The notes under the pieces are model-generated. The model saw only the letters and a list, made by a program, of their open reading frames with translations. It was not told where the DNA came from and ran no database searches. A stretch of 64,000 bases of DNA, taken from assembly GCA_947626105.1 (NCBI GenBank), contig CANQQY010000002.1, forward strand, positions 101,083 through 165,082. The letters are read 5' to 3'. This document shows, piece by piece, positions 1 through 64,000 of this stretch. Source of the stretch: an uncultured Clostridia bacterium (GTDB lineage Bacteria; Bacillota; Clostridia; Christensenellales; Borkfalkiaceae). The translations under genes were made by a program, and so were the position numbers. Position 1 is the first letter of the stretch. Each line of letters starts with the position of its first letter.

Positions 1-1
1 C

Positions 2-964
2 GAGCGGCTCGAAAAACTTGCCGCCCTCTATAACAGTAAAAAAGTGACCCCCGCCATCGTCGAATTTGTAGACATCGCGGGGCTCGTCAAGGGAGCGAGC
101 CGCGGAGAGGGGCTCGGTAATAAGTTTCTCTCGCACATCCGCGAATGCGACGCCATCGTGCACGTCGTGCGCTGTTTCGAGGACGAGAACGTCACCCACG
201 TCGAAAATTCCGTGGATCCCGTCCGCGACATCGAAACGATCAATTTAGAGCTCATTCTCGCCGATCTCGAAGCGGTGCAAAAGCGGCAGGACAGGATCAA
301 AAACGCCGCGCGCGGGGGCGCGGATAAGACAGCCGCCGCGGAATTTGCGTTTCTGGAAAAGCTGACGGCGCACCTCGAACAGGAACAGCCGGCGTCATGC
401 CTTCCCGTCAACGAGGATGAAAAAGTTTTGCTCGACAATCTCTTTTTGCTTTCCGCAAAACCCGTCGTCTATTGCGCCAATATTGCGGAAAAGGACATGG
501 GCGCCGACGAAAGCGGGCTTCCCCTCGTCCAAAAAGTGCGCAGTTATGCCGAAAAGCACGGCGCGGGCGTCATCGTCGTCTGCGCAAAGACGGAAGAGGA
601 GCTCGCCGAGATGGATCCCGCGGACGCGGCGGTGTTCCTCGAAGAGTTCGGGCTTAAAGAGAGCGGGCTCAACAAACTGATCAAGGCGTCCTACTCCCTT
701 CTCGGGCTGATCTCCTACCTCACGGCGGGCGAAAAAGAGACCCGCGCGTGGACGATCGTAAAGGGGACAAAGGCGCCGCAGGCGGCGGGAAAGATCCATA
801 CGGATTTTGAAAAAGGCTTTATCCGCGCCGAAGTCGTCGACTGGGAAACGCTACTCGAATGCGGCGGCCTTACGGGCGCGCGCGAGAAGGGCAAGGTGCG
901 CTCCGAAGGCAAAGATTATGTGATGAAGGACGGCGACGTCGTCTTGTTCAGATTCAACGTATAA
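2..964 (+). CDS. ychF: Ribosome-binding ATPase YchF, C-terminal ~320 aa (5' end lies outside the window)
   Basis: The frame is open from the window edge. Translation contains [40 protein letters not shown] and C-terminal GFIRAEV...[18 protein letters not shown], typical of YchF/OLA1. TAA at 962-964. Confidence 0.9.
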
Positions 965-965
965 A

Positions 966-1156
966 TCGCTCGATTTCTTTTGAAAGTCCGCCCTTTTCGG
1001 GCGGACTTTCAAAAGAAATACGAGCGAGGAAAGTTACTTTTTTGGGATATTGAGTCACTGTCTCGTTCGCTCGAAAGAACATGAAGTCGAAGGGGTTCGA
1101 CAAATTGAGTGCGCTGCCGCAAAAGCGTGGTTTTGCTTCGCGCAGTAATTTAGAAC
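966..1156 (-). repeat. Family D multi-hairpin element, copy D1 (diverged)
   Basis: Long stem TCGCTCGATTTCTTTTGAAAGTCCGCCC..GGGCGGACTTTCAAAAGAAATACGAGCGA abuts the ychF stop. The far end is GCGCAGTAATTTAGAAC, the reverse of the GTTCTAAATTAC junction motif. Confidence 0.75.
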
Positions 1157-1410
1157 AAAGGGCACCTCGGCTCCCCTCTTAGGGGAGCTGTCACGAGCTT
1201 GCGAGTGACAGAGGGGTTTCCGAAACCCCTTCGGCTCACTGCGTTCGCCACTTCCCCTAAAAGGGGCAGCAAGGGAGCAGTCCTCATCCCGAGGCGAAGC
1301 CGAGCGGATCTCATAGACCCACGGGCGTCCGTACTTACGAGGGGATTCACTCGCCCCTTACGGGGCTCGGAATGAGGGCCCCTCGGCTCCCCTCCCAAGG
1401 GAAGCAAGAA
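966..1410. repeat. Intergenic mosaic repeat cluster R1 (family D copy plus family A hairpin modules)
   Basis: Contains CCCCTCTTAGGGG, GTCAC-N-GTGAC and GAGGGGTTTCCGAAACCCCT palindromes that recur in 11 other intergenic clusters of this window. Confidence 0.85.
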
Positions 1411-1449
1411 GCCCCGAAAGAAAATTGCAAGCAGGGAATCGAAAATCGG

Positions 1450-1478
1450 TTGCTTTTTTTGCCGAAATGTGATATAAT
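1450..1478 (+). promoter_or_regulatory. Sigma-A type promoter for the MATE gene
   Basis: TTGCTT (1450-1455), 17-nt spacer, TGa-TATAAT extended -10 (1473-1478). Confidence 0.55.
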
Positions 1479-1504
1479 GATACTATCAAGTGAGTAGCAT
1501 TTTT

Positions 1505-1544
1505 GTGCGTAAGTCCGGCTTTGGGCTTACGCACTTATTTTTTT
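1505..1544 (+). terminator. Terminator-like hairpin inside the MATE leader (possible attenuator)
   Basis: GTGCGTAAG (1505-1513) pairs with CTTACGCAC (1526-1534), followed by TTATTTTTTT. It sits between the predicted promoter and the AAGGAG Shine-Dalgarno site at 1545-1550. Confidence 0.5.
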
Positions 1545-1555
1545 AAGGAGCCGAA

Positions 1556-2941
1556 ATGGAAGAGATCAAACAGAACAAAATGGAAACAACGCCGATGCAC
1601 AAACTCATATGGAAAATGGGATTGCCGATGATCGTATCCATGATCCTGCAATCCGTCTATAATATTGTAGACACGGCGTTCGTCATCAATATGGGCGAGG
1701 ACGGCATCGCGGGCAACCTTGCCCTTACCTATGCCTTCCCCATCCAACTGCTCATCATCGCAGTCGGCGTCGGAACGGGCGTCGGCATCAACGCCCTGCT
1801 CTCCAAAAAGTTGGGAGAAAAGGACGGCTGCGGGGCGACGCGGATCGTCGGCAACAGTATCTTTCTCGGCGTATGCATCTACGCCGTATTTCTCCTCTTC
1901 GGGCTGTTCGGCTGCCGATGGTTCATCTCCATGCAGGCAGGCGGAAACGCCAAAGCTGCCGAAATGGGCACGAGTTACTTAAAAATTTGCTGCTGTCTTT
2001 CCTTCGGCGCGATCGGCTTTACCGTTTACGAACGCTTTCTGCAAAGCACGGGCAAAACACTGTATTCCACGATCTCCCAGATCTCTGGTGCGATCCTGAA
2101 TATCGTGCTCGATTATGTCTTTATCTACCCCTGCCACATGGGCATTGACGGCGCCGCATGGGCGACGGTGATCGGCCAGATCGTATCCCTGATCGTTGCG
2201 ATGCTCTTCCACCACCTTGCAAACAGAGAGATCAAAAACAGCTTTAAAGCGATCAAGCCGAGCTGGGCGGTCATCAAAGGGATCTATAAGATCGGGATCT
2301 CCGCCGCGCTGATGCAGGGACTGCTCTCCGTGATGATGCTCGGCATGACAAGCATCCTCGGGACGGCCGAACAAACAGAGAGCGCCGAACTGTTGCAGGG
2401 CAGCTTCGGGATCTACTACAAGATCATGCAATTCGCGCTGTTTGCGTCCTTCGGGTTATCCAATACCATCATCTCGGTTTTGTCTTTTAATTACGGCTTG
2501 CAAAACAGACAACGCGTAAAGGAGTGCATCAAATTCGGGATCCTCGATTCTCTGATCGTTGCCGCCGCGATCACGGTGCTCTTCGAATGCCTCGCCGGCC
2601 CGCTCGCCAAACTGTTCGGCATGGCAAGCGGCGAGGGAAGCGAAGCCATCCGCTCCACCGTGACCGTCGCGATCCGAATTACGAGCCTCGGCTACATCTT
2701 TATGGCGTTCAGCGTTGCGGTACAGGGCGTTTTACAGGCGTTCCGCTACGCGCTGTTCCCCCTCCTCATTTCGTTTTTAAGGCTCTGCCTCTTTATTTTC
2801 CCCATGGCGTATCTGTTTACGCTTTCGGGCGACGTGAATACCGTCTGGTGGACATTCCCGATCACGGAAGTCGCAACGGCAGTTGTCTCCTCTTTGATCC
2901 TGAAATTCGCCTATCGCAAAAAAGTTTGCACGATCCCGTAA
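1556..2941 (+). CDS. MATE family efflux transporter
   Basis: 461 aa and about 12 TM segments. N-terminal KLIWKMGLPMIVSMILQSVYNIVDTAFV matches the MATE signature. AAGGAG lies 6 nt upstream of the ATG. Confidence 0.85.
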   Translation: MEEIKQNKMETTPMHKLIWKMGLPMIVSMILQSVYNIVDTAFVINMGEDGIAGNLALTYAFPIQLLIIAVGVGTGVGINALLSKKLGEKDGCGATRIVGNSIFLGVCIYAVFLLFGLFGCRWFISMQAGGNAKAAEMGTSYLKICCCLSFGAIGFTVYERFLQSTGKTLYSTISQISGAILNIVLDYVFIYPCHMGIDGAAWATVIGQIVSLIVAMLFHHLANREIKNSFKAIKPSWAVIKGIYKIGISAALMQGLLSVMMLGMTSILGTAEQTESAELLQGSFGIYYKIMQFALFASFGLSNTIISVLSFNYGLQNRQRVKECIKFGILDSLIVAAAITVLFECLAGPLAKLFGMASGEGSEAIRSTVTVAIRITSLGYIFMAFSVAVQGVLQAFRYALFPLLISFLRLCLFIFPMAYLFTLSGDVNTVWWTFPITEVATAVVSSLILKFAYRKKVCTIP

Positions 2942-2944
2942 AAT

Positions 2945-2971
2945 AACCCCTCGCCGAAGCGAGGGGTTTTT
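2945..2971. terminator. Bidirectional intrinsic terminator between MATE and the LRR gene
   Basis: AACCCCTCGC-CGAA-GCGAGGGGTT hairpin flanked by an A-rich tract (AAATAA) and a T-run. Confidence 0.7.
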
Positions 2972-2984
2972 CGATCGCAAAACG

Positions 2985-4406
2985 TCAGGAGATCACAGTT
3001 CCGTCCTTGGAGACCGTCCCGTCATTGCAAGAAATCGTGAACGTGATTTCTTGCGTGGGGTCCTCCGTGCCGCTGTCCCATCCCCAGCTCTTTTCGGTCA
3101 AGGCCTTCCAGTCATTCACCGAGCCCTTGAACACAATGTTTTTGAGCGCGGTGCATTCACTGAATAAGCCATATCCGAGCGACGTCACGCTCGCGGGGAT
3201 CTCAACGCTCGTAAGCGCGCTGCAGCCGGAAAATGCAATGCTGCCGATTACCGTCACGCCGTCGGGAATCGTAAAGCTCTCAAATGTACAACCTGAGAAG
3301 GCGTGTGCGCAGATCTCCGTCACACCTGCCGAAAGCGGGAACTTTGTATTGTTGCTCCCCAAAACCAGTTTGTTCGTTGCCGTCTCGATGAGGCAATCGG
3401 AGCCGTTTCCGTCGTTGTAGAAGGCATTTCCGCTCTCCACGGTGATGTGATCCAGATCGTGAATATCATTGAAGGCGTTCGACCCGATGATCTCCACATT
3501 TTTGGGGATGGTGAGGTTTTTAAGTCCCTCTCCCTTATAATCGTGAAGTCCCACCAGACTTGCTGGGAGAACAACTTCCGTCACGTCCCCGCTGTAAAGG
3601 AATGCGGCCTCTGCGATCGTCTTTGTCCCCTCGCGGACGGTGACTTTGCCCGAGACGGTCTCATCCACGGCGATCATATGATTGCCGACGTAGAGAATGC
3701 CGTCCGTCCAAAAACTTTTGTCGGTATAGATCTTGCTCTCTTCGAAGGTGTCGTCTTCGATGAGCCGCACGCTGTCGGGAAGGTTGACGTCAGTCAGCTC
3801 GGGGCAATAGCCGAACGTGGCCTTGCCGACCTCTTCCAGCTTACTGTTTTTGCCGAATGTGACGCTTTTGAGCACGGCATTCCCGCCGACCCCTTGAAAG
3901 AAGGTAACGCTGTCGGGAACTTTCAGCTCCGTCAGGGAATTGCAATCGCCGAATGCCGACCCCTCGATACGCTCTACCGTGGAAGGGATCTTGACCGCCG
4001 TAAAATTGCATTCAAAAAAGGCGCCGTAATCGATCACAGTCACCGCTTTTCCGTCATGATAGGCGGGGATATAGATCTTGGTCTCCGCCCCCGCCGTGCC
4101 GATGCCCGTCACGGCATAGGTGTCCGTCTCCTCGTCGAGCTCGTATTCGAGCCCTGCCGTCTCGGGAATGGTATAGCCGCATTCCGTGCAGGTGTTGCTG
4201 CCCTTGTAGACGTGGTCTCCATCGGCAAATGTTTCCCCGCAATCGGTACAGACCTTCCAGTGGACGTCCTCATCCGAGCCGAACGCCTCCGCGGTATGTA
4301 CATGACCGTTTTCACCGTTCCCCGTCTCGTTTCCGCACGCCGCGAGCCCGAACGCAAAACAAAGGGCGGAAATCGCCGCGGCAGAAATCAAAAGTTTTCT
4401 GTTCAT
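2985..4406 (-). CDS. Leucine-rich repeat (BspA-like) surface lipoprotein
   Basis: Lipobox LAACG after a signal peptide. Repeated ~23-aa units of the type IPSTVERIEGSAFGDCNSLTELKVPDSV. Start moved to ATG 4406, which has CAGGAGGA 4 nt upstream. Confidence 0.7.
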   Translation of the reverse strand: MNRKLLISAAAISALCFAFGLAACGNETGNGENGHVHTAEAFGSDEDVHWKVCTDCGETFADGDHVYKGSNTCTECGYTIPETAGLEYELDEETDTYAVTGIGTAGAETKIYIPAYHDGKAVTVIDYGAFFECNFTAVKIPSTVERIEGSAFGDCNSLTELKVPDSVTFFQGVGGNAVLKSVTFGKNSKLEEVGKATFGYCPELTDVNLPDSVRLIEDDTFEESKIYTDKSFWTDGILYVGNHMIAVDETVSGKVTVREGTKTIAEAAFLYSGDVTEVVLPASLVGLHDYKGEGLKNLTIPKNVEIIGSNAFNDIHDLDHITVESGNAFYNDGNGSDCLIETATNKLVLGSNNTKFPLSAGVTEICAHAFSGCTFESFTIPDGVTVIGSIAFSGCSALTSVEIPASVTSLGYGLFSECTALKNIVFKGSVNDWKALTEKSWGWDSGTEDPTQEITFTISCNDGTVSKDGTVIS

Positions 4407-4494
4407 TTGTTCCTCCTGAATTTTTTCTTCCATATTACATCATAAAGTGGTGTATGTCAAGCATTTTACATCACTTTGTGGAGATAATTTTACT

Positions 4495-4707
4495 ATGGAA
4501 CTCAGTAAAATCGTGGGAGAAAATCTGAAACAGGCGCGGAAGAGCTTAAAACTTACGCAAAAAGAAGTTGCGTCACACATGCTTATGACGCAACAACAGT
4601 ACAGCCGCTTTGAAAACGGCATTTTCGAATTGAATTACGCGCAGATCAAGGAGCTGTGCCGCTACCTGGATATCACGCCGAACGATTTGTTTGACTTTCA
4701 GCCGTGA
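4495..4707 (+). CDS. XRE-family helix-turn-helix transcriptional regulator (70 aa)
   Basis: LKQARKSLKLTQKEVASHMLMTQQQYSRFENG is a canonical HTH_3 core. GGAG lies upstream of ATG 4495. The upstream part of the track ORF (4447) has no support. Confidence 0.75.
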   Translation: MELSKIVGENLKQARKSLKLTQKEVASHMLMTQQQYSRFENGIFELNYAQIKELCRYLDITPNDLFDFQP

Positions 4708-4715
4708 CCCGACAA

Positions 4716-5882
4716 TCAGAGTTCGATCTTCATGTCGTCCTTCTTGATCCAGCCGATTTTGCGGAGAAGTTCGCTCACGCCGAACGCGATCGCGGCGGGA
4801 AGCACAAAGCAAATCAAAATCACGCCCAAAACGAGCCGCCATGTCGGGATCACGCCAGCGGACGCGCCCACCATGTCGATGACCCCCACGAGTCCCGCGG
4901 TACCCATGCCCGCGCCGACCGCTGTCGCCTGCAAACCGAACACGCATGTGGACATGGGGCCCACGACCGCGGAAGCGACGACGGCGGGGATCAAAATTTT
5001 AGGATTCTTCAAATTGGGAATTTGGAGCATGGAAGTCCCCAGCCCCTGCGCAATGAGTCCCGAAACTCTGTTCTCGCGGAAGCTCGCGACCGCAAACCCG
5101 ATCATATGCGCGCAGCAGCCCGCGACGCCCGCTCCTGCGGCGATCCCTTTGAGCCCGATGGAGACCCCGACCGCCGCGCTCGAGGTGGGAAGGGTCAACA
5201 GAAGCCCCATCACGACCGAAATGATGAGCCCCATCAGGAAGGGTTGGAGTTCGGTCGCCGCGTTGATGCCCGCGCCGATCTTGCCCATGAGCCATTCGAC
5301 GGGGGTGCCGAGCGACGCCGCGATGAGCCCGCCCGAGAGCATGCTCACGAGGGGCACGATCAAAATGTCGAGCTTCGTCTTGCCCGTCACAAGAGTGCCG
5401 AGCTCGCAAGCGACGACGACGGCGAGATAGCAAGTGATGGGATTCCCCGTCCCGACGAGGACGGAGGCGGAGAGCTTACTAAGGTCGCTTCCCGTGATAT
5501 AGTTGATCAACGTCGTAGCGTTCGCCGCAAAAATGCCGACGGCGACGCTGCACGCCATCACCATTTTGGGGCATTTGAAGGCATAGGCGATCCCTACCCC
5601 GATCCCCGCGCCCATCATGATCTTGGCGAACGTCCCGATTCCGTTCAAAAAACGGTAGCAGAGGTTGAGAAACTCTACCCCGCTTGTCCCGTCCCCGAAG
5701 AGGCGGGCGATCTGGCAGACGATCGTCCCCGCGATGAGCGTGCAAAAAAGCCCGTTCGCCATTCCCGCGAACGCGACGATAAAATACCTGTTTGCAAATT
5801 TTTTGAGAAGCGGCTTGACCTTCGGAGCTTTTTCAGGCTCTGTTTCGGGCTCTTTTTTTGCTTCTGTTTTAGGTTCTTCCAT
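4716..5882 (-). CDS. Polytopic membrane protein, PTS EIIC_2-like (tentative)
   Basis: 388 aa, Gly/Ala-rich multi-TM protein with a K/E/P-rich N-terminal tail. The resemblance to PTS_EIIC_2-type permeases is from memory only. Confidence 0.45.
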   Translation of the reverse strand: MEEPKTEAKKEPETEPEKAPKVKPLLKKFANRYFIVAFAGMANGLFCTLIAGTIVCQIARLFGDGTSGVEFLNLCYRFLNGIGTFAKIMMGAGIGVGIAYAFKCPKMVMACSVAVGIFAANATTLINYITGSDLSKLSASVLVGTGNPITCYLAVVVACELGTLVTGKTKLDILIVPLVSMLSGGLIAASLGTPVEWLMGKIGAGINAATELQPFLMGLIISVVMGLLLTLPTSSAAVGVSIGLKGIAAGAGVAGCCAHMIGFAVASFRENRVSGLIAQGLGTSMLQIPNLKNPKILIPAVVASAVVGPMSTCVFGLQATAVGAGMGTAGLVGVIDMVGASAGVIPTWRLVLGVILICFVLPAAIAFGVSELLRKIGWIKKDDMKIEL

Positions 5883-5962
5883 AATTGTATGGTATCATAG
5901 CACAAAAAGGGCGGGAATGCAAGCATTTTTTGAGATTTATGCGCTCCGCGGTTTGAAAGGCG

Positions 5963-6586
5963 CTACGCCCCGCTTCCCGAAAGATATCCCCTGACGAAGG
6001 AGAGAGGCAAAACTTTTGCGCCCTTCCCGAGGACGGCGCCGGGGGCGAGCACGCTGTTACAGCCCACCTGCGCGCCGTCTCCCGCAAACGCCCCTACCTT
6101 ATAGCGTCCCGTGGGGTATTTTTTCTCTCCGCGGATCAAAACCTCCCCGCGGTCGAGCCGCACGTTCGCGCAGACCGCCCCTGCGCCGAGATGGGCGCGG
6201 AAGCCGAGAATGCTGTCTCCGACATAGTTGAAATGCGGGACTTCCACGCCGTCGAACAAAATGCAATTTTTGAGTTCCGTGGAATTCCCGACGACGCACT
6301 TTTCCCCGACGAGGACGTTTCCGCGCACAAATGCGCCGCTCCGCACCTGCGTGCCCGCGCAGATGACGCAGGGCGCATGCAATTCCGCCGTCGGAGCGAT
6401 TTTCGCCGTACCATGTACAAAGACCCCCTCTCCGATTTCCAGAAATTCTTTGCCGAGCTTTTCCGGAAGAGAGCGCAAAAACGCCCCGAGGCCCCCGAGC
6501 GCTTCCCACGGATAGGTGAATTGTTTCAAAAAATCTTCGGCAAGCGTATGCGAAAGGTCGTAGAGCGCGGAAATTCTCAGATCCAT
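5963..6586 (-). CDS. Left-handed beta-helix (hexapeptide repeat) protein, GlmU C-terminal-like
   Basis: Repeated [LIV]-G-x-x-x-x hexapeptides, e.g. VGEKCVVGNSTELKNCILFDGVEVPHFNYVGDSILG. Confidence 0.55.
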   Translation of the reverse strand: MDLRISALYDLSHTLAEDFLKQFTYPWEALGGLGAFLRSLPEKLGKEFLEIGEGVFVHGTAKIAPTAELHAPCVICAGTQVRSGAFVRGNVLVGEKCVVGNSTELKNCILFDGVEVPHFNYVGDSILGFRAHLGAGAVCANVRLDRGEVLIRGEKKYPTGRYKVGAFAGDGAQVGCNSVLAPGAVLGKGAKVLPLSFVRGYLSGSGA

Positions 6587-6621
6587 GCCGCATTTTATGC
6601 CGCAGCAGACGAAAATTGTTC

Positions 6622-6650
6622 TTGCTATTTGCCCTCATCTGTGCTATAAT
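6622..6650 (+). promoter_or_regulatory. Sigma-A type promoter
   Basis: TTGCTA, 17-nt spacer, TGc-TATAAT. It lies inside the 5' extension of track ORF 6616, which argues for the downstream start at 6679. Confidence 0.55.
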
Positions 6651-6678
6651 GTGGGCAGAACCGTTTGGAGATGCTTTT

Positions 6679-7584
6679 ATGATCAAAACTGCGCTCAAAA
6701 ATTTCTTCGGCAATCTCGTCAATCTCTTTATTCCGATGGGGATCATCTATCTTTTCTTGCTCCTCGCGATCTTTGTCTTTCTCTCCGTCTTTTTGCAATC
6801 AAGTACGGAGATGATCGAACAGCTCGTTTCCCTGATCGAGGACTCCTCGGGAAAATCGAACGTCACCATCACGGAATTTCTGACTTTTGCGGTCGACCGT
6901 CTCGACACGAGCGGCGGCTTTTTCGACGCGATCGGGCAAATCTTTGACGGCGACTGGATCGGAGAGACGGTGCGCGGGTTCTTCCGCTCGCTCGGCGCGG
7001 GAAGCGGAGACTTCGAGGGACGGCTCAACGAGATCGTCGAAACGTATGTCGGAAAGCTGGGCGCCTCTCTTTCCGTCTCGGTCGTATTTATGTCCCTCGG
7101 GATCATCCTCGGATTTTATGCGACGGGTTACGCCGTGCGGCGCCGTTCGGCAAAGCGTGGATTCAAAAGGACGATCATTGCGCATACCGTCGTCCCCATT
7201 GCGGAGACGCTCATCATCGTCGGATGCCTGTTGCTCCTCAATGTCATCCGCTATTACAGCTTGCTCGTTCTCATCGTCAGCCTCATCTTTATGGGGATCG
7301 TCAACCTGACGAGCTCGTGGATCCTCTTCGGCAAGGGGAAGATCCCCTTCAACCGGATCGTCAAGGGGAAGAACATTCTGCTCCACATCGCCGTGATCGG
7401 GATCATCGGCGTGCTTGTGCTCGCCATCGCCGCGGGACTCTTTATGATCGACCCGCTCCTCGCGATCCTCCTCATGATCCCCATTCTCGTCTATTCGCTC
7501 GTCATCCTCGACGTCAATACGGATTCCTATGTCTCCCATCTGGCGGAAAAGTATGAGGGCGCGACGGAAAAGGAAAAGGCATAA
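6679..7584 (+). CDS. Integral membrane protein of unknown function
   Basis: 301 aa with several hydrophobic spans. GGAG lies 8 nt upstream of ATG 6679. I recognise no family. Confidence 0.6.
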   Translation: MIKTALKNFFGNLVNLFIPMGIIYLFLLLAIFVFLSVFLQSSTEMIEQLVSLIEDSSGKSNVTITEFLTFAVDRLDTSGGFFDAIGQIFDGDWIGETVRGFFRSLGAGSGDFEGRLNEIVETYVGKLGASLSVSVVFMSLGIILGFYATGYAVRRRSAKRGFKRTIIAHTVVPIAETLIIVGCLLLLNVIRYYSLLVLIVSLIFMGIVNLTSSWILFGKGKIPFNRIVKGKNILLHIAVIGIIGVLVLAIAAGLFMIDPLLAILLMIPILVYSLVILDVNTDSYVSHLAEKYEGATEKEKA

Positions 7585-7597
7585 AACAGCAAGAGAG

Positions 7598-7625
7598 AAG
7601 GGACGCCGCGGCGTCCCTTTTTTTC
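7598..7625 (+). terminator. Intrinsic terminator
   Basis: AAGGGACGCC-GC-GGCGTCCCTT followed by TTTTT. Confidence 0.75.
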
Positions 7626-7731
7626 AGCTTTGTCCCGTAGGAACAATGTCCTCTTCGTCCGGCTTTGCTGCGTCGGGCAGGATCATGCAGTAGCGCGGGT
7701 TGTGCGCATACGTTTTCTTTTTCTTTGCCAT
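7624..7731 (-). CDS. Possible 35-aa small protein (below the ORF-track cutoff)
   Basis: ATG 7731 is preceded by GGGGAGGGGAT. Translation: MAKKKKTYAHNPRYCMILPDAAKPDEEDIVPTGQS. It lies directly downstream of the CotF-like pair. Confidence 0.3.
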   Translation of the reverse strand: MAKKKKTYAHNPRYCMILPDAAKPDEEDIVPTGQS

Positions 7732-7774
7732 ATCCCCTCCCCTGACAGTATGTGCAGGCGGACGGCGTTCATAT

Positions 7775-8068
7775 TCAGGCGGATGCGATCTGCTTCTTCA
7801 CCTTGGAGAACTTGTCCGCGTTCTGGTCGATGAGCATCTTTGCGGCGGGCTGGACTTCGTAATAGCCGCGGGAGAGCATCTGCTCAAACACCTGAAATTG
7901 CGTGTCCGCATTCTGCGTGTAGTTTTTGAGGATCTCCTTGCGGAAGGGTTTGCAGCTGCCCTCGGTGAGCGCGGCGGCATAATAGCTCATGAGAAGTTTT
8001 TCGCAGTCGAGAAGATCCTGCAAGGCGTCCTTTTCGGCGAGTGTGGTTTCCTGTTTGCCCGTTTTCAT
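7775..8068 (-). CDS. Spore coat protein F (Coat_F domain) family protein
   Basis: KDALQDLLDCEKLLMSYYAAALTEGSCKPFRKEIL matches the Coat_F pattern. Start ATG 8068 overlaps the upstream stop (ATGA). Confidence 0.7.
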   Translation of the reverse strand: MKTGKQETTLAEKDALQDLLDCEKLLMSYYAAALTEGSCKPFRKEILKNYTQNADTQFQVFEQMLSRGYYEVQPAAKMLIDQNADKFSKVKKQIASA

Positions 8069-8259
8069 TGTTTCCCTCCGATCATCGCATAGAGCGCGGA
8101 GAATCTCTCCGCATGTGCGCAGGCGATACTTTCCATTTCCTGCGCAAGCGCCGCGTCCGTCAGCGTGTTGGCATAGAGCCTTGCCTTTTTGCACGCCATT
8201 TCTTCTCCCGTGAGTATTTGGACGAGTACATCCAGATCTTTTGCGGTAAGATTGGTCAT
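8065..8259 (-). CDS. Small helical protein co-transcribed with the CotF-like gene
   Basis: 64 aa. AAGGAGG lies 7 nt upstream of the ATG. The ATGA overlap suggests translational coupling to the downstream Coat_F gene. Confidence 0.55.
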   Translation of the reverse strand: MTNLTAKDLDVLVQILTGEEMACKKARLYANTLTDAALAQEMESIACAHAERFSALYAMIGGKQ

Positions 8260-8301
8260 AAAAAAACCTCCTTGGCGTTGTTATCGCCGAAGGAGGATCT
8301 T
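8260..8301 (-). terminator. nth terminator whose 3' arm carries the next gene's Shine-Dalgarno site
   Basis: Minus strand reads CCTCCTTCGGCG-ATAACAA-CGCCAAGGAGG-TTTTTTT-ATG. Confidence 0.6.
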
Positions 8302-8309
8302 TTTATACG

Positions 8310-8960
8310 TCATTGCTTCTTTCCGCCCCGCTTCTTTTCAGGATCCGTGAGGCCGCGGAAATACGCGCACCACGGGTTCAGGGTACAGCTGTTGCAGAGC
8401 GGTTTTTGGGAATGGCACACCCGCCGCCCGTGATAGATGAGCCAGTGGTGCGCCTTCGCCCATTTTTCCTTGGGGATCGCTTCCATGAGCCCCCTTTCCA
8501 CCTGCTCGGGTGTCTTTCCTTGGGCGAGTCCCGTCCTGTTTGCAACGCGAAACACATGCGTATCGACGGCGATCGCCGCCCCGCCGAATGCGACGGCATA
8601 GACGACGTTCGCAGTCTTTCTTCCCACGCCCGCAAGGCTCCTGAGCGCTTCGGGATCGCTTGGGACTTCTCCCGAAAATTTATCGAGAATATCCCGCGAG
8701 GCGGAGAGGATATGCGCCGCCTTATGATGATAAAATCCGCAGGAGAAGATGTATTTTTCGAGTTCTTCCTGCGAAAGCGTCACCATTTTTTGGGGCGTAT
8801 TGTATGTTTCGAAGAGCACGGCGGTGACCTTGTTGACCCGCTCGTCCGTGCACTGGGCGGAGAGGATCACCGCAACGAGAAGTTCATACGGGCTCCTGTA
8901 ATGTAGCGCGGGGCGGGCGTCGGGATACAGCCGCTCCAACTCCTTCAAAAGTTCTTCCAT
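8310..8960 (-). CDS. nth: Endonuclease III
   Basis: YELLVAVILSAQCTDERVNKVT and the HhH-GPD segment LAGVGRKTANVV, plus the C-terminal Cys cluster CHSQKPLCNSCTLNPWC (4Fe-4S). Confidence 0.9.
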   Translation of the reverse strand: MEELLKELERLYPDARPALHYRSPYELLVAVILSAQCTDERVNKVTAVLFETYNTPQKMVTLSQEELEKYIFSCGFYHHKAAHILSASRDILDKFSGEVPSDPEALRSLAGVGRKTANVVYAVAFGGAAIAVDTHVFRVANRTGLAQGKTPEQVERGLMEAIPKEKWAKAHHWLIYHGRRVCHSQKPLCNSCTLNPWCAYFRGLTDPEKKRGGKKQ

Positions 8961-9007
8961 GCCGCTATTTTACCATACCGCGGCAAAAAAAGCAAGGAAA
9001 ATCCCGC

Positions 9008-9250
9008 CTAAATGGAAACGTACCGTCCGCCCGCGCGCCGCATGTAGCCCGCAAAGGCGGAATAATTCTTCCTCTGTATGATCAGCCGCGCACGGGAAAG
9101 GAACCCGTCCTCGAAGCGGACGGAGATCCCGCAGCCCACTCTCGCCTCGGAGGGATTGGAGACCGGCTGCGCGGGGATCCCGCTACTACGGAACTCCGAA
9201 ATACAGTCAAGCGCCTGTGCGCGCGATTTGAAAACAGCTACGATCGTCAT
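9008..9250 (-). CDS. DUF3343-like small protein
   Basis: 80 aa with a GIPAQPVSNPSEARVGCGISVRF motif. This family often sits next to cysteine desulfurase-like genes. Confidence 0.5.
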   Translation of the reverse strand: MTIVAVFKSRAQALDCISEFRSSGIPAQPVSNPSEARVGCGISVRFEDGFLSRARLIIQRKNYSAFAGYMRRAGGRYVSI

Positions 9251-9303
9251 ACATCTTATCCTGCCCTCGTATAATAGATTATCTTTTTTGGGGGGTCAAA
9301 GCC

Positions 9304-10404
9304 ATGCTCTATCTCGACAACGCCGCAACGGAGGGCTCAAAGCCGGCTCAAGTCAGAGCCGCGGTTCTTGCCGCCATGAAGGTATGCGCCAATCCGGGGC
9401 GAAGCGGGCACCGCCTCTCCCTCGCCCACGCCGAACACGTTCTCGCGTGCAGACAGCTTCTTTCGGATGTGTTCGGGGGATACGGCTTCGAACGCGCCGT
9501 ATTCACGAGGAGCTGTACGGAAGCCCTCAACCTCGCCATTTTCGGTGTTCTCGGAGCGGGCGATCACGTCGTCTGCACCACCCTCGAGCACAACTCCGTG
9601 CTCCGTCCGCTCCATGCCCTCGCCGAACGCGGGGTCATCTCCTACGACGTCGCCCCGCTCACGGACGGAAAACTCCTGCCCGAAACGGTCGCCTCGCTCG
9701 TCAAAGAAAATACCCGCCTCGTCTGCGTGACGGCGGCGTCCAACGTGACGGGCGTCTCCTGCGACCTCAAAGCGGTGCGTTCGCTCCTGCCCGAAAAAGT
9801 GCTTCTGTTGACGGACGGGGCGCAGGGCGCGGGGCACATTCCCATTTCCATGAAGGGAGCGGGCATCGACCTCTTGGCGCTTGCGGGGCACAAGGGACTG
9901 CACGCCATCCAGATCGGCGCGCTGCTCTTTTCCGAACGCGTGGAGCCTCACCCCTTGATCTTCGGGGGCACGGGGAGCGAGAGCCTAAGCCTCGGCATGC
10001 CGTCCTTTTATCCCGACCGTCTCGAAAGCGGGACGCTCTCCTACCCTGCCGTCTGCTCCCTCTTTGAGGGACTTACCATCTTGAAGAGCGCGCGGCGGAG
10101 CGGACTCTATCAGGTCACCGCCGCCCTGCGGGAAGCCGTCGTGGAAATGCCCGCCTATGAGATCTTTTCCCCGCCCAATGCCTGCGGGATCTTTTCCTTC
10201 CGCCATAAGGGGATCCCTTCCGAGGAAGTCGCCTCCCTTCTTTCCGACCGCTTCGACATCGCCGTCCGCGGCGGACTGCACTGCGCCCCGCTCGCGCACA
10301 AGGCGCTGGGGACCCTCCCCGACGGGCTCGTACGGGCGTCCTTTTCTACTGCGCAGGGCATGCGGGAAGCGGCGATGCTCGTGAATGCGCTGAAAAAGAT
10401 CTAA
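9304..10404 (+). CDS. Class V aminotransferase / cysteine desulfurase family protein
   Basis: 366 aa. PLP-lysine context LALAGHKGLHA. N-terminal LYLDNAATE is typical of the fold. Confidence 0.75.
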   Translation: MLYLDNAATEGSKPAQVRAAVLAAMKVCANPGRSGHRLSLAHAEHVLACRQLLSDVFGGYGFERAVFTRSCTEALNLAIFGVLGAGDHVVCTTLEHNSVLRPLHALAERGVISYDVAPLTDGKLLPETVASLVKENTRLVCVTAASNVTGVSCDLKAVRSLLPEKVLLLTDGAQGAGHIPISMKGAGIDLLALAGHKGLHAIQIGALLFSERVEPHPLIFGGTGSESLSLGMPSFYPDRLESGTLSYPAVCSLFEGLTILKSARRSGLYQVTAALREAVVEMPAYEIFSPPNACGIFSFRHKGIPSEEVASLLSDRFDIAVRGGLHCAPLAHKALGTLPDGLVRASFSTAQGMREAAMLVNALKKI

Positions 10405-10661
10405 ATGCTTTTGAGTTTTTCGACGAGCTTTTGGAGCCTCTTTCGCTTGGGCGGATCGAGCATGGGCGAGAAACGGGCGAAAAATTCGTCGATCTGCGCG
10501 TTGGAGAGCGTTCCGTTGCGCTTCCCCTCCTCGGCGCGGGCGTAGATCTCCTTGATGAGATCGTTCTCGTTTTTCCCCGAAAGGTCTCCCGTGAGCTTTT
10601 CCGCTTCCTTCATGAGCGCCGCGCCCTCTTCCGTATTCTGAAAACTCGCAAAATCCTTCAT
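10401..10661 (-). CDS. Small hypothetical protein (86 aa)
   Basis: Only the 3' part of track ORF 10401..11093 looks coding. ATG 10661 has AAGAGGTG 4 nt upstream, and the composition is K/E/L-rich. Confidence 0.5.
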   Translation of the reverse strand: MKDFASFQNTEEGAALMKEAEKLTGDLSGKNENDLIKEIYARAEEGKRNGTLSNAQIDEFFARFSPMLDPPKRKRLQKLVEKLKSI

Positions 10662-10674
10662 ATACACCTCTTTT

Positions 10675-10721
10675 CCCATTGTATGCCCGTCACCCGCGAT
10701 TTGACAGCCGCATACAATGGG
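10675..10721. promoter_or_regulatory. Inverted repeat carrying two back-to-back -10 boxes
   Basis: CCCATTGTATGC (10675-10686) and GCATACAATGGG (10710-10721). Each arm reads TACAAT toward one of the divergent small genes. Confidence 0.4.
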
Positions 10722-10724
10722 AGC

Positions 10725-10988
10725 ATGGAAGTGATCCTCCTTGTTCTCTTTTTGATGAACGCAGACGATCGCACAAAGGAGTCTTTGAAGAATTTCCTCG
10801 ATTTTTACAGGGAAAACCGCACCCTCATCGCCACGCTTGCGGGGGCGGCGGGAACGACGGGTACGCCTGCGGCGGAGCCCGAACAGGCAAAACCGTCCGA
10901 GGCGGCGGAGGAAGAAAAAAACCGGCCCCGCAGCGAGGTCGGCGACAAAAATATTTTGGAAGAGTATCTGCGGCGGCTCGCAGGTTAG
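10725..10988 (+). CDS. Small hypothetical protein (87 aa), possibly leaderless
   Basis: MEVILLVLFLMNADDRTKESLKNFLDFYRENR... has protein-like composition. TACAAT ends 6 nt before ATG 10725. Confidence 0.4.
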   Translation: MEVILLVLFLMNADDRTKESLKNFLDFYRENRTLIATLAGAAGTTGTPAAEPEQAKPSEAAEEEKNRPRSEVGDKNILEEYLRRLAG

Positions 10989-12367
10989 ATCAAGCGGAGA
11001 AACTCCTCCGCTCCCGCCAATTTTTCGGCATGCACCGCATGGTCGCCATAGGCGCGGATCCCCACGTCGTGGATGGAATTTCCCTTCGGCCAAAAGATCT
11101 CCGCGACGGTGAGGCGGAGCGCCCTGCCGCCGGGGGCGGTAAAGGTGCTCTGCATGACGCCCTTCCCGTACGTCTTTGCAACTTCCTGTCCATTGTATGT
11201 GCTCACGCGCAGATAAATATCGTCTTGCGTGATCGTTCCGTAGTCGAGCATTGCGCCGATGAGCGCCTCGGAAGCGGAAGCCGTGCTCTCGTCCCCGAGC
11301 ACGCGGATGCGGGAATCCGCAGAGAAATATTTGCCGAAGTCGTTTCCGTCGGCGGTGTATTCTTCCGTCTTGCCGTCACGGTAGCGGGCGACGGCGACGA
11401 GCGGGCTGTTCCCCTCCGCATTCTTCAAAAGGTGCGCCGCGATCTCGCACAGCGTGGAGAGATACCCGCCGCCGTTGGAGCGCAGGTCGAGCACGAGATC
11501 CGTCCTTCCCCGCTCCTTCATCATTTCAAGGCAGGCTTCGAATTCCTCCGCGGCTCTTCCGTCAAATTCGGTGAGGCGGAGATATGCCGTTTTCCCGTCG
11601 AGCGCGGACATGCCCCCTCCGATCTGCGTGAGCGTGAGCGTATCCCCGCCGCGGAAGCGGAAACTTCCCTCACTGTCGCGGTACTCGCAATAGGAGCCCG
11701 CATAGCTCTCCCGCGCGACCGTCCCGACTTTCTTTTCTCCGTCCGCATAGCCGAATTCGAGGACGACGCTGTCATGGGAAGTCAAAAAGGCGTAGGCTTC
11801 CTCGGGCGTGCCTTCGCGGAGAGTCTCCGCGCTCTCGCCGAAACGGTAAATATACATGCCCGTTTCCATTCCCGCCCGCTCGCAGGGAGAATTGTAGACG
11901 ACGCGGGCAACGCGCGCATAATCTTCATAGACGAGACTGACGCCGTACCCCTCGTTGGAGCCTTTGCTTTCGTCTACGAGGCGGTCGTACGCGGAGGGAT
12001 TGTAGTAACTGCAATATTTGTCGAGTTCGAGCGCATGAAAGAGCTTGTCGTAGAGTTCGTCGTCGTCAAGTTCCCGATAATAGTTTTCTTCGACCCGCTC
12101 CGCAAGCCAAATGAGGTCGCGCGCACGCTCGTCGAAGTTCCCGAGGGCGAGATACCACCCGCCGAGAAATCCGCCGCATAAAAAAATGACCGCGAGAAGG
12201 ATCGCGCAGAGGATCGGGAGAACTTTTCTCTTCTTCTCCGCGGGCGCGGACGCGGCAAACCTGCTCTGTTCCGTCTCCTCGGACATGGTAGGCTCATTTT
12301 GTTCCGAGCCTTCGGACATGGTAGGCTCGTTTTGCTTCGGTTCGGACATGGTATCCTCTTGTTTCAT
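10985..12367 (-). CDS. S41 family C-terminal processing peptidase, membrane anchored
   Basis: LDLRSNGGGYLS and the ASASE serine region are present. There is an N-terminal TM segment and a repeated NEPTMSE tail. The start overlaps the upstream stop (ATGA at 12364-12367). Confidence 0.8.
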   Translation of the reverse strand: MKQEDTMSEPKQNEPTMSEGSEQNEPTMSEETEQSRFAASAPAEKKRKVLPILCAILLAVIFLCGGFLGGWYLALGNFDERARDLIWLAERVEENYYRELDDDELYDKLFHALELDKYCSYYNPSAYDRLVDESKGSNEGYGVSLVYEDYARVARVVYNSPCERAGMETGMYIYRFGESAETLREGTPEEAYAFLTSHDSVVLEFGYADGEKKVGTVARESYAGSYCEYRDSEGSFRFRGGDTLTLTQIGGGMSALDGKTAYLRLTEFDGRAAEEFEACLEMMKERGRTDLVLDLRSNGGGYLSTLCEIAAHLLKNAEGNSPLVAVARYRDGKTEEYTADGNDFGKYFSADSRIRVLGDESTASASEALIGAMLDYGTITQDDIYLRVSTYNGQEVAKTYGKGVMQSTFTAPGGRALRLTVAEIFWPKGNSIHDVGIRAYGDHAVHAEKLAGAEEFLRLI

Positions 12368-13326
12368 ACAATGCCTCCGCGGGAATTCAAGAGTTTTGAA
12401 AGGATCGTCATGACGCGGAAGGTGACCGCGTCGGAGAATTTACGGATATCGAGCCCCGTGAGACGCTCGATCTTATCGAGACGGTAGGAAAGGGTGTTGC
12501 GGTGGATGAAAAGGGCGCGGCTGGTTTCGGAGAGGTTGAGATCGCTCTCCAAAAAGACTTCCGCCGTCCCCGTAAGCTCCTCGTCGGCAAAGACGTTCTC
12601 CGCACCGCGGACGCCGAGCCGGACGGCATATTCTTCGAGCTGCCGTTCGGGGATCTCCGAGAGCATCCGGACGAGCAAATATTCGCGGTAGGAGTGCACT
12701 TCTCCCTTCTCGCGCAGCATGCCGCTCATGCGGTTCGCGCTCGCCGCCTGTTCGTAAGAGAGGGCGATCCCCGTAAAGGACTCCGCCTCGCACCCGACGC
12801 CGATCCGGGCGTGAACGCCCGTCTCCTCATAGAGAGATAAGTTAAGAAATTGCCCGAATTCGTAGGGAGTTTGCCCGTCCTCGGTGAATTTTACGACGGC
12901 GATACGGCTGCCGTCCATCAACACAGCGGCGTCCGATCCTTCGAGGCACCGCTCCACATGCTCCATGGCATCCGCGATCCGTTTCTCGGGGATCAGGTCG
13001 ATCGCAAAACAGGCTCCGTCCGTCATTTTGTACTTTGCAAGATAGCGGAATGCCTGCGCTCTTCCGCCCTCCCCGAGAAGCACGCTCTTCAAACGCTCTT
13101 TTCTGCTCCCCGCGGCGGGCGCGTCCGAAAGAAGATAGGCGATGAGCTTCGCCTCGCGCGCCGCCTCTTCCCCCGTCCCCGCGAGGTAGATCTCCCGCTC
13201 CGAACCGCCGAATCCGACGCGGAAGGAGGTCTCCTCCCCGCCGCGCGGCGACGGATAGACGTCGACCCCCGTCTTGGAACGGATGTCGGCAAGAAAAGCA
13301 TCGAACGCGGAAAGACGGCTTTCCAT
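12364..13326 (-). CDS. PucR/CdaR-like transcriptional regulator
   Basis: C-terminal HTH LNLSETSRALFIHRNTLSYRLDKIERLTGLDI. Start set at ATG 13326, which has AAGGGGGG upstream. The upstream part of the track ORF is AT-rich promoter DNA. Confidence 0.7.
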   Translation of the reverse strand: MESRLSAFDAFLADIRSKTGVDVYPSPRGGEETSFRVGFGGSEREIYLAGTGEEAAREAKLIAYLLSDAPAAGSRKERLKSVLLGEGGRAQAFRYLAKYKMTDGACFAIDLIPEKRIADAMEHVERCLEGSDAAVLMDGSRIAVVKFTEDGQTPYEFGQFLNLSLYEETGVHARIGVGCEAESFTGIALSYEQAASANRMSGMLREKGEVHSYREYLLVRMLSEIPERQLEEYAVRLGVRGAENVFADEELTGTAEVFLESDLNLSETSRALFIHRNTLSYRLDKIERLTGLDIRKFSDAVTFRVMTILSKLLNSRGGIV

Positions 13327-13518
13327 GGATCCCCCCTTGGGCGAAATATCGCCGTGCGGAAGTATTATACCATGACCGCGCGCAAATAGCAAGATACTTT
13401 TTTGCCCATTCCGCCGTAAAAAACGCGTTTTTGAGAAAAAATAGGCGTTTATGCACAAACTGTCAGTAAAATTATGTGTAAAAAACAGAGAGAATTCGGG
13501 GTTTTTTGCGCATACGTG

Positions 13519-13547
13519 TTGACACCTGTCATAAAACATGATATAAT
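13519..13547 (+). promoter_or_regulatory. Consensus sigma-A promoter
   Basis: TTGACA, 17 nt, TGa-TATAAT (13542-13547). Confidence 0.7.
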
Positions 13548-13606
13548 GAATAGGATTTTTGGAATACGGTACGGAAAAAACCGTATCAAAAGGGAGTTTA
13601 CCTCAT

Positions 13607-15331
13607 ATGGAAAACAATGTTTTTAACCCGGATGAAGGTATCAAGCAAGACGCGCCCAAGGCGGAGTCCAAGCCGAAGAAAGAGAAGAAGGCGAAGCCCG
13701 AAAAGGCTCCGAAAGCTCCTAAGCCCCAGAAACCCCCGAAGCCTTACGGCGTCGTCGCAGGGTATAGGGCTCTGGCGATCGCTACGCTCGTGCTCACGAT
13801 CGGCGGACTCTTTTTGGGACTGCTCGGCGATTCGATTGATTGGCTGGCGCACACGTTCTATTCCTCTGCGAACGCCAACACGATGCTTAATAGCCTATCT
13901 AATAGTCTGTCCTTCGAAGTTCCGAATCTTCTGCCCGGATCGCTGCTCAACTATGCCATCCTGTATCCTTTGGACACCCTTGCAAACATCGCCGATCAGT
14001 TTGCCGGCGGGGATTTCTTTGCGATCCTCGGCGGGCTCATCGAACTTCTGTTCCTGACCGGCGTATTCCTTCTCCTCATCGTTGCGATCGTTGCCGCGCC
14101 GATCTGCACGCTCGTTGCAGTCTGCTCTCGGAAACGCGCAAGAAGCGCGTCGATCGCGACCGCTATTCTGTCCTTCCTGTCCTACGGGCTCCTCTTCCTG
14201 TGGAATTTCAGTATTGAGCTTTTGAAAAATGGTTGGGACGGTGCGGATATCGACTTGCCCGTTGCGATCATCGCGGGGTGCCTCTTTGCGGGGCTCGTCG
14301 CGACGGCGATCCTCAGGAACAAGGTGCGCGGCGGCATGATGGTAGCGTCCGTGTGCTGCACATTCGCCTTGATCCTCGGTATCGTCTATCCTGTATCGAG
14401 CGCGTCTGAGGCTGTTTCGGGCTCCTTCCTGAACATTGCCGCCGATCCTTTCCTCTACGGCGTGGCGCTCGGCATGCACGTATGGCTGTTCTACCATGTG
14501 ATCGCGACTCTTAGGCGTATCACTGCCAAACAGAAATACGGATATGACATCGGCCGTTATGTTGTCATGCTCATATTGGTGCTCGCCTTCATCGTTGCGG
14601 TTTGCATGAGCGGCGGCGATTTCGACTTCTCCATTCCGTTCGAAAGCGATCTGACGAACAACCTTCTCTCCACCCTTCTTTTGCTCATCGGCTCCGTTGC
14701 GGGTCTCGGCGTCTCCATCACCGCAAAAGTGCTCGACAACAAAGAAAAGGCAAAGGAAGCCGCCGCAGCGCCGCAATACGATCCTTACCAGCAACAGCAG
14801 CCGCAGCAGAACCCTTACGGCTACGGGTACGATCAAGGCTATCCCTATGCGCCCGCATATGCGCCCCAGCCCCAATATTACAATCCCGCATATGTTCCCG
14901 TTGCGGTTCCCGTAGCGCCCGCGGCACAGCCCGAACCTCAAAGAGAGATGACCGATTTCGAGCGCGAGATGCTCTCGATCGCTTCCAAACCCGAAGCGGC
15001 GCCCGCGCCCGCACCTGCGGCGCAACCTACGCCCGTTTTCGTGCACAAGTCACAGCCCGCACCCAAAGCGCAGCCCGAAAAGTCCGCTTACGGCGACGGT
15101 TCCTACACCTACGATCCTTTCTTCACGATGCTCACCAACGCTGAAAAGGACGAATTCGGCGATCTGTTCATCGCGCACAAGAAGGGCGAATTCAGCGATC
15201 TGCCCACCTACGTCATCGGTGGCGACAATAAGGAATTCTTCAACAAGGTCTGGATCCGCTACTCGAGATACGACATGTCTCCCGAACTTAGAGAGAAGAT
15301 CTTCTCCTATGTCCGTTCGCAAAAGAAGTAA
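13607..15331 (+). CDS. Large polytopic membrane protein with a Pro/Gln-rich linker and a C-terminal soluble domain
   Basis: Start ATG 13607 follows AAGGGAG. Lys/Pro-rich N-terminal tail, about 10 TM spans, a PQYDPYQQQQPQQNPYGYGYDQGYPYAPAYAPQPQYYNPAY linker and a conserved-looking tail. Confidence 0.6.
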   Translation: MENNVFNPDEGIKQDAPKAESKPKKEKKAKPEKAPKAPKPQKPPKPYGVVAGYRALAIATLVLTIGGLFLGLLGDSIDWLAHTFYSSANANTMLNSLSNSLSFEVPNLLPGSLLNYAILYPLDTLANIADQFAGGDFFAILGGLIELLFLTGVFLLLIVAIVAAPICTLVAVCSRKRARSASIATAILSFLSYGLLFLWNFSIELLKNGWDGADIDLPVAIIAGCLFAGLVATAILRNKVRGGMMVASVCCTFALILGIVYPVSSASEAVSGSFLNIAADPFLYGVALGMHVWLFYHVIATLRRITAKQKYGYDIGRYVVMLILVLAFIVAVCMSGGDFDFSIPFESDLTNNLLSTLLLLIGSVAGLGVSITAKVLDNKEKAKEAAAAPQYDPYQQQQPQQNPYGYGYDQGYPYAPAYAPQPQYYNPAYVPVAVPVAPAAQPEPQREMTDFEREMLSIASKPEAAPAPAPAAQPTPVFVHKSQPAPKAQPEKSAYGDGSYTYDPFFTMLTNAEKDEFGDLFIAHKKGEFSDLPTYVIGGDNKEFFNKVWIRYSRYDMSPELREKIFSYVRSQKK

Positions 15332-15341
15332 ATAAGCATCC

Positions 15342-15374
15342 AAAAAGCCGTCGGCTGGGCCGACGGCTTTTTTG
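15342..15374. terminator. Bidirectional intrinsic terminator
   Basis: AAAAAGCCGTCGG-CTGGGC-CGACGGCTTTTTT. Confidence 0.8.
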
Positions 15375-15381
15375 TATATCC

Positions 15382-15738
15382 TTATTTCGTGAGCAAGACG
15401 ACGATGCCGTCCTCCTCGCTGTAAGATCTTCGGAAGGAGAGGGCGTCCACGAGATACAGCCCCCTGCCGCGCTCCTCGTCCACGGCGGAGCAGACGCTCT
15501 GCTTAGGGGGACGGAATGCCCGCTCTCCCCGTACGCGGATCTCGATATATTCCGCAAGGCAGACGGAAAGATACGCCCGCCCGCCGCCGTGCTGCAACAC
15601 GTTGGAGACAAGCTCGTCCACGACGACTTTACAGTCGAACACCCGCCCGTCCGGGACTCCCTGCGCGGCGATCTCCCCGCAGATCTTCGAAAGTGCCTCC
15701 CTTAGCGCAAGAAAATTGTCGATCTCAAACCGCATCAT
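15382..15738 (-). CDS. HATPase-type anti-sigma regulatory factor-like protein (118 aa)
   Basis: N-box DELVSNVLQHG and G2-like GRGLYLV are present. The G1 DxGxG box is replaced by VRGERAF. The start overlaps the sigma gene stop (ATGA). Confidence 0.6.
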   Translation of the reverse strand: MMRFEIDNFLALREALSKICGEIAAQGVPDGRVFDCKVVVDELVSNVLQHGGGRAYLSVCLAEYIEIRVRGERAFRPPKQSVCSAVDEERGRGLYLVDALSFRRSYSEEDGIVVLLTK

Positions 15739-16457
15739 TCCGCCATGCTCTTTTTGAGCCTCTCCCTTAGTTTTTCCAGGATGCGCCGTTCCATGCGCGA
15801 CACATACATCTGCGAAACGCCTAACTTTCGGGCGGTGTCCGCCTGTGAAAGCTCCTGGCGGAACCGGTAATCGACAACAGTGCGTTCGGCGTCGTTTAAC
15901 TCTTTGAGCGCGGCGGACAGCTCGTCGTGCGTTTCGAGACGCTCAAAGATGTCGCTGTCGTCGGGGATCACCTCGTAAAAGCTCAAATCTTCTTCGCCCG
16001 AGGGTCTGTCGAGGGAGACGACCCCGCCCGCCTCCGCGGACATGAGCACTTCTTCCTCCGTCACGGAGAGCCGCTCTGCGATCTCGGCGGCGGTGGGCTT
16101 GCGCCCCAGCTCATGCGTGAGTTCTTCGGACGCCTGCGCGATCCTTGCGCGAAGTTCGGAGACCTTCCGCGGCAGATGGATGAGGCGGGAGCGGTCGCGG
16201 AAGTAATTCTTGATCTCCCCCGTGATCGTGGGCGTAATGAATGTGGAAAATTTCAGACCTTTGCGCTCGTCAAAGCGATCCACCCCCTTGATGAGCGCCA
16301 AGGAGGCGACCTGATAGAGATCGTCGTATTCCACGCCGCGCCCCACAAACTTTTTTGCGATGATCGCGGCTATGTAAAGGTATTTTTCGACGATGAGATT
16401 GCGAACGGCAACATCCCCCGTCTCCCGATACCTTGCGAAAAGTTCGTTTTCCGTCAT
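15735..16457 (-). CDS. Group 3 sigma-70 factor of the SigB/SigF/SigG type
   Basis: Region 2 DDLYQVASLALIKGVDRFD and FSTFITPTITGEIKNYFRD. Region 4 LSQADTARKLGVSQMYVSRMERRILEKLR. ATGA overlaps at both ends. Confidence 0.8.
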   Translation of the reverse strand: MTENELFARYRETGDVAVRNLIVEKYLYIAAIIAKKFVGRGVEYDDLYQVASLALIKGVDRFDERKGLKFSTFITPTITGEIKNYFRDRSRLIHLPRKVSELRARIAQASEELTHELGRKPTAAEIAERLSVTEEEVLMSAEAGGVVSLDRPSGEEDLSFYEVIPDDSDIFERLETHDELSAALKELNDAERTVVDYRFRQELSQADTARKLGVSQMYVSRMERRILEKLRERLKKSMAE

Positions 16458-16819
16458 GCCTGTTCCCCGCATGCAAAGGTGAAGGCGGAAAGTTTCCCGT
16501 CTTGTTCTTCCGTCTCGAGATCGGAAAGAAGGGCATTGAGAAGCGCAAGCGAGATCTCGTCCTCGCTCGTCTCCTCCGCCTTGCCTTCCCCTTCGCCCGA
16601 AATGCGGACGCGGAGCCCCCCGTCCTCATAAAAACGGACGTGTGCGTTGAGATATCCCCTGTGTTTGAGCAGGAGCAAGCTCTCGGTCACGCAAACCTTG
16701 CAATCCTCGCTCGCGTCGAGATCCATACCCTTCATGGCGCAGACGCCGCCGACCGCAAGACGCACCGTCGTCATCACCTCGCTCAAAAGGGGAAAATTCA
16801 GTTCGAATACGTTTTTCAT
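16454..16819 (-). CDS. SpoIIAB/RsbW-like anti-sigma factor lacking kinase motifs
   Basis: The N-terminus aligns by eye with SpoIIAB (MKN..EL.F..LSE...VRL.V). The N-box Asn and the G1/G2 boxes are absent (VTESLLLLKHRGY; RISGEGEG). Confidence 0.55.
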   Translation of the reverse strand: MKNVFELNFPLLSEVMTTVRLAVGGVCAMKGMDLDASEDCKVCVTESLLLLKHRGYLNAHVRFYEDGGLRVRISGEGEGKAEETSEDEISLALLNALLSDLETEEQDGKLSAFTFACGEQA

Positions 16820-17121
16820 CCCTCTATCTCCATGATGGTATCGAGCGCGCAGATCACGAACAGCTTTTTGAGCTGCGGGCGCAGTGCGGTGAGCTTCAAG
16901 GCATGCCCGTCCGCTTTGAGCTCTTTCATGATCTTGACGAATACGCCGAGTGTCGTCGAATCAATAAACGTAAGGCGGGCGCATTCGAAAACGACGTCCC
17001 GCGGGAGACGGCGGTAGACGTCCATGACTTCCGCATACAACTCATCGGAATTTTCGGAGTCGATCTCTCCCGCCAGCGAAAAGGTGAGGGGGTCTCCCCC
17101 TACAACTGTAACTTCCTGCAT
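16816..17121 (-). CDS. STAS-domain anti-anti-sigma factor
   Basis: ARLTFIDSTTLGVFVKIM carries the phosphorylatable Ser/Thr motif. Start ATG 17121 follows GGAGGATGTT. Confidence 0.75.
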   Translation of the reverse strand: MQEVTVVGGDPLTFSLAGEIDSENSDELYAEVMDVYRRLPRDVVFECARLTFIDSTTLGVFVKIMKELKADGHALKLTALRPQLKKLFVICALDTIMEIEG

Positions 17122-17192
17122 AACATCCTCCGCCGCCGCATTGGCGGTCTTTTTTTCCGCCCCGCAGGGGACGGTTCTGTCTTTTCGGATAT

Positions 17193-17221
17193 AGTGTATC
17201 AAAAAAGCGGGAAAATGTCAA
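17193..17221 (-). promoter_or_regulatory. Candidate promoter of the STAS-sigma operon
   Basis: Minus strand reads TTGACA (17221-17216), 17 nt, TACACT (17198-17193). It overlaps the terminator-like hairpin at the end of the upstream HAD gene. Confidence 0.45.
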
Positions 17222-18006
17222 TCCCCGCTGAAAATATCGTTAAAATCTTCGAGAACGAGATCGGGCTTGTCCGTAAAATTTTTCATGCTTTCGCGGGTCG
17301 TCTCGCCCGAAAGGACGAGGACGCTCCGCATGCCGCAGCGGTTCCCGAACCGGACGTCCGTGTGCATTCTGTCCCCGACCATGCACATCTCCCCCGCGGG
17401 AACGCCCGTGAGCCGCGCAAGATACTCCCCCATCGTCGGGTACGGCTTCCCGATCACGACCGCCTTGCGGCGGGAAGAATGCTCGAACATGGCGAGGAAG
17501 GAGCCGACGTCGGGCATCGAGCCGTAAGAGGTCGGACACACGTCGTCGGGATGGGTCGCAAGAAATGGCACGCCGCGCTGCAAGAATGCGTCGAGCCGCT
17601 TGATCTTCGCAAAGGTGAGCTCGGTATCATATGCGAGCACGCACACGTCGGGCGTATCGTCGGTGAGCGCGATCCCCGCCCTGCGGAATTCCGCCCGCAC
17701 CGCCTCGGTGGCGACAAGACACACCTTCGCCGCGGGGTATCTCTCTTTGAGATAGGAGACGGTCGCCATCGCCGAAGTATAGACGAGATCCCCCTTGCCG
17801 AACAGCCCGAGACGGGTGAGGCGCATACGGTACTCCTCTTCCGTCTTTGAAGAGTTGTTCGTCACAAAGACGAGCCGCTTTCCGCCCGCCCTAAGTTTTT
17901 TGAGCGTTGCGGGCATATCGCCGATGGGCTTTCCGTCCAGATAGACCGTCCCGTCGAGGTCGAGCAAAAATATTTTGACGGAGCGCAAGATCTCTTCCCT
18001 TGTCAT
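17218..18006 (-). CDS. HAD-IIA (NagD/AraL-like) sugar phosphatase
   Basis: FLLDLDGTVY (motif I), VFVTNNSS (motif II), GKP and GDRMHTDV (motifs III/IV). The real start MTREEIL at 18006 overlaps the upstream stop. The track ORF to 18975 is an artefactual extension. Confidence 0.8.
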   Translation of the reverse strand: MTREEILRSVKIFLLDLDGTVYLDGKPIGDMPATLKKLRAGGKRLVFVTNNSSKTEEEYRMRLTRLGLFGKGDLVYTSAMATVSYLKERYPAAKVCLVATEAVRAEFRRAGIALTDDTPDVCVLAYDTELTFAKIKRLDAFLQRGVPFLATHPDDVCPTSYGSMPDVGSFLAMFEHSSRRKAVVIGKPYPTMGEYLARLTGVPAGEMCMVGDRMHTDVRFGNRCGMRSVLVLSGETTRESMKNFTDKPDLVLEDFNDIFSGD

Positions 18007-19055
18007 AGTTCCTCCAAGAGCCCGAAGTCGCGGACGACGGCGGACAGCCCCGCGGCGCGCTCGGGCAGAGCGGAAAGCTCCGCGGGCGGGACTTTCTCCT
18101 CCTTCCCGCCGAAGGAGAGATAATTTCTCCTGTATGTAGCCATGTTCCGCGTGATAAATCCGAGTTCGCGCAAAAACTCCGCCCGCCGCCCGCCGAGCGC
18201 GAGAGACCGTCTCGTAAAATCCTCTTCCGTGGGGGGAAGGACGGGGGGAACGCCTGCCCGCCGCGCCCGCGCCGCATAATCCGCCACAACGTAGTGGCGC
18301 GGCTGTCCGCAGCGGAAAAAGGCGGTATACAGAGCGGTGAGCGCACAGAACGCCCCGAAGGAGGAGCTCCTCCGCGCGAGGACGATCCCCTCGCCAATGC
18401 CGTCCCCTTCCGTACGGCGGAGCGCCGCATTCTTTTGAAGGATCTCTTCCGCGCCGATCCCGTTGAGGTCGGCGAGCAGGGCATACCGCCGCTCCGAAGG
18501 GGCGGGCGTACGGTCGAAGATGGAGAGCGCACGCTGTTCGAAAAGGGCAAGGCGGTCGAGCAGCAGCCGCGCATAACCTTCCGCAAGGGAAGGGGCAATG
18601 AGCGCCCTGTCCACGCAGACTTCCGCCTCCGCGAGCGGAAAGGAAAGTTTTTCCCCGTCGAGCCCGACCTCTCCCTCCTTGCAGAACACGCCGTCGAAGG
18701 CGCTCTCCGCGGGAAGAAGCATGCAGGGGGTCCTGCGCACCTTCGCAAACAGGCGCGCCGATTTGAGGGTATCTGCGCCCCCTGCGGCGAGGACGCCGCC
18801 CACGACGTCGGGCATCGAGAAGAGCGGCAGGGCGTTTCCCTCGATCACGACGGTCATGACGCGCGGCATTCGCGACGCAAAGGAGAGCGCGGCGCAGCTT
18901 TTTTTGTCCAGAACGAGCAAGATCTTTCCCGCCGTCCTCTCCGCAAAGCGGGCGGCGCACTCCCCCGACGGGCAAAAAGAAAACCCGCCGTCCTCTCCGT
19001 ACCCCTTCCCATCTGCGGGATTTCTCTTCGGTACGGTAACATCGGCGAGTAACAT
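18003..19055 (-). CDS. Glycerol-1-phosphate dehydrogenase (AraM)/DHQS-fold-like protein (tentative)
   Basis: 350 aa. AAGGADTLKSARLFA resembles the GGGSxxDxAK segment of iron-ADH/G1PDH folds. Adjacency to an AraL-like HAD mirrors B. subtilis araL-araM. Confidence 0.35.
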   Translation of the reverse strand: MLLADVTVPKRNPADGKGYGEDGGFSFCPSGECAARFAERTAGKILLVLDKKSCAALSFASRMPRVMTVVIEGNALPLFSMPDVVGGVLAAGGADTLKSARLFAKVRRTPCMLLPAESAFDGVFCKEGEVGLDGEKLSFPLAEAEVCVDRALIAPSLAEGYARLLLDRLALFEQRALSIFDRTPAPSERRYALLADLNGIGAEEILQKNAALRRTEGDGIGEGIVLARRSSSFGAFCALTALYTAFFRCGQPRHYVVADYAARARRAGVPPVLPPTEEDFTRRSLALGGRRAEFLRELGFITRNMATYRRNYLSFGGKEEKVPPAELSALPERAAGLSAVVRDFGLLEEL

Positions 19056-19069
19056 GAATTCACCTCATA

Positions 19070-20116
19070 TCAAATTGAAAAGATCCTGACGGCCGCACAG
19101 CCCGCATAGCCGACGGCGACGCCGAATAAAAACATGCCGATCAGGATCAGAAACGCATTCTTTACGCTTTCGCGCCCGCGGAAGAGCGCAAGATATCCGA
19201 GACCCGCGTTCGCCACAAGTCCCCCGAGCAATCCGCCGAACCCGATGCCGCCGAGCGCGTAGACGTCCGCAAGCACGACGGACGAAGCGCAATTCGGAAT
19301 GAGCCCGACGGCGGAGCAGAGGAGCGGCTGGAACCAATATCCCGCGCCGCTCATGAACGCCCCGATCTTTTCCGCGCCTGCGTCCGCGTTTCCCCCGCCG
19401 ATCCCGAAAAAGATAAATCCGAACAGAAGATTCACGAGAAGCACGAACCCCGCAACTTCCAGCGCATGCAGAAGCGGCGAAAGGAAAAACAGACTGAAAG
19501 TACTCTCGTGCTTGTGCTCGCACACGGAGAGTTCCGCGCACTCACAGCTCCCGTCCTCATGCGCATGTTCACCCTCTTCCCAGACATGGTGGGCATGTTT
19601 TTCGTCCTCTGCGTGAGGTTCGCAGACATGGTCGTGCTCTTCCTCATGAACATGGACATGGGTATGCTCTTTTCCGTCATCATGGACATGGTGCTCGGGA
19701 ATGGGAAGCGGCTTTTTCGCCGTAAAGGCGTCGAGAAGATACCCCGCCCCGACGCCGAGCGCGAACTTACTCAAAAGGAGTGCCAAAAGCGACCAGAGTT
19801 TGAGATCCCACGCCGCATTCGAAAGGAGCAGGACGAGGAGCCCCTCGTCGCTCGTCGCGACAAAGACGGCAACGAGCGTTCCGAGCGTCAGATGGCGGTG
19901 CGCATAGAGCTTTGCCGCCATCACCGAAAATCCGCACATGGGCACAAGTCCCGTGGCCGCCCCGATGAGCGGCGCGGCTTTCCCCGAAAGAAGGCGGGAC
20001 GGATGCCCCATCCGCGTCTTATGCTCCATGAGTTCGATCAGGATATACAGCAAAAGGAGGAACGGAAAAAGTTTCAACGTGTCCAAGAGTGCGTCCAAGA
20101 TCACGTCATACCACAT
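19070..20116 (-). CDS. Polytopic permease (ArsP_2/putative metal transporter-like) with a His-rich loop
   Basis: About 10 TM spans. Central loop HHVHDDGKEHTHVHVHEEEHDHVCEPHAEDEKHAHHVWEEGEHAHEDGSCEC. Start ATG 20116 follows AAAGGAGG. Confidence 0.5.
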   Translation of the reverse strand: MWYDVILDALLDTLKLFPFLLLLYILIELMEHKTRMGHPSRLLSGKAAPLIGAATGLVPMCGFSVMAAKLYAHRHLTLGTLVAVFVATSDEGLLVLLLSNAAWDLKLWSLLALLLSKFALGVGAGYLLDAFTAKKPLPIPEHHVHDDGKEHTHVHVHEEEHDHVCEPHAEDEKHAHHVWEEGEHAHEDGSCECAELSVCEHKHESTFSLFFLSPLLHALEVAGFVLLVNLLFGFIFFGIGGGNADAGAEKIGAFMSGAGYWFQPLLCSAVGLIPNCASSVVLADVYALGGIGFGGLLGGLVANAGLGYLALFRGRESVKNAFLILIGMFLFGVAVGYAGCAAVRIFSI

Positions 20117-20136
20117 ACTCGACCTCCTTTGAATGT

Positions 20137-20165
20137 ATCTTACATGCTTTCCCCGCAAAAGTCAA
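20137..20165 (-). promoter_or_regulatory. Sigma-A type promoter of the permease operon
   Basis: Minus strand reads TTGACT, 17 nt, TAAGAT. Confidence 0.5.
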
Positions 20166-20186
20166 CCGTTTTGTCCTGAAAACCGC

Positions 20187-20219
20187 AAAAAAGAGCGCCC
20201 GCGGGGCGGACGCTCTTTT
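20187..20219 (-). terminator. Intrinsic terminator after the ABC ATPase gene
   Basis: Minus strand reads AAAAGAGCG-TCCGCCCCGCGG-GCGCTCTTTTTT. Confidence 0.7.
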
Positions 20220-20228
20220 GTACTTCGC

Positions 20229-21638
20229 TTATTCCTTCGGTTCTTCCGTAGGTTCTTCTTCCGTATTCTCGGCAGGCTCTGCCGCGGGTTCTGCCGCCGC
20301 CTCTGCGGATTCCGCAGCCGCGCGTCTTGCAGCCATCTTTTCGTCGCGTCTCATCTGCTTCTTCATTTCCTTGGTGACAACGCGCGCCGCGTCGATCTGC
20401 GCCTTCATTTCCTGGGGCGTAGGAGGCACGAAAGCCGCGCCCTCCGCGTTTTCGGGAATGACGTCGTAGTGCTCGTCGCGTTCGAGAAGGGTCGCCTCGG
20501 TGTAACCGTCGAAGAGATGGACGTGGCGGGCGTCGAATGCGAGTTTGACGACCTGCCCGAGCTCGACCGTCGCACGGGAGGAGATCTTCGCGACCATCTG
20601 CGCCGCATTTTCGACGACGGAGGTCTTTTCGCTCTCATAATCGAGGTCGCAGTAGATCTGCATCTCGGCGCCGAGCTTTTCGATGACGTCGATCTTGGCG
20701 GTGACGACGGTTTCGGGCGAGGTCGCGATGAACCGCTCATCCTCGTGGATATCCTCGGGACGGACGCCGAGCGTGACCGTCTTGCCCGTGTTCTTATACT
20801 CGTCAAGATTCTTGATGCGCTTCACCATCGTCTCGGGAAGAAGGATCTTGTTCCCGCCGATGAAGTTCACATAGATCTTCCCGTCCACTTCCGTGATCGT
20901 GGATTCCTTGAAGAAATTCATCTGGGGCGTGCCGATGAAGCCCGCAACGAAGAGGTTGATGGGATAGTCATAGAGGTTCTGGGGGGTATCGACCTGCTGC
21001 ATGAAGCCGTCCTTCATGACAACGATACGGGTACCCATCGTCATCGCCTCGATCTGGTCGTGCGTGACATAGATGAAGGTCGTGGCGAGGCGGACGTGGA
21101 GCTTACTGATCTCGGTACGCATCTGCGCACGGAGCTTCGCGTCCAAGTTGGACAGAGGCTCGTCGAGAAGGAATACCTTGGGCTCGCGGACGATGGTACG
21201 CCCGAGCGCGACACGCTGGCGCTGACCGCCGGAGAGCGCCTTCGGCTTACGGGACAGATAATCCGTGATGCCGAGGATCTTTGCGGCTTCTTTGACGCGC
21301 CTGTCGATCTCGTCCTTCGCGATCTTGCGGAGCTTCAAGCCGAACGCCATATTGTCGTAAACGGACATATGGGGATAGAGTGCGTAGTTCTGGAAAACCA
21401 TCGCGATGTCTCTGTCCTTGGGGACGACGTCGTTGACCAGCTTGTCGCCGATGTAAAGTTCGCCCGAAGAGATCTCTTCGAGGCCCGCGATCATGCGGAG
21501 CGTCGTGGACTTGCCGCAGCCGGAGGGGCCGACAAAGACCATGAATTCCTTATCCCTGATTTCGAGGCAGAAGTTGAACACCGCCTGGTTGCCGCCGGGA
21601 TAGATCTTGTTGATGCCTTTGAGTAAAAGACCGGACAT
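20229..21638 (-). CDS. MalK/MsmK/UgpC-type sugar ABC transporter ATP-binding protein with a ~100-aa C-terminal tail
   Basis: Walker A GPSGCGKST, signature LSGGQRQR, Walker B FLLDEPLS and a TOBE-like domain. Start ATG 21638 follows GGGAGGA. There is no permease gene next to it. Confidence 0.85.
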   Translation of the reverse strand: MSGLLLKGINKIYPGGNQAVFNFCLEIRDKEFMVFVGPSGCGKSTTLRMIAGLEEISSGELYIGDKLVNDVVPKDRDIAMVFQNYALYPHMSVYDNMAFGLKLRKIAKDEIDRRVKEAAKILGITDYLSRKPKALSGGQRQRVALGRTIVREPKVFLLDEPLSNLDAKLRAQMRTEISKLHVRLATTFIYVTHDQIEAMTMGTRIVVMKDGFMQQVDTPQNLYDYPINLFVAGFIGTPQMNFFKESTITEVDGKIYVNFIGGNKILLPETMVKRIKNLDEYKNTGKTVTLGVRPEDIHEDERFIATSPETVVTAKIDVIEKLGAEMQIYCDLDYESEKTSVVENAAQMVAKISSRATVELGQVVKLAFDARHVHLFDGYTEATLLERDEHYDVIPENAEGAAFVPPTPQEMKAQIDAARVVTKEMKKQMRRDEKMAARRAAAESAEAAAEPAAEPAENTEEEPTEEPKE

Positions 21639-21675
21639 AAATTTCCTCCCTGTTGATACAGATTTATATACTGTA

Positions 21676-21704
21676 ATTTTACGAAATTCCGAGCCTTTTT
21701 TCAA
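21676..21704 (-). promoter_or_regulatory. Sigma-A type promoter of the ABC ATPase gene
   Basis: Minus strand reads TTGAAA, 17 nt, TAAAAT. Confidence 0.5.
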
Positions 21705-21762
21705 GAGAAAAACCGACCAAACTTCCGACCCGATTTTGTACAATTTGCACAAAGGGGAATCA

Positions 21763-22135
21763 ATGACGCGGTTGCCCCTTTGGCGCTCCCTTGAGGGGGA
21801 GCTGGCACCGCAGACGCCCCCCTTGGCGCCCCTCTTAGGGGAGATGTCACGAGCTTGTGAGTGACAGAGGGGTTTCTTGGCTCCCCTTATAGGGGAGCTG
21901 GCGCGTTGCCCTTGCGCGACTGAGGGGGTGTCGTTCTAAATTACGTCACCCTGAGCCGCCGCTGACAAAAGCGGCGTGTCGAAGGGTCACCGCATTATCA
22001 TAAGGTGATGGTTCGACTGCGCTCACCATGACGTGATTACCCCCTCAGTCACGCGTCCTTGTGAGACTGATGGGGTTCCGAAACCCCTTTCCCCTCACTA
22101 TGTTCGGGGACTTCCCCTGAAAGGGGCAACGATCG
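21763..22135. repeat. Intergenic mosaic repeat cluster R2
   Basis: Family A modules (CCCCTCTTAGGGGAGATGTCACGAGCTTGTGAGTGACAGAGGGGTTTC), the junction motif GTTCTAAATTAC and a family C unit. Confidence 0.85.
21943..22034. repeat. Family C TIR-bounded hairpin unit, copy C1
   Basis: ACGTCACCCTGAGC...GCTCACCATGACGT termini, with an internal GGTCACCGCATTATCATAAGGTGATGG hairpin. Confidence 0.75.
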
Positions 22136-22144
22136 ACACTACAC

Positions 22145-22176
22145 ACAAAAAAGGACGACTGTTCTCCGTCGTCCTT
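22145..22176 (-). terminator. Intrinsic terminator after the rubredoxin-fusion gene
   Basis: Minus strand reads AAGGACGAC-GGAGAACA-GTCGTCCTT-TTTTTG. Confidence 0.7.
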
Positions 22177-22183
22177 GAAAAAA

Positions 22184-22963
22184 TTATTTTACCTCGGTAA
22201 AGGCACTCTTGGGTTCGCCGCATAAGGGGCAGACCCAGTCGTCTGGCAGTTCCTCAAAGGGGATCTTTCCGTCGTACTCATATCCGCAGACCGTACAGCG
22301 GTACTTCTTTTCCGCGGCCCCGCCGATCTTCATGAACATGTCTTTTCCCACGCCGCAAAGGGGGCATACCCAATCGTCGGGCAGATCCTCGAAGGGCACG
22401 TCGCCGTCGTACTCGTAGCCGCACACCTTGCAGACGTACCGCGCGCCCGTCCCCTTTTTGGGCTCCTCTTTGACATATGTGGGCGCGTTCACGCTCGTCT
22501 TTCCCTTCAATACCTTATGATAATAGGCATATGTCATGGGATCGCCGCCGTGCAAAACCTGCGCGTCGTACACCTCGCCCAAAAAGACGGTATGGGTGGA
22601 AGTTTCCATCTTCCCGATCACCTTGCAAGCGAAATAGCACAGGCAATCGTCCACAACGGGAAGTTTGGAGCGCACCGCATAGGCCGTCTCCGCAAACTTA
22701 TCGACGTCCCGCGAGGAGCGGAATCCGAAATTGCCCACGAGTTTGGGATCGACGTTTTCACCGAGCACGCAAATCGCAAAATACCCCGAATCGCCGATGC
22801 ACTTATGGGTATAATTGGCCTTATTGACGCTTACGGCGATCGTCGCGGGATCGGCAGTGATCTGCATGGCACTGTTGGCGACGCAGCCGACCGGCCTGCC
22901 CTCGTCCCATGTGGTGGCAAGATACACTCCGTATGATAATTGATAGAATGCAGTTTGATTCAT
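22184..22963 (-). CDS. Flavin reductase-like domain fused to two rubredoxin domains (Hrb-like)
   Basis: N-terminal FMN-binding split-barrel-like region. Two copies of CxxCG...[10 protein letters not shown] ([12 protein letters not shown]...; [12 protein letters not shown]...). Start set at ATG 22963 rather than the TTG at 22981. Confidence 0.75.
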
Positions 22964-22981
22964 AGGATCCCCTGACGACAA

Positions 22982-23010
22982 AAAAGGCGGACAAAAGCGT
23001 CCGTCCTTTG
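22982..23010 (-). terminator. Terminator after rpmF
   Basis: Minus strand reads AAAGGACGGAC-GCTTTT-GTCCGCCTTTTTT. Confidence 0.6.
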
Positions 23011-23014
23011 TTTG

Positions 23015-23203
23015 TTACTTCTTTTCGACAGGTTCGGGGACAACTTCTTTCCCGTCATACCAGCCGCAGTTCTTGCATACCCTGTGCGCAACTTTGAGTT
23101 CATGGCAATGGGGGCACTCTACAAGCGTCGCCGCCGTTGCCTTGTAGTTTGCAAAGCGCTTATCCGTTCTGCTCTTGGATTGTTTTCTCTTGGGAACCGC
23201 CAT
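23015..23203 (-). CDS. rpmF: 50S ribosomal protein L32
   Basis: MAVPKRKQSKSRTDKR... plus the CxxC...CxxC zinc knuckle. AAGAGGTG lies upstream. Confidence 0.95.
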   Translation of the reverse strand: MAVPKRKQSKSRTDKRFANYKATAATLVECPHCHELKVAHRVCKNCGWYDGKEVVPEPVEKK

Positions 23204-23224
23204 CTTACACCTCTTATTTTCTCG

Positions 23225-23635
23225 TTATTCGTTCTTTGTTTCATCTTCCGCACAGGCCTTGCACAGAAGTCTTTGGGGAAGCGCGAACAGGACCGTATCG
23301 CGCAGGAACTCCCGTAAATCGACGTATCCGTTTGCGTACCCGTACTCCTCATCCTCGGGGGAGGGCGAAAACACTCCTTCCGCAGGAAACACGATCTCCT
23401 CTTCCGCCGTGGCAAGGCAACGGGAACACAGCCCTTTGAGGGCAAACGTTACGGTGCCCGTCACTTCCGCTTTATCGTCAGAAAAGATCTCGTAGGAAAG
23501 CGCCGCCTTGACGGGAGAAGCAAACTCCACATAGGGAATATCCAGCCATGTTTCGTCCGCATCGAACGAAAAATCGAGTTTCCCCGTGAAATTTTTCCTC
23601 GCGGAACAGCCGCGGACGTCGATCCTCGGAATCAT
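23225..23635 (-). CDS. yceD: YceD/DUF177 family protein
   Basis: It sits immediately upstream of rpmF, as in most bacteria. CSRCL motif and an acidic tail. Confidence 0.7.
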   Translation of the reverse strand: MIPRIDVRGCSARKNFTGKLDFSFDADETWLDIPYVEFASPVKAALSYEIFSDDKAEVTGTVTFALKGLCSRCLATAEEEIVFPAEGVFSPSPEDEEYGYANGYVDLREFLRDTVLFALPQRLLCKACAEDETKNE

Positions 23636-23645
23636 TGACTGTCTT

Positions 23646-23674
23646 ATTATATTTTATTTGCGGCCTTCTGTCAA
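23646..23674 (-). promoter_or_regulatory. Consensus sigma-A promoter for yceD-rpmF
   Basis: Minus strand reads TTGACA, 17 nt, TATAAT. The -10 box ends 10 nt before the ATG, so the leader would be only 3-4 nt. Confidence 0.6.
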
Positions 23675-23721
23675 TCGTTTTTGCCTGCAATCTGCCCTGT
23701 TTTTCGCAATTTGCAAGAAAA

Positions 23722-24915
23722 TCAGAGGAGAGCCGCCGTCTCGCGGGCGATGACGAGCTCCTCGTTGGTGGGAATGACGAGGATCTTCACCTTGGAATCC
23801 GCCGCCGAGAGGTCGTGGATCGCGCCGTCGTTTTTATAGACGTTTTTCGCCTTGTCAAGCTTGACGCCGAACGCTTCCAGACCGTCGAGGATCCCTTCGC
23901 GCACCGAGGGGGTATTCTCCCCGACGCCCGCCGTAAAGACGATGACGTCCAGCCCGCCGAGCGCGGCCATATACGCGCCGACGTACTTCTTGCACGAATA
24001 GGAGAACATGTCGAGGGCGAGCTGCGCTCTCTCATTCCCCTCTTCCGCCGCCGCGCACAGATCGCGGAAATCCGACGAAACGCCCGAAACGCCCAACATG
24101 CCGCACTTTTTATTGAGATAGTTCACGCCCTCCGCAAAGCTCATCCCCTTCTTCTTGCAGAGGAACTCCACCGCCGCGACGTCGATGTCCCCGCTGCGCG
24201 TTCCCATGGGGACGCCCGCAAGGGGGGTGAAGCCCATCGTCGTGTCGATGCACTTTCCGCCCTTCACGGCGGAGATGGAAGAGCCGTTGCCGAGATGGCA
24301 GGTGATGATTTTCAACTCTTCGGGCTTTTTGCCGAGGTACTCCGCCGCCGCCGCGGATACAAACTTATGCGACGTGCCGTGGAAGCCGTATTTTCTCACC
24401 TTATAGTTTTTGTAATCGTCGTAGTCGATGCCGTAGAGATAGGCGTAGGGCGGCATGGTGGAGTGGAAGGACGTATCGAACGCCATCGCCATCTTCTTGC
24501 CGGGCATGATGGCGCGGCAAGCGTTGATCCCGAGGATCGCGGCGGGGTTGTGGAGGGGCGCGAGCTCGGAAAGCGGCTCGAGCTCCTTCATCGTTTCATC
24601 CGTGACGAGGGTGGTTTTCGTGAACGTCTCGCCCGAAGCGACGACGCGGTGCCCGACGGCGTCGATCTCGTCCATGGATTTGATCACGCCCGCTGTTTCG
24701 TCAACGAGTTCTTTGAGGACGAGGGAGATCGCGGCAGTGTGGTCGGGAAGCTCCTGCTCGATGACGTACGTCTCCCCGTGCGCCTTATGCGTGAGCTTGC
24801 CGCCGTCAATGCCGATGCGCTCGCACCCGCCTTTTGCGATGACTTCCTCGGTCTCCATATTGATGAGCTGGTATTTCAGGGAAGAGCTCCCCGCGTTGAT
24901 GACAAGTATTTTCAT
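23722..24915 (-). CDS. ackA: Acetate kinase
   Basis: MKILVINAGSSSLKYQL N-terminus; 397 aa. Confidence 0.95.
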   Translation of the reverse strand: MKILVINAGSSSLKYQLINMETEEVIAKGGCERIGIDGGKLTHKAHGETYVIEQELPDHTAAISLVLKELVDETAGVIKSMDEIDAVGHRVVASGETFTKTTLVTDETMKELEPLSELAPLHNPAAILGINACRAIMPGKKMAMAFDTSFHSTMPPYAYLYGIDYDDYKNYKVRKYGFHGTSHKFVSAAAAEYLGKKPEELKIITCHLGNGSSISAVKGGKCIDTTMGFTPLAGVPMGTRSGDIDVAAVEFLCKKKGMSFAEGVNYLNKKCGMLGVSGVSSDFRDLCAAAEEGNERAQLALDMFSYSCKKYVGAYMAALGGLDVIVFTAGVGENTPSVREGILDGLEAFGVKLDKAKNVYKNDGAIHDLSAADSKVKILVIPTNEELVIARETAALL

Positions 24916-24925
24916 AAAGACTCCT

Positions 24926-25963
24926 TTACTTTACCGTCTGCAAAGCCGTGATCGCGACCGCGCAAACGATATCGGCGGTCTTACAGCCGCGCGAAAGATC
25001 GTTGAGTGGTTTGGCAAACCCTTGGCAGATGGGACCGATCGCCTGGAACCCGCCCAGCCGTTCGGCGATCTTATAGCCGATATTGCCCGATTGGAGATCG
25101 GGGAAGATCAGGACGTTCGCATGCCCCGCCACCGTCGAATCGGGCGCTTTCAGCTTCGCGACTTCGGGGACGAGCGCCGCGTCGAATTGGAGCTCACCGT
25201 CGAGCATGAGATCGGGCGCCTTCTCCTTGGCGATGCGCGTCGCTTCCTGCACGAGGGTCACGTTGTCGTGCTTCGCGCTGCCCTTGGTGGAGAAGGAGAG
25301 CATGGCGACTCTGGGTTCGATCCCCGCGATCTCCTTCGCGCTCTTTGCGGTCGCGATGGCGCAGTCCGCAAGTCCTTCCGCCGTATATGTAGGATTCAGC
25401 CCGCAATCGGCGAACACGAGCACGTTGTCCTCCACATATTGATTCCTGCCCACCATGAGGTTGAAGCTGGATACGGCGGAAACGCCAGGCGCGGTCTTGA
25501 TGATTTGAAGCCCGGGACGGAGGGTGTTCGCCGTGGAATGGCATGCGCCCGAGACGAACCCGTCCGCATCGCCGCTTTTGAGCATGAGCGCGCCGAAGAA
25601 AGTATTGTCCTTCGCCTGCTCCTTTGCCTGCTCTTCCGTCATGCCCTTCGCCTTACGGAGTTCATACAGAAGATTTGCGTAGTCCGCAAGTTTTTCGCTC
25701 GTCTCGGGATCAATGATCTCCACGCCGCTAAGATCGACGTCGGGGTTGTCGAGCTTGATCCTGTCGGGATTGCCGAGCAAAACGATCCGCGCGACGCCGT
25801 CCTGCACGCAGATGGACGCCGCTTCGACGACGCGGCGGTCCTCGCCTTCGCAGAGGACGATCTTTTTGTTGATGGCGCCCGCCTTCTTCTTGATCTCGCC
25901 GACCAGCGTGCCGCTCTCCGCAACAGTTCTGCCGAATGCTTTCATTTTGTCTTTGAATGCCAT
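24926..25963 (-). CDS. pta: Phosphate acetyltransferase (short form)
   Basis: KKIVLCEGEDRRVVEAA ... DLSRGC motifs. It lies upstream of ackA. Start ATG 25963 follows GGAGAAAAA. Confidence 0.9.
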   Translation of the reverse strand: MAFKDKMKAFGRTVAESGTLVGEIKKKAGAINKKIVLCEGEDRRVVEAASICVQDGVARIVLLGNPDRIKLDNPDVDLSGVEIIDPETSEKLADYANLLYELRKAKGMTEEQAKEQAKDNTFFGALMLKSGDADGFVSGACHSTANTLRPGLQIIKTAPGVSAVSSFNLMVGRNQYVEDNVLVFADCGLNPTYTAEGLADCAIATAKSAKEIAGIEPRVAMLSFSTKGSAKHDNVTLVQEATRIAKEKAPDLMLDGELQFDAALVPEVAKLKAPDSTVAGHANVLIFPDLQSGNIGYKIAERLGGFQAIGPICQGFAKPLNDLSRGCKTADIVCAVAITALQTVK

Positions 25964-26008
25964 ATGATTTTTCTCCGTTGAACGCTTTATTTTTCGCTCC
26001 GCTTCGTG

Positions 26009-26044
26009 TATAATGGAAGCAAAGGAAATTTCCGTACCATTATA
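26009..26044. promoter_or_regulatory. Overlapping promoters of pta and tmcAL encoded by an inverted repeat
   Basis: GTATAATGG (plus strand, -10 at 26009-14) and CCATTATAC (minus strand, -10 at 26039-44), both with TGn. The predicted 5' ends overlap by roughly 10 nt. Confidence 0.45.
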
Positions 26045-26073
26045 CAACAATCGTCGGAAATTGTAAAGGGAAA

Positions 26074-27252
26074 ATGAAATTTTGTGCGGTAATTTGCGAA
26101 TACAATCCTTTTCATGCGGGGCATGCCTATCTGTTTTCCAAGATCCGGGAAGCCGGATACGGGCATATCCTCTGCATCATGAGCGGAAACTTCACGCAGC
26201 GCGGGGAAGCCGCCCTCTTTCAGAAGTACGTCCGCGCCCGCCATGCGGTGGAAAACGGCGCGGACGCCGTGATAGAGCTTCCCGCCGCCTTTGCCGTCTC
26301 CCCCGCCGAACTCTTTGCGGGCGGCGCCGTGCATATCCTCTCCGCACTTGAAAACGTCGAAGCGCTCGCCTTCGGGTGTGAGAGCGGGACGCGGGAGGAG
26401 TTTTTGCGCACCGCCGAAGCGCTCCTGCGCGAGGACAAGCCTTTCCGTGCCGCCCTGAAAGAGAATCTCAAAGACGGGACGTCCTATATCCGCGCCCGCA
26501 ACGCCGCGCTGCTTGCGACCCGTTCGGATGTGGACGAAAAACTGCTTTCCTCCCCCAATAATATCCTCGGAATTGAATACTGCCGCGCTCTTCTTTCGGA
26601 AAAGAGCGGGATCCTCCCCCTGCCCATCGCCCGCGTCGGGAGCGGGCACGGGGACGCGGAGCTCAAAAAGAATTACTCCTCCTCGACCGCCATCCGCGAA
26701 GCCATCCGCCGCGGAGAGAGACGGGATAAGAAAATGCTCAAAGCGAATCTTCCCGAAAACGTCTACCGGGATGTGTCGGACTGCACCTTTCCACCCTTTG
26801 AAGAGGCGGCGCTCGCCATGCTCTTTGCGCGGACGCGGGAAGAGATCGCAAAGACGCCCGATTGCGCCGAGGGGCTCGAAAACAGGCTTGTCTCCATGGC
26901 GAAGAGCAATCCGCGCTACGGCGACCTGCTCCAAAAGGTCGTCTCCAAGCGGTATACCCTTTCCCGCCTGAAACGCATCCTCGCGCAGAATTTTTTGGGA
27001 GTGGATCTCGAAGCGGTTCGGGAGTATCTCTCCGCGCCCCTCTACGCCAACGTGCTGGCGGTCAATGGGCAGAATGCCGAGGAGATCCTGTCCTCTCTTT
27101 CGGGCTCGATCCCCGTCATCGCGCGCAAGAGCGACTACTCGATGCTCAAAAAGGACGCGCTGGACTGTTTCACCCTCGACATCCGTGCGAACGACCTCTA
27201 TAACGTCCTCACGGGAACGTACACGAACGAATTTCTGACGCTGTTTGTGTGA
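26074..27252 (+). CDS. tmcAL: tRNA(Met) cytidine acetate ligase (UPF0348/YlbM family)
   Basis: MKFCAVICEYNPFHAGHAYL nucleotidyltransferase motif; 392 aa. Confidence 0.8.
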   Translation: MKFCAVICEYNPFHAGHAYLFSKIREAGYGHILCIMSGNFTQRGEAALFQKYVRARHAVENGADAVIELPAAFAVSPAELFAGGAVHILSALENVEALAFGCESGTREEFLRTAEALLREDKPFRAALKENLKDGTSYIRARNAALLATRSDVDEKLLSSPNNILGIEYCRALLSEKSGILPLPIARVGSGHGDAELKKNYSSSTAIREAIRRGERRDKKMLKANLPENVYRDVSDCTFPPFEEAALAMLFARTREEIAKTPDCAEGLENRLVSMAKSNPRYGDLLQKVVSKRYTLSRLKRILAQNFLGVDLEAVREYLSAPLYANVLAVNGQNAEEILSSLSGSIPVIARKSDYSMLKKDALDCFTLDIRANDLYNVLTGTYTNEFLTLFV

Positions 27253-27720
27253 GCTCGGCTCCCCCTCGTTCCTTGCTGCCCCTCTTAGGGGAAGTCCCCG
27301 AACAACGTGAGGGGAAAGGGGTTTCCAAAACCCCTCTGTCACTCACTGCGTTCGTGACATCTCAGGCGGAAAAGGCTCCAAAAATAGAATGGTCGCCTTT
27401 TCCTGCCATCCCTAAGGAAGGACCCTACAAGGGGCGACAAGGTTGGACTCCGTTCTTCGGGATCCTTCGGGCTTCGCCCTCAGGATGACGCGGTAAATCG
27501 GGGCAACTAGGTTCGCCCTTCGTTCTGAATTACTGCGCGAAGCAAAACCACGCTTTTGCGGCAGCGCACTCAATTTGCCGAACCCCTTCGGCTTACTGTC
27601 CTGTGAAACAAAACAGGGGCGGCCGAATTGTAATTACAAGGCAGAAATTTTAACCCCTCGCTCGTATTTATTTTTGAGCACGCGCCCACAAGGCGCGGAC
27701 GAAAAAAGAAATCGCGCGAA
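27253..27720. repeat. Intergenic mosaic repeat cluster R3
   Basis: Family A module, family H unit (CTCAGGCGGAAAAGGCTCCAAAAATAGAATGGTCGCC..., inverted copy at 40545-40605), half of a family B unit, and family D copy D2. Confidence 0.85.
27522..27719 (+). repeat. Family D multi-hairpin element, copy D2
   Basis: GTTCTGAATTAC, then TGCGCGAAGCAAAACCACGCTTTTGCGGCAGCGCA, CAATTTGCCGAACCCCTTCGGC, CCTGTGAAACA, GGCCGAAT, and CTCGCTCGTATTT...AAGAAATCGCGCG. Confidence 0.8.
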
Positions 27721-27763
27721 AAAAACTCCCGCTCCTGTGCAAAACAGGAGCGGGAGATTTTTT
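27720..27763. terminator. Bidirectional terminator downstream of GH43
   Basis: A-run, CTCCCGCTCCTGT-GCAAA-ACAGGAGCGGGAG, T-run. Confidence 0.75.
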
Positions 27764-27768
27764 GCTTG

Positions 27769-30057
27769 TCAGCCGACGAGGTTGCCGCCCGTGAGGGTGG
27801 AGTAGTTGTTCATGAACATCGCCATGTTGCGGTCGCCCGCGTCGCTGCCGAGGCAGGTGATCGTGAACCCGGACTTGTTCTGGTCGCCCAGCCATGCGGG
27901 ACGGACGACGCCGTAGAATTCCTTATTCCCGCTGTCCTTATTGTTTGTGCCCTTGAGCGTGGCGTCGAAGGTGAACTTGATGTACCCCTTTCCGTACATC
28001 TTCCACGTGCCGATCTTGGAGCCGTTCGCTTCCGTGATGGTGTGATCGGATTTCAGATATACATCGCGGGATTCGTTCTGGATCGCATAGAAGTTTTTGC
28101 TTGCCGTGTCGCGCTGGTTGATCATGACGACCATCTTGAACTTATACGCGCCCTCGGACGCCGTCTGGGTATAGGCGAGGAGCTCCTCTTCGGACACCGC
28201 CCTGTCGATCTCCTTCCCGTAGCGGTTGGGGTTGATGACGATATGCCCGAGGCTGTTGAGATAGTATTGGTGCACCTGCGACATGAACGTACCCGTGTTC
28301 TCGGGGTCATTCTCCTTGGGAATGCGGGTGATGTACGCCGCAAGGCTCACCCCGTCCTGCGTCGTGTAGAGGTCGTTATGGCCGGGCAGGATGATGTCGT
28401 ATTCCTTCACGCCCTCGGACTTATTCGTCCAGCGGAATGCGCCCATGTATTTATTCCCCGAGTTCTTGTTGTTCCCGGGACCGACATTGCGGACGATGCC
28501 GCCGCCGACGGAACGATAGGTGCCCCAGACGCTCTCGCTTCTGCCGCCCCACATCTGGTAGTTATCGCCGAGGCCGTCATAGGAGTGCATAGAGTAGTAG
28601 TAAGTCTTGCCGCTGCCTTCGAGGAGCTGTTCGTTCTCGTCCATGAGCGTCACATTATCGTGACGGGCGATGACGGGCGCTTCCATGTTGGCTTTGGAGA
28701 TGTTTTTGCCGTAATAATCGTGTTCCCAGCCGACGCTGTCGCTCGACACGCTGCCGTAATCGTCTTGGATATCCTCCTCGATGTATTTACGGATCTGTTC
28801 GTGCGTCTGCCAGCCCTTTCCGTCCTTGCGCATCCCCGTTGCGGGATCGAGTTCGATCATATAGTCGCCCGAGCCGAAGGAGCCGTACGCCATATACATC
28901 TTCCCGTCCGTATCGTAGATGATCTGCGGGTCGATGCCGTTGACGTCCGCCACGCTCTCGCCGCGCTGAATGGAGGACTGCATCAGGACGACGGGATCGC
29001 CGTTTGCGTCCTTCACGGGCTTGAAGGAACCGGCGCGGAGCGTCTTGGAATAATAGAGAAGGATGCATGCGCGCGCATATTTGCCGCCCCCGATCTGCAT
29101 GCCTTCCTGTCTTTCCCTATTGTCTTCCGAGCCGTCGACGACGCAGGTGTACAGCCAGTAGCCGCCCGTAGGGCAGGGCACGATGTCGGGCGCCCACCAG
29201 CTTGCGTCCTCTTCGGAATAGCCCTGGCAGTAACCGTCATACAGCCACTTGCCAGCCTTGGTGGTCACGAAATCCTCGTCGCGGGTCGCCGCGTCGAACG
29301 TTCTGCCCACGTAGTTCCAGGTAATAAGGTCGGTAGACGAGTGGATCGCGTTACCGTACGTTCTGACGCCGTCATCCGTCGTCTGATCCGCCCAACCCGT
29401 GGAAAACAGATAATAGGTGGACTTTCCGCTCTTACTGACGGACTCCACAAAGGACGGGTCGTGCGTTCTGCCGAGGTATTTGCTGGTAGATTCGCTCGCG
29501 TCGTTCCCGAGGTCGGTGTACTGGTTGCCGGGATCTTCGACATAGGCGGGCACGACGGTGATCCTGCCGTAATCGCCGTCCTCTTCCTCATAGCCGATCG
29601 TCCCCGCGCCGACCGCCGTAAACGTACCCGTCTCCGCGTCATAGGTCGCAACGTCCGTGTACTTTTTGGATCTCGGCGTGACGGAGAATTTGGTTACGTC
29701 CAGCCCCTTCGCCGCAACGACTTTGGTATCCTCTTCGGAAAGAGAGATGTTGTCGTCGGGCAGATTGTCGTAACAGATGATCTTTCCGCCCGTAAAGACG
29801 GGGTCGGGATTGGTTTCTCCGCCGGGATCGGGAGTTTCGCCGGAACCGGGAGTTTCGCCGGGGCCTGGATTCGTTCCTTCACCGGGATTGGGATTCGTTC
29901 CTTCACCGGGATTGGGATTCGTTCCCTCACCGGGATTCGTCGTGTTCTGATCGGTGTTGCCGCTTTCGTCCTTCGATCCGTTGTCGCAGCCCGCAAAGAG
30001 CGAGACGGCAAGGATCGCGCCGAGCGAAAGCGCAAGGATCTTCTGATACTTCTTCAT
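27769..30057 (-). CDS. GH43-family glycoside hydrolase lipoprotein (arabinanase/xylosidase-like)
   Basis: Lipobox LFAGC, a GEGTNPNP linker repeat, WAPDIV, GIDPQIIYDTDGKMYMAYGSFG and further beta-propeller motifs. Start ATG 30057 follows AAGGGGGAA. Confidence 0.65.
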   Translation of the reverse strand: MKKYQKILALSLGAILAVSLFAGCDNGSKDESGNTDQNTTNPGEGTNPNPGEGTNPNPGEGTNPGPGETPGSGETPDPGGETNPDPVFTGGKIICYDNLPDDNISLSEEDTKVVAAKGLDVTKFSVTPRSKKYTDVATYDAETGTFTAVGAGTIGYEEEDGDYGRITVVPAYVEDPGNQYTDLGNDASESTSKYLGRTHDPSFVESVSKSGKSTYYLFSTGWADQTTDDGVRTYGNAIHSSTDLITWNYVGRTFDAATRDEDFVTTKAGKWLYDGYCQGYSEEDASWWAPDIVPCPTGGYWLYTCVVDGSEDNRERQEGMQIGGGKYARACILLYYSKTLRAGSFKPVKDANGDPVVLMQSSIQRGESVADVNGIDPQIIYDTDGKMYMAYGSFGSGDYMIELDPATGMRKDGKGWQTHEQIRKYIEEDIQDDYGSVSSDSVGWEHDYYGKNISKANMEAPVIARHDNVTLMDENEQLLEGSGKTYYYSMHSYDGLGDNYQMWGGRSESVWGTYRSVGGGIVRNVGPGNNKNSGNKYMGAFRWTNKSEGVKEYDIILPGHNDLYTTQDGVSLAAYITRIPKENDPENTGTFMSQVHQYYLNSLGHIVINPNRYGKEIDRAVSEEELLAYTQTASEGAYKFKMVVMINQRDTASKNFYAIQNESRDVYLKSDHTITEANGSKIGTWKMYGKGYIKFTFDATLKGTNNKDSGNKEFYGVVRPAWLGDQNKSGFTITCLGSDAGDRNMAMFMNNYSTLTGGNLVG

Positions 30058-30085
30058 TCTTTCCCCCTTAAAAGATATTTTTTTC

Positions 30086-30114
30086 ATTTTACCATGAAAT
30101 GCGCTTGTTTGCAA
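30086..30114 (-). promoter_or_regulatory. Sigma-A type promoter of the GH43 gene
   Basis: Minus strand reads TTGCAA, 17 nt, TGg-TAAAAT. Confidence 0.55.
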
Positions 30115-30270
30115 TAGATTTTTTGAAAAATTCACGAAATAAAGCAAAGCGCAACCGCAAATGCAGCTGCGCTCCGCTTAGAGAGAATATGAAAAAATAT
30201 GGAGTGGTCGTCTTTGTACCTTTATGATACATGCCGAACGTGTCCGTTTCGTGACAGGCGCATTAAATCT

Positions 30271-31794
30271 TTATAAAAGGTATTTCCGCGCGATCGTCTC
30301 GGCGACCCTGAGCCCGTCCGCCGCCGCGGAGGTGATCCCGCCCGCGTAGCCGCAGCCCTCTCCGCAGGGGTAAACGCCTTCCTTCCCCGCCGCCCGAAAG
30401 CTCTCATCGCGCACGATGCGCACGGGCGAACTCGTCCGCGACTCCACGCCCGTCAGAACGGCGTCGAAAGCGGAAAAGACGGAAAACCGCCGTGCCATGT
30501 CCGGGATCCCCGCGCGGAGAGAGGAGACGACGACGGGCGGCAGATAGCTTTCGAGAGGCGCGAACGCAGTCCCCCGCGCATAGGAAGGCCGCACGGATCC
30601 GAAATAATAGCTCTCCTTTCCCGCAAGGAAATCCCCCATGAGCTGGACGGGCGCGAGATAATTCCCGCCTGCGGCACGGAAGGCCGCGCGCTCGAGTTTG
30701 CGCTGGAATTCCACGCCCGCCAAGGGATGCTCCGAGCCGAAATCGGAGGGGATGACCTGCGCAATCAGGGCGGAATTTGCGTTTCTCTCATCGCGGGCAT
30801 AGTTGCTCATCCCGTTGGTGACGACGCCCCCTCCCTCGCTCGCGGCGGGGATGACGACCCCGCCCGGGCACATGCAGAAGGTGAATACCGCCCGCTCACC
30901 CGCATGGGAGACGAGTTTATAGTCCGCGGGTGGAAGGGCGAGATAGCCGCTCCCGTACTGCGCTTTGCCGATCTCCGATTGCAGATGCTCCACCCTTACG
31001 CCGACCGCAAAGGGCTTCTGTTCAATGAGAAATCCGCGCGAGAGGAGCATTTCAAAGGTGTCCCTCGCGCTGTGCCCGACGGCGAGAACGAGCTCGTCCG
31101 CCTCCTCCTGTTCCCCGTTGACAAAGACCGCGGAGAGCTTTCCGTCCTTGATCTCCACGTCCGTGAGCGCAGACAGAAAGCGCACTTCGCCCCCCTGTGC
31201 GAGGATATAGTTGCGCATTTCGGCGACGATCTTCCTTAAATTGTCGCTCCCGATGTGCGGTTTGTTGAGATAGGCGATCTCCGCGGGCGCGCCGAAGCGC
31301 ACAAAGAGATCGAGCACGTCGCGGTTCAGGGGGCTGTTCGTCTGCGTGTTGAGTTTTCCGTCCGAAAACGTCCCCGCGCCCCCCTCGCCGAACTGTACGT
31401 TGCTGCCCGCGTCGAGCGCGCCGCCCGCGCGGAAGTTCTCCACATCCTTGATGCGCTCCTCCACGGGCTTGCCGCGCTCCAAGAGAACGGGACGGATCCC
31501 GTGGTCCAAAAGGCGCAAGGCGCAAAAAAGCCCCGCGGGGCCGCTCCCCGCGATATAGACGCGGGGCTGGGGGCAGGAGATCTTCGCAAAGACGGGCTCC
31601 TCCCGCCGCTCTTCCCTGTCCGAGCACTCCACGCTGTAAACCCAACGGATATCCCCTTTATCGCGGGCGTCCAGCGATTTTTTGAGGATACGGAACTCCT
31701 TTACGGGCGCATGGAGCTTCTGCCCGCAAATTTTGAGGAGCTTCCCCTCCCGTTCGTGGGGGCGCAGGACGAGATTGTTCAAAACAAGTTTCAT
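30271..31794 (-). CDS. FAD-dependent oxidoreductase (COG2509-like)
   Basis: VYIAGSGPAGLFCALRL dinucleotide-binding motif; 507 aa. The start overlaps the upstream stop (ATGA at 31791-31794). Confidence 0.6.
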   Translation of the reverse strand: MKLVLNNLVLRPHEREGKLLKICGQKLHAPVKEFRILKKSLDARDKGDIRWVYSVECSDREERREEPVFAKISCPQPRVYIAGSGPAGLFCALRLLDHGIRPVLLERGKPVEERIKDVENFRAGGALDAGSNVQFGEGGAGTFSDGKLNTQTNSPLNRDVLDLFVRFGAPAEIAYLNKPHIGSDNLRKIVAEMRNYILAQGGEVRFLSALTDVEIKDGKLSAVFVNGEQEEADELVLAVGHSARDTFEMLLSRGFLIEQKPFAVGVRVEHLQSEIGKAQYGSGYLALPPADYKLVSHAGERAVFTFCMCPGGVVIPAASEGGGVVTNGMSNYARDERNANSALIAQVIPSDFGSEHPLAGVEFQRKLERAAFRAAGGNYLAPVQLMGDFLAGKESYYFGSVRPSYARGTAFAPLESYLPPVVVSSLRAGIPDMARRFSVFSAFDAVLTGVESRTSSPVRIVRDESFRAAGKEGVYPCGEGCGYAGGITSAAADGLRVAETIARKYLL

Positions 31795-32897
31795 ATTCCC
31801 TCCGCGGCGACATAGGCGGATGTGAACGCCCATTGCAGATTATAGCCGCCGCACATGCCGTCTACGTTGAGGATCTCTCCCGCGAAAAACAGCCCATCGC
31901 GTTTGAGGCTCATGAGATTTTCATCCGTCTCGCCGAGGGGGATCCCGCCCCGCGTCGCCTGCGCGTAGTCGAAGCCGAGCGTGCCCGTCACGGTCAGTTC
32001 GAACCGCTTACAGAGCTCCGCCGCCCTCCCCCGCGCCGCAAGAACGCGTCCAAGCCCGTTGTTGACGACGCAGAGCATGCCGCCCCGCTCCGCCGCCGCC
32101 GCGACGCGACCGTAGTCCACATCGGGGAGAAAATCGAGGACGATCGTATCCCCCTTTTCCGCAAAAGAGGAAGCGCGGAACACGGCGTCCCCCGAAAGTC
32201 CGCTCTCGGTGAAGAGGATATCCCCCCGCGTCGCGTAAATTTCTTTCCCGTCCCGCAGAAGGACGAGGGCGGCGTCCGCACGGATCCCCTTTAAGCCGCG
32301 CACCGCCTTGGGATCGCAGCGGAGCCGGACGAGCACGGGAGAAAGCGGGGTGACGGTATGCCCGAACCCCTGCGCTAAGGCGTAGGCGGAGCCGTCCGTG
32401 CCGAAATTCTTCGCCGCTTTTCCGCCCGCCGCAAGCACAACTGCGTCCGCACGCATCTGTCCCCCCGCCCATGCGAGGCGGAAATCCCCGTCATATGCGA
32501 GAGAGGACACTTGTGCGCCGAATAAAACGTTCACGCCGAGGCGCGCGATCTCCCGCCGCAAAAGGTCGGTCACGGCGGAAGCCTGCCGTCCCGCGGGATA
32601 TACTCTGCCGCGGCTGTCGGGCAAAAAGATGCCACCCATGTCCTCGAAGAAGGCGACGGTATCGCTTGCCGAAAAGCGCGAAAGGGCGCGGGCGACCTTC
32701 CCGTTGTCGTCCGAAAAATAGTACTCCGCGCCCATGTTGACGTTTGTAACGTTTCCCTGCCCGTTCCCGGTCGCTGACAGCTTTCTGCCGAGGCGCTCCC
32801 CCCGTTCGAGGAGCGTCACGGCGCGTCCCTTCCGCGCGAGCAGGACGGCGCACGCCATTCCCGCCGCGCCGCCGCCGATCACCGCAATTTTTTCCAT
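31791..32897 (-). CDS. HI0933/YhiN(BaiN)-like flavoprotein
   Basis: IAVIGGGAAGMACAVLLARKG ... GRKLSATGNGQGNVTN is characteristic of the HI0933 family. Confidence 0.75.
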   Translation of the reverse strand: MEKIAVIGGGAAGMACAVLLARKGRAVTLLERGERLGRKLSATGNGQGNVTNVNMGAEYYFSDDNGKVARALSRFSASDTVAFFEDMGGIFLPDSRGRVYPAGRQASAVTDLLRREIARLGVNVLFGAQVSSLAYDGDFRLAWAGGQMRADAVVLAAGGKAAKNFGTDGSAYALAQGFGHTVTPLSPVLVRLRCDPKAVRGLKGIRADAALVLLRDGKEIYATRGDILFTESGLSGDAVFRASSFAEKGDTIVLDFLPDVDYGRVAAAAERGGMLCVVNNGLGRVLAARGRAAELCKRFELTVTGTLGFDYAQATRGGIPLGETDENLMSLKRDGLFFAGEILNVDGMCGGYNLQWAFTSAYVAAEGI

Positions 32898-32903
32898 ATT
32901 TCT

Positions 32904-32932
32904 ATCTTACCGCAATCAAAATTTTTTGTCAA
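32904..32932 (-). promoter_or_regulatory. Promoter with leaderless geometry for the flavoprotein operon
   Basis: Minus strand reads TTGACA (32932-32927), 17 nt, TAAGAT (32909-32904), then 6 nt and ATG 32897. No Shine-Dalgarno site. Confidence 0.5.
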
Positions 32933-32935
32933 ACA

Positions 32936-32964
32936 TTGACAGTTCGATTTTTTCGTGTTACAAT
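32936..32964 (+). promoter_or_regulatory. Promoter of the YegP-domain gene
   Basis: TTGACA (32936-41), 17 nt, TGt-TACAAT (32959-64). The two -35 boxes form the palindrome TGTCAA-ACA-TTGACA. Confidence 0.55.
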
Positions 32965-32990
32965 ATAGAACATAAAAGGAGCGTCATATC

Positions 32991-33881
32991 ATGAATACAA
33001 CTTTGAATGCAACATTTTGGGAATATATCACGGACAAGGCGAACCTGCCCCTTCTGATCGTGCTCGCCGCGATCGTCGTCGCGATCCTCGTGCTTGTCAT
33101 CGTGATGATCGTCCTCTCCGTCAAGGCGAAGAAGCGCAGCAGGTTGGAGGCGGAAGAGGCCGTCCGCGCGCTTGCGAACGTCCCGCCCGACGAAGAATAT
33201 ACCCCCGTCACGGCGGCGGAGAGCGCTTCTGCGCAAGAGGAAGCCGAAGAAAGCGCGGAAAGCCCTTCATCGGAACCCTTAGCGGAGCCGATCGCCGAAC
33301 CCGCGGAGGAGACGGAAACGCCCGCAGGATCTGCGGAACCTTTACAGATAAAAGAGGAGGAAACGGAAATGGCAGAAAAGAAACAACCTACGCCCGCCCA
33401 AAAGGACGTAAAGAAGCCCGAGCCCAAGAAGGCGGAACCCGTCAAAAAGGACGTGAAAAAGCCCGAGCCTAAAAAGGCGGAGCCTGTGAAGAGCGACGCC
33501 AAAAAGCCCGAGCCCAAGAAGGCGGAACCCGCCAAGGTCTCCGCTGCGAACGGCAAATGGGTCATCGAAACGGTCAAGGGCAAGTATTGGCTCAGCCTTA
33601 TCGCCCCCAACGGACAGGTCATGCTCGAAAGCCCCACCCCTTATGCGTCCCTTTCGAGCGCGAGATCGGGCATCAAGACCTATCAGGACAACATCGCCGC
33701 CGATCGCCTCGAAATCACCGAACACAAGAACGGCGATTCGCAGGTGCAGGTGCTCACCGCCGGCGGCAGACTTCTTGCGACGAGCTCGACCTACTCGTCC
33801 CGTTCGCAAGCGGACAGCGCGAAGGAATCCATCAAGCGTTGGGCTTCCACGACCGCCGTCGAAGAAGTCCCCGAAAAGTAA
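32991..33881 (+). CDS. Membrane-anchored protein with tandem YegP/DUF1508-like domains
   Basis: N-terminal TM, acidic segment, KKPEPKKAEPVK repeats, then KGKYWLSLIAPNGQVMLESPTPYASLSSARSGI and QVQVLTAGGRLLATSSTYSSRSQADSAKESI. Confidence 0.6.
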   Translation: MNTTLNATFWEYITDKANLPLLIVLAAIVVAILVLVIVMIVLSVKAKKRSRLEAEEAVRALANVPPDEEYTPVTAAESASAQEEAEESAESPSSEPLAEPIAEPAEETETPAGSAEPLQIKEEETEMAEKKQPTPAQKDVKKPEPKKAEPVKKDVKKPEPKKAEPVKSDAKKPEPKKAEPAKVSAANGKWVIETVKGKYWLSLIAPNGQVMLESPTPYASLSSARSGIKTYQDNIAADRLEITEHKNGDSQVQVLTAGGRLLATSSTYSSRSQADSAKESIKRWASTTAVEEVPEK

Positions 33882-33899
33882 CATAAGTTGCGAAAAATC

Positions 33900-33931
33900 A
33901 AAAACAGCGGCTCTTTCGCCGCTGTTTTTTT
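33900..33931 (+). terminator. Intrinsic terminator
   Basis: AAAAACAGCGGC-TCTTTC-GCCGCTGTTTTTTT. Confidence 0.8.
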
Positions 33932-33944
33932 ACAAGAAACCAAA

Positions 33945-34040
33945 CACTTGCTTCCCCTCTTAGGGGAAGTACCCGCACTCTCCTCACTTGCTTCCCCTCT
34001 CAGGGGAAGTACCCGCGCAGCGGGGGAAAGGGTTTCCAAG
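33945..34040. repeat. Intergenic repeat cluster R4 (family A modules)
   Basis: Two copies of CACTTGCTTCCCCTCTTAGGGGAAGTACCCGC, then GCGCAGCGGGGGAAAGGGTTTCC. Confidence 0.8.
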
Positions 34041-34062
34041 TAGAGAGCAGCGCCAAAAGTAA

Positions 34063-34908
34063 TTATTTTGCGCGGTTTTCGATGAGACGGGATCTCTCGA
34101 TCTGCGCAAAGATCTCCGCAAGGGGATCGGTGTCCGCCTCCTCGATCCTGCCGCCGTCTGCAAGGGTCCGCGTCGCTTCGGAAAGCGGCAACCGCGCCGC
34201 CGCGGGGAAGCCATATTTCTCTTTCAGCCCCTCTACGCGGCTTGCGCCGAAGATCTCATGCGCCTTCCCGCAATCGGGGCAGACATAATAACTCATGTTT
34301 TCGGCAATGCCGAGCAGCGGGATCTCCATCATCTTCGCCATATTCACCGCCTTGCCTACGATCATCTCCACGAGATCCTGCGGCGTCGTCACGACGACAA
34401 CGCCCGAAAGCGGAATGGATTGGAATACGGTGAGCGGCACGTCGCCCGTTCCGGGGGGCATGTCGATGAACATCATGTCGAGATCCCCCCATTCGACGTC
34501 CGTCCAGAACTGCGTCGCCGCGCCCGCGATCAGAGATCCGCGCCAGACGACGGGGTCGTCCTCATGCTCCAAAAGGGTGTTCATGGACATGAGTTTGATG
34601 CCGCTCTTCGCCACGACGGGCTGGATCGCACCGTCTGTCCCATAGGCATGTCCGAGAACCCCGAACGCTTTCGGAATGGAAGGACCCGTGATGTCTGCGT
34701 CGAGGATCCCGACATGGTACCCCCGCGCCGCCGCGCGCACCGCCAAAAGCGCCGTGACGAGCGATTTTCCGACGCCGCCCTTGCCGCTTGCCACGGCGAC
34801 GACGCGCTTGACGCTCGCATGCTTGTTGATCGGCTTGATGAAAGAATTTTTGCTTCTCGTCCCGCAGTTCGAGCTGCAAGTGGAACAGTCATGCGTACAG
34901 TTTGCCAT
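34063..34908 (-). CDS. Mrp/NBP35 (ApbC-like) Fe-S cluster carrier ATPase
   Basis: VVAVASGKGGVGKS deviant Walker A and a CPDCG motif. The N-terminal Cys-rich tail begins at ATG 34908 after AAGGAGA. Confidence 0.8.
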   Translation of the reverse strand: MANCTHDCSTCSSNCGTRSKNSFIKPINKHASVKRVVAVASGKGGVGKSLVTALLAVRAAARGYHVGILDADITGPSIPKAFGVLGHAYGTDGAIQPVVAKSGIKLMSMNTLLEHEDDPVVWRGSLIAGAATQFWTDVEWGDLDMMFIDMPPGTGDVPLTVFQSIPLSGVVVVTTPQDLVEMIVGKAVNMAKMMEIPLLGIAENMSYYVCPDCGKAHEIFGASRVEGLKEKYGFPAAARLPLSEATRTLADGGRIEEADTDPLAEIFAQIERSRLIENRAK

Positions 34909-34926
34909 AATTCTCCTTTTGCAAGC

Positions 34927-34955
34927 ATTATAGCACGGATCACTCCCCTTGGCAA
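34927..34955 (-). promoter_or_regulatory. Sigma-A type promoter of the Mrp gene
   Basis: Minus strand reads TTGCCA, 17 nt, TGc-TATAAT. Confidence 0.55.
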
Positions 34956-35057
34956 GCATTTTCACGGCTTGTCCCTACCCTCGGCTCCCCCTCGTCCCCG
35001 CCTTTCAGAACCATTGCCCACCCTCCTACTCCCCTTCCTTGGGAGGGGGCATGCCCC

Positions 35058-35148
35058 CGCGTCATTCTGAGGCGTAGCCGAAGAATCCCGAGGATGAAAG
35101 TTCGGACTCCGTTCTTCGGGATCCTTCACATTCGTTCAGGATGACGCG
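35058..35148. repeat. Family B TIR-bounded hairpin unit, copy B1
   Basis: CGCGTCATTCTGAGG...TTCAGGATGACGCG termini, with an internal GAAGAATCCCGAGGA / CTTCGGGATCCTTC complement. Confidence 0.75.
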
Positions 35149-35410
35149 GAAAACGGTGGCAGGTCTTGCCCTCGCTGCCCCTCTTAGGGGAAGTCCCCGA
35201 ACGTAGTGAGGGGAAAGGGGTTTCGGAAACCCCTCTGTCACTCGCAAGCTCGTGACATCTCCCCTACATGGGGCGACAAGACAACCCCCACCTGACGCGC
35301 TTCGCGCGCCACCCGCCCCCTTCAAAGGGGGCAGGTTTCGGACTCCGTTCTTCGGGATCCTTCACATTCGTTCAGGATGACGCGATATAACGGGCAAAGA
35401 GCCACCCTTT

Positions 35411-35610
35411 ATTCCAAAATCACTTGCCTTAGGCGGAATTCACTTCCGCCGTGGGCGCCCCCATTTGGCACCCTACGGGAGCCTTAATGTCCTGTGAAAC
35501 AGAACAGGGACGGCCGAATCGCTTCTACAAGGCAAAAGCATTAATCCCTCGTTCGATTTCTTTTTGAGCATGCGCCCAAAGGCACAGACGAAAAAAGAAA
35601 TCGAACGAAA
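35411..35610 (+). repeat. Family D multi-hairpin element, copy D3
   Basis: ATTCCAAAATCAC, then AGGCGGAATTCACTTCCGCC, ATTTGGCACCCTACGGGAGCC, CCTGTGAAACAG, GGCCGAATCG, TACAAGGCA, and ...AAGAAATCGAACGAAA. Confidence 0.8.
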
Positions 35611-35620
35611 TAAAAAACGC

Positions 35621-35649
35621 TTGCTTTTTCCGCGAAAATAGCGTATACT
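35621..35649 (+). promoter_or_regulatory. Promoter of the SRP RNA gene
   Basis: TTGCTT, 17 nt, TATACT. It starts 10 nt after the end of D3. Confidence 0.55.
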
Positions 35650-35655
35650 GTGTAT

Positions 35656-35905
35656 GCTGTGATAGGTGGGGAGTTAGCGGTGCCCTGAATCTGCAATCCG
35701 CTATAGCAGAGCCGAACGCTTTTCTCGGTGCCGTCTATGGGAGGCTGCGCGGGGTAAGCAGTGATGATCGCAAGGTCTTATGCAACGCGCGTCCGCGAAC
35801 CGTGTCAGGGTAGGGATACAGCAGCACTAAACGGTGCCGCGCGTGTGCCATGAGGTAGCTTTGCGGGAGCCGGCTGCCACGTTACCGCTCCGGTAGGTTG
35901 CAACA
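35656..35905 (+). ncRNA. ffs: Signal recognition particle RNA, long (Bacillus-type, with Alu domain)
   Basis: GUGUCAGGGUAGGGAUACAGCAGC and GCGUGUGCCAUGAGGUAGCU match the domain IV strands of E. coli 4.5S (GUCAGGUCCGGAAGGAAGCAGC; GCGUGUGCCGGGAUGUAGCU). The 5' GGUGGGGAGUUAGCGGUGCC is Alu-domain-like. The ends are approximate. Confidence 0.75.
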
Positions 35906-35937
35906 AAAAAAGCCCTCACAGTTTTTTTGAAAAGATT

Positions 35938-35972
35938 CCGCCCGACGTTTCCGTCGGGCGGGTGTTATTTTT
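35938..35972. terminator. Terminator between the SRP RNA and the AT-rich island
   Basis: CCGCCCGACG-TTTC-CGTCGGGCGG followed by GTGTTATTTTT. Confidence 0.65.
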
Positions 35973-36960
35973 ATGATTTCTTTTGCACTTTCATCAACGT
36001 TTTTACAATTATTCTTTTTTTAATTTTCTTGGTAGCAACTTGAATCAGAATTGCTACGGCAAGGATGATTCCCGCCCACAACAAGAACGGCCACCAATCT
36101 ATCTTAAAGTTGTTCGTAAAAATTGTAACGCCGTTACTGTCTGTTTCAAATTTGCCATAAATTACACTTCTCATAAAAGACATTATCATGTCCTTGCCCC
36201 AACACGCAAAGAATATTTCCAGCACACACCATGCCAGTTCAGAAACAAATTGTATTACCGCAAGCAAATATGCCTTGTTGGGATTCGTCGCAATAAAACA
36301 TGCAGAATCCATTCTTTCGATATTTTTCTCTTCCTTGGCTTCCCTAATTTCCCGATTGAGACTAAATTCCTCATCGTCGTCCTTTTTCTCTTTTTTTGCG
36401 GCACTTCGTGAGATAGCAGAATTGATCGCTTGCGAAATATCTATGCGGTTAGACCGTATCCATTTCCCAAAATTAAAGTCACGGAAGAAAGCGACCAATA
36501 CATTCATGACAATCGAAATTATATACATGAACACAAGCATGTAAAATAGCGTGTCTAGTCGAGCGACATCTGAAGCGTAAGAAGCCATCGCGCGCAAATA
36601 TTTTTCGGGCGTTATGTTTAAATAATTATCGAAAGATTGAAAGACCCAGACCAGGCCATAAATTAACGGAATTACCATGAGGCATGCCGAAAGAACACCA
36701 AATATGATTTTTTTCGTTTTTTCCTCCGGGACACTTTCATTCCATCGTTCGAATAAATTTTTCTTGCTTTCGTCCTTATTTGAATCGGGGGAGGTCGCTT
36801 TTTCCTCGGGCAAAACGTAGCCACATAGTTTGCACGATCCATTTCCCAAATTGATATGACCGCATTCGGGACACACAAAAATTTTTACGCCGCAATGCGG
36901 ACATGTGGTTGCTTGATCTGAAATTTCCTGCCCACACTCGGGACATTTGATCATTGCCAT
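35971..36960 (-). CDS. Double zinc-ribbon membrane protein (329 aa), unknown function
   Basis: MAMIKCPECGQEISDQATTCPHCG and VCPECGHINLGNGSCKLCG, then about 4 TM spans and a KKEKKDDDEE loop. Strongly AT-rich codon usage, unlike the neighbouring genes. Confidence 0.7.
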   Translation of the reverse strand: MAMIKCPECGQEISDQATTCPHCGVKIFVCPECGHINLGNGSCKLCGYVLPEEKATSPDSNKDESKKNLFERWNESVPEEKTKKIIFGVLSACLMVIPLIYGLVWVFQSFDNYLNITPEKYLRAMASYASDVARLDTLFYMLVFMYIISIVMNVLVAFFRDFNFGKWIRSNRIDISQAINSAISRSAAKKEKKDDDEEFSLNREIREAKEEKNIERMDSACFIATNPNKAYLLAVIQFVSELAWCVLEIFFACWGKDMIMSFMRSVIYGKFETDSNGVTIFTNNFKIDWWPFLLWAGIILAVAILIQVATKKIKKRIIVKTLMKVQKKS

Positions 36961-36972
36961 TTTTTCTCCTTA

Positions 36973-37542
36973 CTACAAATATAAATCTGGATTTATATTT
37001 TCAAAATATTTTTTGTCTTTCTTGTTTAAACCTGTAAAATCTACTTTCTTCGAAATATTCTTCTCATTCAAAAGCCACACCTGATATAATTTTTCGTATA
37101 GAAGATATTTAGCGATTAACTTTTTGGATTTTATCGTATAGTTTATACAGAATGCAGCACCGATAAAAATGGTCAAAACAGCAACAAGCACGATCGGACC
37201 TATAATCATCAGCATAGTATCGTCACTATTTAAATCCAAAACTTTCGTTTGTATCAAAATTAAAAACAAAAAATCTATTGCTCCTGCACCACAAATAATT
37301 CTACTGAAGATCGTATACTTTCTGCGGCACTTTAACGCTTTTTGCTTCGCGTAAGGACACATGTACTTCGGATATTTCTTCTGAAACTCTTCTTCAAGAT
37401 TATTTTGCTTGATCTTGTCGAAGGTTTGAAAGTCAACCGCAGAATTTTTTTGTTTTTCTTTGATAAGTTTACCGCAATGAATACATCGCTCTACGGTATC
37501 GCTTACCTGCCCGCCACAGTGTGGACAAACAATCAATGCCAT
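36973..37542 (-). CDS. Zinc-ribbon membrane protein (189 aa), unknown function
   Basis: MALIVCPHCGGQVSDTVERCIHCG and two TM spans. GGAGGA lies 6 nt upstream of the ATG. AT-rich. Confidence 0.7.
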   Translation of the reverse strand: MALIVCPHCGGQVSDTVERCIHCGKLIKEKQKNSAVDFQTFDKIKQNNLEEEFQKKYPKYMCPYAKQKALKCRRKYTIFSRIICGAGAIDFLFLILIQTKVLDLNSDDTMLMIIGPIVLVAVLTIFIGAAFCINYTIKSKKLIAKYLLYEKLYQVWLLNEKNISKKVDFTGLNKKDKKYFENINPDLYL

Positions 37543-37583
37543 ATAAAATCCTCCACTTAAACGCGTTCGCGTTATTCGACACC

Positions 37584-37612
37584 ATTATAGCAATATTTTG
37601 TTATTATGTCAA
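37584..37612 (-). promoter_or_regulatory. Consensus sigma-A promoter of the zinc-ribbon genes
   Basis: Minus strand reads TTGACA (37612-37607), 17 nt, TATAAT (37589-37584). Confidence 0.65.
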
Positions 37613-37630
37613 GAATTTTTATCACAATCG

Positions 37631-37639
37631 TGTTAAAAT
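37631..37639 (+). promoter_or_regulatory. Extended -10 box giving a leaderless XRE transcript
   Basis: TGt-TAAAAT (37634-37639), then 6 nt (AATAAT) and ATG 37646. No Shine-Dalgarno site. Confidence 0.45.
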
Positions 37640-37645
37640 AATAAT

Positions 37646-37981
37646 ATGGAAAAAATGACGATCAATGAAAGAATCAAGGAATTGCGAACGGAAAATGGAT
37701 TGACGCAGAAACAGCTCGCAGATGCGGTCGGGATCCCACAAACGACGGTTGCGTGCCATGAAAAGTCGCATGACCCGAATATCTATATTTTGATGAAGTA
37801 TGCCGATTTTTTTGAGTGCTCGCTCGATTATTTGGCGGGACGGGAACAGGCGCCTCTGCCCTATGCGCTCTCGCCGCAGGAGCGGGAACTCGTTCAGAAA
37901 TTCCGCTCTTTGAAGCCGCCGCTCCGCTCCTTTGCCTTTGAACAATTAAAACTTCTCTCCGAATCGGAAATCAACTGTTAA
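37646..37981 (+). CDS. XRE-family helix-turn-helix regulator (111 aa)
   Basis: RIKELRTENGLTQKQLADAVGIPQTTVACHEKS HTH_3 core, followed by a C-terminal extension. Confidence 0.75.
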   Translation: MEKMTINERIKELRTENGLTQKQLADAVGIPQTTVACHEKSHDPNIYILMKYADFFECSLDYLAGREQAPLPYALSPQERELVQKFRSLKPPLRSFAFEQLKLLSESEINC

Positions 37982-38014
37982 ACTCCCGTCTGCATCGGCG
38001 GGAGTTTTGTTTTG
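37981..38014 (+). terminator. Intrinsic terminator closing the island
   Basis: AACTCCCG-N10-CGGGAGTT followed by TTGTTTTG. Confidence 0.6.
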
Positions 38015-38024
38015 TCGCTTTTTT

Positions 38025-38207
38025 CTTGGCGCCCTGTTCTACGCGTCATTCCAAATCACGTCATCTTGAGCCTGTCGAAAGATCACCGCATTATAATAAG
38101 GTGATGCTTCGACTATGCTCAGCATGACGTATTTTTATGACACCCCTTCCGTCACGGCAAGGACAGCCGTGCCACCCACCCCTCGAGGGGTGGGCAAGGA
38201 TGAGCTC
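38025..38207. repeat. Intergenic mosaic repeat cluster R6
   Basis: Junction motif CATTCCAAATCAC, family C copy, and a family F-like GCCACCCACCCCTCGAGGGGTGGGCAAGG. Confidence 0.8.
38058..38130. repeat. Family C TIR-bounded hairpin unit, copy C2
   Basis: ACGTCATCTTGAGC...GCTCAGCATGACGT, with an internal GATCACCGCATTATAATAAGGTGATGC hairpin. Confidence 0.8.
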
Positions 38208-38273
38208 AATAGTCATTCAAATGCATAAAATAGCATATGTTATATAACGCATGTTATGAATGGAGAACAGAAA

Positions 38274-38304
38274 ATATGCCCGCGGCGGAACGCCGCGGGC
38301 ATAT
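38274..38304 (-). terminator. Terminator after pnp
   Basis: ATATGCCCGCGGCG-GAA-CGCCGCGGGCATAT. On the minus strand it is followed by TTTCTGTTC. Confidence 0.6.
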
Positions 38305-38315
38305 GATTTTACCTT

Positions 38316-40412
38316 TTAATTGAGTTTTTCGAGAAGTTTGAAGTCGATGCCCTTCTCGCCGATCTTGATGATCTTGACCTTGACCGTATCGCCGATGTTC
38401 AGGACGTCCTCGACCTTTTCGACGCGCTTATCGGACAGCTTGGAGATATGGATCATGCCGTCCTTGCCGGGAGCAAACTCTACGAACGCGCCCATCGTGG
38501 AGAGCACGCGGACGACTCTGCCGATGAACATATCGCCGACCTCGGGGTCGTGGACGATGCTCTCGATGATCGCCTTTGCCTTCTGCGCCGCCTCTGCGTC
38601 CCCGTAGGAAGCGATGCAGACGGTGCCGTCCTCTTCGATGTCGATCTTGGTGCCCGTCTCGGCAATGATCGAATTGATGACCTTGCCCTGCTTGCCGACG
38701 ACGTCGCCGATTTTCTCGGGGTCGATCGTGAAGAAGATGATGCGGGGTGCATACTTCGAAAGTTCGGGCGCGACTTCGGGCACGCATTCGAGCATCTTGC
38801 TCAAAATGAACTGTCTGCCCTCGTTCGCCTGTTCGATCGCCGTATGCATGATCTCTTCGGAGATGCCCTTGATCTTGATATCCATCTGGATCGCGGTAAT
38901 TCCCTTGGTGGTGCCTGCGACCTTGAAGTCCATATCGCCGAGGAAGTCCTCGAGCCCCTGGATATCGGTCATGACGCGGAACTCGCCCGTCTCCTGGTTC
39001 TTGATGAGTCCCATCGCGACGCCCGCAACGGGAGCCTTGATCGGAACGCCGGCGTCCATGAGCGCCATCGTCGAGCCGCAGACGGAAGCCATCGAGCTCG
39101 AACCGTTGGACGAAAGGATGTCGTTGACGACGCGGATCGCATAAGGGAATTCTTCTTTGGAAGGAATGACGGGCTCGAGGGCGCGCTCTGCAAGGGCGCC
39201 GTGGCCGATCTCGCGCCTGCCGGGGCTGCGGAGCGCCTTCGCTTCACCCGTGCAGTAGCCGGGGAAGTTGTATTGGTGCATGTAGCGCTTCTCTGTCTCG
39301 TCGTCAAGGCCTTCCAGCTTCTGCGCCGCGGCGAGCATATCGAGGGTGCAGGTCGTGAGGGTCTGCGTTTGGCCGCGGGTGAACACCGCCGAGCCGTGCG
39401 CACGGGGCAGGACGCTCCTCTCGCACCAGATGGGGCGAATGTCTTTGAGGCCTCTGCCGTCGGGGCGGATGCCCTTGTCGAAGATCTTTGCGCGGACCTT
39501 CTCCTTCGTCAGATAATAAATGGAATCGTTGATCTCGCGCGTGTTGTCGGGATAGATATCCTTAAAATGTTCCAAAACTTCCGCGCCGACCTGATCCTGA
39601 CGGGACTGCCGCTCTTGACGGTCGAAGGTGTCGAGCGCCCAGTCGAGCTTTTCGCTTGCGTATGCGCGGACGGCTGCGTCGATCTCTTCGGGAATGTGGT
39701 AGAGCTCGATCTCCTTCTTCGCCTTGCCGACGGCGGGAACGATCTCATTCTCGATTTGAAGGCAGATCTTGGCGATCTCGGCTTGTCCGAACATGATCGC
39801 GCCGACCATCTCGTCGTTCGTGACCTCGTTCGCGCCCGCTTCGATCATGAGAATGGCGTCCTTGGTGCCCGCAAGATTGAGGTGGATGGTGCTCTTTTCG
39901 CGCTGGGCGGCGTCGGGATTGATGACGTACTGTCCGTCAACGAGTCCCACGACGACGGAACCCGTCGGACCCGCCCACGGAATGTCCGAAATGGCGAGCG
40001 CAATGGAGGAGCCGATCATGGCGAGGGGCTCGGGCGCAACGTCGGGCTCGACGGAAAGGGCGGTCGCCGTAACGACGACGTCGTTGAAAAGCCCCTTCGG
40101 GAAGAGCGGACGCAGGGGTCTGTCGATGAGGCGGGCGGTGAGGATCGCCTTATCGGACGCTCTGCCCTCTCTGCGTTTGAATCCGCCCGGGATCTTGCCG
40201 ACCGCGTACATCTTCTCTTCATAATCCACTTGAAGAGGGAAGAAGTCGATGCCCTCGCGGGGAGTCGCCGACATGCAGACGTTGACCATGACGGCAGTCT
40301 CGCCGCAGCGGACGACGCAGTGGCCGTTCGTCTGCTCTGCATACTTGCCCGTCTCTACGGTGACCTCTCTGCCGCCGACCGACAGCTTAAATTCTTTGTA
40401 GTTTGGTGTCAT
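38316..40412 (-). CDS. pnp: Polyribonucleotide nucleotidyltransferase (PNPase)
   Basis: 698 aa with two RNase PH domains, KH and S1 (GDMFIGRVVRVLSTMGAFVEFAPGKDGMIHISKL). Confidence 0.95.
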   Translation of the reverse strand: MTPNYKEFKLSVGGREVTVETGKYAEQTNGHCVVRCGETAVMVNVCMSATPREGIDFFPLQVDYEEKMYAVGKIPGGFKRREGRASDKAILTARLIDRPLRPLFPKGLFNDVVVTATALSVEPDVAPEPLAMIGSSIALAISDIPWAGPTGSVVVGLVDGQYVINPDAAQREKSTIHLNLAGTKDAILMIEAGANEVTNDEMVGAIMFGQAEIAKICLQIENEIVPAVGKAKKEIELYHIPEEIDAAVRAYASEKLDWALDTFDRQERQSRQDQVGAEVLEHFKDIYPDNTREINDSIYYLTKEKVRAKIFDKGIRPDGRGLKDIRPIWCERSVLPRAHGSAVFTRGQTQTLTTCTLDMLAAAQKLEGLDDETEKRYMHQYNFPGYCTGEAKALRSPGRREIGHGALAERALEPVIPSKEEFPYAIRVVNDILSSNGSSSMASVCGSTMALMDAGVPIKAPVAGVAMGLIKNQETGEFRVMTDIQGLEDFLGDMDFKVAGTTKGITAIQMDIKIKGISEEIMHTAIEQANEGRQFILSKMLECVPEVAPELSKYAPRIIFFTIDPEKIGDVVGKQGKVINSIIAETGTKIDIEEDGTVCIASYGDAEAAQKAKAIIESIVHDPEVGDMFIGRVVRVLSTMGAFVEFAPGKDGMIHISKLSDKRVEKVEDVLNIGDTVKVKIIKIGEKGIDFKLLEKLN

Positions 40413-40657
40413 TGTTTCTCTTTCTCCTTACTCCTTGATTTCTTTGCCCCGTGATCCCGTGACCACGGGAGCGATTTTCTTGTTTGATGCTTTGTTGGCG
40501 CCCCGGAATCCCCTTAGCGCCCCCTTGAGGGGTCCTTCCTTAGGGATGGCGGGAAAAGGCGACCATTCTATTTTTGGAGCTTTTTCCGCCTGAGCTGTCG
40601 CGCGCCCTTGCGCGACTGATGGGGTGTCGTTCCGGTTACCTGAGGGTGTTCCCGATC

Positions 40658-40732
40658 ACGTCATGGTGAGCCTGGTCGAACCATCACTTTATTTATAATG
40701 CGGTGATGCTTCGACTACGCTCAGCATGACGT
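40658..40732. repeat. Family C TIR-bounded hairpin unit, copy C3
   Basis: ACGTCATGGTGAGC...GCTCAGCATGACGT, with an internal CCATCAC..GGTGATG hairpin. Confidence 0.8.
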
Positions 40733-40801
40733 ATTTTGGAACCATTGCCCACCCCCCTACCCCCCTCCTTGGGAGGGGGCATGTTCAGAGAGTCTGCCCT
40801 T

Positions 40802-40996
40802 CGTTCCCAATCACGGTGCGAGGCGGGTCTCCCGCCGCTGCACGCCCCCATTTGGTACCCTACGGGAACCTTAATGTTGTGTGAAACAGAAACGGGACGG
40901 CCGAATCGTACTACAAGGCAAAAGTCTTAACCCCTCGCTCGTATTTGTTTTGCGCTCGCGCCGACAAGGCGCGAGCTCAAAAGAAATCGAGCGAAA
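40802..40996 (+). repeat. Family D multi-hairpin element, copy D4
   Basis: CGTTCCCAATCAC, then GGTGCGAGGCGGGTCTCCCGCCGCTGCAC, ATTTGGTACCCTACGGGAACC, GTGTGAAACAG, GGCCGAATCG, and CTCGCTCGTATTTGTTTTGCGCTCGCGCC..GGCGCGAGCTCAAAAGAAATCGAGCGAAA. Confidence 0.8.
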
Positions 40997-41000
40997 TGCG

Positions 41001-41030
41001 AAAAAAAAGGCGGCAAAAAACCCGCCCTTT
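41001..41030 (-). terminator. Terminator after rpsO
   Basis: Minus strand reads AAAGGGCGG-GTTTTTTG-CCGCC-TTTTTTTT. Confidence 0.6.
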
Positions 41031-41037
41031 CTGTTCG

Positions 41038-41292
41038 TTATTTACGAAGTCCGAGCTGTTCGACAATGGCTCTGTAACGCTCGATATCCTTCGCTTTGAG
41101 GTAGTCCAAGAGCCCGCGGCGCTTACCGACCATCTTCAAGAGCCCGCGGCGGGAGTGATTGTCCTGCTTGTGGATCTTGAGGTGCTCGTTGAGGTGGTTG
41201 ATGCGTTCGGTGAGGAGCGCGATCTGAACTTCGGGCGAACCCGTATCCCCCTCGTGCTGGGCATACTTTGCGATGATTTCTTGCTTTTCCAT
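41038..41292 (-). CDS. rpsO: 30S ribosomal protein S15
   Basis: [51 protein letters not shown]. Confidence 0.95.
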
Positions 41293-41373
41293 TTGCGTTT
41301 ATCCTCCTATGGAATGTGTTGCGTTACGCCAAGAATAGCGTGGAGAGCGCAATTCCTCGCGTACGTCAAACAT

Positions 41374-41402
41374 AGGATATCATATTTCGGAGAATAAGTC
41401 AA
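41374..41402 (-). promoter_or_regulatory. Promoter of rpsO (leader of about 75 nt follows)
   Basis: Minus strand reads TTGACT, 17 nt, TGa-TATCCT. Confidence 0.5.
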
Positions 41403-41447
41403 AGGATTTTAGGGGCAATTCGGAAAATTTACCATTCACTCCCTCGG

Positions 41448-41665
41448 CGCCCCCTTGAGAGGCGGCGCGACCGCCCTTGGCTCGACTGAGGGGTTTTCCG
41501 CGTCATCCTGAGCCAGTGAGTTGTACGTAGTCTGAAACGCAATACCGCGAAGGATCCCGAAGAACGGAGTCCGAACCTTCATCGTCGGGATTCTTCCCCT
41601 TCGACTACGCTCAGGGTCAGAATGACGCGTTGTCCCTCGGCTCCCCTCGAAGGGGAGGAGCGGCT
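41448..41665. repeat. Intergenic mosaic repeat cluster R8
   Basis: CCCTCGGCGCCCCCTTGAGAGG, GCGCGACCGCCCTTGGCTCGACTGAGGGG, a full family B unit and CCCTCGGCTCCCCTCGAAGGGGAGG. Confidence 0.8.
41499..41629. repeat. Family B TIR-bounded hairpin unit, copy B4 (long form)
   Basis: CGCGTCATCCTGAGC...GCTCAGGGTCAGAATGACGCG. The interior contains GAAGGATCCCGAAGAACGGAGTCCGAAC, the reverse of the B1 core. Confidence 0.75.
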
Positions 41666-41670
41666 GTATT

Positions 41671-43101
41671 TCAGCCCTCGGGATAGGGCAAAGCGTTCTC
41701 GGGCGGGACGACCTTCGTCTTGCCGTAGTCATAATAACAATGATAGACGTCTTTCGAAATGTTATCACTCCTCCAATGGACATACGCGACGCGTCCCTCT
41801 GTAAATTTGAGCTCTACATATTTCAAGTTCGTTCCCATCCCGTCGCCGGCTGTAAATCTGAACTTTAAGCCGTCCGATCCCTCGGGCGCTTCATAAAGAT
41901 ATGCGCCGAGCTCCTCGTTATAGGTAAACTCTTTGTAATAATCGGAAAAATCCGTCGCAATCAGAGTAGCATAGAAGAAGGAATACTCCCCGTCCAACAT
42001 CATATATTCCTCCCACTCCGCCAATTTTTCCGGCGTAAACCCGTATTGCATATAATAGATCTGCTTGTCAAAGGTTTGATACTGCGTGCAGACGCCGTTC
42101 TCAATCATCTGGCCTCCAACAGAATCGTACTCCCCGTCCGGCGTCGGAATGGTGACCACAGACAACATTTTGAAACGCCCTTCCAAAGTCATACGTGTCT
42201 CCTCCCAGTCGAGATACATTTTTGCGCGTTGGTCGTCCGCGCCTCCGATGTCGCCGCGCGTCTCTCTCAAAGTCACGTTCTTGAAATTCTCTTCGGAATA
42301 GATCGCTCTCCACTCCTCTTCCGTCACCCGATCGGAAACGAGCGCCTCAAAATCGGTATCCTCCGTGAGCGTGATGTGCTGATGCTCTCCGCCGTCAAAC
42401 GTCACGCTCGCCTTGCCGAAATCATAGACGATGCAATCCACGGCAGACGTCCCGAGTTCGGGACGTCCTTCCTCATTCAACACGTCTGCCCAAATACCGC
42501 AGAGTACGCCGTCCTTAATGATAACGCCCGTCGTCCCTTCGGAAAGAAACACCGCTTCCGTCGTCGTATAGCACTTCTTGGCCGCGTCATATACGAAAGA
42601 GGAATACTTCTCTTTCAGCGCGAGAATATAAGCGCGGTACGAATAGGGGATCTCTCCGCTTTCGGGGGTATAGTCGTCCCCGTCAAAGACCAACTCGCCC
42701 TCGATCTCATTCCATGCCGAAACCTCCCCATCCGTCTCCGACATCAACATGTGTTGCCCGAGCATTTTTTCGCCGTCCTCCAAAATACGATACATCGAGA
42801 AATCCGCTTTTTTCCCGTCGAACGCGCCCTCAACGTACGCGTCCTCGTAGGGAGTATCGTATGTATATGTTAAGAGGAAATTGTCGAACTTTTCCGCCGC
42901 AAATACCGCCTTCCATTCCTCCCCCGTCACCTCGTCGGACGTGAGCGAACGAAGATCGGTCTCCTTCGTCATCGTAAATCCCGCGCTGTCCGCAGGATCG
43001 TGCCCGCCGTTCTCTTCACCTTGATTGTCGCCGCACGCCCCGCACAGCCCGAGCGCAAACATCGCGGCAAGCGAGACTGCCAAAATTCCAAACTTTTTCA
43101 T
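41671..43101 (-). CDS. Lipoprotein of unknown function with an internal duplication
   Basis: Signal peptide and lipobox LGLCGAC. Two similar halves (TKETDLRSLTSDEVTGEEWKAVF... and TEDTDFEALVSDRVTEEEWRAIY...). Confidence 0.6.
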   Translation of the reverse strand: MKKFGILAVSLAAMFALGLCGACGDNQGEENGGHDPADSAGFTMTKETDLRSLTSDEVTGEEWKAVFAAEKFDNFLLTYTYDTPYEDAYVEGAFDGKKADFSMYRILEDGEKMLGQHMLMSETDGEVSAWNEIEGELVFDGDDYTPESGEIPYSYRAYILALKEKYSSFVYDAAKKCYTTTEAVFLSEGTTGVIIKDGVLCGIWADVLNEEGRPELGTSAVDCIVYDFGKASVTFDGGEHQHITLTEDTDFEALVSDRVTEEEWRAIYSEENFKNVTLRETRGDIGGADDQRAKMYLDWEETRMTLEGRFKMLSVVTIPTPDGEYDSVGGQMIENGVCTQYQTFDKQIYYMQYGFTPEKLAEWEEYMMLDGEYSFFYATLIATDFSDYYKEFTYNEELGAYLYEAPEGSDGLKFRFTAGDGMGTNLKYVELKFTEGRVAYVHWRSDNISKDVYHCYYDYGKTKVVPPENALPYPEG

Positions 43102-43144
43102 CTCTTGTCTCCTTATAAAATTTTTTAGAACTGTTTATAATTAT

Positions 43145-43163
43145 AGTCCTAATTTTTAGGACT
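43145..43163. promoter_or_regulatory. Perfect 8-3-8 palindrome, candidate XRE operator
   Basis: AGTCCTAA-TTT-TTAGGACT between the divergent lipoprotein and XRE genes. A further half-site GTCCTAAA at 43176-43183 and TTAGAACTG at 43126-43134. Confidence 0.45.
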
Positions 43164-43204
43164 GTCAAGCAATCCGTCCTAAATTTTGATACTTAATTTT
43201 TGCA

Positions 43205-43444
43205 ATGAAAAATAAATTTGCCATGCGGCTTAGCGAACTTATTGCCGAAAGCGGAAAAACGCAGAACGCTATCTGCTCGGATCTGCATATCGCGAAACAA
43301 AAACTTTCTAATTGGAAAACGGGTTACACGGAACCCTGTATGGATGATCTCATGATGCTTGCCCTCTATTTCGAAGTGACGAGCGACTACCTCTTGGGGT
43401 TGGAGGACGAGACGGGCGCAAAGCACGATTTTGAGGAAAAATAG
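43205..43444 (+). CDS. XRE-family helix-turn-helix regulator (79 aa)
   Basis: RLSELIAESGKTQNAICSDLHIAKQKLSNWKTG HTH_3 core. No Shine-Dalgarno site upstream. Confidence 0.7.
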   Translation: MKNKFAMRLSELIAESGKTQNAICSDLHIAKQKLSNWKTGYTEPCMDDLMMLALYFEVTSDYLLGLEDETGAKHDFEEK

Positions 43445-43445
43445 C

Positions 43446-43498
43446 AAAAAACAAGCCGCGGGGCGTGCAGATGTTGCACGCCCCGCGGCTTGTTTTTT
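43446..43498. terminator. Long bidirectional terminator
   Basis: AAAAAACAAGCCGCGGGGCGTGCA-GATG-TTGCACGCCCCGCGGCTTGTTTTTT. Confidence 0.8.
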
Positions 43499-43499
43499 G

Positions 43500-44912
43500 T
43501 TACCCGCCGAACAGTTCGTTCTTTTCTTCGATGAGTTTTTCCACCTTTTGAAGGTAGGTCGGGATGTCCTTGGGGGACCCGCAACGCTCGATACGCTCCT
43601 CCTTCAAAAAGAGCTTTTTGGTGATCGCGTTCGCGCCGACGGCGAGATTGTCGCAAATTTCCTCCATCACGTCCACGTTGTAGACGCACGCCTTGCCCGG
43701 TTTCGTCCAGCCGACGTTCTCATGCGCGCCCGCCATGTATTTTTGGCGGTACAGATAGTAGGGTTCATATCCCGCCGCCGTGAGTTTTTCACGGGAATAG
43801 GCGATCATGTCGGACAAGAGCCCGTCGGGAAGAACGTCGAGCGCGGGCTTCCCGCTTCCCTCTGCCGCTTGCCCGAGCCGCTCCTCTTTGAGCTTCGCCC
43901 CCTTTTTGAGGCAGAGCGTATGGACGGTGATATTTTCGGGGGAGAGGGAAATGGCGGTATCGACGCTGTTTTTGAATTCTTCGAAACTCTCTCCCGTGAG
44001 TCCCGCGATGAGGTCGCAGTTCACGTCGAATCCGTAGGGCGACGCCGTTTCAAAGGCGGAGAGGACGTCCTGCGCCGTGTGCTTCCTGCCGATCGCGGCG
44101 AGCGTCCTGTCCGAAAAGCTCTGCGCGTTGATACAGATACGGGTCACGCCGTATTTCTTACATATGTCGAGTTTTTCCGCCGTAAAAGTATCGGGCCGCC
44201 CCGCTTCCACCGTAAATTCACAGCCGTTTTCGCGCAGAGGAGAGATCGCCTTCAAGACCCTTTCCAGCTCCTCCGCCTCGATTGCGAACGGCGTCCCCCC
44301 GCCCACATAGACCGAGCGAAGATTTTTGATGAGCGGCTTTGCGGCGGAGAGCTCCCTTTCGAGCGCGTCGAGATAGGCGGGCATGTATTGCCGCGTGCGC
44401 GCGATCGGCGCGGTGATGAAAGAGCAATACACGCATTTTGTCGGGCAGAACGGGAGTGAGACGAAGAGATCGACGTTGCCCTCTTCCCGAACGTAGATCC
44501 CCTTCTGTCCTTCGATCACTCTGCCGACGAGCGCAGTATTTTCCTCGGAGACGAGGAGTTTTTGAAAGAGCGGCACAAACTCCCCCGTCTTTTCCATCTG
44601 CTGATAGGCAAGCCGCGTGGGACGGATGCCTGTAAGCGACCCCCACGGCAGACTCTTGCCGTAGTATCCCGAGAGAAGTTTGTAGAGGGAGAGCTTCGCA
44701 TAACGTTTGATGAGGCTCTTCTGTTCCAAAGGCGTACGGGAGACGTCCTCGTCGGAATAGAAAAAGTCCCGTCCGCCGAAGCGGAAGGTATTCCGGAACG
44801 CCGCGCCGCAGCAGTCGGAGCTATGCCCGATCTCGAGCGATTCCGCGCCCTCGAACAGGCGCACGACGTCCATGAGTTCGGGCTCTAACCATTTTAGCGT
44901 TGATACGATCAT
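43500..44912 (-). CDS. hemZ: HemZ-type radical SAM coproporphyrinogen dehydrogenase-like protein
   Basis: CPTKCVYCSF radical SAM cluster motif and a HemN-like core after an N-terminal extension (LMDVVRLFEG). The start is ambiguous (44912 or 44957). Confidence 0.6.
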   Translation of the reverse strand: MIVSTLKWLEPELMDVVRLFEGAESLEIGHSSDCCGAAFRNTFRFGGRDFFYSDEDVSRTPLEQKSLIKRYAKLSLYKLLSGYYGKSLPWGSLTGIRPTRLAYQQMEKTGEFVPLFQKLLVSEENTALVGRVIEGQKGIYVREEGNVDLFVSLPFCPTKCVYCSFITAPIARTRQYMPAYLDALERELSAAKPLIKNLRSVYVGGGTPFAIEAEELERVLKAISPLRENGCEFTVEAGRPDTFTAEKLDICKKYGVTRICINAQSFSDRTLAAIGRKHTAQDVLSAFETASPYGFDVNCDLIAGLTGESFEEFKNSVDTAISLSPENITVHTLCLKKGAKLKEERLGQAAEGSGKPALDVLPDGLLSDMIAYSREKLTAAGYEPYYLYRQKYMAGAHENVGWTKPGKACVYNVDVMEEICDNLAVGANAITKKLFLKEERIERCGSPKDIPTYLQKVEKLIEEKNELFGG

Positions 44913-45033
44913 ATTTGATACCGTTTTCGGCGTCTCCGCCGCTTTTCCCCCACCCATGTCCGCGAACCTATGCGGATTTTAGAAGTGAAGCAACCCCAAG
45001 GATCCGACCGCCCTCTCGCTACCCATTTTATGA

Positions 45034-45366
45034 GAAGTACCCGACCACCCCCTTGCTTCCCCTCTTAGGGGAAGTACCCGCGCAGCGGGGGATAGGGTTT
45101 CCGGAAACCCCTCTGTCACTCACTACGTTCGTGACATCTCCCCTAAAAGGGGCGACAAGGCGAGCCCTTCGTTCTAAATTACGGCGCGTGGTAGGGTCTC
45201 CCTGCCTAAGCGCACTCAATTTGCCGAACCCCTTCGGCTTAATGTCCTGTGAAACAGAACGTCGGCGGCCGAATCGTTTTTACAAGGCAGAAGTCTTAAC
45301 CCCTCGCTCGTATTTCTTTTGCGCTTGCGCCGACAAGGCGCAAGCGCAAAAGAAATCGAGCGAAAC
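45034..45366. repeat. Intergenic mosaic repeat cluster R9
   Basis: Family A module (CTTCCCCTCTTAGGGGAAGTACCCGCGCAGCGGGGGATAGGGTTTCCGGAAACCCCTCTGTCACTCACTACGTTCGTGACATCTCCCCTAAAAGGGGCGAC) followed by D5. Confidence 0.85.
45171..45365 (+). repeat. Family D multi-hairpin element, copy D5
   Basis: GTTCTAAATTAC, then GGCGCGTGGTAGGGTCTCCCTGCCTAAGCGCA, CAATTTGCCGAACCCCTTCGGC, CCTGTGAAACAG, GGCCGAATCG, and CTCGCTCGTATTTCTTTTGCGCTTGCGCC..GGCGCAAGCGCAAAAGAAATCGAGCGAAA. It abuts the relA stop. Confidence 0.85.
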
Positions 45367-45368
45367 CG

Positions 45369-47495
45369 TCAGTTGCTCATTCTTCTTACGCTGATGATCT
45401 TATCTCTCGATGAAAGGCGGGAGATGATGACCTCGATGTCCTGCTTGCTCAAAAGCGACACCGTGACCTCGACGAGCGCGTCGCCGTTCTTGTCGTACCG
45501 TCCGTTGATCGACGTCAACGAAAGTTTCATGTCCGAAAGTACGGAAGAGATCGCCGCAAGCGCCGCGCCCTGCTCTTCCGCCGTAACGAGGAGTCCCGCT
45601 TTGAAGCGCGCCTCCCCCTCCTGTTTCGTCCACTCGGCGGGTTGGAGTCTGTCCTCTTCCGCATTTTTGAGGTTGGGGCAGTCCCTTCTGTGGATCACGA
45701 TGCCCCTGCCGCGGCTGACGAACCCGACGATGTCGTCGCCGGGAACGGGCGAACAGCACCCCGCGAAGGAGACGAGGAGCCCCCCCATGCCCTTGATCGT
45801 GACGGCGCCCTTGGCATTCTTCTCACGGAAGGGTTGCAAAACGGGCGTGGGCACTTCCTTGCGGAAGTAGTCGACGAGCCTGAAAAAGACCTGGTTGACG
45901 GAGACCGCGCCGTATCCGACGGCGGAAAACATCTCGTCCTGCGTATCGAAGGAGAATTTTTCGGAGACTTTCTTGAAGCTCTCGGGGGTGAGGAGTTCGG
46001 AGAGCTGGTATCCCTTGCGCTTTGCCGCGTCCTCGAGCATGCTCTTGCCGAGCTTGATATTGTCCTCCCGCATCGCCTTCTTGAAGAACGCCTTGATCTT
46101 CGCCTTGGCAGAGGGAGATTTTACGAATTTGAGCCAGTCGCGCGAGGGTCCCTTGCTCGTGGGCGAGGTGATGATCTCGACGACGTCGCCGAGTTCCAGC
46201 ACGGAGTCGAGCGGGACGATCTTCCCGTTGACCTTCGCGCCCGTACAGCGGTTGCCGACTTCGGAGTGGATGGCGTATGCAAAGTCCACGGGCGTGGCGT
46301 TTTCGGGAAGGGAGATGACCTTGCTCTGCGGGGTGAACACGAGGAGTTCGCTCGAATAGAGCTCCTCTTTGACGCTGTTCATGAACTCCTTGGAGTCGCG
46401 GAATCCCCCCTGCAATTCCATCATTTCACGGATCCACGACATCCTTTGATCCAAAGTCGTCTCCGTGTCGCGCTGTTCCTTATATTTCCAGTGCGCGGCG
46501 ATACCGTACTCCGCCGTGCGGTGCATCTCCTCCGTCCTGATCTGGATCTCGAAGGGCTGCCCGAAGTTTGTGACGACGGTGGTATGCAGCGATTGGTACA
46601 TGTTGGGCTTGGGGGTCGCGATATAGTCTTTGATGCGCCCCGGCACGGGCTTCCACTTCTTGTGGATCTTGCCGAGCACTTCGTAGCACTCGTCCACCGT
46701 CGCGACGATGACGCGCACCGCGGTGAGATCGTAGATCTGGTCGAGCGTCTTGTGCTTCGTCGTCATCTTCTTATAGATGGAGTAAAAGTGCTTGGGACGC
46801 CCGAACACCTCGCCCGGGATATTCGATTCGGACAGGATCCCGTTGATCTCCTCGACGACGAAATCGACGAACCGGTTGCGCTCTTCGAGTTTTTGATGAA
46901 TGTTCTCCACGAGGAATTCGAACGCCTCGGGGTCGAGATATTTGAGGCAAAGATCTTCGAGCTCGCATTTGATCTGGCTGATACCGAGCCTGCCCGCGAT
47001 GGGCGCATAGATATCGAGGGTCTCCTTCGCCATCTTGTGCTGCCGTTCCTCGGAGAGGAAGTTGAGGGAGCGCATGTTGTGGAGACGGTCGGCAAGTTTG
47101 ATGATGATGACGCGGATATCCTTCGCCATCGCGATGAAGATCTTGCGGAAATTCTCCGCCTCCTCCTCTTCCTGCGACTTGAAAACGATCTTATCGAGTT
47201 TTGTCACGCCCGAAACGAGGGTCAAGACCTCTTCGCCGAACTCACGCCTGATATCCTCCTCGGTGGCGGGGGTATCCTCGATGACGTCGTGAAGAAGGGC
47301 GGCGGCGACGGTCGCCCCGTCCAGCCCGAGATCCACCAAGATCTCCGCAACGGCGCAGGGATGGATAAAGTAGGGCTCCCCCGACGCACGCTTTTGGTTC
47401 TTGTGGGCGCGGGAAGCAAAGTCGAATGCGCGGAGCAGCATATCCCTGTCCTCGCCGACATAGTACTCATAGATCTTCATCAGAATGGGTTCCAT
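45369..47495 (-). CDS. relA: Bifunctional (p)ppGpp synthetase/hydrolase (RSH)
   Basis: HD domain (HPCAVAEIL..HDVIEDT), synthetase domain, TGS and ACT. Start ATG 47495 lies 1 nt after the recJ stop, with GGGAGGA upstream. Confidence 0.9.
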   Translation of the reverse strand: MEPILMKIYEYYVGEDRDMLLRAFDFASRAHKNQKRASGEPYFIHPCAVAEILVDLGLDGATVAAALLHDVIEDTPATEEDIRREFGEEVLTLVSGVTKLDKIVFKSQEEEEAENFRKIFIAMAKDIRVIIIKLADRLHNMRSLNFLSEERQHKMAKETLDIYAPIAGRLGISQIKCELEDLCLKYLDPEAFEFLVENIHQKLEERNRFVDFVVEEINGILSESNIPGEVFGRPKHFYSIYKKMTTKHKTLDQIYDLTAVRVIVATVDECYEVLGKIHKKWKPVPGRIKDYIATPKPNMYQSLHTTVVTNFGQPFEIQIRTEEMHRTAEYGIAAHWKYKEQRDTETTLDQRMSWIREMMELQGGFRDSKEFMNSVKEELYSSELLVFTPQSKVISLPENATPVDFAYAIHSEVGNRCTGAKVNGKIVPLDSVLELGDVVEIITSPTSKGPSRDWLKFVKSPSAKAKIKAFFKKAMREDNIKLGKSMLEDAAKRKGYQLSELLTPESFKKVSEKFSFDTQDEMFSAVGYGAVSVNQVFFRLVDYFRKEVPTPVLQPFREKNAKGAVTIKGMGGLLVSFAGCCSPVPGDDIVGFVSRGRGIVIHRRDCPNLKNAEEDRLQPAEWTKQEGEARFKAGLLVTAEEQGAALAAISSVLSDMKLSLTSINGRYDKNGDALVEVTVSLLSKQDIEVIISRLSSRDKIISVRRMSN

Positions 47496-47496
47496 A

Positions 47497-49794
47497 TCAA
47501 TCCTCCCTGAGGCGGAGCGCCGCCGCATAGATCGCAGAATCCATGAGCTCCTTCCTCGGCCCGCGCACCACCTTCACGGCGCCGTCCTCGAGACGGACGA
47601 GCCCGAGCTGCGAAAAGACCGCCAGCGCGAAGAGGAGCTGATCCTCCCCGAAGCCGAGCCCGCCGCAACTGCATGCCGCCTCCGCAAGGGTCCCGCCGCG
47701 AAGAGAACTGCTTTTGACTGCGGCGAAGATCTCGAGAAGTTTCTCCCGCCCGACCTCGGAGGAACGCACGCGCTCGTAGCCGCAGATCTCGCGGTTGATT
47801 TTGAGTTTTGCATGCCCCGTGACGCACGGAGCCCCCGCGGGACGGTCCAAAAATACGACGTCGCGGTAGGCGGAAAGATCGCACCCGTCCTCGGGCGCAA
47901 AGAGCACCGTATTCGTGATATTGGCGGAAGAGAGGCGGAAGATCTCCACGGGAAGCCCGCTTAGCGACGGGAATTTTTTGAGCGTCTCTCTCGAAAAACA
48001 GACGGCGGCGAGCCCGTAGGCACAGCTGCGCAGCTGCTGACCGATGAACGCGTCGAGTCCCGCCGTATCGAGCGCCTCCGCTTCGGGCTCTATGCCGAGC
48101 GTGAAGAGCTGCCCCTCAAAGGCGTCGAGCTCCACTTCCCTGCCGCTCAACCCCTCCGCGAGAACGGCGCGCACAAAACCCTTTAAGTACTCCCTGCCGC
48201 GGAACAGGGAAAGATTATATTCGTAGACGACCGTCTTGATAACGTCGCTTCTCAAAAGTTTTAGGTCTTTGAGACCGCCGAAATACATAAAGTTGAGACC
48301 GCCGAGCGCAAAGGAGAGGTGCGGCGAGCCCGCTTTCACGGGAGCCGCGTCCACCTTCCCCGCCCTCATGCAGAAGAGCGGCCTGCGGTTGCCCATGCCG
48401 AAGGGTTCGAGGCGGACGAGCTCATGCGCGACCCGTTCCGCATTCTCCGCCGCCTCGCAGACGGGCAAAACGGAGTCAAAGTCCTCCCGCGTGTAGTGCG
48501 TACCGATATATTCGTCGAGCGCGTCTTTGAGCGCGCCGAAATTTTCCGCTTTGATGTTGATCCCCGCCGCCTGCGCATGCCCGCCGAACTCTTCGATGTA
48601 CTGCGAGCACGCTTTGAGCGCCTCGAAGATGTTGACGGCTTCGATGCTCCGCGCGCTCCCTTTCAGCATATCGCCGTGGCGCACGAACAGAAGCGCGGGG
48701 CGGGAAAATTCCTCGGCGATGCGGGCGGCGACGATCCCGACAAATCCCGCATTCCAATTTTCCCCCGCGAGCATGACGACGTTGCCGTACGCTCCCCCGG
48801 CGCGGATCTCGGCGGAAGCCTGCGCATACAGCTCGTCGCAGCACCGCTGCCGTTCTGAATTATAGAGATTGAGCTTTTCGGCAAGGGGCGCGACCTCTTC
48901 GGGGATCTCCGTCGTAAAGAGGCGGAGCGCCGCATGCGCGTCCCCCATTCTCCCCGCCGCATTGACGCGGGGCGCAACGGTGAAGGCGAGCGTCTGCGCC
49001 GAGATCTCGCTTGTCTTTCCGAGAAGCGCCGAAAACGCGGGACGGGGGCTCTTTTCGATGAGTTTCAAGCCCTCGGCAACGATGTCGCGGTTTTCGCCGA
49101 GAAGCGGCACGCTGTCCGCCACGGTGGAGAGCGCCGCGAAATCGAGGTAGGCGTACGCCCTCTCCCCGATCAGGGCGCAGGCGAGCTTAAAGGCGACGCC
49201 GGCGCCGCAGAGGTTGTCGTAAGGGTAATCGTCTTTGAGTTTGGGATTGACGACGATGCAATCGGGAAGCCGCGGCGGGAGCTCGTGATGGTCGGTAACG
49301 ATGACGTACGCCCCCTGCTCCTTGATGTATTCCACTTCCTCCGCGTTGGAGATGCCGCAGTCCACCGTCACGATGAGATCGGGCAGGAAATCGTCGAAAA
49401 TGGAGTCGATGGCGGCGACGCTGAGCCCGTACCCCTGCGTCCGCTCGGGGACAAAGACGTAAGGTTCGATCCCGAACACCCTGAGCGCGCGGGAAAGGAT
49501 CGCGCATGCGCCGATCCCGTCCGCATCGTAATCGCCGAAGATCGCGACGCGCCATTCCTCGTCGCGGGCGCGCTTCAAGAGTTCCGCCGCCTCCCGCATG
49601 CCCTGCATCAGGAAGGGAGACAGGAAGTGCGCCTTCCCGGGCTCCAAAAAAGAGATCATCTTCTCCTCGGTATCCATGCCGCGCGCAAAGAGCAGGCTTG
49701 CCGTCGTCTCCGTGAGCGACAGCCGCCTTGCAAGCATTCTCACCGTATTCAGTTGTTCGGGCGAAAATTCGTATTCGCGGACAAGTTTTTTCAT
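47497..49794 (-). CDS. recJ: Single-stranded-DNA-specific exonuclease RecJ
   Basis: DHH motifs (IFGDYDADGIGA; VTDHH) and DHHA1. The N-terminus aligns with B. subtilis RecJ from residue 1. Confidence 0.9.
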   Translation of the reverse strand: MKKLVREYEFSPEQLNTVRMLARRLSLTETTASLLFARGMDTEEKMISFLEPGKAHFLSPFLMQGMREAAELLKRARDEEWRVAIFGDYDADGIGACAILSRALRVFGIEPYVFVPERTQGYGLSVAAIDSIFDDFLPDLIVTVDCGISNAEEVEYIKEQGAYVIVTDHHELPPRLPDCIVVNPKLKDDYPYDNLCGAGVAFKLACALIGERAYAYLDFAALSTVADSVPLLGENRDIVAEGLKLIEKSPRPAFSALLGKTSEISAQTLAFTVAPRVNAAGRMGDAHAALRLFTTEIPEEVAPLAEKLNLYNSERQRCCDELYAQASAEIRAGGAYGNVVMLAGENWNAGFVGIVAARIAEEFSRPALLFVRHGDMLKGSARSIEAVNIFEALKACSQYIEEFGGHAQAAGINIKAENFGALKDALDEYIGTHYTREDFDSVLPVCEAAENAERVAHELVRLEPFGMGNRRPLFCMRAGKVDAAPVKAGSPHLSFALGGLNFMYFGGLKDLKLLRSDVIKTVVYEYNLSLFRGREYLKGFVRAVLAEGLSGREVELDAFEGQLFTLGIEPEAEALDTAGLDAFIGQQLRSCAYGLAAVCFSRETLKKFPSLSGLPVEIFRLSSANITNTVLFAPEDGCDLSAYRDVVFLDRPAGAPCVTGHAKLKINREICGYERVRSSEVGREKLLEIFAAVKSSSLRGGTLAEAACSCGGLGFGEDQLLFALAVFSQLGLVRLEDGAVKVVRGPRKELMDSAIYAAALRLRED

Positions 49795-49803
49795 AAAATT
49801 ACC

Positions 49804-49831
49804 AAAAACGGCGGGAAATCTCCCGCCGTTT
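49804..49831 (-). terminator. Terminator-like hairpin between secF and recJ
   Basis: Minus strand reads AAACGGCGGGA-GATT-TCCCGCCGTTTTT, then GGTAATTTT and the recJ ATG. No Shine-Dalgarno site and no promoter is visible in between. Confidence 0.55.
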
Positions 49832-49844
49832 AACGCTTAGATGA

Positions 49845-50834
49845 TCACTCTTCTTCCGTCTGTTTTTGCTTGCCGACATATTTTGCCTTTCCCTTCCGCG
49901 AGAACTTATCGAAGCAACGCTTGACGGGAATATGAAGGGCGGGGCCGAGCAGGAGAGAAGAGTAGAGCGCGACCGCCACGCAGAGAAGCATGGGCAGGAA
50001 GAACGCTCTCACGCCCGCCGTGGCAATGACGCCGCAGAGCAGGAGCGCGACCGCGACAATTCCCGCAAAGAGAAGGATCTTCTTCCAGGAACTGCGGAAA
50101 CTCTCTTCGACTGCCTCCTCCGCGCCGACGGAGCCTTGCGACTCCTTCTTGATATCGCGGAGCTTCATGCAATGGATGAGCCAGAACACGACGAAGAGCG
50201 CTGCCGCGATCCCCGCATACAGGACGGGAGCCGCTGCATACACGGGAATACGCGTGATGGCGAAAATGGAGAGCGTAAAAAGCGCGTCATGCACGGAAAG
50301 GGCAAGCCCCGTGAGCGCACTGCCGACGCCGAAGCGGAAGCCGACATATACGAGCGCCACGACGAGCCCGACCGCGATCGCACCGCGCCAGACGGCGCCC
50401 GCGCCGCTCTGCAAAGCCTCATGATGCCATACGGTATAGACTTCGGTGAGAGGTTCTTTGAAGAGTTCCTTCACGCCCGCGTCAATGTCTTCCTTCACTT
50501 TTGCCTGCGTTTCGGCGGAGACGTCGGGGGAGAACTTGAACACAAAGGCGTCCCAGTCCTGTCCGTCGCCCAAGCCCTGCGTCTTTTGCATTTCGCAGGC
50601 GGAGATATTGTTCTTTCCGAACACGTCCTCGCAGAGAGTTTCAAGCTGCTCCTGCGGTTCTTCGGACTTGATGATGGTGATATTATACCGAACTTCGAGT
50701 TGCAGGGTTTCGGGATCGTCGGAGGCGGTATTGAAGCCGAGAAGCGCCATCAGGATCACACCGGCAATGATGACGACCGCCGAGACTGCAAGCCAGATTT
50801 GCAGAAGTTTCCAAGGTCTGAAATTCTTATTCAT
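49845..50834 (-). CDS. secF: Protein translocase subunit SecF
   Basis: The real start MNKNFRPWKLL overlaps the secD 3' end by 8 nt. Six TM spans with the SecD/F C-terminal pattern. Confidence 0.8.
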   Translation of the reverse strand: MNKNFRPWKLLQIWLAVSAVVIIAGVILMALLGFNTASDDPETLQLEVRYNITIIKSEEPQEQLETLCEDVFGKNNISACEMQKTQGLGDGQDWDAFVFKFSPDVSAETQAKVKEDIDAGVKELFKEPLTEVYTVWHHEALQSGAGAVWRGAIAVGLVVALVYVGFRFGVGSALTGLALSVHDALFTLSIFAITRIPVYAAAPVLYAGIAAALFVVFWLIHCMKLRDIKKESQGSVGAEEAVEESFRSSWKKILLFAGIVAVALLLCGVIATAGVRAFFLPMLLCVAVALYSSLLLGPALHIPVKRCFDKFSRKGKAKYVGKQKQTEEE

Positions 50835-52350
50835 CTTCGACCTCCTCTCTCTTGAAGTTGCAGAAGGCTCCCTTCTTCGGGGTGTACGCCATGAGGATCG
50901 CCCAGTTGAACCTGTTGACGATGAGCGCACCGAGCCCCGAGAATACCGACGTCAGGCCGAGCACAAAGGCAAAGGAGCTGAACGGAGGCAGGGCGACAAA
51001 GAAGGTGAAGAAGCCGATGAGCGCAAGCACGATGTGCAGGTCGAAGAGCTTCCACATGCACTTCTTATAACCCGTCTTCACGGAAGACGTCATTGTCTTG
51101 CCGAGCGCATATTCCTTCCGCGCGTTTTCAAACGTGATTGCATCCGAAACGCTGAGGAGCACAGACGTCAGAAGGAACGCCGTGAACGTCTCTGTGCTCA
51201 GCGTCAGGAACGGGATCGCCCAAACGCAGAGGACGGAAGCGCACACAAAGAGCAGGTAGGTATACAGATGCGCAAACGCCAGAAGGCGGTATCTCACAAA
51301 GAAGAACACCAGCATGACGAGCGTGAGCACCGCATAGACGATATAGAGCATCATGAGCGCGTTCTCGCCGTACTGCGCGTGGTGAATGGTTTGATCGGCG
51401 ATCTTGAAGGTAAGATCGGTCGAAACGCTGTTGAGCGTGGTATCGATGAGGATCGAGCGAGTCTTTGCTTCCATCTCGGTCATTGTCGTGCTCGAGATCG
51501 TGAGCGAACTCTCGTCGAGAGGCTGGGACACGCCCATGGGAAGGATCGTGGTATCTCCGATCATGAAGAAGATCGTGAGAGTCGCGTCTTCCGTCGCCCC
51601 TTCCGTTGCGGTGCGAAGCGCAGCCCTGCCCTTCTCCGTAAGTTCGATGGTGACGGCGCTCACCCCGTTCACGCCCGAACGGGTCCCCGCGCTCTTGACA
51701 TAGTCGCTTATGACGTCATCCTTTCTCTCGGTCGCGGGCATGATCTGCGTCGCGGAGGAAGCGTCGCTCCCCGAACCGCTCTTGATGACGAGATCTTCCG
51801 TGTAGGAGAAATACTCAAAGCAGGAAGTGTACGCCTGAGGCGAAGTGTACGCCTGAGGCGCAAAGACGCGGATCGTGTAGTCGTCGAGCACGCTCACGCG
51901 GACGTCCTCTTTGCCGAGGCGCTCAAAGCGCTCCGTGACGAGCTCCGCCGCATTTTGGAAGTCCGCCGCAAACGTTTCATTGGGCTTCCCATCCTCGAGC
52001 TTGATCTTGTCCTTCTCGAAATAGAGAGAACCGACCTTGCCGTACTTTTCCGCGTACTTGGTCTTGTCCGCTTCGTTTTCTTTACCCCCGAGCGTCGCTT
52101 CATACTCCTCCGCGGAGATGACGCCCTCGGGATAGTAGACCACGGAATAACCGCCGCCGAGATATCTTTCGCTCTTGTCGTCTTTTCCGCCGTAAGCCAT
52201 ACCGAGATCCGCGTCTTTATCCGTCATTGAAAGAATGGAATTAAACGTGCTGATATCGCTCACGGGAAAGGACACGAAACATATCAGACATAATCCGGCG
52301 ACCAACAGGGTCATGAGTACCAAACAAATCGCCGATTTTACTTTGCTCAT
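50827..52350 (-). CDS. secD: Protein translocase subunit SecD
   Basis: 507 aa: N-terminal TM, a large periplasmic-type domain and a C-terminal 5-TM bundle. GGAGGAGG lies upstream. Confidence 0.8.
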   Translation of the reverse strand: MSKVKSAICLVLMTLLVAGLCLICFVSFPVSDISTFNSILSMTDKDADLGMAYGGKDDKSERYLGGGYSVVYYPEGVISAEEYEATLGGKENEADKTKYAEKYGKVGSLYFEKDKIKLEDGKPNETFAADFQNAAELVTERFERLGKEDVRVSVLDDYTIRVFAPQAYTSPQAYTSCFEYFSYTEDLVIKSGSGSDASSATQIMPATERKDDVISDYVKSAGTRSGVNGVSAVTIELTEKGRAALRTATEGATEDATLTIFFMIGDTTILPMGVSQPLDESSLTISSTTMTEMEAKTRSILIDTTLNSVSTDLTFKIADQTIHHAQYGENALMMLYIVYAVLTLVMLVFFFVRYRLLAFAHLYTYLLFVCASVLCVWAIPFLTLSTETFTAFLLTSVLLSVSDAITFENARKEYALGKTMTSSVKTGYKKCMWKLFDLHIVLALIGFFTFFVALPPFSSFAFVLGLTSVFSGLGALIVNRFNWAILMAYTPKKGAFCNFKREEVEDE

Positions 52351-52421
52351 TGCCTCCTCCTATCTGAACGCGGGGGGGATCCCCGCAGGAAAATCTCCGA
52401 TCGGAAAAATTCCACTTAACC

Positions 52422-52450
52422 ATTATATATAAAATGCGGGATATCGTCAA
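52422..52450 (-). promoter_or_regulatory. Promoter of secDF
   Basis: Minus strand reads TTGACG, 17 nt, TATAAT. Confidence 0.6.
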
Positions 52451-52482
52451 GCCGAAATACGCGCATTTTCATATTTTTTCGT

Positions 52483-53778
52483 CTAAATTTCTTTTGATTT
52501 GCGTGCAGCGAGCACCCGCATGGCGCACTCGACGCGTTTTTTCATCATCGCGCAGGTGATCTCGTACGGTTTTTCGATGTCGCCGTTGAAGTGATAGTTG
52601 TTCGCGCTGCATCCGCCCGAGCAGATGAACTTCGCAAAACAGTCCTTGCACTTCTCCCGCGTGAACAGACAGCTGTTTGCGAATTTCCCCCTGATCGCGG
52701 GATCGAGCGTCCCTTCGAAGACGTTGCCCATCTTCCATTTGGGATCCCCCGCAAACTGGTGGCAGGGATAGATGTCGCCGCTGGGCACGACGGAGAAATA
52801 TTCGTTCCCCGCGCCGCAGGCGGAGACCCGCTTTTCGAGGCAGGGTCCCCCTTCGAGATCCACATTGAAGTGGAAGAAGTTGAAGCCCTTCCCCTCCTTT
52901 TCGCGCTCGATATAGGCGTCGCAGAGGGCGTCGTACTCCTGTTCGATGACGGGAAGATGCTCCTCTTTGATCTCCAAATCGGGGATCTCCGTGACGACGG
53001 GCTCCACCGAAAGGGAATCGAAGCCCTGATCGGCGAGGAAGAGCACGTCTTTCGAAAAATCGAGATTCTTCGCCGTAAATGTGCCCCGCACATAATAGTG
53101 CTTGTCCCCTCTCGCACGCACGAACTTTTTGATCTTTTCGATCACGGCGTCGAAGCTCCCCTTGCCGTTCACCGTCTTGCGCACTTCGTCGTGCACCTCT
53201 TTTCTGCCGTCGAGGGAAAGGACGACGTTCTCCATCTCCTCGTTGAGGAATCGAATGGTCTCGTCGTCGAGAAGAAGGCCGTTCGTCGTCGTCGTGAAGA
53301 GGAAGCGCTTGCCGCGCTTTGCCGCTTCTTCCTTGGCATAATAGACGGTGCGTTTGACGACGTCGAAGTTCATGAGCGGTTCGCCGCCGAAGAAGTCCAC
53401 TTCGAGCACTTTTCTCTTCCCGCTCTTTTCGAGGAGGAAGTCGATCGCCGCCTTCGCCGTTTCAAAGGACATCATCTCGCGCGCGGCATGGTAGGCGCCC
53501 TCGTCCGCAAAGCAATATTTGCAGCGAAGGTTACAATCGTGACAGATGTGAAGGCAGAGCGCCTTGATCTCCTCCCGCTTGATGGGACGGGCGTCCGTTT
53601 CGGGGGCGTCCAAGAGTCCCTCCGCTTTCAGAGCGGCGATCTCGGCGAGCTCTTCGTCCGTGAGACAAACGGGCTCCCCCCCGAGATACTTCGCCGTGCG
53701 CTCGTCTGCGACGTGCAGACTGCCGCTGCCCGTGTCGTAAACGTAATAATCGTCGTGGTATTGAAAAACGTGTATCAT
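52483..53778 (-). CDS. scfB: Radical SAM/SPASM thioether-forming SCIFF peptide maturase
   Basis: CHDCNLRCKYCF radical SAM motif, C-terminal SPASM cysteines (CGAGNEY..; CKDCFAKFICSGGC), and position directly downstream of a SCIFF precursor. Confidence 0.85.
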   Translation of the reverse strand: MIHVFQYHDDYYVYDTGSGSLHVADERTAKYLGGEPVCLTDEELAEIAALKAEGLLDAPETDARPIKREEIKALCLHICHDCNLRCKYCFADEGAYHAAREMMSFETAKAAIDFLLEKSGKRKVLEVDFFGGEPLMNFDVVKRTVYYAKEEAAKRGKRFLFTTTTNGLLLDDETIRFLNEEMENVVLSLDGRKEVHDEVRKTVNGKGSFDAVIEKIKKFVRARGDKHYYVRGTFTAKNLDFSKDVLFLADQGFDSLSVEPVVTEIPDLEIKEEHLPVIEQEYDALCDAYIEREKEGKGFNFFHFNVDLEGGPCLEKRVSACGAGNEYFSVVPSGDIYPCHQFAGDPKWKMGNVFEGTLDPAIRGKFANSCLFTREKCKDCFAKFICSGGCSANNYHFNGDIEKPYEITCAMMKKRVECAMRVLAARKSKEI

Positions 53779-53792
53779 GAGAACATACAGGA

Positions 53793-53819
53793 AAAAAGCG
53801 ACGCGACGCGCCGCTTTTC
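53793..53819 (-). terminator. Attenuator-type hairpin between the SCIFF precursor and the maturase
   Basis: Minus strand reads AAGCGGCGC-GTC-GCGTCGCTT-TTTT (one G-U pair). Confidence 0.5.
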
Positions 53820-53835
53820 AATTTTCGCGTAAGAT

Positions 53836-53991
53836 TTACTTCTGCCCGTCGATCTTCTGTTCCCTCGTAATGCGCTCGCAGGACTGGTTCCCAACCGTGC
53901 AGCTGGTCTTGCAGGCGGATTGGCAGGTGCTTCTGCACTCACCGCAGCCGGTGATCTTTTTTTCCTGGGGCTTTGCAATCGTCTTGATCAT
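53836..53991 (-). CDS. scfA: SCIFF (six cysteines in forty-five residues) ranthipeptide precursor, 51 aa
   Basis: Not in the ORF track. Translation MIKTIAKPQEKKITGCGECRSTCQSACKTSCTVGNQSCERITREQKIDGQK carries the family core GCGEC..SCQSACKTSCTVGNQ.CE. GGGAG lies 6 nt upstream of the ATG. Confidence 0.9.
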   Translation of the reverse strand: MIKTIAKPQEKKITGCGECRSTCQSACKTSCTVGNQSCERITREQKIDGQK

Positions 53992-54017
53992 AACAATCTC
54001 CCGTAAGGTTTTTTCTT

Positions 54018-54046
54018 ATTATACACCGCCGCGGGAAAATTTGCAA
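54018..54046 (-). promoter_or_regulatory. Promoter of the SCIFF operon
   Basis: Minus strand reads TTGCAA, 17 nt, TATAAT. Confidence 0.55.
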
Positions 54047-54054
54047 GTATTTTT

Positions 54055-54432
54055 TTACGCTTTGCGCAATTTTGCGCCGAGAAGTGCGCCCGCGCCCCCG
54101 AGGATCCCGCAGACGACGAGTTCGAGCAAAAAGAAAGCGTCGAAGTGCCACCCGCCGATGAAGGAAAAGAGAATGAGCGCGAGGACCGCATACAGCACGC
54201 CCGCGCCGACTCCTTTCAGCAGCGCGCGTTCCCCCTTGATGAAGATACAGGAAGAGAGAAACGCCGCAACGCACTTGACGCACCAATTCACCGCCGTGAC
54301 GACCGTCTCGGGCGGGAGAAAGACCTTCACGAAGATCGCCGCGACCGAGAGCGCGAACAGCGAAAAGAGCGCGGCGGCAAACGCCGCAATGAGAAGCTGT
54401 ACCGCCGTCCCCTTCCAAAAACCTTTTTCCAT
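54055..54432 (-). CDS. TIGR04086-family small membrane protein
   Basis: Four TM spans and the usual yajC-SCIFF neighbourhood. Start ATG 54432 follows GGAGG plus 6 nt. Confidence 0.6.
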   Translation of the reverse strand: MEKGFWKGTAVQLLIAAFAAALFSLFALSVAAIFVKVFLPPETVVTAVNWCVKCVAAFLSSCIFIKGERALLKGVGAGVLYAVLALILFSFIGGWHFDAFFLLELVVCGILGGAGALLGAKLRKA

Positions 54433-54481
54433 AAAAAACCTCCGCACACCGTAAGGTATGCGGAGAGAGAACGCATTATGC

Positions 54482-55093
54482 TCAATCTTTCGTTTCTTCC
54501 CTTTGGGCTCCGTCCGCCCTTTCGGGCGCGGCTTCCTCGGGCTTTTCGGGCGCTTCGGAAGGCTCGGAGGTCTCGGGCGTTTCGGGCGCGGGATCCTCTT
54601 TGGCGGCGAGTTTTGCCTCTTTCTCCGCCTTCCTTCTCAATTCCGCCTCCTCGCGCGCAAGCTGGGTGGGGCCCTTGGCGTCCGTCTCGAAGATGCACTC
54701 CTTCATGAGCTTGAAGTGAGATTTTCCCGAGGCTTCGCTGCCCGTCTCGATGATGACGGTATTGTCGTCGCAGACTTCCACGACGATCCCGCAGAGCCCG
54801 CCGCGGGACTTCACCTTGTTCCCGGGTCTGATCGCGTCGATCTGCTCGACATATTCTTTGTCCCTCGCGCGGTTCTTTCTTCCGGAGAGAAAGAGCCAGC
54901 CGATGATGAGCACAAAGAGCGCGACGACCACGATGGTCAGCGGCCAGTTAAAGGTCGAACCGCCGCCGTCCTTGTTCTGATCGTTGGTTTGGTTGTCTGT
55001 GGGCTGTTCGGTTTGTTCGCCCTCGGCGGTTTCCGCCCCGAGGAGCTCCGCGCCGTGGACAAGTTCATAGGTTTCGGATACTTGTAATCTCAT
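54482..55093 (-). CDS. yajC: Preprotein translocase subunit YajC with long N- and C-terminal tails
   Basis: Core LFVLIIGWLFLSGRKNRARDKEYVEQIDAIRPGNKVKSRGGLCGIVVEV. AAGGAGA lies upstream. Confidence 0.8.
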   Translation of the reverse strand: MRLQVSETYELVHGAELLGAETAEGEQTEQPTDNQTNDQNKDGGGSTFNWPLTIVVVALFVLIIGWLFLSGRKNRARDKEYVEQIDAIRPGNKVKSRGGLCGIVVEVCDDNTVIIETGSEASGKSHFKLMKECIFETDAKGPTQLAREEAELRRKAEKEAKLAAKEDPAPETPETSEPSEAPEKPEEAAPERADGAQREETKD

Positions 55094-55194
55094 TCAGTTC
55101 TCCTTATTTCCCCTCTATCATACTATATCGAAGGCATTTTTGGCAAGCGATTTACAATGCCTTTTTTGCCTTTCACGCGAATTTCATGCGCGGA

Positions 55195-56349
<1,155 letters not shown>

Positions 56350-56845
56350 TTATTTCGCTAATTTCTTTGCTCGTCCGCGCGTAAGGCCTACCCCTTGGGG
56401 TGGAGGCTCCCTAGGAGGAACCATGCCCCCTCCTGAGGAGGGGGAGAGGGGGGTGGGCAAGACCTGCCCCTGTTTACGGGGGCGGGTGGCGCGCAAAGCG
56501 CGTCAGGTGGGGGTTTCTTGCTTCCCCTCTTAGGGAAAATTTTGCACTTCTGCCAAAGATTGATAATCTTTGGCGCAAAATTTTCTTGGCATTTGCCCAT
56601 TTGTTCGGGCAAATGCTGACCGAACGCGGGTCTCTACCCGCGTGAGACAGTACCCGCGCAGCGGGGGATAGGGTTTCAAAACCCCTCTGTCACTCACTGC
56701 GTTCGTGACATCTCCCCTAAGAGGGGCGACTAGATCCTCTGTCACTCACTGCGTTCGTGACAGCTCCCCTACAAGGGGCGACAAGATCCTCTGTTGCTCA
56801 CTACGTTCGCGACAGCTCCCCTACAAGGGGCGCCGAGGGGGGCTC
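56350..56845. repeat. Intergenic mosaic repeat cluster R10
   Basis: Degenerate D end, family F and G units, family E unit, then three 52-nt tandem family A units reaching to within about 12 nt of the queA stop. Confidence 0.85.
56517..56674 (+). repeat. Family E unit, left arm of an inverted pair flanking queA
   Basis: Its reverse complement matches 58643-58800 at 157 of 158 positions (hand alignment). Internal hairpins: GCCAAAGATTGATAATCTTTGGC, GCATTTGCCC..GGGCAAATGC and CGCGGGTCTCTACCCGCG. Confidence 0.9.
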
Positions 56846-56856
56846 CATGTCGCCGC

Positions 56857-57876
56857 TTAAAGGAACAGGCACGCGTCGCCGAACGAGAAGAAACGGTATC
56901 TCTCTTTTACGGCGATCTCGTAGACGGACAAAATTTCCTCGCGGGAGCAGAGGCAGCTCACGAGCATTAAAAGCGTGCTCTCGGGAAGGTGGAAATTGGT
57001 GATGAGCGCATCCACGCACTTCATCTTATAGGGCGGATAGATAAAGATGGAAGTATCGCCGCTGCCCGCCTGTACGGTGCCGTCGTCGCGGGCGACCGTC
57101 TCGAGCGTGCGCACCGAGGTCGTTCCCACGCAAATGACCCGTCTCCCCTCCCGCTTTGCCGCGTTGATCGTCTCCGCCGCCTCCGCGCTCACCTCATAGT
57201 ATTCGCTGTGCATGACGTGCTTTTCGACGTCGTCCACTTTGACGGGGCGGAAGGTGCCGAGCCCCACATGGAGAAGCACTTCGACGATCTCGACCCCCAT
57301 CGCGCGGATCTTATCGAGAAGTTCGGGCGTGAAATGGAGCCCTGCGGTGGGAGCCGCCGCCGAACCGTTTTCACGGGAATAGACCGTCTGATAACGTTCG
57401 GGATCCTTTAATTTTTCATGGATATAGGGCGGAAGAGGCATGGCGCCGACACGGGAGAGGATCTCCTCAAACGCGCCTTCGTAAAAAAACCGTACATGCC
57501 GCTCGCCCGATTCGGTGACGGAGAGCACTTCGAGCGAAAGTTCCCCGTTTACAGTCAATTTCGTTCCCGGGCGGCACTTCTTCCCGGGGCGGACGAGGAC
57601 TTCCCATGTGTCGAGCTCCAAACGTTTTAAGAGCAGGATCTCGACTTTTCCGCCGTTTTCCGTCTTGGCGAAGAGGCGGGCGGGAAGCACGCGCGTGCGG
57701 TTGACGACGAGCACGTCCCCTTTTTTGAGGTAATCGGTGACATCGCGGAAAATGCGGTGGTCGATGCGTTTTGTGTCCCGATGATAGACGAGAAGCCTCG
57801 CGCTGTCCCGCGGGTTTGCGGGCGTCTGGGCGATGAGTTCTTCGGGCAGTTCATAATAAAAATCGGAGGTTTTCAT
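56857..57876 (-). CDS. queA: S-adenosylmethionine:tRNA ribosyltransferase-isomerase
   Basis: [20 protein letters not shown]-terminus; 339 aa. Confidence 0.9.
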
Positions 57877-57886
57877 AGGAGAAGTT

Positions 57887-58063
57887 GTTTCGCTCGATTT
57901 CTTTGCTGCGCAAAGAAATACGAGCGAGGGGTTAAGTTTTTTGCGTTGTAATTACAATTCGGCCGCCCCTTTTCTGTTTCACAGGACAGTAAGCCGAAGG
58001 GGTTCGGCAAATTGAGTCGCCCACGGCGGAAGTGAATTCCGCCTAAGGCTAGTAATTTCAAAC
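57887..58063 (-). repeat. Family D multi-hairpin element, copy D6
   Basis: GTTTCGCTCGATTTCTTTGCTGCGCAAAGAAATACGAGCGAGGGGTTAAG ... GCCGAAGGGGTTCGGCAAATTGAG ... GGCGGAAGTGAATTCCGCC ... AGTAATTTCAAAC. Confidence 0.85.
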
Positions 58064-58065
58064 TT

Positions 58066-58294
58066 GTTTCGCTCGATTTCTTTGCTGCGCAAAGAAATAC
58101 GAGCGAGGGGTTAGTTCTTTTGCCTTGTAAAAGCAATTCGGCCACCCCTTTTCTGTTTCACACGACATGAAGCCGAAGGGGTTCGGCAAATTGAGTCGCC
58201 CTACTTCGCCCTGCGGGCTCGTGCCGCGCTTAGTGCAATAGAATGCGCGCGGGGCGGCGGAAGTGAATTCCGCCTAAGGCAAGTTATTTGGAAC
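58066..58294 (-). repeat. Family D multi-hairpin element, copy D7 (with an insertion of about 60 nt)
   Basis: Same ends as D6. Extra segment around 58198-58256 (GCCCTACTTCGCCCTGCGGGCTCGTGCCGCGCTTAGTGCAATAGAATGCGCGCGGGGC). Confidence 0.85.
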
Positions 58295-58296
58295 TT

Positions 58297-58467
58297 GTTT
58301 CGCTCGATTTCTTTGCTGCGCAAAGAAATACGAGCGAGGGGTTAAGTTTTTTGCGTTGTAATTCGGCCGCCCCTTTTCTGTTTCACAGAACATTAAACCG
58401 AAGGGGTTCGGCAAATTGAGTGCGCTGCCGCAAAAGCGTGGTTTTGCTTCGCGCAGTGATTTAGAAC
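58297..58467 (-). repeat. Family D multi-hairpin element, copy D8
   Basis: Same 5' stem as D6/D7. The distal hairpin is of the TGCGCTGCCGCAAAAGCGTGGTTTTGCTTCGCGCA type, as in D1/D2. It ends with GTGATTTAGAAC. Confidence 0.85.
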
Positions 58468-58642
58468 AGAGTCCACCCTTGTCGCCCCTCTTAGGGGAGA
58501 TGTCACGAACGCAGTGAGTGACAGAGGATTCTTGTCGCCCCTCTTAGGGGAGATGTCACGAACGCAGTGAGTGACAGAGGGGTTTCCGAAACCCCTTTCC
58601 CCTCACTTTGTTCGGGGACTTCCCCTAAGAGGGGCAGCGAGG

Positions 58643-58800
58643 ACCCTATCCCCCGCTACGCGGGTACTGTCTCACGCGGGTAGAGACCCGCGTTCGGTCA
58701 GCATTTGCCCGAACAAATGGGCAAATGCCAAGAAAATTTTGCGCCAAAGATTATCAATCTTTGGCAGAAGTGCAAAATTTTCCCTAAGAGGGGAAGCAAG
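58643..58800 (-). repeat. Family E unit, right arm of the inverted pair flanking queA
   Basis: See 56517-56674. Track ORFs 56388..56612(-) and 58705..60000(+) share an identical 32-aa N-terminus because of this repeat. Confidence 0.9.
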
Positions 58801-58845
58801 ATAAGCCTTTGCCCTGCGGGTAAAAGGGGAAGCAAGGCGAGCATC

Positions 58846-59892
58846 CTATTCATCGAACACAGAGAGCTGTTTTTTGACGGATTCGGGCATCTTTATGCCC
58901 ATGTGTTCATAGCCGCCTTTCAGGCAGATCCTGCCGCGGGGCGTGCGGGCGATAAAACCGAGCTGGATAAGGTAAGGCTCGTAGACGTCGAGAATGGTGT
59001 TGACGTCCTCGTTGATCGTCGCGGCGAGCGTATCCAGCCCCGCGGGCCCGCCGTTGAATTTTTCAATCAAGGCGCGAAGCAGATTTCTGTCCGTCTCGTC
59101 GAGCCCGAGCCCGTCGATCTCCATTTTGCGGAGCGCGCTGTCCGCGTCCTCTACCGTGATCGCACTGCTCCCGCGCACGGCGGAAAAGTCGCGCACCCTC
59201 TTCAAAAGCCTGTTCGCGATACGGGGAGTCCCGCGGCTGCGGCGGGCGATCTCGTAGCTTCCGCCTTCCTCGACGGAGATCCCGAGCGTCTTTGCCGAAC
59301 GCGCAACGATCTTTTGGAGCTCCGAAGGGGTATACATGTCGAGGCGGCACATGATGCCGAACCTGTCGCGCAGGGGGCTCGAAAGCATGCCCGCCCGCGT
59401 CGTCGCCCCGATCAGGGTGAACCGTTTGAGGGGGAGGCGGATATTCCGCGCCATGGGTCCCTTCCCCACGATGATATCGAGGGCGTAATCCTCCATGGCG
59501 GAATAGAGCGTTTCCTCCACCGTGCGGTTGAGGCGGTGGATCTCATCGATAAAGAGGACGTCGCCCTCGTTCAGATTGGAGAGAATGGCGGCGAGATCCC
59601 CCTGCCGCTCAATGGCGGGTCCCGAAGTCAGTTTGATCTGCGCGCCCATGGTGTTTGCAATGATGTGCGCGAGCGTCGTCTTTCCGAGCCCCGGGGGGCC
59701 GTACAGGAGAACGTGGTCGAGCGCCTCGCCGCGCTGCTTTGCCGCCGCCATGTAGACTTTGAGGTTCTCCTTGACCTTATCCTGCCCGACGTAATCTTCG
59801 AGCGTCCGCGGGCGGAGAAGGTTTTCCTCCATGTCGTATTCATTTTTTTCGCCGGAGAGGAACCGCTCCCCGCCGAATTCTTCATCAAACAT
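58846..59892 (-). CDS. ruvB: Holliday junction branch migration helicase RuvB
   Basis: [14 protein letters not shown] Walker [11 protein letters not shown] Walker B; 348 aa. Confidence 0.95.
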
Positions 59893-59902
59893 ATGTCACT
59901 CC

Positions 59903-60505
59903 TCACATGCCTTTCAGGGCGGCGGCAAGGATCTCCTCGACGCTCTTCGCGCCGCCGCCGCGGGCGCGCTCGACGGCACGGACGCTCTCCTGCCGCGTAA
60001 ATCCCAGCCCCATCAGCGCGGAGACCGCCTCGTCGTCCGAGGGATCTGCGGGCACGGACGCCCTGACCCCCCCGCCGTCTGCGCCGAGAAGTTCGTCCGC
60101 GGAGATCTTTCCGTGAAGTTCCAAGATGATGCGTTCCGCCGTCTTTTTGCCGAGCCCCTTGACGGCGCACAGCCGCTTGCTGTCTGCGGAGGCGATCGCC
60201 TCGGAGACCTCCGAGGGGCGCATGGAGGAGAGCACGCTCATCGCAAGCCTTGCCCCGACGCCCTGCACGGACGTGAGCCGTAAAAAGAGCGCCTTCTCCT
60301 GCGGATCCGCAAAGCCGAAGAGAGTAACGTCGTCCTCCGACACTTTGAGATAGGTATACACCTCTCCCTCTTCCCCTTTGGGAACGCCCGAGAGGCGGGA
60401 AAACGCCGCGCCCGAGCATATGACTTCATATCCCACCCCGCCCACTTCGACGAGCACGTACGATGGATCCAGATATTTTACCGTTCCTTTCAAGTAACCG
60501 ATCAT
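59903..60505 (-). CDS. ruvA: Holliday junction branch migration complex subunit RuvA
   Basis: MIGYLKGTV... followed by the HhH segment VQGVGARLA. Confidence 0.9.
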   Translation of the reverse strand: MIGYLKGTVKYLDPSYVLVEVGGVGYEVICSGAAFSRLSGVPKGEEGEVYTYLKVSEDDVTLFGFADPQEKALFLRLTSVQGVGARLAMSVLSSMRPSEVSEAIASADSKRLCAVKGLGKKTAERIILELHGKISADELLGADGGGVRASVPADPSDDEAVSALMGLGFTRQESVRAVERARGGGAKSVEEILAAALKGM

Positions 60506-60536
60506 AGAAAACTCCTTACTTTTTCGGCGGGAAAAT

Positions 60537-61034
60537 CTATCTTACGCCGAACAGCGACGAAAATCTGCTGGTAAACGCATGGCAGAGCGCGACGGCGAGG
60601 GCGTCGGCGGCGTCGTCGGGACGGGGGATCTCTTTCAGGCGCAGATGGGAAGCCGTCACCCGCTGCATCTGCTGTTTATCCGCCGCCCCGTAGCCCGTGA
60701 GCGCCTGTTTGATCTGGTTGGGGGTATACTCGAAGATCTTCCCGCACCGCTTGTTGCAGGTGAGAAGCATCACCCCTCTCGCATGGGCGACGGCAATGCC
60801 CGTCGTGATGTTTTTGGAGAAGAACAGCTCCTCCATGGCGGCTTCCTCGGGCGCGAATTTATCGAAGATCGCATTGAGCTTTTCTTCGAGAATACACAGC
60901 CTGACGGGAAAACTTTCGCCCGCGGGCGTTTTGATTGCGCCGAAGTCCACGGGGAAGCAATTCCCCCGCGCGTCCTTTTCGATGACGCCGTATCCCATCG
61001 TGCCGTATCCCGGATCAAGCCCCAAAATGATCAT
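60537..61034 (-). CDS. ruvC: Crossover junction endodeoxyribonuclease RuvC
   Basis: MIILGLDPGYGTMGYGVI and the C-terminal DAADALAVALCH. Confidence 0.9.
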   Translation of the reverse strand: MIILGLDPGYGTMGYGVIEKDARGNCFPVDFGAIKTPAGESFPVRLCILEEKLNAIFDKFAPEEAAMEELFFSKNITTGIAVAHARGVMLLTCNKRCGKIFEYTPNQIKQALTGYGAADKQQMQRVTASHLRLKEIPRPDDAADALAVALCHAFTSRFSSLFGVR

Positions 61035-61040
61035 GCGTTT

Positions 61041-61070
61041 ATTTTACAATAAAAAACGCCTTTCTGTCAA
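61041..61070 (-). promoter_or_regulatory. Promoter with leaderless geometry for ruvC
   Basis: Minus strand reads TTGACA, 18 nt, TAAAAT (61046-61041), then 6 nt and ATG 61034. No Shine-Dalgarno site. Confidence 0.45.
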
Positions 61071-61077
61071 GGGACGC

Positions 61078-61106
61078 TTGCTTTTTTTCGGGAAAAGATG
61101 TACAGT
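61078..61106 (+). promoter_or_regulatory. Promoter of the YggS-family gene
   Basis: TTGCTT, 17 nt, TACAGT. It overlaps the track ORF start at 61098, which argues for the start at 61125. Confidence 0.45.
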
Positions 61107-61124
61107 AATTGCGGAGAAAACAAC

Positions 61125-61835
61125 ATGATCGAAGAAAACGTCCGTAAAATCTTACACGAGATCGAAGGCGGCAACGGGAAGGGAGAGAAGATCACTCTCG
61201 TCGCCGCGACCAAGACGCGCACGCCCGAAGAGATCTGCCGCGCGGTGCAGGCGGGGATCGAAGCGGTCGGCGAAAACAAGGTGCAGGAGTTTTGCGCCAA
61301 ATATGACCTGATCCGCGGCGCAGAGCGGCACTTTATCGGCAATTTGCAGACGAATAAGGTGAAATATCTCATCGGACGGTGCGATCTCATCCACTCGGTG
61401 GGCAGCATGCGCCTTGCGGAGGAGATCTCCCGCCTGTCCGTCCGCGGAAACGTCACGCAGGACATCCTCATCGAGATCAACGTCGGCGGGGAGACGTCCA
61501 AGGGCGGCTTCCCCTATGAAGAGGCGGAAACCGCGCGCAGACAGATCTCCGCGCTCGGCGGGATCTCCGTCAGGGGCTTTATGGCGATGCTTCCCGAAAG
61601 CGGCGATCCCTCCCTTCTCACCCCTCTCGCAGTAAAAATGCGCCGCCTCTTCGAGAGTGCGCGGGAGAGCGACGAAAAAATCTCTTTCCTCTCTATGGGA
61701 ATGAGCGGCGATTGGCGTCTGTGCGTAGAGCAGGGCTCCAACATGATCCGCCTCGGCACGGCGATCTTCGGGGAGAGAAACTATGCGCGGGACTTGCCGC
61801 ACGGCACGGTTATTTCCCCTTCCGACGGGGAATAA
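61125..61835 (+). CDS. yggS: YggS-family pyridoxal phosphate homeostasis protein
   Basis: LVAATKTRTPEEI, FIGNLQTNKVKYL and MGMSGD motifs. GGAG lies upstream of ATG 61125. Confidence 0.85.
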   Translation: MIEENVRKILHEIEGGNGKGEKITLVAATKTRTPEEICRAVQAGIEAVGENKVQEFCAKYDLIRGAERHFIGNLQTNKVKYLIGRCDLIHSVGSMRLAEEISRLSVRGNVTQDILIEINVGGETSKGGFPYEEAETARRQISALGGISVRGFMAMLPESGDPSLLTPLAVKMRRLFESARESDEKISFLSMGMSGDWRLCVEQGSNMIRLGTAIFGERNYARDLPHGTVISPSDGE

Positions 61836-61854
61836 ATGAGGAGAAGGAGAACTT

Positions 61855-62688
61855 ATGCCGTCCGCTATCACACATGAACTCATTGCAAAGAGCGCCCTCG
61901 CCCTGCTCCCGAAAGAGGAGCGGGCCTGTGCGGAAGCCGCGCCCGATTATTTTTATCTCGGGGCGCAGGGTCCCGACCTCTTTTTCTTCTACCGTCCCCT
62001 CTCGAAGGAATACAACTTCGGGAAACTCTTGCACCGCGGAAGGCTGTACGAATGGTTCTCCGCGCTCCTCGAAGGCCTAAAAACGCGGCAGGGGGAGACG
62101 CTTGAAAAGTGCCGCGCCTATGCGCTGGGCTTTTGCACCCACCTCGAGGGGGATTCCGCCTTCCACCCTTTCGTCTATACCTATATGGAGGAGAACGACC
62201 TCAAAAAACGGGAGCACCAGCGGATCGAAAACGATTGGGACGTCTATTTCGCGGCGACTTTGGAAGAAAAGACGGTCTATGGGTACGATTTCCCCTTCGA
62301 TCTGAAAAAAATCGCCCGCGAAGGCGTCCTGTACGAGTATGTCTCCGAAGCCGCCGCCCGCATGGGCAGAACGTTTGAAAAGAGAGCGTTTTCGCAGATG
62401 ATGCTTCTCTTCCGCCGCTACCTCATTCATTTCCACAAGAGACATCTGCGCTTTCTTTTGCCCTTTGCCTCCAAACTCTACCCCAAAAAGATCCCCGATC
62501 AAGGCGTGATCGGGGGAGAAGAATTTTTCAGGCAGAGCGGAGAAAAGGCGGCGGACGCGGACGACTTATTCCTCGCCTCGGCAGACGCCGCCGCCCGCCG
62601 CATGCAGGATTTTTTGCGTGCGGCGGAAGGGTCACCTCTCCCCCATACCTTTTCGCGCCATCTCTTGACGGGGGAAATCATGGAGTGA
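61855..62688 (+). CDS. Zinc-dependent phospholipase C-like family protein
   Basis: 277 aa. N-terminal SAITHELIA and GAQGPDLFFFY His/Asp motifs. Assigned from memory of the family. Confidence 0.45.
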   Translation: MPSAITHELIAKSALALLPKEERACAEAAPDYFYLGAQGPDLFFFYRPLSKEYNFGKLLHRGRLYEWFSALLEGLKTRQGETLEKCRAYALGFCTHLEGDSAFHPFVYTYMEENDLKKREHQRIENDWDVYFAATLEEKTVYGYDFPFDLKKIAREGVLYEYVSEAAARMGRTFEKRAFSQMMLLFRRYLIHFHKRHLRFLLPFASKLYPKKIPDQGVIGGEEFFRQSGEKAADADDLFLASADAAARRMQDFLRAAEGSPLPHTFSRHLLTGEIME

Positions 62689-62691
62689 GGG

Positions 62692-63170
62692 GGCAGATAA
62701 GGCTCCTCCCAAGGAGGAGCTGTCACCGCAAGGTGACTGAGGCGGGCATCTCGGCGCCCCTTCCAGGGGAGCTGTCTCGAACGTAGTGAGTGACTGAGGG
62801 GTTTCGAAACCCCTTTCCCCCTCGCAAGCTCGGGGGACTTCCCCTAAAAGGGGCAGCAAGGAATAAGGTGACGTAATCAGAACCATTGCCCACCCCCTTA
62901 ATCCCCCTCCTCGGGAGGGAGCATGGCTCCTCCCAAGGAAGAGCTGTCACCGCAGGTGACTGAGGTGGGCACGCTCTAAATCACGGTGCGAGGCGGGTTT
63001 CCCGCCGCTGCACGCCCACATTTGGCACCCTACGGGAGCCTTAATGTCCTGTGAAACAGAACGGGGACGGCCGAATCGCTTCTACAAGGCAAATGCACTA
63101 ACCCCTCGCTCGTATTTATTTTGAAAGTCCGCCCTACTCGGGCGGACTTTCATAAAGAAATCGAGCGAAA
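62692..63170. repeat. Intergenic mosaic repeat cluster R12
   Basis: Family A modules (GAGGGGTTTCGAAACCCCT), a family F unit (GAACCATTGCCCACCCCC...GGGAGGGAGCATGG), and D9. Confidence 0.85.
62973..63170 (+). repeat. Family D multi-hairpin element, copy D9
   Basis: GCTCTAAATCAC, then GGTGCGAGGCGGGTTTCCCGCCGCTGCAC, ATTTGGCACCCTACGGGAGCC, CCTGTGAAACAG, GGCCGAATCG, and CTCGCTCGTATTTATTTTGAAAGTCCGCCC..GGGCGGACTTTCATAAAGAAATCGAGCGAAA. It abuts the queH stop. Confidence 0.85.
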
Positions 63171-63176
63171 TAAAAA

Positions 63177-63764
63177 CTATCTCTTCGAATAAACGCATCC
63201 GCAGTAGTTCTGGCGGTAAAGGCCGTACTCCCGCGAGAGTTCTACGGAGCGCAGATACCCGCCCCGCTTTTTGAAATCGGACGGAAGGTAGGGAACGCCG
63301 TACTTTTCCGCCGCCGCAAACCCGATTTTGTTGATCGCGTCGCTGTTTTTGAGCGGGGAGACGGTGAGCGTCGTCCCGAACAGGTCGAACCCGTGCTCCT
63401 TTGCGGCCGCCGCCGTCCGTTCGAGACGGAGCGCAAAACAGCGCATGCACCGTGCCCCGCCCTCCTTTTCGTTTTCATAGCCGCGGGCGGCGGCGGAAAA
63501 CGCCTCGCTCTCGTAGTCGCAGTCGAGAAGGTCGGCAAGCCCCGTCTCTTTCAGGAGCCTCACTTGCTCCCCCTTGCGGCGAAGGTACTCCTCTTCGCTG
63601 TCGAGATTTGGATTGAAGTAAAAGACCGTCGTCCGAACAAGAGGCGCGACCTGCGTGAGGCAATAAGAGGAGCAGGGCGCACAGCAGCTGTGCAGAAGAA
63701 GCCGCTCCCCCGCATGCGCCTTTAAGACGGCGAGCATCTCTTTGTCGTAATTGATTTGATTCAT
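63177..63764 (-). CDS. queH: Epoxyqueuosine reductase QueH
   Basis: LLLHSCCAPCSSYCL and the C-terminal YRQNYCGC motifs of DUF208/QueH. Confidence 0.85.
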   Translation of the reverse strand: MNQINYDKEMLAVLKAHAGERLLLHSCCAPCSSYCLTQVAPLVRTTVFYFNPNLDSEEEYLRRKGEQVRLLKETGLADLLDCDYESEAFSAAARGYENEKEGGARCMRCFALRLERTAAAAKEHGFDLFGTTLTVSPLKNSDAINKIGFAAAEKYGVPYLPSDFKKRGGYLRSVELSREYGLYRQNYCGCVYSKR

Positions 63765-63767
63765 AAC

Positions 63768-63802
63768 AAAAGCCTCTTCGCGCGGAAGAGGCGTTATTTT
63801 TT
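63768..63802 (-). terminator. Terminator of the upstream DUF1292 gene, ending 7 nt before the queH ATG
   Basis: Minus strand reads GCCTCTTC-CGCGC-GAAGAGGC-TTTTGTT-ATG. Confidence 0.6.
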
Positions 63803-63815
63803 CTGCGGTGAGCGT

Positions 63816-64000
63816 TTACTCCTCGCCGCCGTCGAGTTCCGCCGCTTCGTCCGCGTCCTCGAAATCCTCGTACTGGTTGCAGAATTCCGCAAATACCTCG
63901 TCGAGAAGTTCGTCGTCCTCGATGGTCTCGAGCTCTTCGTTGTCCTCATCGCCGACGATATGGTAGATGGCGATCTCTTCGCCCTCATCATCGTTTTCCG
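63816..64000 (-). CDS. DUF1292-like acidic protein, C-terminal part (5' end outside the window)
   Basis: Frame not listed in the track. It translates ...ENDDEGEEIAIYHIVGDEDNEELETIEDDELLDEVFAEFCNQYEDFEDADEAAELDGGEE with TAA at 63816-63818. Confidence 0.55.
   Translation of the reverse strand, partial: ENDDEGEEIAIYHIVGDEDNEELETIEDDELLDEVFAEFCNQYEDFEDADEAAELDGGEE

Follow-up and report, generated by a model that had tools for sequence, protein, structure and literature searches.

Family D is most likely a lineage-specific and previously undescribed repeat family of a broad BIME/BOX-like kind that is already known. From a 64-kb stretch of Clostridia DNA (the window), we read D as a non-coding, non-autonomous, interspersed mosaic repeat akin to BIMEs, BOX elements and the mosaics of Neisseria, with a probability of about 0.6. 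It is most likely selfish repeat DNA rather than a new RNA gene. Blastn, MAFFT, nhmmer and a covariance model were concordant in finding nine D copies in the window, with nhmmer E-values of 1e-40 to 1e-58. The initial annotation had proposed nine copies, all of which are present with ends within 1-2 nt of where it had placed them. The 18-mer AACCCCTCGCTCGTATTT was observed 7 times against 0.05 expected by chance. D units are 170-230 nt in size, and more than 35 further copies occur in loci of related MAGs. The nine copies make up 2.7% of the window (about 6.7% for all repeat families combined). They had been described as intergenic, and each indeed lies between genes supported by Pfam or NCBIfam; open reading frames overlapping D copies (e.g. 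57873-58145) are spurious. Mean core identity among the window copies is 75%, indicating that they are old and that there was no recent burst. Six of them are the following:

964-1156, minus strand: D copy carrying version 1 of hairpin 1, version a of hairpin 2 and c2, an alternative central region; with its 3' end it reaches the ychF stop codon (962-964).
27522-27721, plus strand: D copy between convergent genes, versions 1, a and c1; at its 3' end it directly adjoins the T-tract of the GH43 gene's bidirectional terminator.
35412-35610, plus strand: D copy, versions 3, b and c1, with arms CGTTCG/CGAACG; about 10 nt separate its end from the -35 box of the SRP RNA promoter downstream.
40803-40996, plus strand: D copy, versions 2, b and c1, with orthologues in L019 and L026 at 97-99% identity.
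45171-45365, plus strand: D copy, versions 4, a and c1; its 3' end is 3 nt from the relA/spoT stop codon (45369-45371).
62973-63170, plus strand: D copy, versions 2, b and c1; its 3' end is 6 nt from the queH stop codon.

The unit runs from a 12-nt leader (GTTCYAAATYAC) through two small hairpins and a central segment to a long terminal hairpin. The arms of the latter, CTCG-N(2-4)-ATTTCTTT and AAAGAAAT-N'(2-4)-CGAAAY, are complementary and conserved, with one bulged T, and enclose a variable centre of 7 to about 100 nt. At least six complementary arm-box versions exist, and the predicted stability of the terminal stem is -30 to -40 kcal/mol. The order of parts and motifs first proposed for D holds in eight copies but fails in 964-1156, whose central region is different and lacks TGTGAAACAG, GGCCGAAT and TACAAGGCA; these central motifs are 85-99% conserved in 32 of the 41 classified copies. 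Unrelated sequence likewise substitutes for the central region in L020, L027, L028 and L033. Hairpin 1 had been thought to occur in four unrelated versions. There are four, but they are not unrelated, since all have one architecture: a 3-4-bp outer stem, an internal loop of about 3x3, a 5-7-bp inner stem and a 3-6-nt loop. Furthermore, versions 2 and 4 have the GGGTCTCCC apex in common, and version 3 resembles version 4 inverted. Hairpin 2 has two to three versions and the central region at least two. Modules reassort freely among D copies, and nearly all combinations of leader, hairpins 1 and 2, central region, and terminal-stem arms and centre were found. In L029 and L033, the 70-100-nt centres between the arms are composed of other repeat modules. 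A long-range pairing of hairpin 2 with GGGGCGGCCGAAT was rejected: hairpin-2 versions combine with either downstream version (for example, L029 versus the window at one site), so the pairing is not enforced. D has no terminal inverted repeats; its 5' end (GTTCYAAATYAC) and 3' end (..CGAGCGAAAY) have only GTT(T)C in common, and the inverted repeat within D makes the terminal hairpin, not the ends of the element.

Head-to-tail D tandems have junctions of 0-2 nt. The three tandem copies reported upstream of queA do lie head-to-tail between ruvB (58846-59892, minus strand) and queA (56857-57876, minus strand), on the strand of both genes. Their junctions are 2 nt each (AA), and 11 nt separate the end of the last copy from the queA ATG. 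The array and its neighbour downstream of queA contain:

57888-58063, minus strand: queA-proximal D copy (covariance model 183 bits); leader 58052-58063, hairpin 1 version 3 at 58019-58049, hairpin 2 version a at 57993-58008, central region 57929-57992, terminal stem 57890-57928 with a short GCGCAGC centre.
58067-58294, minus strand: middle D copy (165.5 bits); leader 58283-58294, hairpin 1 version 3 with its inner part at 58256-58280, hairpin 2 at 58172-58187, central region 58108-58171, terminal stem 58069-58107.
58198-58255: foreign repeat module nested inside hairpin 1 of the middle D copy.
58298-58467, minus strand: distal D copy (189.5 bits); leader 58456-58467, hairpin 1 version 1 at 58422-58454, hairpin 2 at 58397-58412 with a closing G.T pair, central region 58339-58396, which is 6 nt shorter, terminal stem 58300-58338.
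58468-58801, minus strand: other palindromic modules (CTTGYYKCCCCTnnnAGGGG units and GTCAC..GTGAC hairpins), which lie 5' of the D copies and take up what remains of the ruvB-queA spacer.
56336-56368, minus strand: two solo 3'-arm units (AAAGAAATTAGCGAAAT, AAAGAAATTTGCGAAAC), found on the edge of the queA-tgt repeat array that lies nearest the gene.

The middle copy is longer because of the nested module, which is also present in L008, L017, L023 and L033. The L031 orthologue of the two solo arms is a full D copy terminating in the same arm. An arm-like match at 52477-52494 is due to chance and spans the conserved SCIFF maturase stop codon.

Every D copy sits in a 300-970-nt array of other palindromic families, of which it is always the 3' edge. 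These arrays inflated spacers that were once 9-50 nt long. For example, the queH-PLC spacer is 488 nt in the window versus 9 nt in L033 and 49 nt in L032, and the ruvB-queA spacer is 969 nt, whereas L037 has 18 nt there and L032 has 205 nt. Family E, a separate hairpin element of about 95 nt, has a terminal inverted repeat whose outer 12 nt are identical to the D leader, which suggests a shared recognition terminus.

Identical occupancy in all related genomes, with no sign of mobility, had been regarded as counting against the proposal. Our comparison of genomes about 92-97% identical revealed that occupancy and composition differ between close relatives, and between genomes about 94-97% identical, five of the seven shared sites are changed by module replacement or in copy number. 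At the queH site, the window has one copy and two MAGs have two tandem copies with other hairpin versions. The queA site carries three copies versus one, and the tgt site a full copy versus solo arms alone. The D copy was replaced at the relA site and at the L007/L028 site, and the PNPase site is the only unchanged one in this comparison. At a single site, copy number can vary from 0 to 3 between close relatives. Modules pass between D copies by ectopic gene conversion, as our comparisons show, with tracts of about 100 nt. L004 and L024 are identical in the flanks and the 3' half; hairpin 1 is swapped, and SNPs are clustered over about 110 nt. The orthologous sites compared carried remnants or other modules, with no clean pair of empty and filled alleles among them, and no flank duplication was seen around 34 copies.

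Full D copies are confined to three to four closely related rabbit-gut Clostridia MAGs, and a fifth relative has a diverged form. A 19-mer scan of 185,579 species genomes matched only three rabbit-gut Clostridia MAGs, plus one chance match. Four further relatives, whose QueA is 83-90% identical, gave no match to the D model over 65 kb of syntenic DNA. There were also no matches to one D pattern in viral contigs, to two D patterns in JGI metagenomes, or by blastn in phage and plasmid collections, and an origin from phages or plasmids was rejected on the empty phage, plasmid and viral-contig searches. A literature search for an already described family like D returned nothing relevant. In Rfam (release 15), SRP RNA alone matched the whole window at the gathering threshold, so that no D copy has a covariance match at or above a gathering score; the initial annotation would have counted such a match against its proposal. 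Permissive scans (E<=5) of 56300-58900 and 40400-45450 matched no D copy either. The same scans gave spurious hairpin/miRNA matches on other repeats.

We propose that new copies are gained at or beside existing 3'-arm hairpins, which would explain both the polarity of the arrays and the tandems. The centre of the 3'-arm hairpin would accept other modules, and solo arms would persist at array edges. The hairpins may be kept intact by the mobilising or recombining machinery, or by templated palindrome repair. Effects on neighbouring genes would then be a by-product, candidates being a barrier at RNA 3' ends and interference with translation termination by a hairpin 0-7 nt past the stop codon. 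No transposase, recombinase or reverse transcriptase was found among about 40 window genes tested, and precomputed Pfam lists of seven syntenic loci show no mobilising enzyme. This result counts against our reading, as do the age of the copies, the lack of a clean pair of empty and filled alleles, and the missing terminal inverted repeats. The tnpA(Y1), tnpB, iscB or RAYT genes that had been suggested as partners found no support, with no HUH, Y1, RAYT, TnpB or IscB among the window genes tested or in the Pfam lists of the seven syntenic loci. The 476-aa open reading frame at 41671-43101 was rejected as a candidate enzyme, being a signal-peptide lipoprotein without a Pfam or NCBIfam match and irrelevant to D. 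An IS91-type GTTC/CTTG target, an enrichment of Spo0A boxes (TGNCGAA in hairpin 2) and a CRESS-like nonanucleotide in the leader were dropped, as each motif is missing from alternative module versions or from the flanks of solo copies. A retron-like layout was dropped for want of flanking inverted repeats and an adjacent reverse transcriptase.

Among the other explanations, a cis-acting RNA element under selection survives best, although we consider it unlikely. Once part of an mRNA, its stable hairpins, the terminal stem above all, would block 3' exonucleases, separate or stabilise cistrons, or modulate translation termination when 0-7 nt past a stop codon, as some E. coli REP sequences are reported to do. 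In about 17 loci the terminal stem begins 0-7 nt from the stop codon of a convergent gene; where a canonical terminator is present, D begins immediately after the T-tract; and sense-oriented copies end 10-40 nt before the start codons of queA, tgt and other genes. However, the closeness of D to gene ends is trivial because the ancestral spacers were only 9-50 nt long. The 3' side faces a convergent gene in about 17 loci and a co-directional one in 10, with no significant bias, so both orientations are found. The persistence of the hairpins despite sequence change, and the 96-99% identity of unchanged orthologous copies, which exceeds the conservation of flanking coding DNA, also speak for such a role. 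Yet the same genes do without D in the relatives with 83-90% identical QueA, one site can hold none to three copies among close relatives, and one hairpin suffices as a barrier, leaving the five-part unit unneeded. Ortholog conservation, the excess of G.T pairs described below and the arm-box versions could nevertheless reflect a function as RNA or single-stranded DNA rather than drift plus conversion.

Somewhat less probable is a strand-specific mobilisation system of an undescribed kind, with D as its passenger and the 3'-arm hairpin as attachment site; it would act through a single-stranded DNA nuclease or recombinase or by reverse transcription. Units or modules would integrate into or beside the arm hairpin, and arrays would grow away from the gene-proximal arm. 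This would be conceptually near attC/attI capture, but without cassettes.

It is improbable that D copies are trans-acting or autonomous structured RNAs (small RNAs, guide-like or ribozyme-like), with a functional single-stranded centre and the hairpins as scaffold. The conserved central motifs fit this idea, and so does the covariation of hairpins 1 and 2. The initial annotation had argued that structure is retained while sequence is swapped. The hairpins are indeed kept across divergent versions: pairing is preserved in 93.6% of the cells of the model-fitted alignment, and 19 pairs show double changes, which 0 of 500 shuffles reached. The independent compensatory events are few, however, and the covariation is weaker than it appears because a few sub-family versions, reshuffled among copies through ectopic gene conversion, give rise to the signal; the proposed central helix has almost no compensatory change. 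G.U-type pairs are favoured on the D strand (G.T in 62 stem cells versus A.C in 4), an excess that may also bear on recognition as single-stranded DNA but reflects few independent events. Compared with its complement, the D strand gives the more stable fold for hairpin 1 (13 of 16 distinct sequences) and for the central segment (29 of 38). For the whole element the complement is the more stable in 22 of 34 copies, and strand assignment by whole-element folding energy was dropped because the D strand is not preferred. The dedicated structured-RNA gene that the initial annotation had considered is thus unsupported: promoter and terminator consensus were sought in D and are absent, upstream sequence varies from copy to copy, orientation is mixed, the centre is replaced in five cases, Rfam has no match, hundreds of copies are implied, and D is missing from close relatives.

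More doubtful still is a descent of D from an IS200/IS605-type (Y1 HUH) or RAYT-type element, possibly with TnpB/IscB guide-RNA ancestry; D would then be non-autonomous and would move as single-stranded DNA recognised by its subterminal hairpins. In favour of this, D has asymmetric ends with a hairpin at each, lacks terminal inverted repeats, has no target duplication seen around it, has T(T/C)AC immediately 5' of hairpin 1, tolerates G.T in its stems in a strand-asymmetric manner and forms head-to-tail tandems. D-sense also tends weakly to lie on the C-rich strand. The window lies within one replichore, with negative GC skew throughout, and has five arrays on the plus and two on the minus strand; at other loci the count is about 17 versus 7, by noisy local skew. 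However, this bias favours the leading-strand template, the reverse of what the IS608 rule would give. Hairpin 1 has no sequence relationship to the terminal stem, and no constant tetra- or pentanucleotide precedes D, whose 5' flanks fall into at least four classes (CCCTTY, GGGCGA, GGGCAYRC or CGAAAY). No Y1, TnpB or IscB domain occurs in the genes tested, and HEARO and other Rfam models give no match.

Finally, it is very unlikely that D copies are intrinsic terminators or carriers of a conserved 26-codon micro-ORF (MSCETERGRPNRFYKANALTPRSYLF): the terminal stem adjoins gene ends and an ATG-started ORF is found in 26 of 39 copies, but the stem has T-runs before it and A-runs after it on both strands, with no terminator-like site on it, and the start codon is missing in 13 of 39, several other copies are truncated or frameshifted, and there is no Shine-Dalgarno sequence. 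The earlier remark that the terminal stem lacks a consistent U-tract and is not simply a terminator was therefore right; genuine terminators elsewhere in the window are canonical.

If our reading of D as a mosaic repeat is correct, mosaic hairpin repeats have recently come to fill the intergenic spacers of an uncultured Clostridia lineage from the gut, taking up about 7% of the window, and spacers in housekeeping operons such as ruvB-queA-tgt have grown from tens to hundreds of bases. Such repeats break short-read assemblies. Every metagenome contig with this exact QueA protein is shorter than 2 kb, and the one reaching furthest upstream stops inside the third D copy. They would also give sensitive strain markers and hotspots of ectopic recombination. 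Large hairpins 0-7 nt past stop codons or just before start codons would constitute a natural experiment on expression, and the modular ends, with the leader common to family E, would offer a handle for finding the mobilising machinery.

Compared with known systems, D is small, non-coding, multi-copy and intergenic like classical MITEs, but lacks their terminal inverted repeats. The similar end hairpins and constant target of IS200/IS605 (PATE) and TnpB-IscB elements are not seen, nor is the G+C stem with U-tract of intrinsic terminators. Like integron attC sites, D has complementary arms, a bulged T, a centre of 7 to about 100 nt, head-to-tail copies and a suggested strand-specific fold. It differs in having no RYYYAAC/GTTRRRY cores (the arms are CCTCG... 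and ...CGAAAY, and the leader GTTCYAA puts a pyrimidine where purines are needed), no cassettes and no nearby integrase, an integrase domain being absent from the window genes, and in being dispersed among housekeeping genes. The mosaics and Correia elements of Neisseria resemble D in their dense multi-family intergenic arrays, module exchange, recombinant sub-families and units beside gene starts and ends. However, in D we see neither the 26-nt terminal inverted repeats and TA duplication of Correia elements nor the 20-nt dRS3 repeats that border the Neisseria mosaics. With BIME/REP sequences, D shares extragenic clusters and mosaics of several palindromic types in 3' untranslated or intercistronic positions, sometimes less than 15 nt from stop codons, hairpins that fold on either strand and occupancy that varies between strains. 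D has no GTAG-type (GT(A/G)G) head at any hairpin and no RAYT gene was seen with it; its host is a Gram-positive anaerobe, and its unit is a five-part one of about 200 nt, not a 35-nt palindrome. BOX elements of Streptococcus pneumoniae have the form boxA-boxB(n)-boxC. They resemble D in being intergenic and about 100-250 nt long, in exceeding 100 copies per genome, in having no transposase of their own and in often lying in operons. Also alike are a Firmicutes host, a non-coding and modular make-up with variable copies, and a strong predicted structure; the resemblance is architectural only. BOX ends A and C are partly complementary and MITE-like while the ends of D are mutually unlike, and copies of D vary in which version of a module stands at each position, not in how often one module is repeated.

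Three head-to-tail minus-strand copies of family D between ruvB and queA, and six further copies, had been proposed in the initial annotation. All nine were recovered by blastn with copy 45171-45365 as the query:

964-1156, minus strand: D copy
27522-27719, plus strand: D copy
35411-35610, plus strand: D copy
40802-40996, plus strand: D copy
45171-45365, plus strand: D copy
56857-57876, minus strand: queA, 3' flank of the tandem trio
57887-58467, minus strand: tandem trio of D copies
58198-58255: foreign repeat module (GCGCGCATTCTATTGCACTAAGCGCGGCACGAGC...) nested in hairpin 1 of the trio's middle copy
58846-59892, minus strand: ruvB, 5' flank of the tandem trio
62973-63170, plus strand: D copy

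The window copies shared invariant blocks in a MAFFT alignment, with E-values of 1e-40 to 1e-58 from an nhmmer profile and scores of 162-213 bits from a covariance model; one D 18-mer occurred 7 times against 0.05 expected. All copies were intergenic, as had been claimed, when genes were annotated with Pfam/NCBIfam and called by codon usage. The trio lies in the sense orientation of the ruvB-queA operon with 2-nt junctions, and the queA ATG lies 11 nt beyond the end of its last unit. The added length of copy 58067-58294 is the nested module, which was found again independently in four other loci (L008, L017, L023 and L033). No Shine-Dalgarno sequence was seen upstream of the ATG of queA or tgt (57877-57890 and about 56322-56340 in the window; 9960-10003 in the related locus L032) in any genome compared, D-bearing or not; a clear AGGAGG precedes other genes of the same genomes, for example the gene after L008 7411.

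Each D unit consists, in order, of a 12-nt leader (GTTCYAAATYAC), hairpins 1 and 2, a central segment and a terminal hairpin. The arms of this last hairpin, CTCG-box-ATTTCTTT and AAAGAAAT-box'-CGAAAY, include one bulged T and flank a centre that ranges in length from 7 to about 100 nt. The common order of parts described earlier held in general and failed in copy 964-1156, whose central region differs. Over 41 classified copies there were four versions of hairpin 1, two of hairpin 2 (a third in L031), at least two of the central segment (further ones in L033) and several of the terminal-stem centre, combined in nearly every way. The hairpin-1 versions are not unrelated, as had been stated, and have one architecture and partial sequence in common. 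The arm box occurred in at least six versions, each self-complementary between the arms (CGCTCG/CGAGCG, GTTCG/CGAAC, GTTGAA/TTCAAC, GCAAA/TTTGC, GTTCA/TGAAC and GAACA/TGTTC).

A comparison of seven orthologous sites in genomes sharing about 94-97% identity showed that close relatives differ in the presence, copy number and modules of D. Only the PNPase site was unchanged (97-99% identity). The queH site had one copy versus two, with hairpins 1 and 2 differing and the core 100% identical; at the queA site there were three copies versus one, and their arms differed; the tgt site had a full copy versus arms alone; and at the relA and L007/L028 sites the copies were replaced. Between L004 and L024 the flanks and the 3' half of D were identical, hairpin 1 was exchanged and SNPs were clustered over about 110 nt, the pattern that ectopic gene conversion leaves. 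Core identity among the window copies averages 75%; compared with these genomes the family is old, and low-level turnover is ongoing.

The window has 56.5% G+C, a GC skew negative throughout, sporulation genes, a large-type SRP RNA and a SCIFF system; its host fits a spore-forming member of the Clostridia. When one genome from each of 185,579 species was scanned for an exact D 19-mer, the only matches were three 'uncultured Clostridia' rabbit-gut MAGs, two of which (bin37 and bin61) have loci 92-98% identical to the window, and one further sequence by chance. Viral contigs gave no match to one gapped D pattern, JGI metagenomes none to this or a second D pattern, and phage and plasmid records none by blastn. 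Metagenome contigs with an exact QueA were all <2 kb, and the one extending furthest upstream (L001) stops inside the third D copy. Syntenic loci were also obtained via QueA homologues of falling identity. D was present in bin61 (L031, 96%), and diverged D-like units stood in tandem upstream of queA in CANPZV (L033, 87%). There was none in 65 kb of combined syntenic DNA from CANREC (L035), CANQHG (L032), CANQUD (L036) and CANQOY (L037), at 83-90%, where about nine would be expected at the window density of one per 7 kb.

The most economical reading, to which we give a probability of about 0.6, is that D is a lineage-specific, non-autonomous mosaic repeat. It is multi-copy, intergenic only, patchy in phylogenetic distribution and polymorphic in copy number and presence; it inflates spacers, its modules are reassorted by gene conversion, and nesting occurs. 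In a self-comparison every copy belonged to an array of 300-970 nt that is otherwise built from other palindromic repeat families, and D was the 3'-most module each time. At about 17 loci, among them ychF, relA and queH in the window, the D 3' end is separated by 0-7 nt from a convergent gene's stop codon; at others it lies immediately past the T-tract of the convergent gene's terminator; and at about 10 loci, queA, tgt and SRP RNA among them, a co-directional start follows 10-40 nt downstream. Such positions might be read as those of an element serving primarily as an RNA barrier, which we regard as rather unlikely. D orientation relative to neighbouring genes had no significant bias, and at sites without D the queH-PLC spacer is 9 nt (L033) or 49 nt (L032) versus 488 nt in the window, and the ruvB-queA spacer 18 nt (L037) versus 969 nt. 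Since these tiny spacers have been filled, nearness to gene ends is largely a by-product; this does not account for the array polarity, with D or its 3' arm alone always at one edge. The large-type SRP RNA (35657-35921) has a near-consensus promoter at 35611-35660 (TTGCTT, 17 nt, TATACT); this promoter begins about 10 nt past the end of a D copy, so all sequence upstream of the -35 box is repeat array.

Solo D 3' arms were found at array edges, as at 56336-56368 upstream of tgt, where the bin61 site has a complete D ending with the same arm; at several loci they also adjoin D copies on the 5' side. The inter-arm space in L029 and L033 holds 70-100 nt of other repeat modules. Solo arms at edges and modules between arms together suggest that the arm hairpin acts as a site of material addition. 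That it is attachment-site-like within a strand-specific system of a novel type is unlikely. An exact AAAGAAAT-N-CGAAA match at 52477-52494 was rejected as a solo arm: the matching sequence runs across the stop codon, itself conserved, of the gene for the SCIFF radical-SAM maturase, is kept in genomes without D and is due to chance.

Other palindromic repeat families also occupy intergenic spacers, and all repeats together make up about 6.7% of the window:

1157-1275, 21820-22128, 27269-27469, 33947-34037, 35005-35400, 40521-40800, 45050-45170, 56414-56837, 58468-58801, 62701-62972: other palindromic repeats
21933-22045, 38048-38150, 40648-40742: family E hairpin element, about 95-110 nt, terminal inverted repeats of about 24 nt (GTTCCAAATCACGTCATSNTGAGC)

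One of the other families is a hairpin element of about 120 nt with ends CTTGYYKCCCCTnnnAGGGGAAG and CTCCCCTnnnAGGGGCGACAAG, and this CTTG...CAAG element occurs also in the D-less relative L032 (9796-9960); GTCAC..GTGAC hairpins and units of GGCTCCTCCnAAGGAGGAGC make up further types. The outer 12 nt of the family E inverted repeat are identical to the D leader, which hints at a common recognition terminus. The Rfam model RF02901 (Aggregatibacter sRNA 41) matched both strands of family E below threshold (35 bits, gathering threshold 97). Window 41412-43507 (2.1 kb) carries a small helix-turn-helix gene and a gene for a 476-aa signal-peptide lipoprotein (41671-43101) without Pfam or NCBIfam match; about 0.8 kb of unrelated sequence replaces it in L026, otherwise 94-97% identical, indicating a strain-variable accessory island. 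In L033 (3908-7723), ruvA and ruvB are separated by the insertion of a gene for a 1271-aa TIR-domain protein, probably a defence gene, which neither the window nor the other relatives have.

The initial annotation had proposed either a structured RNA family or a mobile element recognised as ssDNA hairpins. Its claim that hairpins are retained across differing sequences was supported: with 39 copies in a model-fitted alignment, pairing was seen in 93.6% of cells and double changes in 19 pairs, a level reached by no shuffle or slid control. This signal is confined to hairpins 1 and 2 and mirrors sub-family versions rather than many events, and the proposed central helix is almost invariant and thus uninformative on covariation. 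In the stems of hairpin 1, hairpin 2 and the terminal hairpin, 62 cells were G.T versus 4 A.C, estimated as about 11 versus 4 independent events; because these are few, the hint of strand-specific folding is weak. Whole-element folding energies preferred neither strand, and Rfam gave no match even in a permissive scan. An autonomous structured RNA is distinctly unlikely. An IS200/IS605- or RAYT-type ssDNA element, which hairpins might also suggest, is very improbable: no transposase, recombinase, HUH or reverse-transcriptase domain was found in about 40 genes of the window or among the Pfam domains precomputed for seven syntenic loci, and D departs in at least one defining feature from each of classical MITEs, REPs, IS200/IS605-type elements and attC sites. 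A terminator or micro-ORF is hardly credible, as D contains no promoter or terminator consensus (the terminal stem had rightly been held not to be a simple terminator), nearby real terminators are canonical, and the 26-codon core ORF is missing or broken in a third of copies.

For a mosaic repeat of this kind, arrays would grow at the arm hairpin or beside it, hairpins may be maintained by the process that mobilises or recombines the repeats or through templated palindrome repair, and RNA-level effects would be incidental. The evidence does not force a new mechanism. Family D itself appears undescribed, while its kind is well known; what is unusual is its density, orderly five-part modularity and directional arrays. 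Its closest architectural analogues are the pneumococcal BOX elements, the enterobacterial BIMEs and the mosaic elements of Neisseria.
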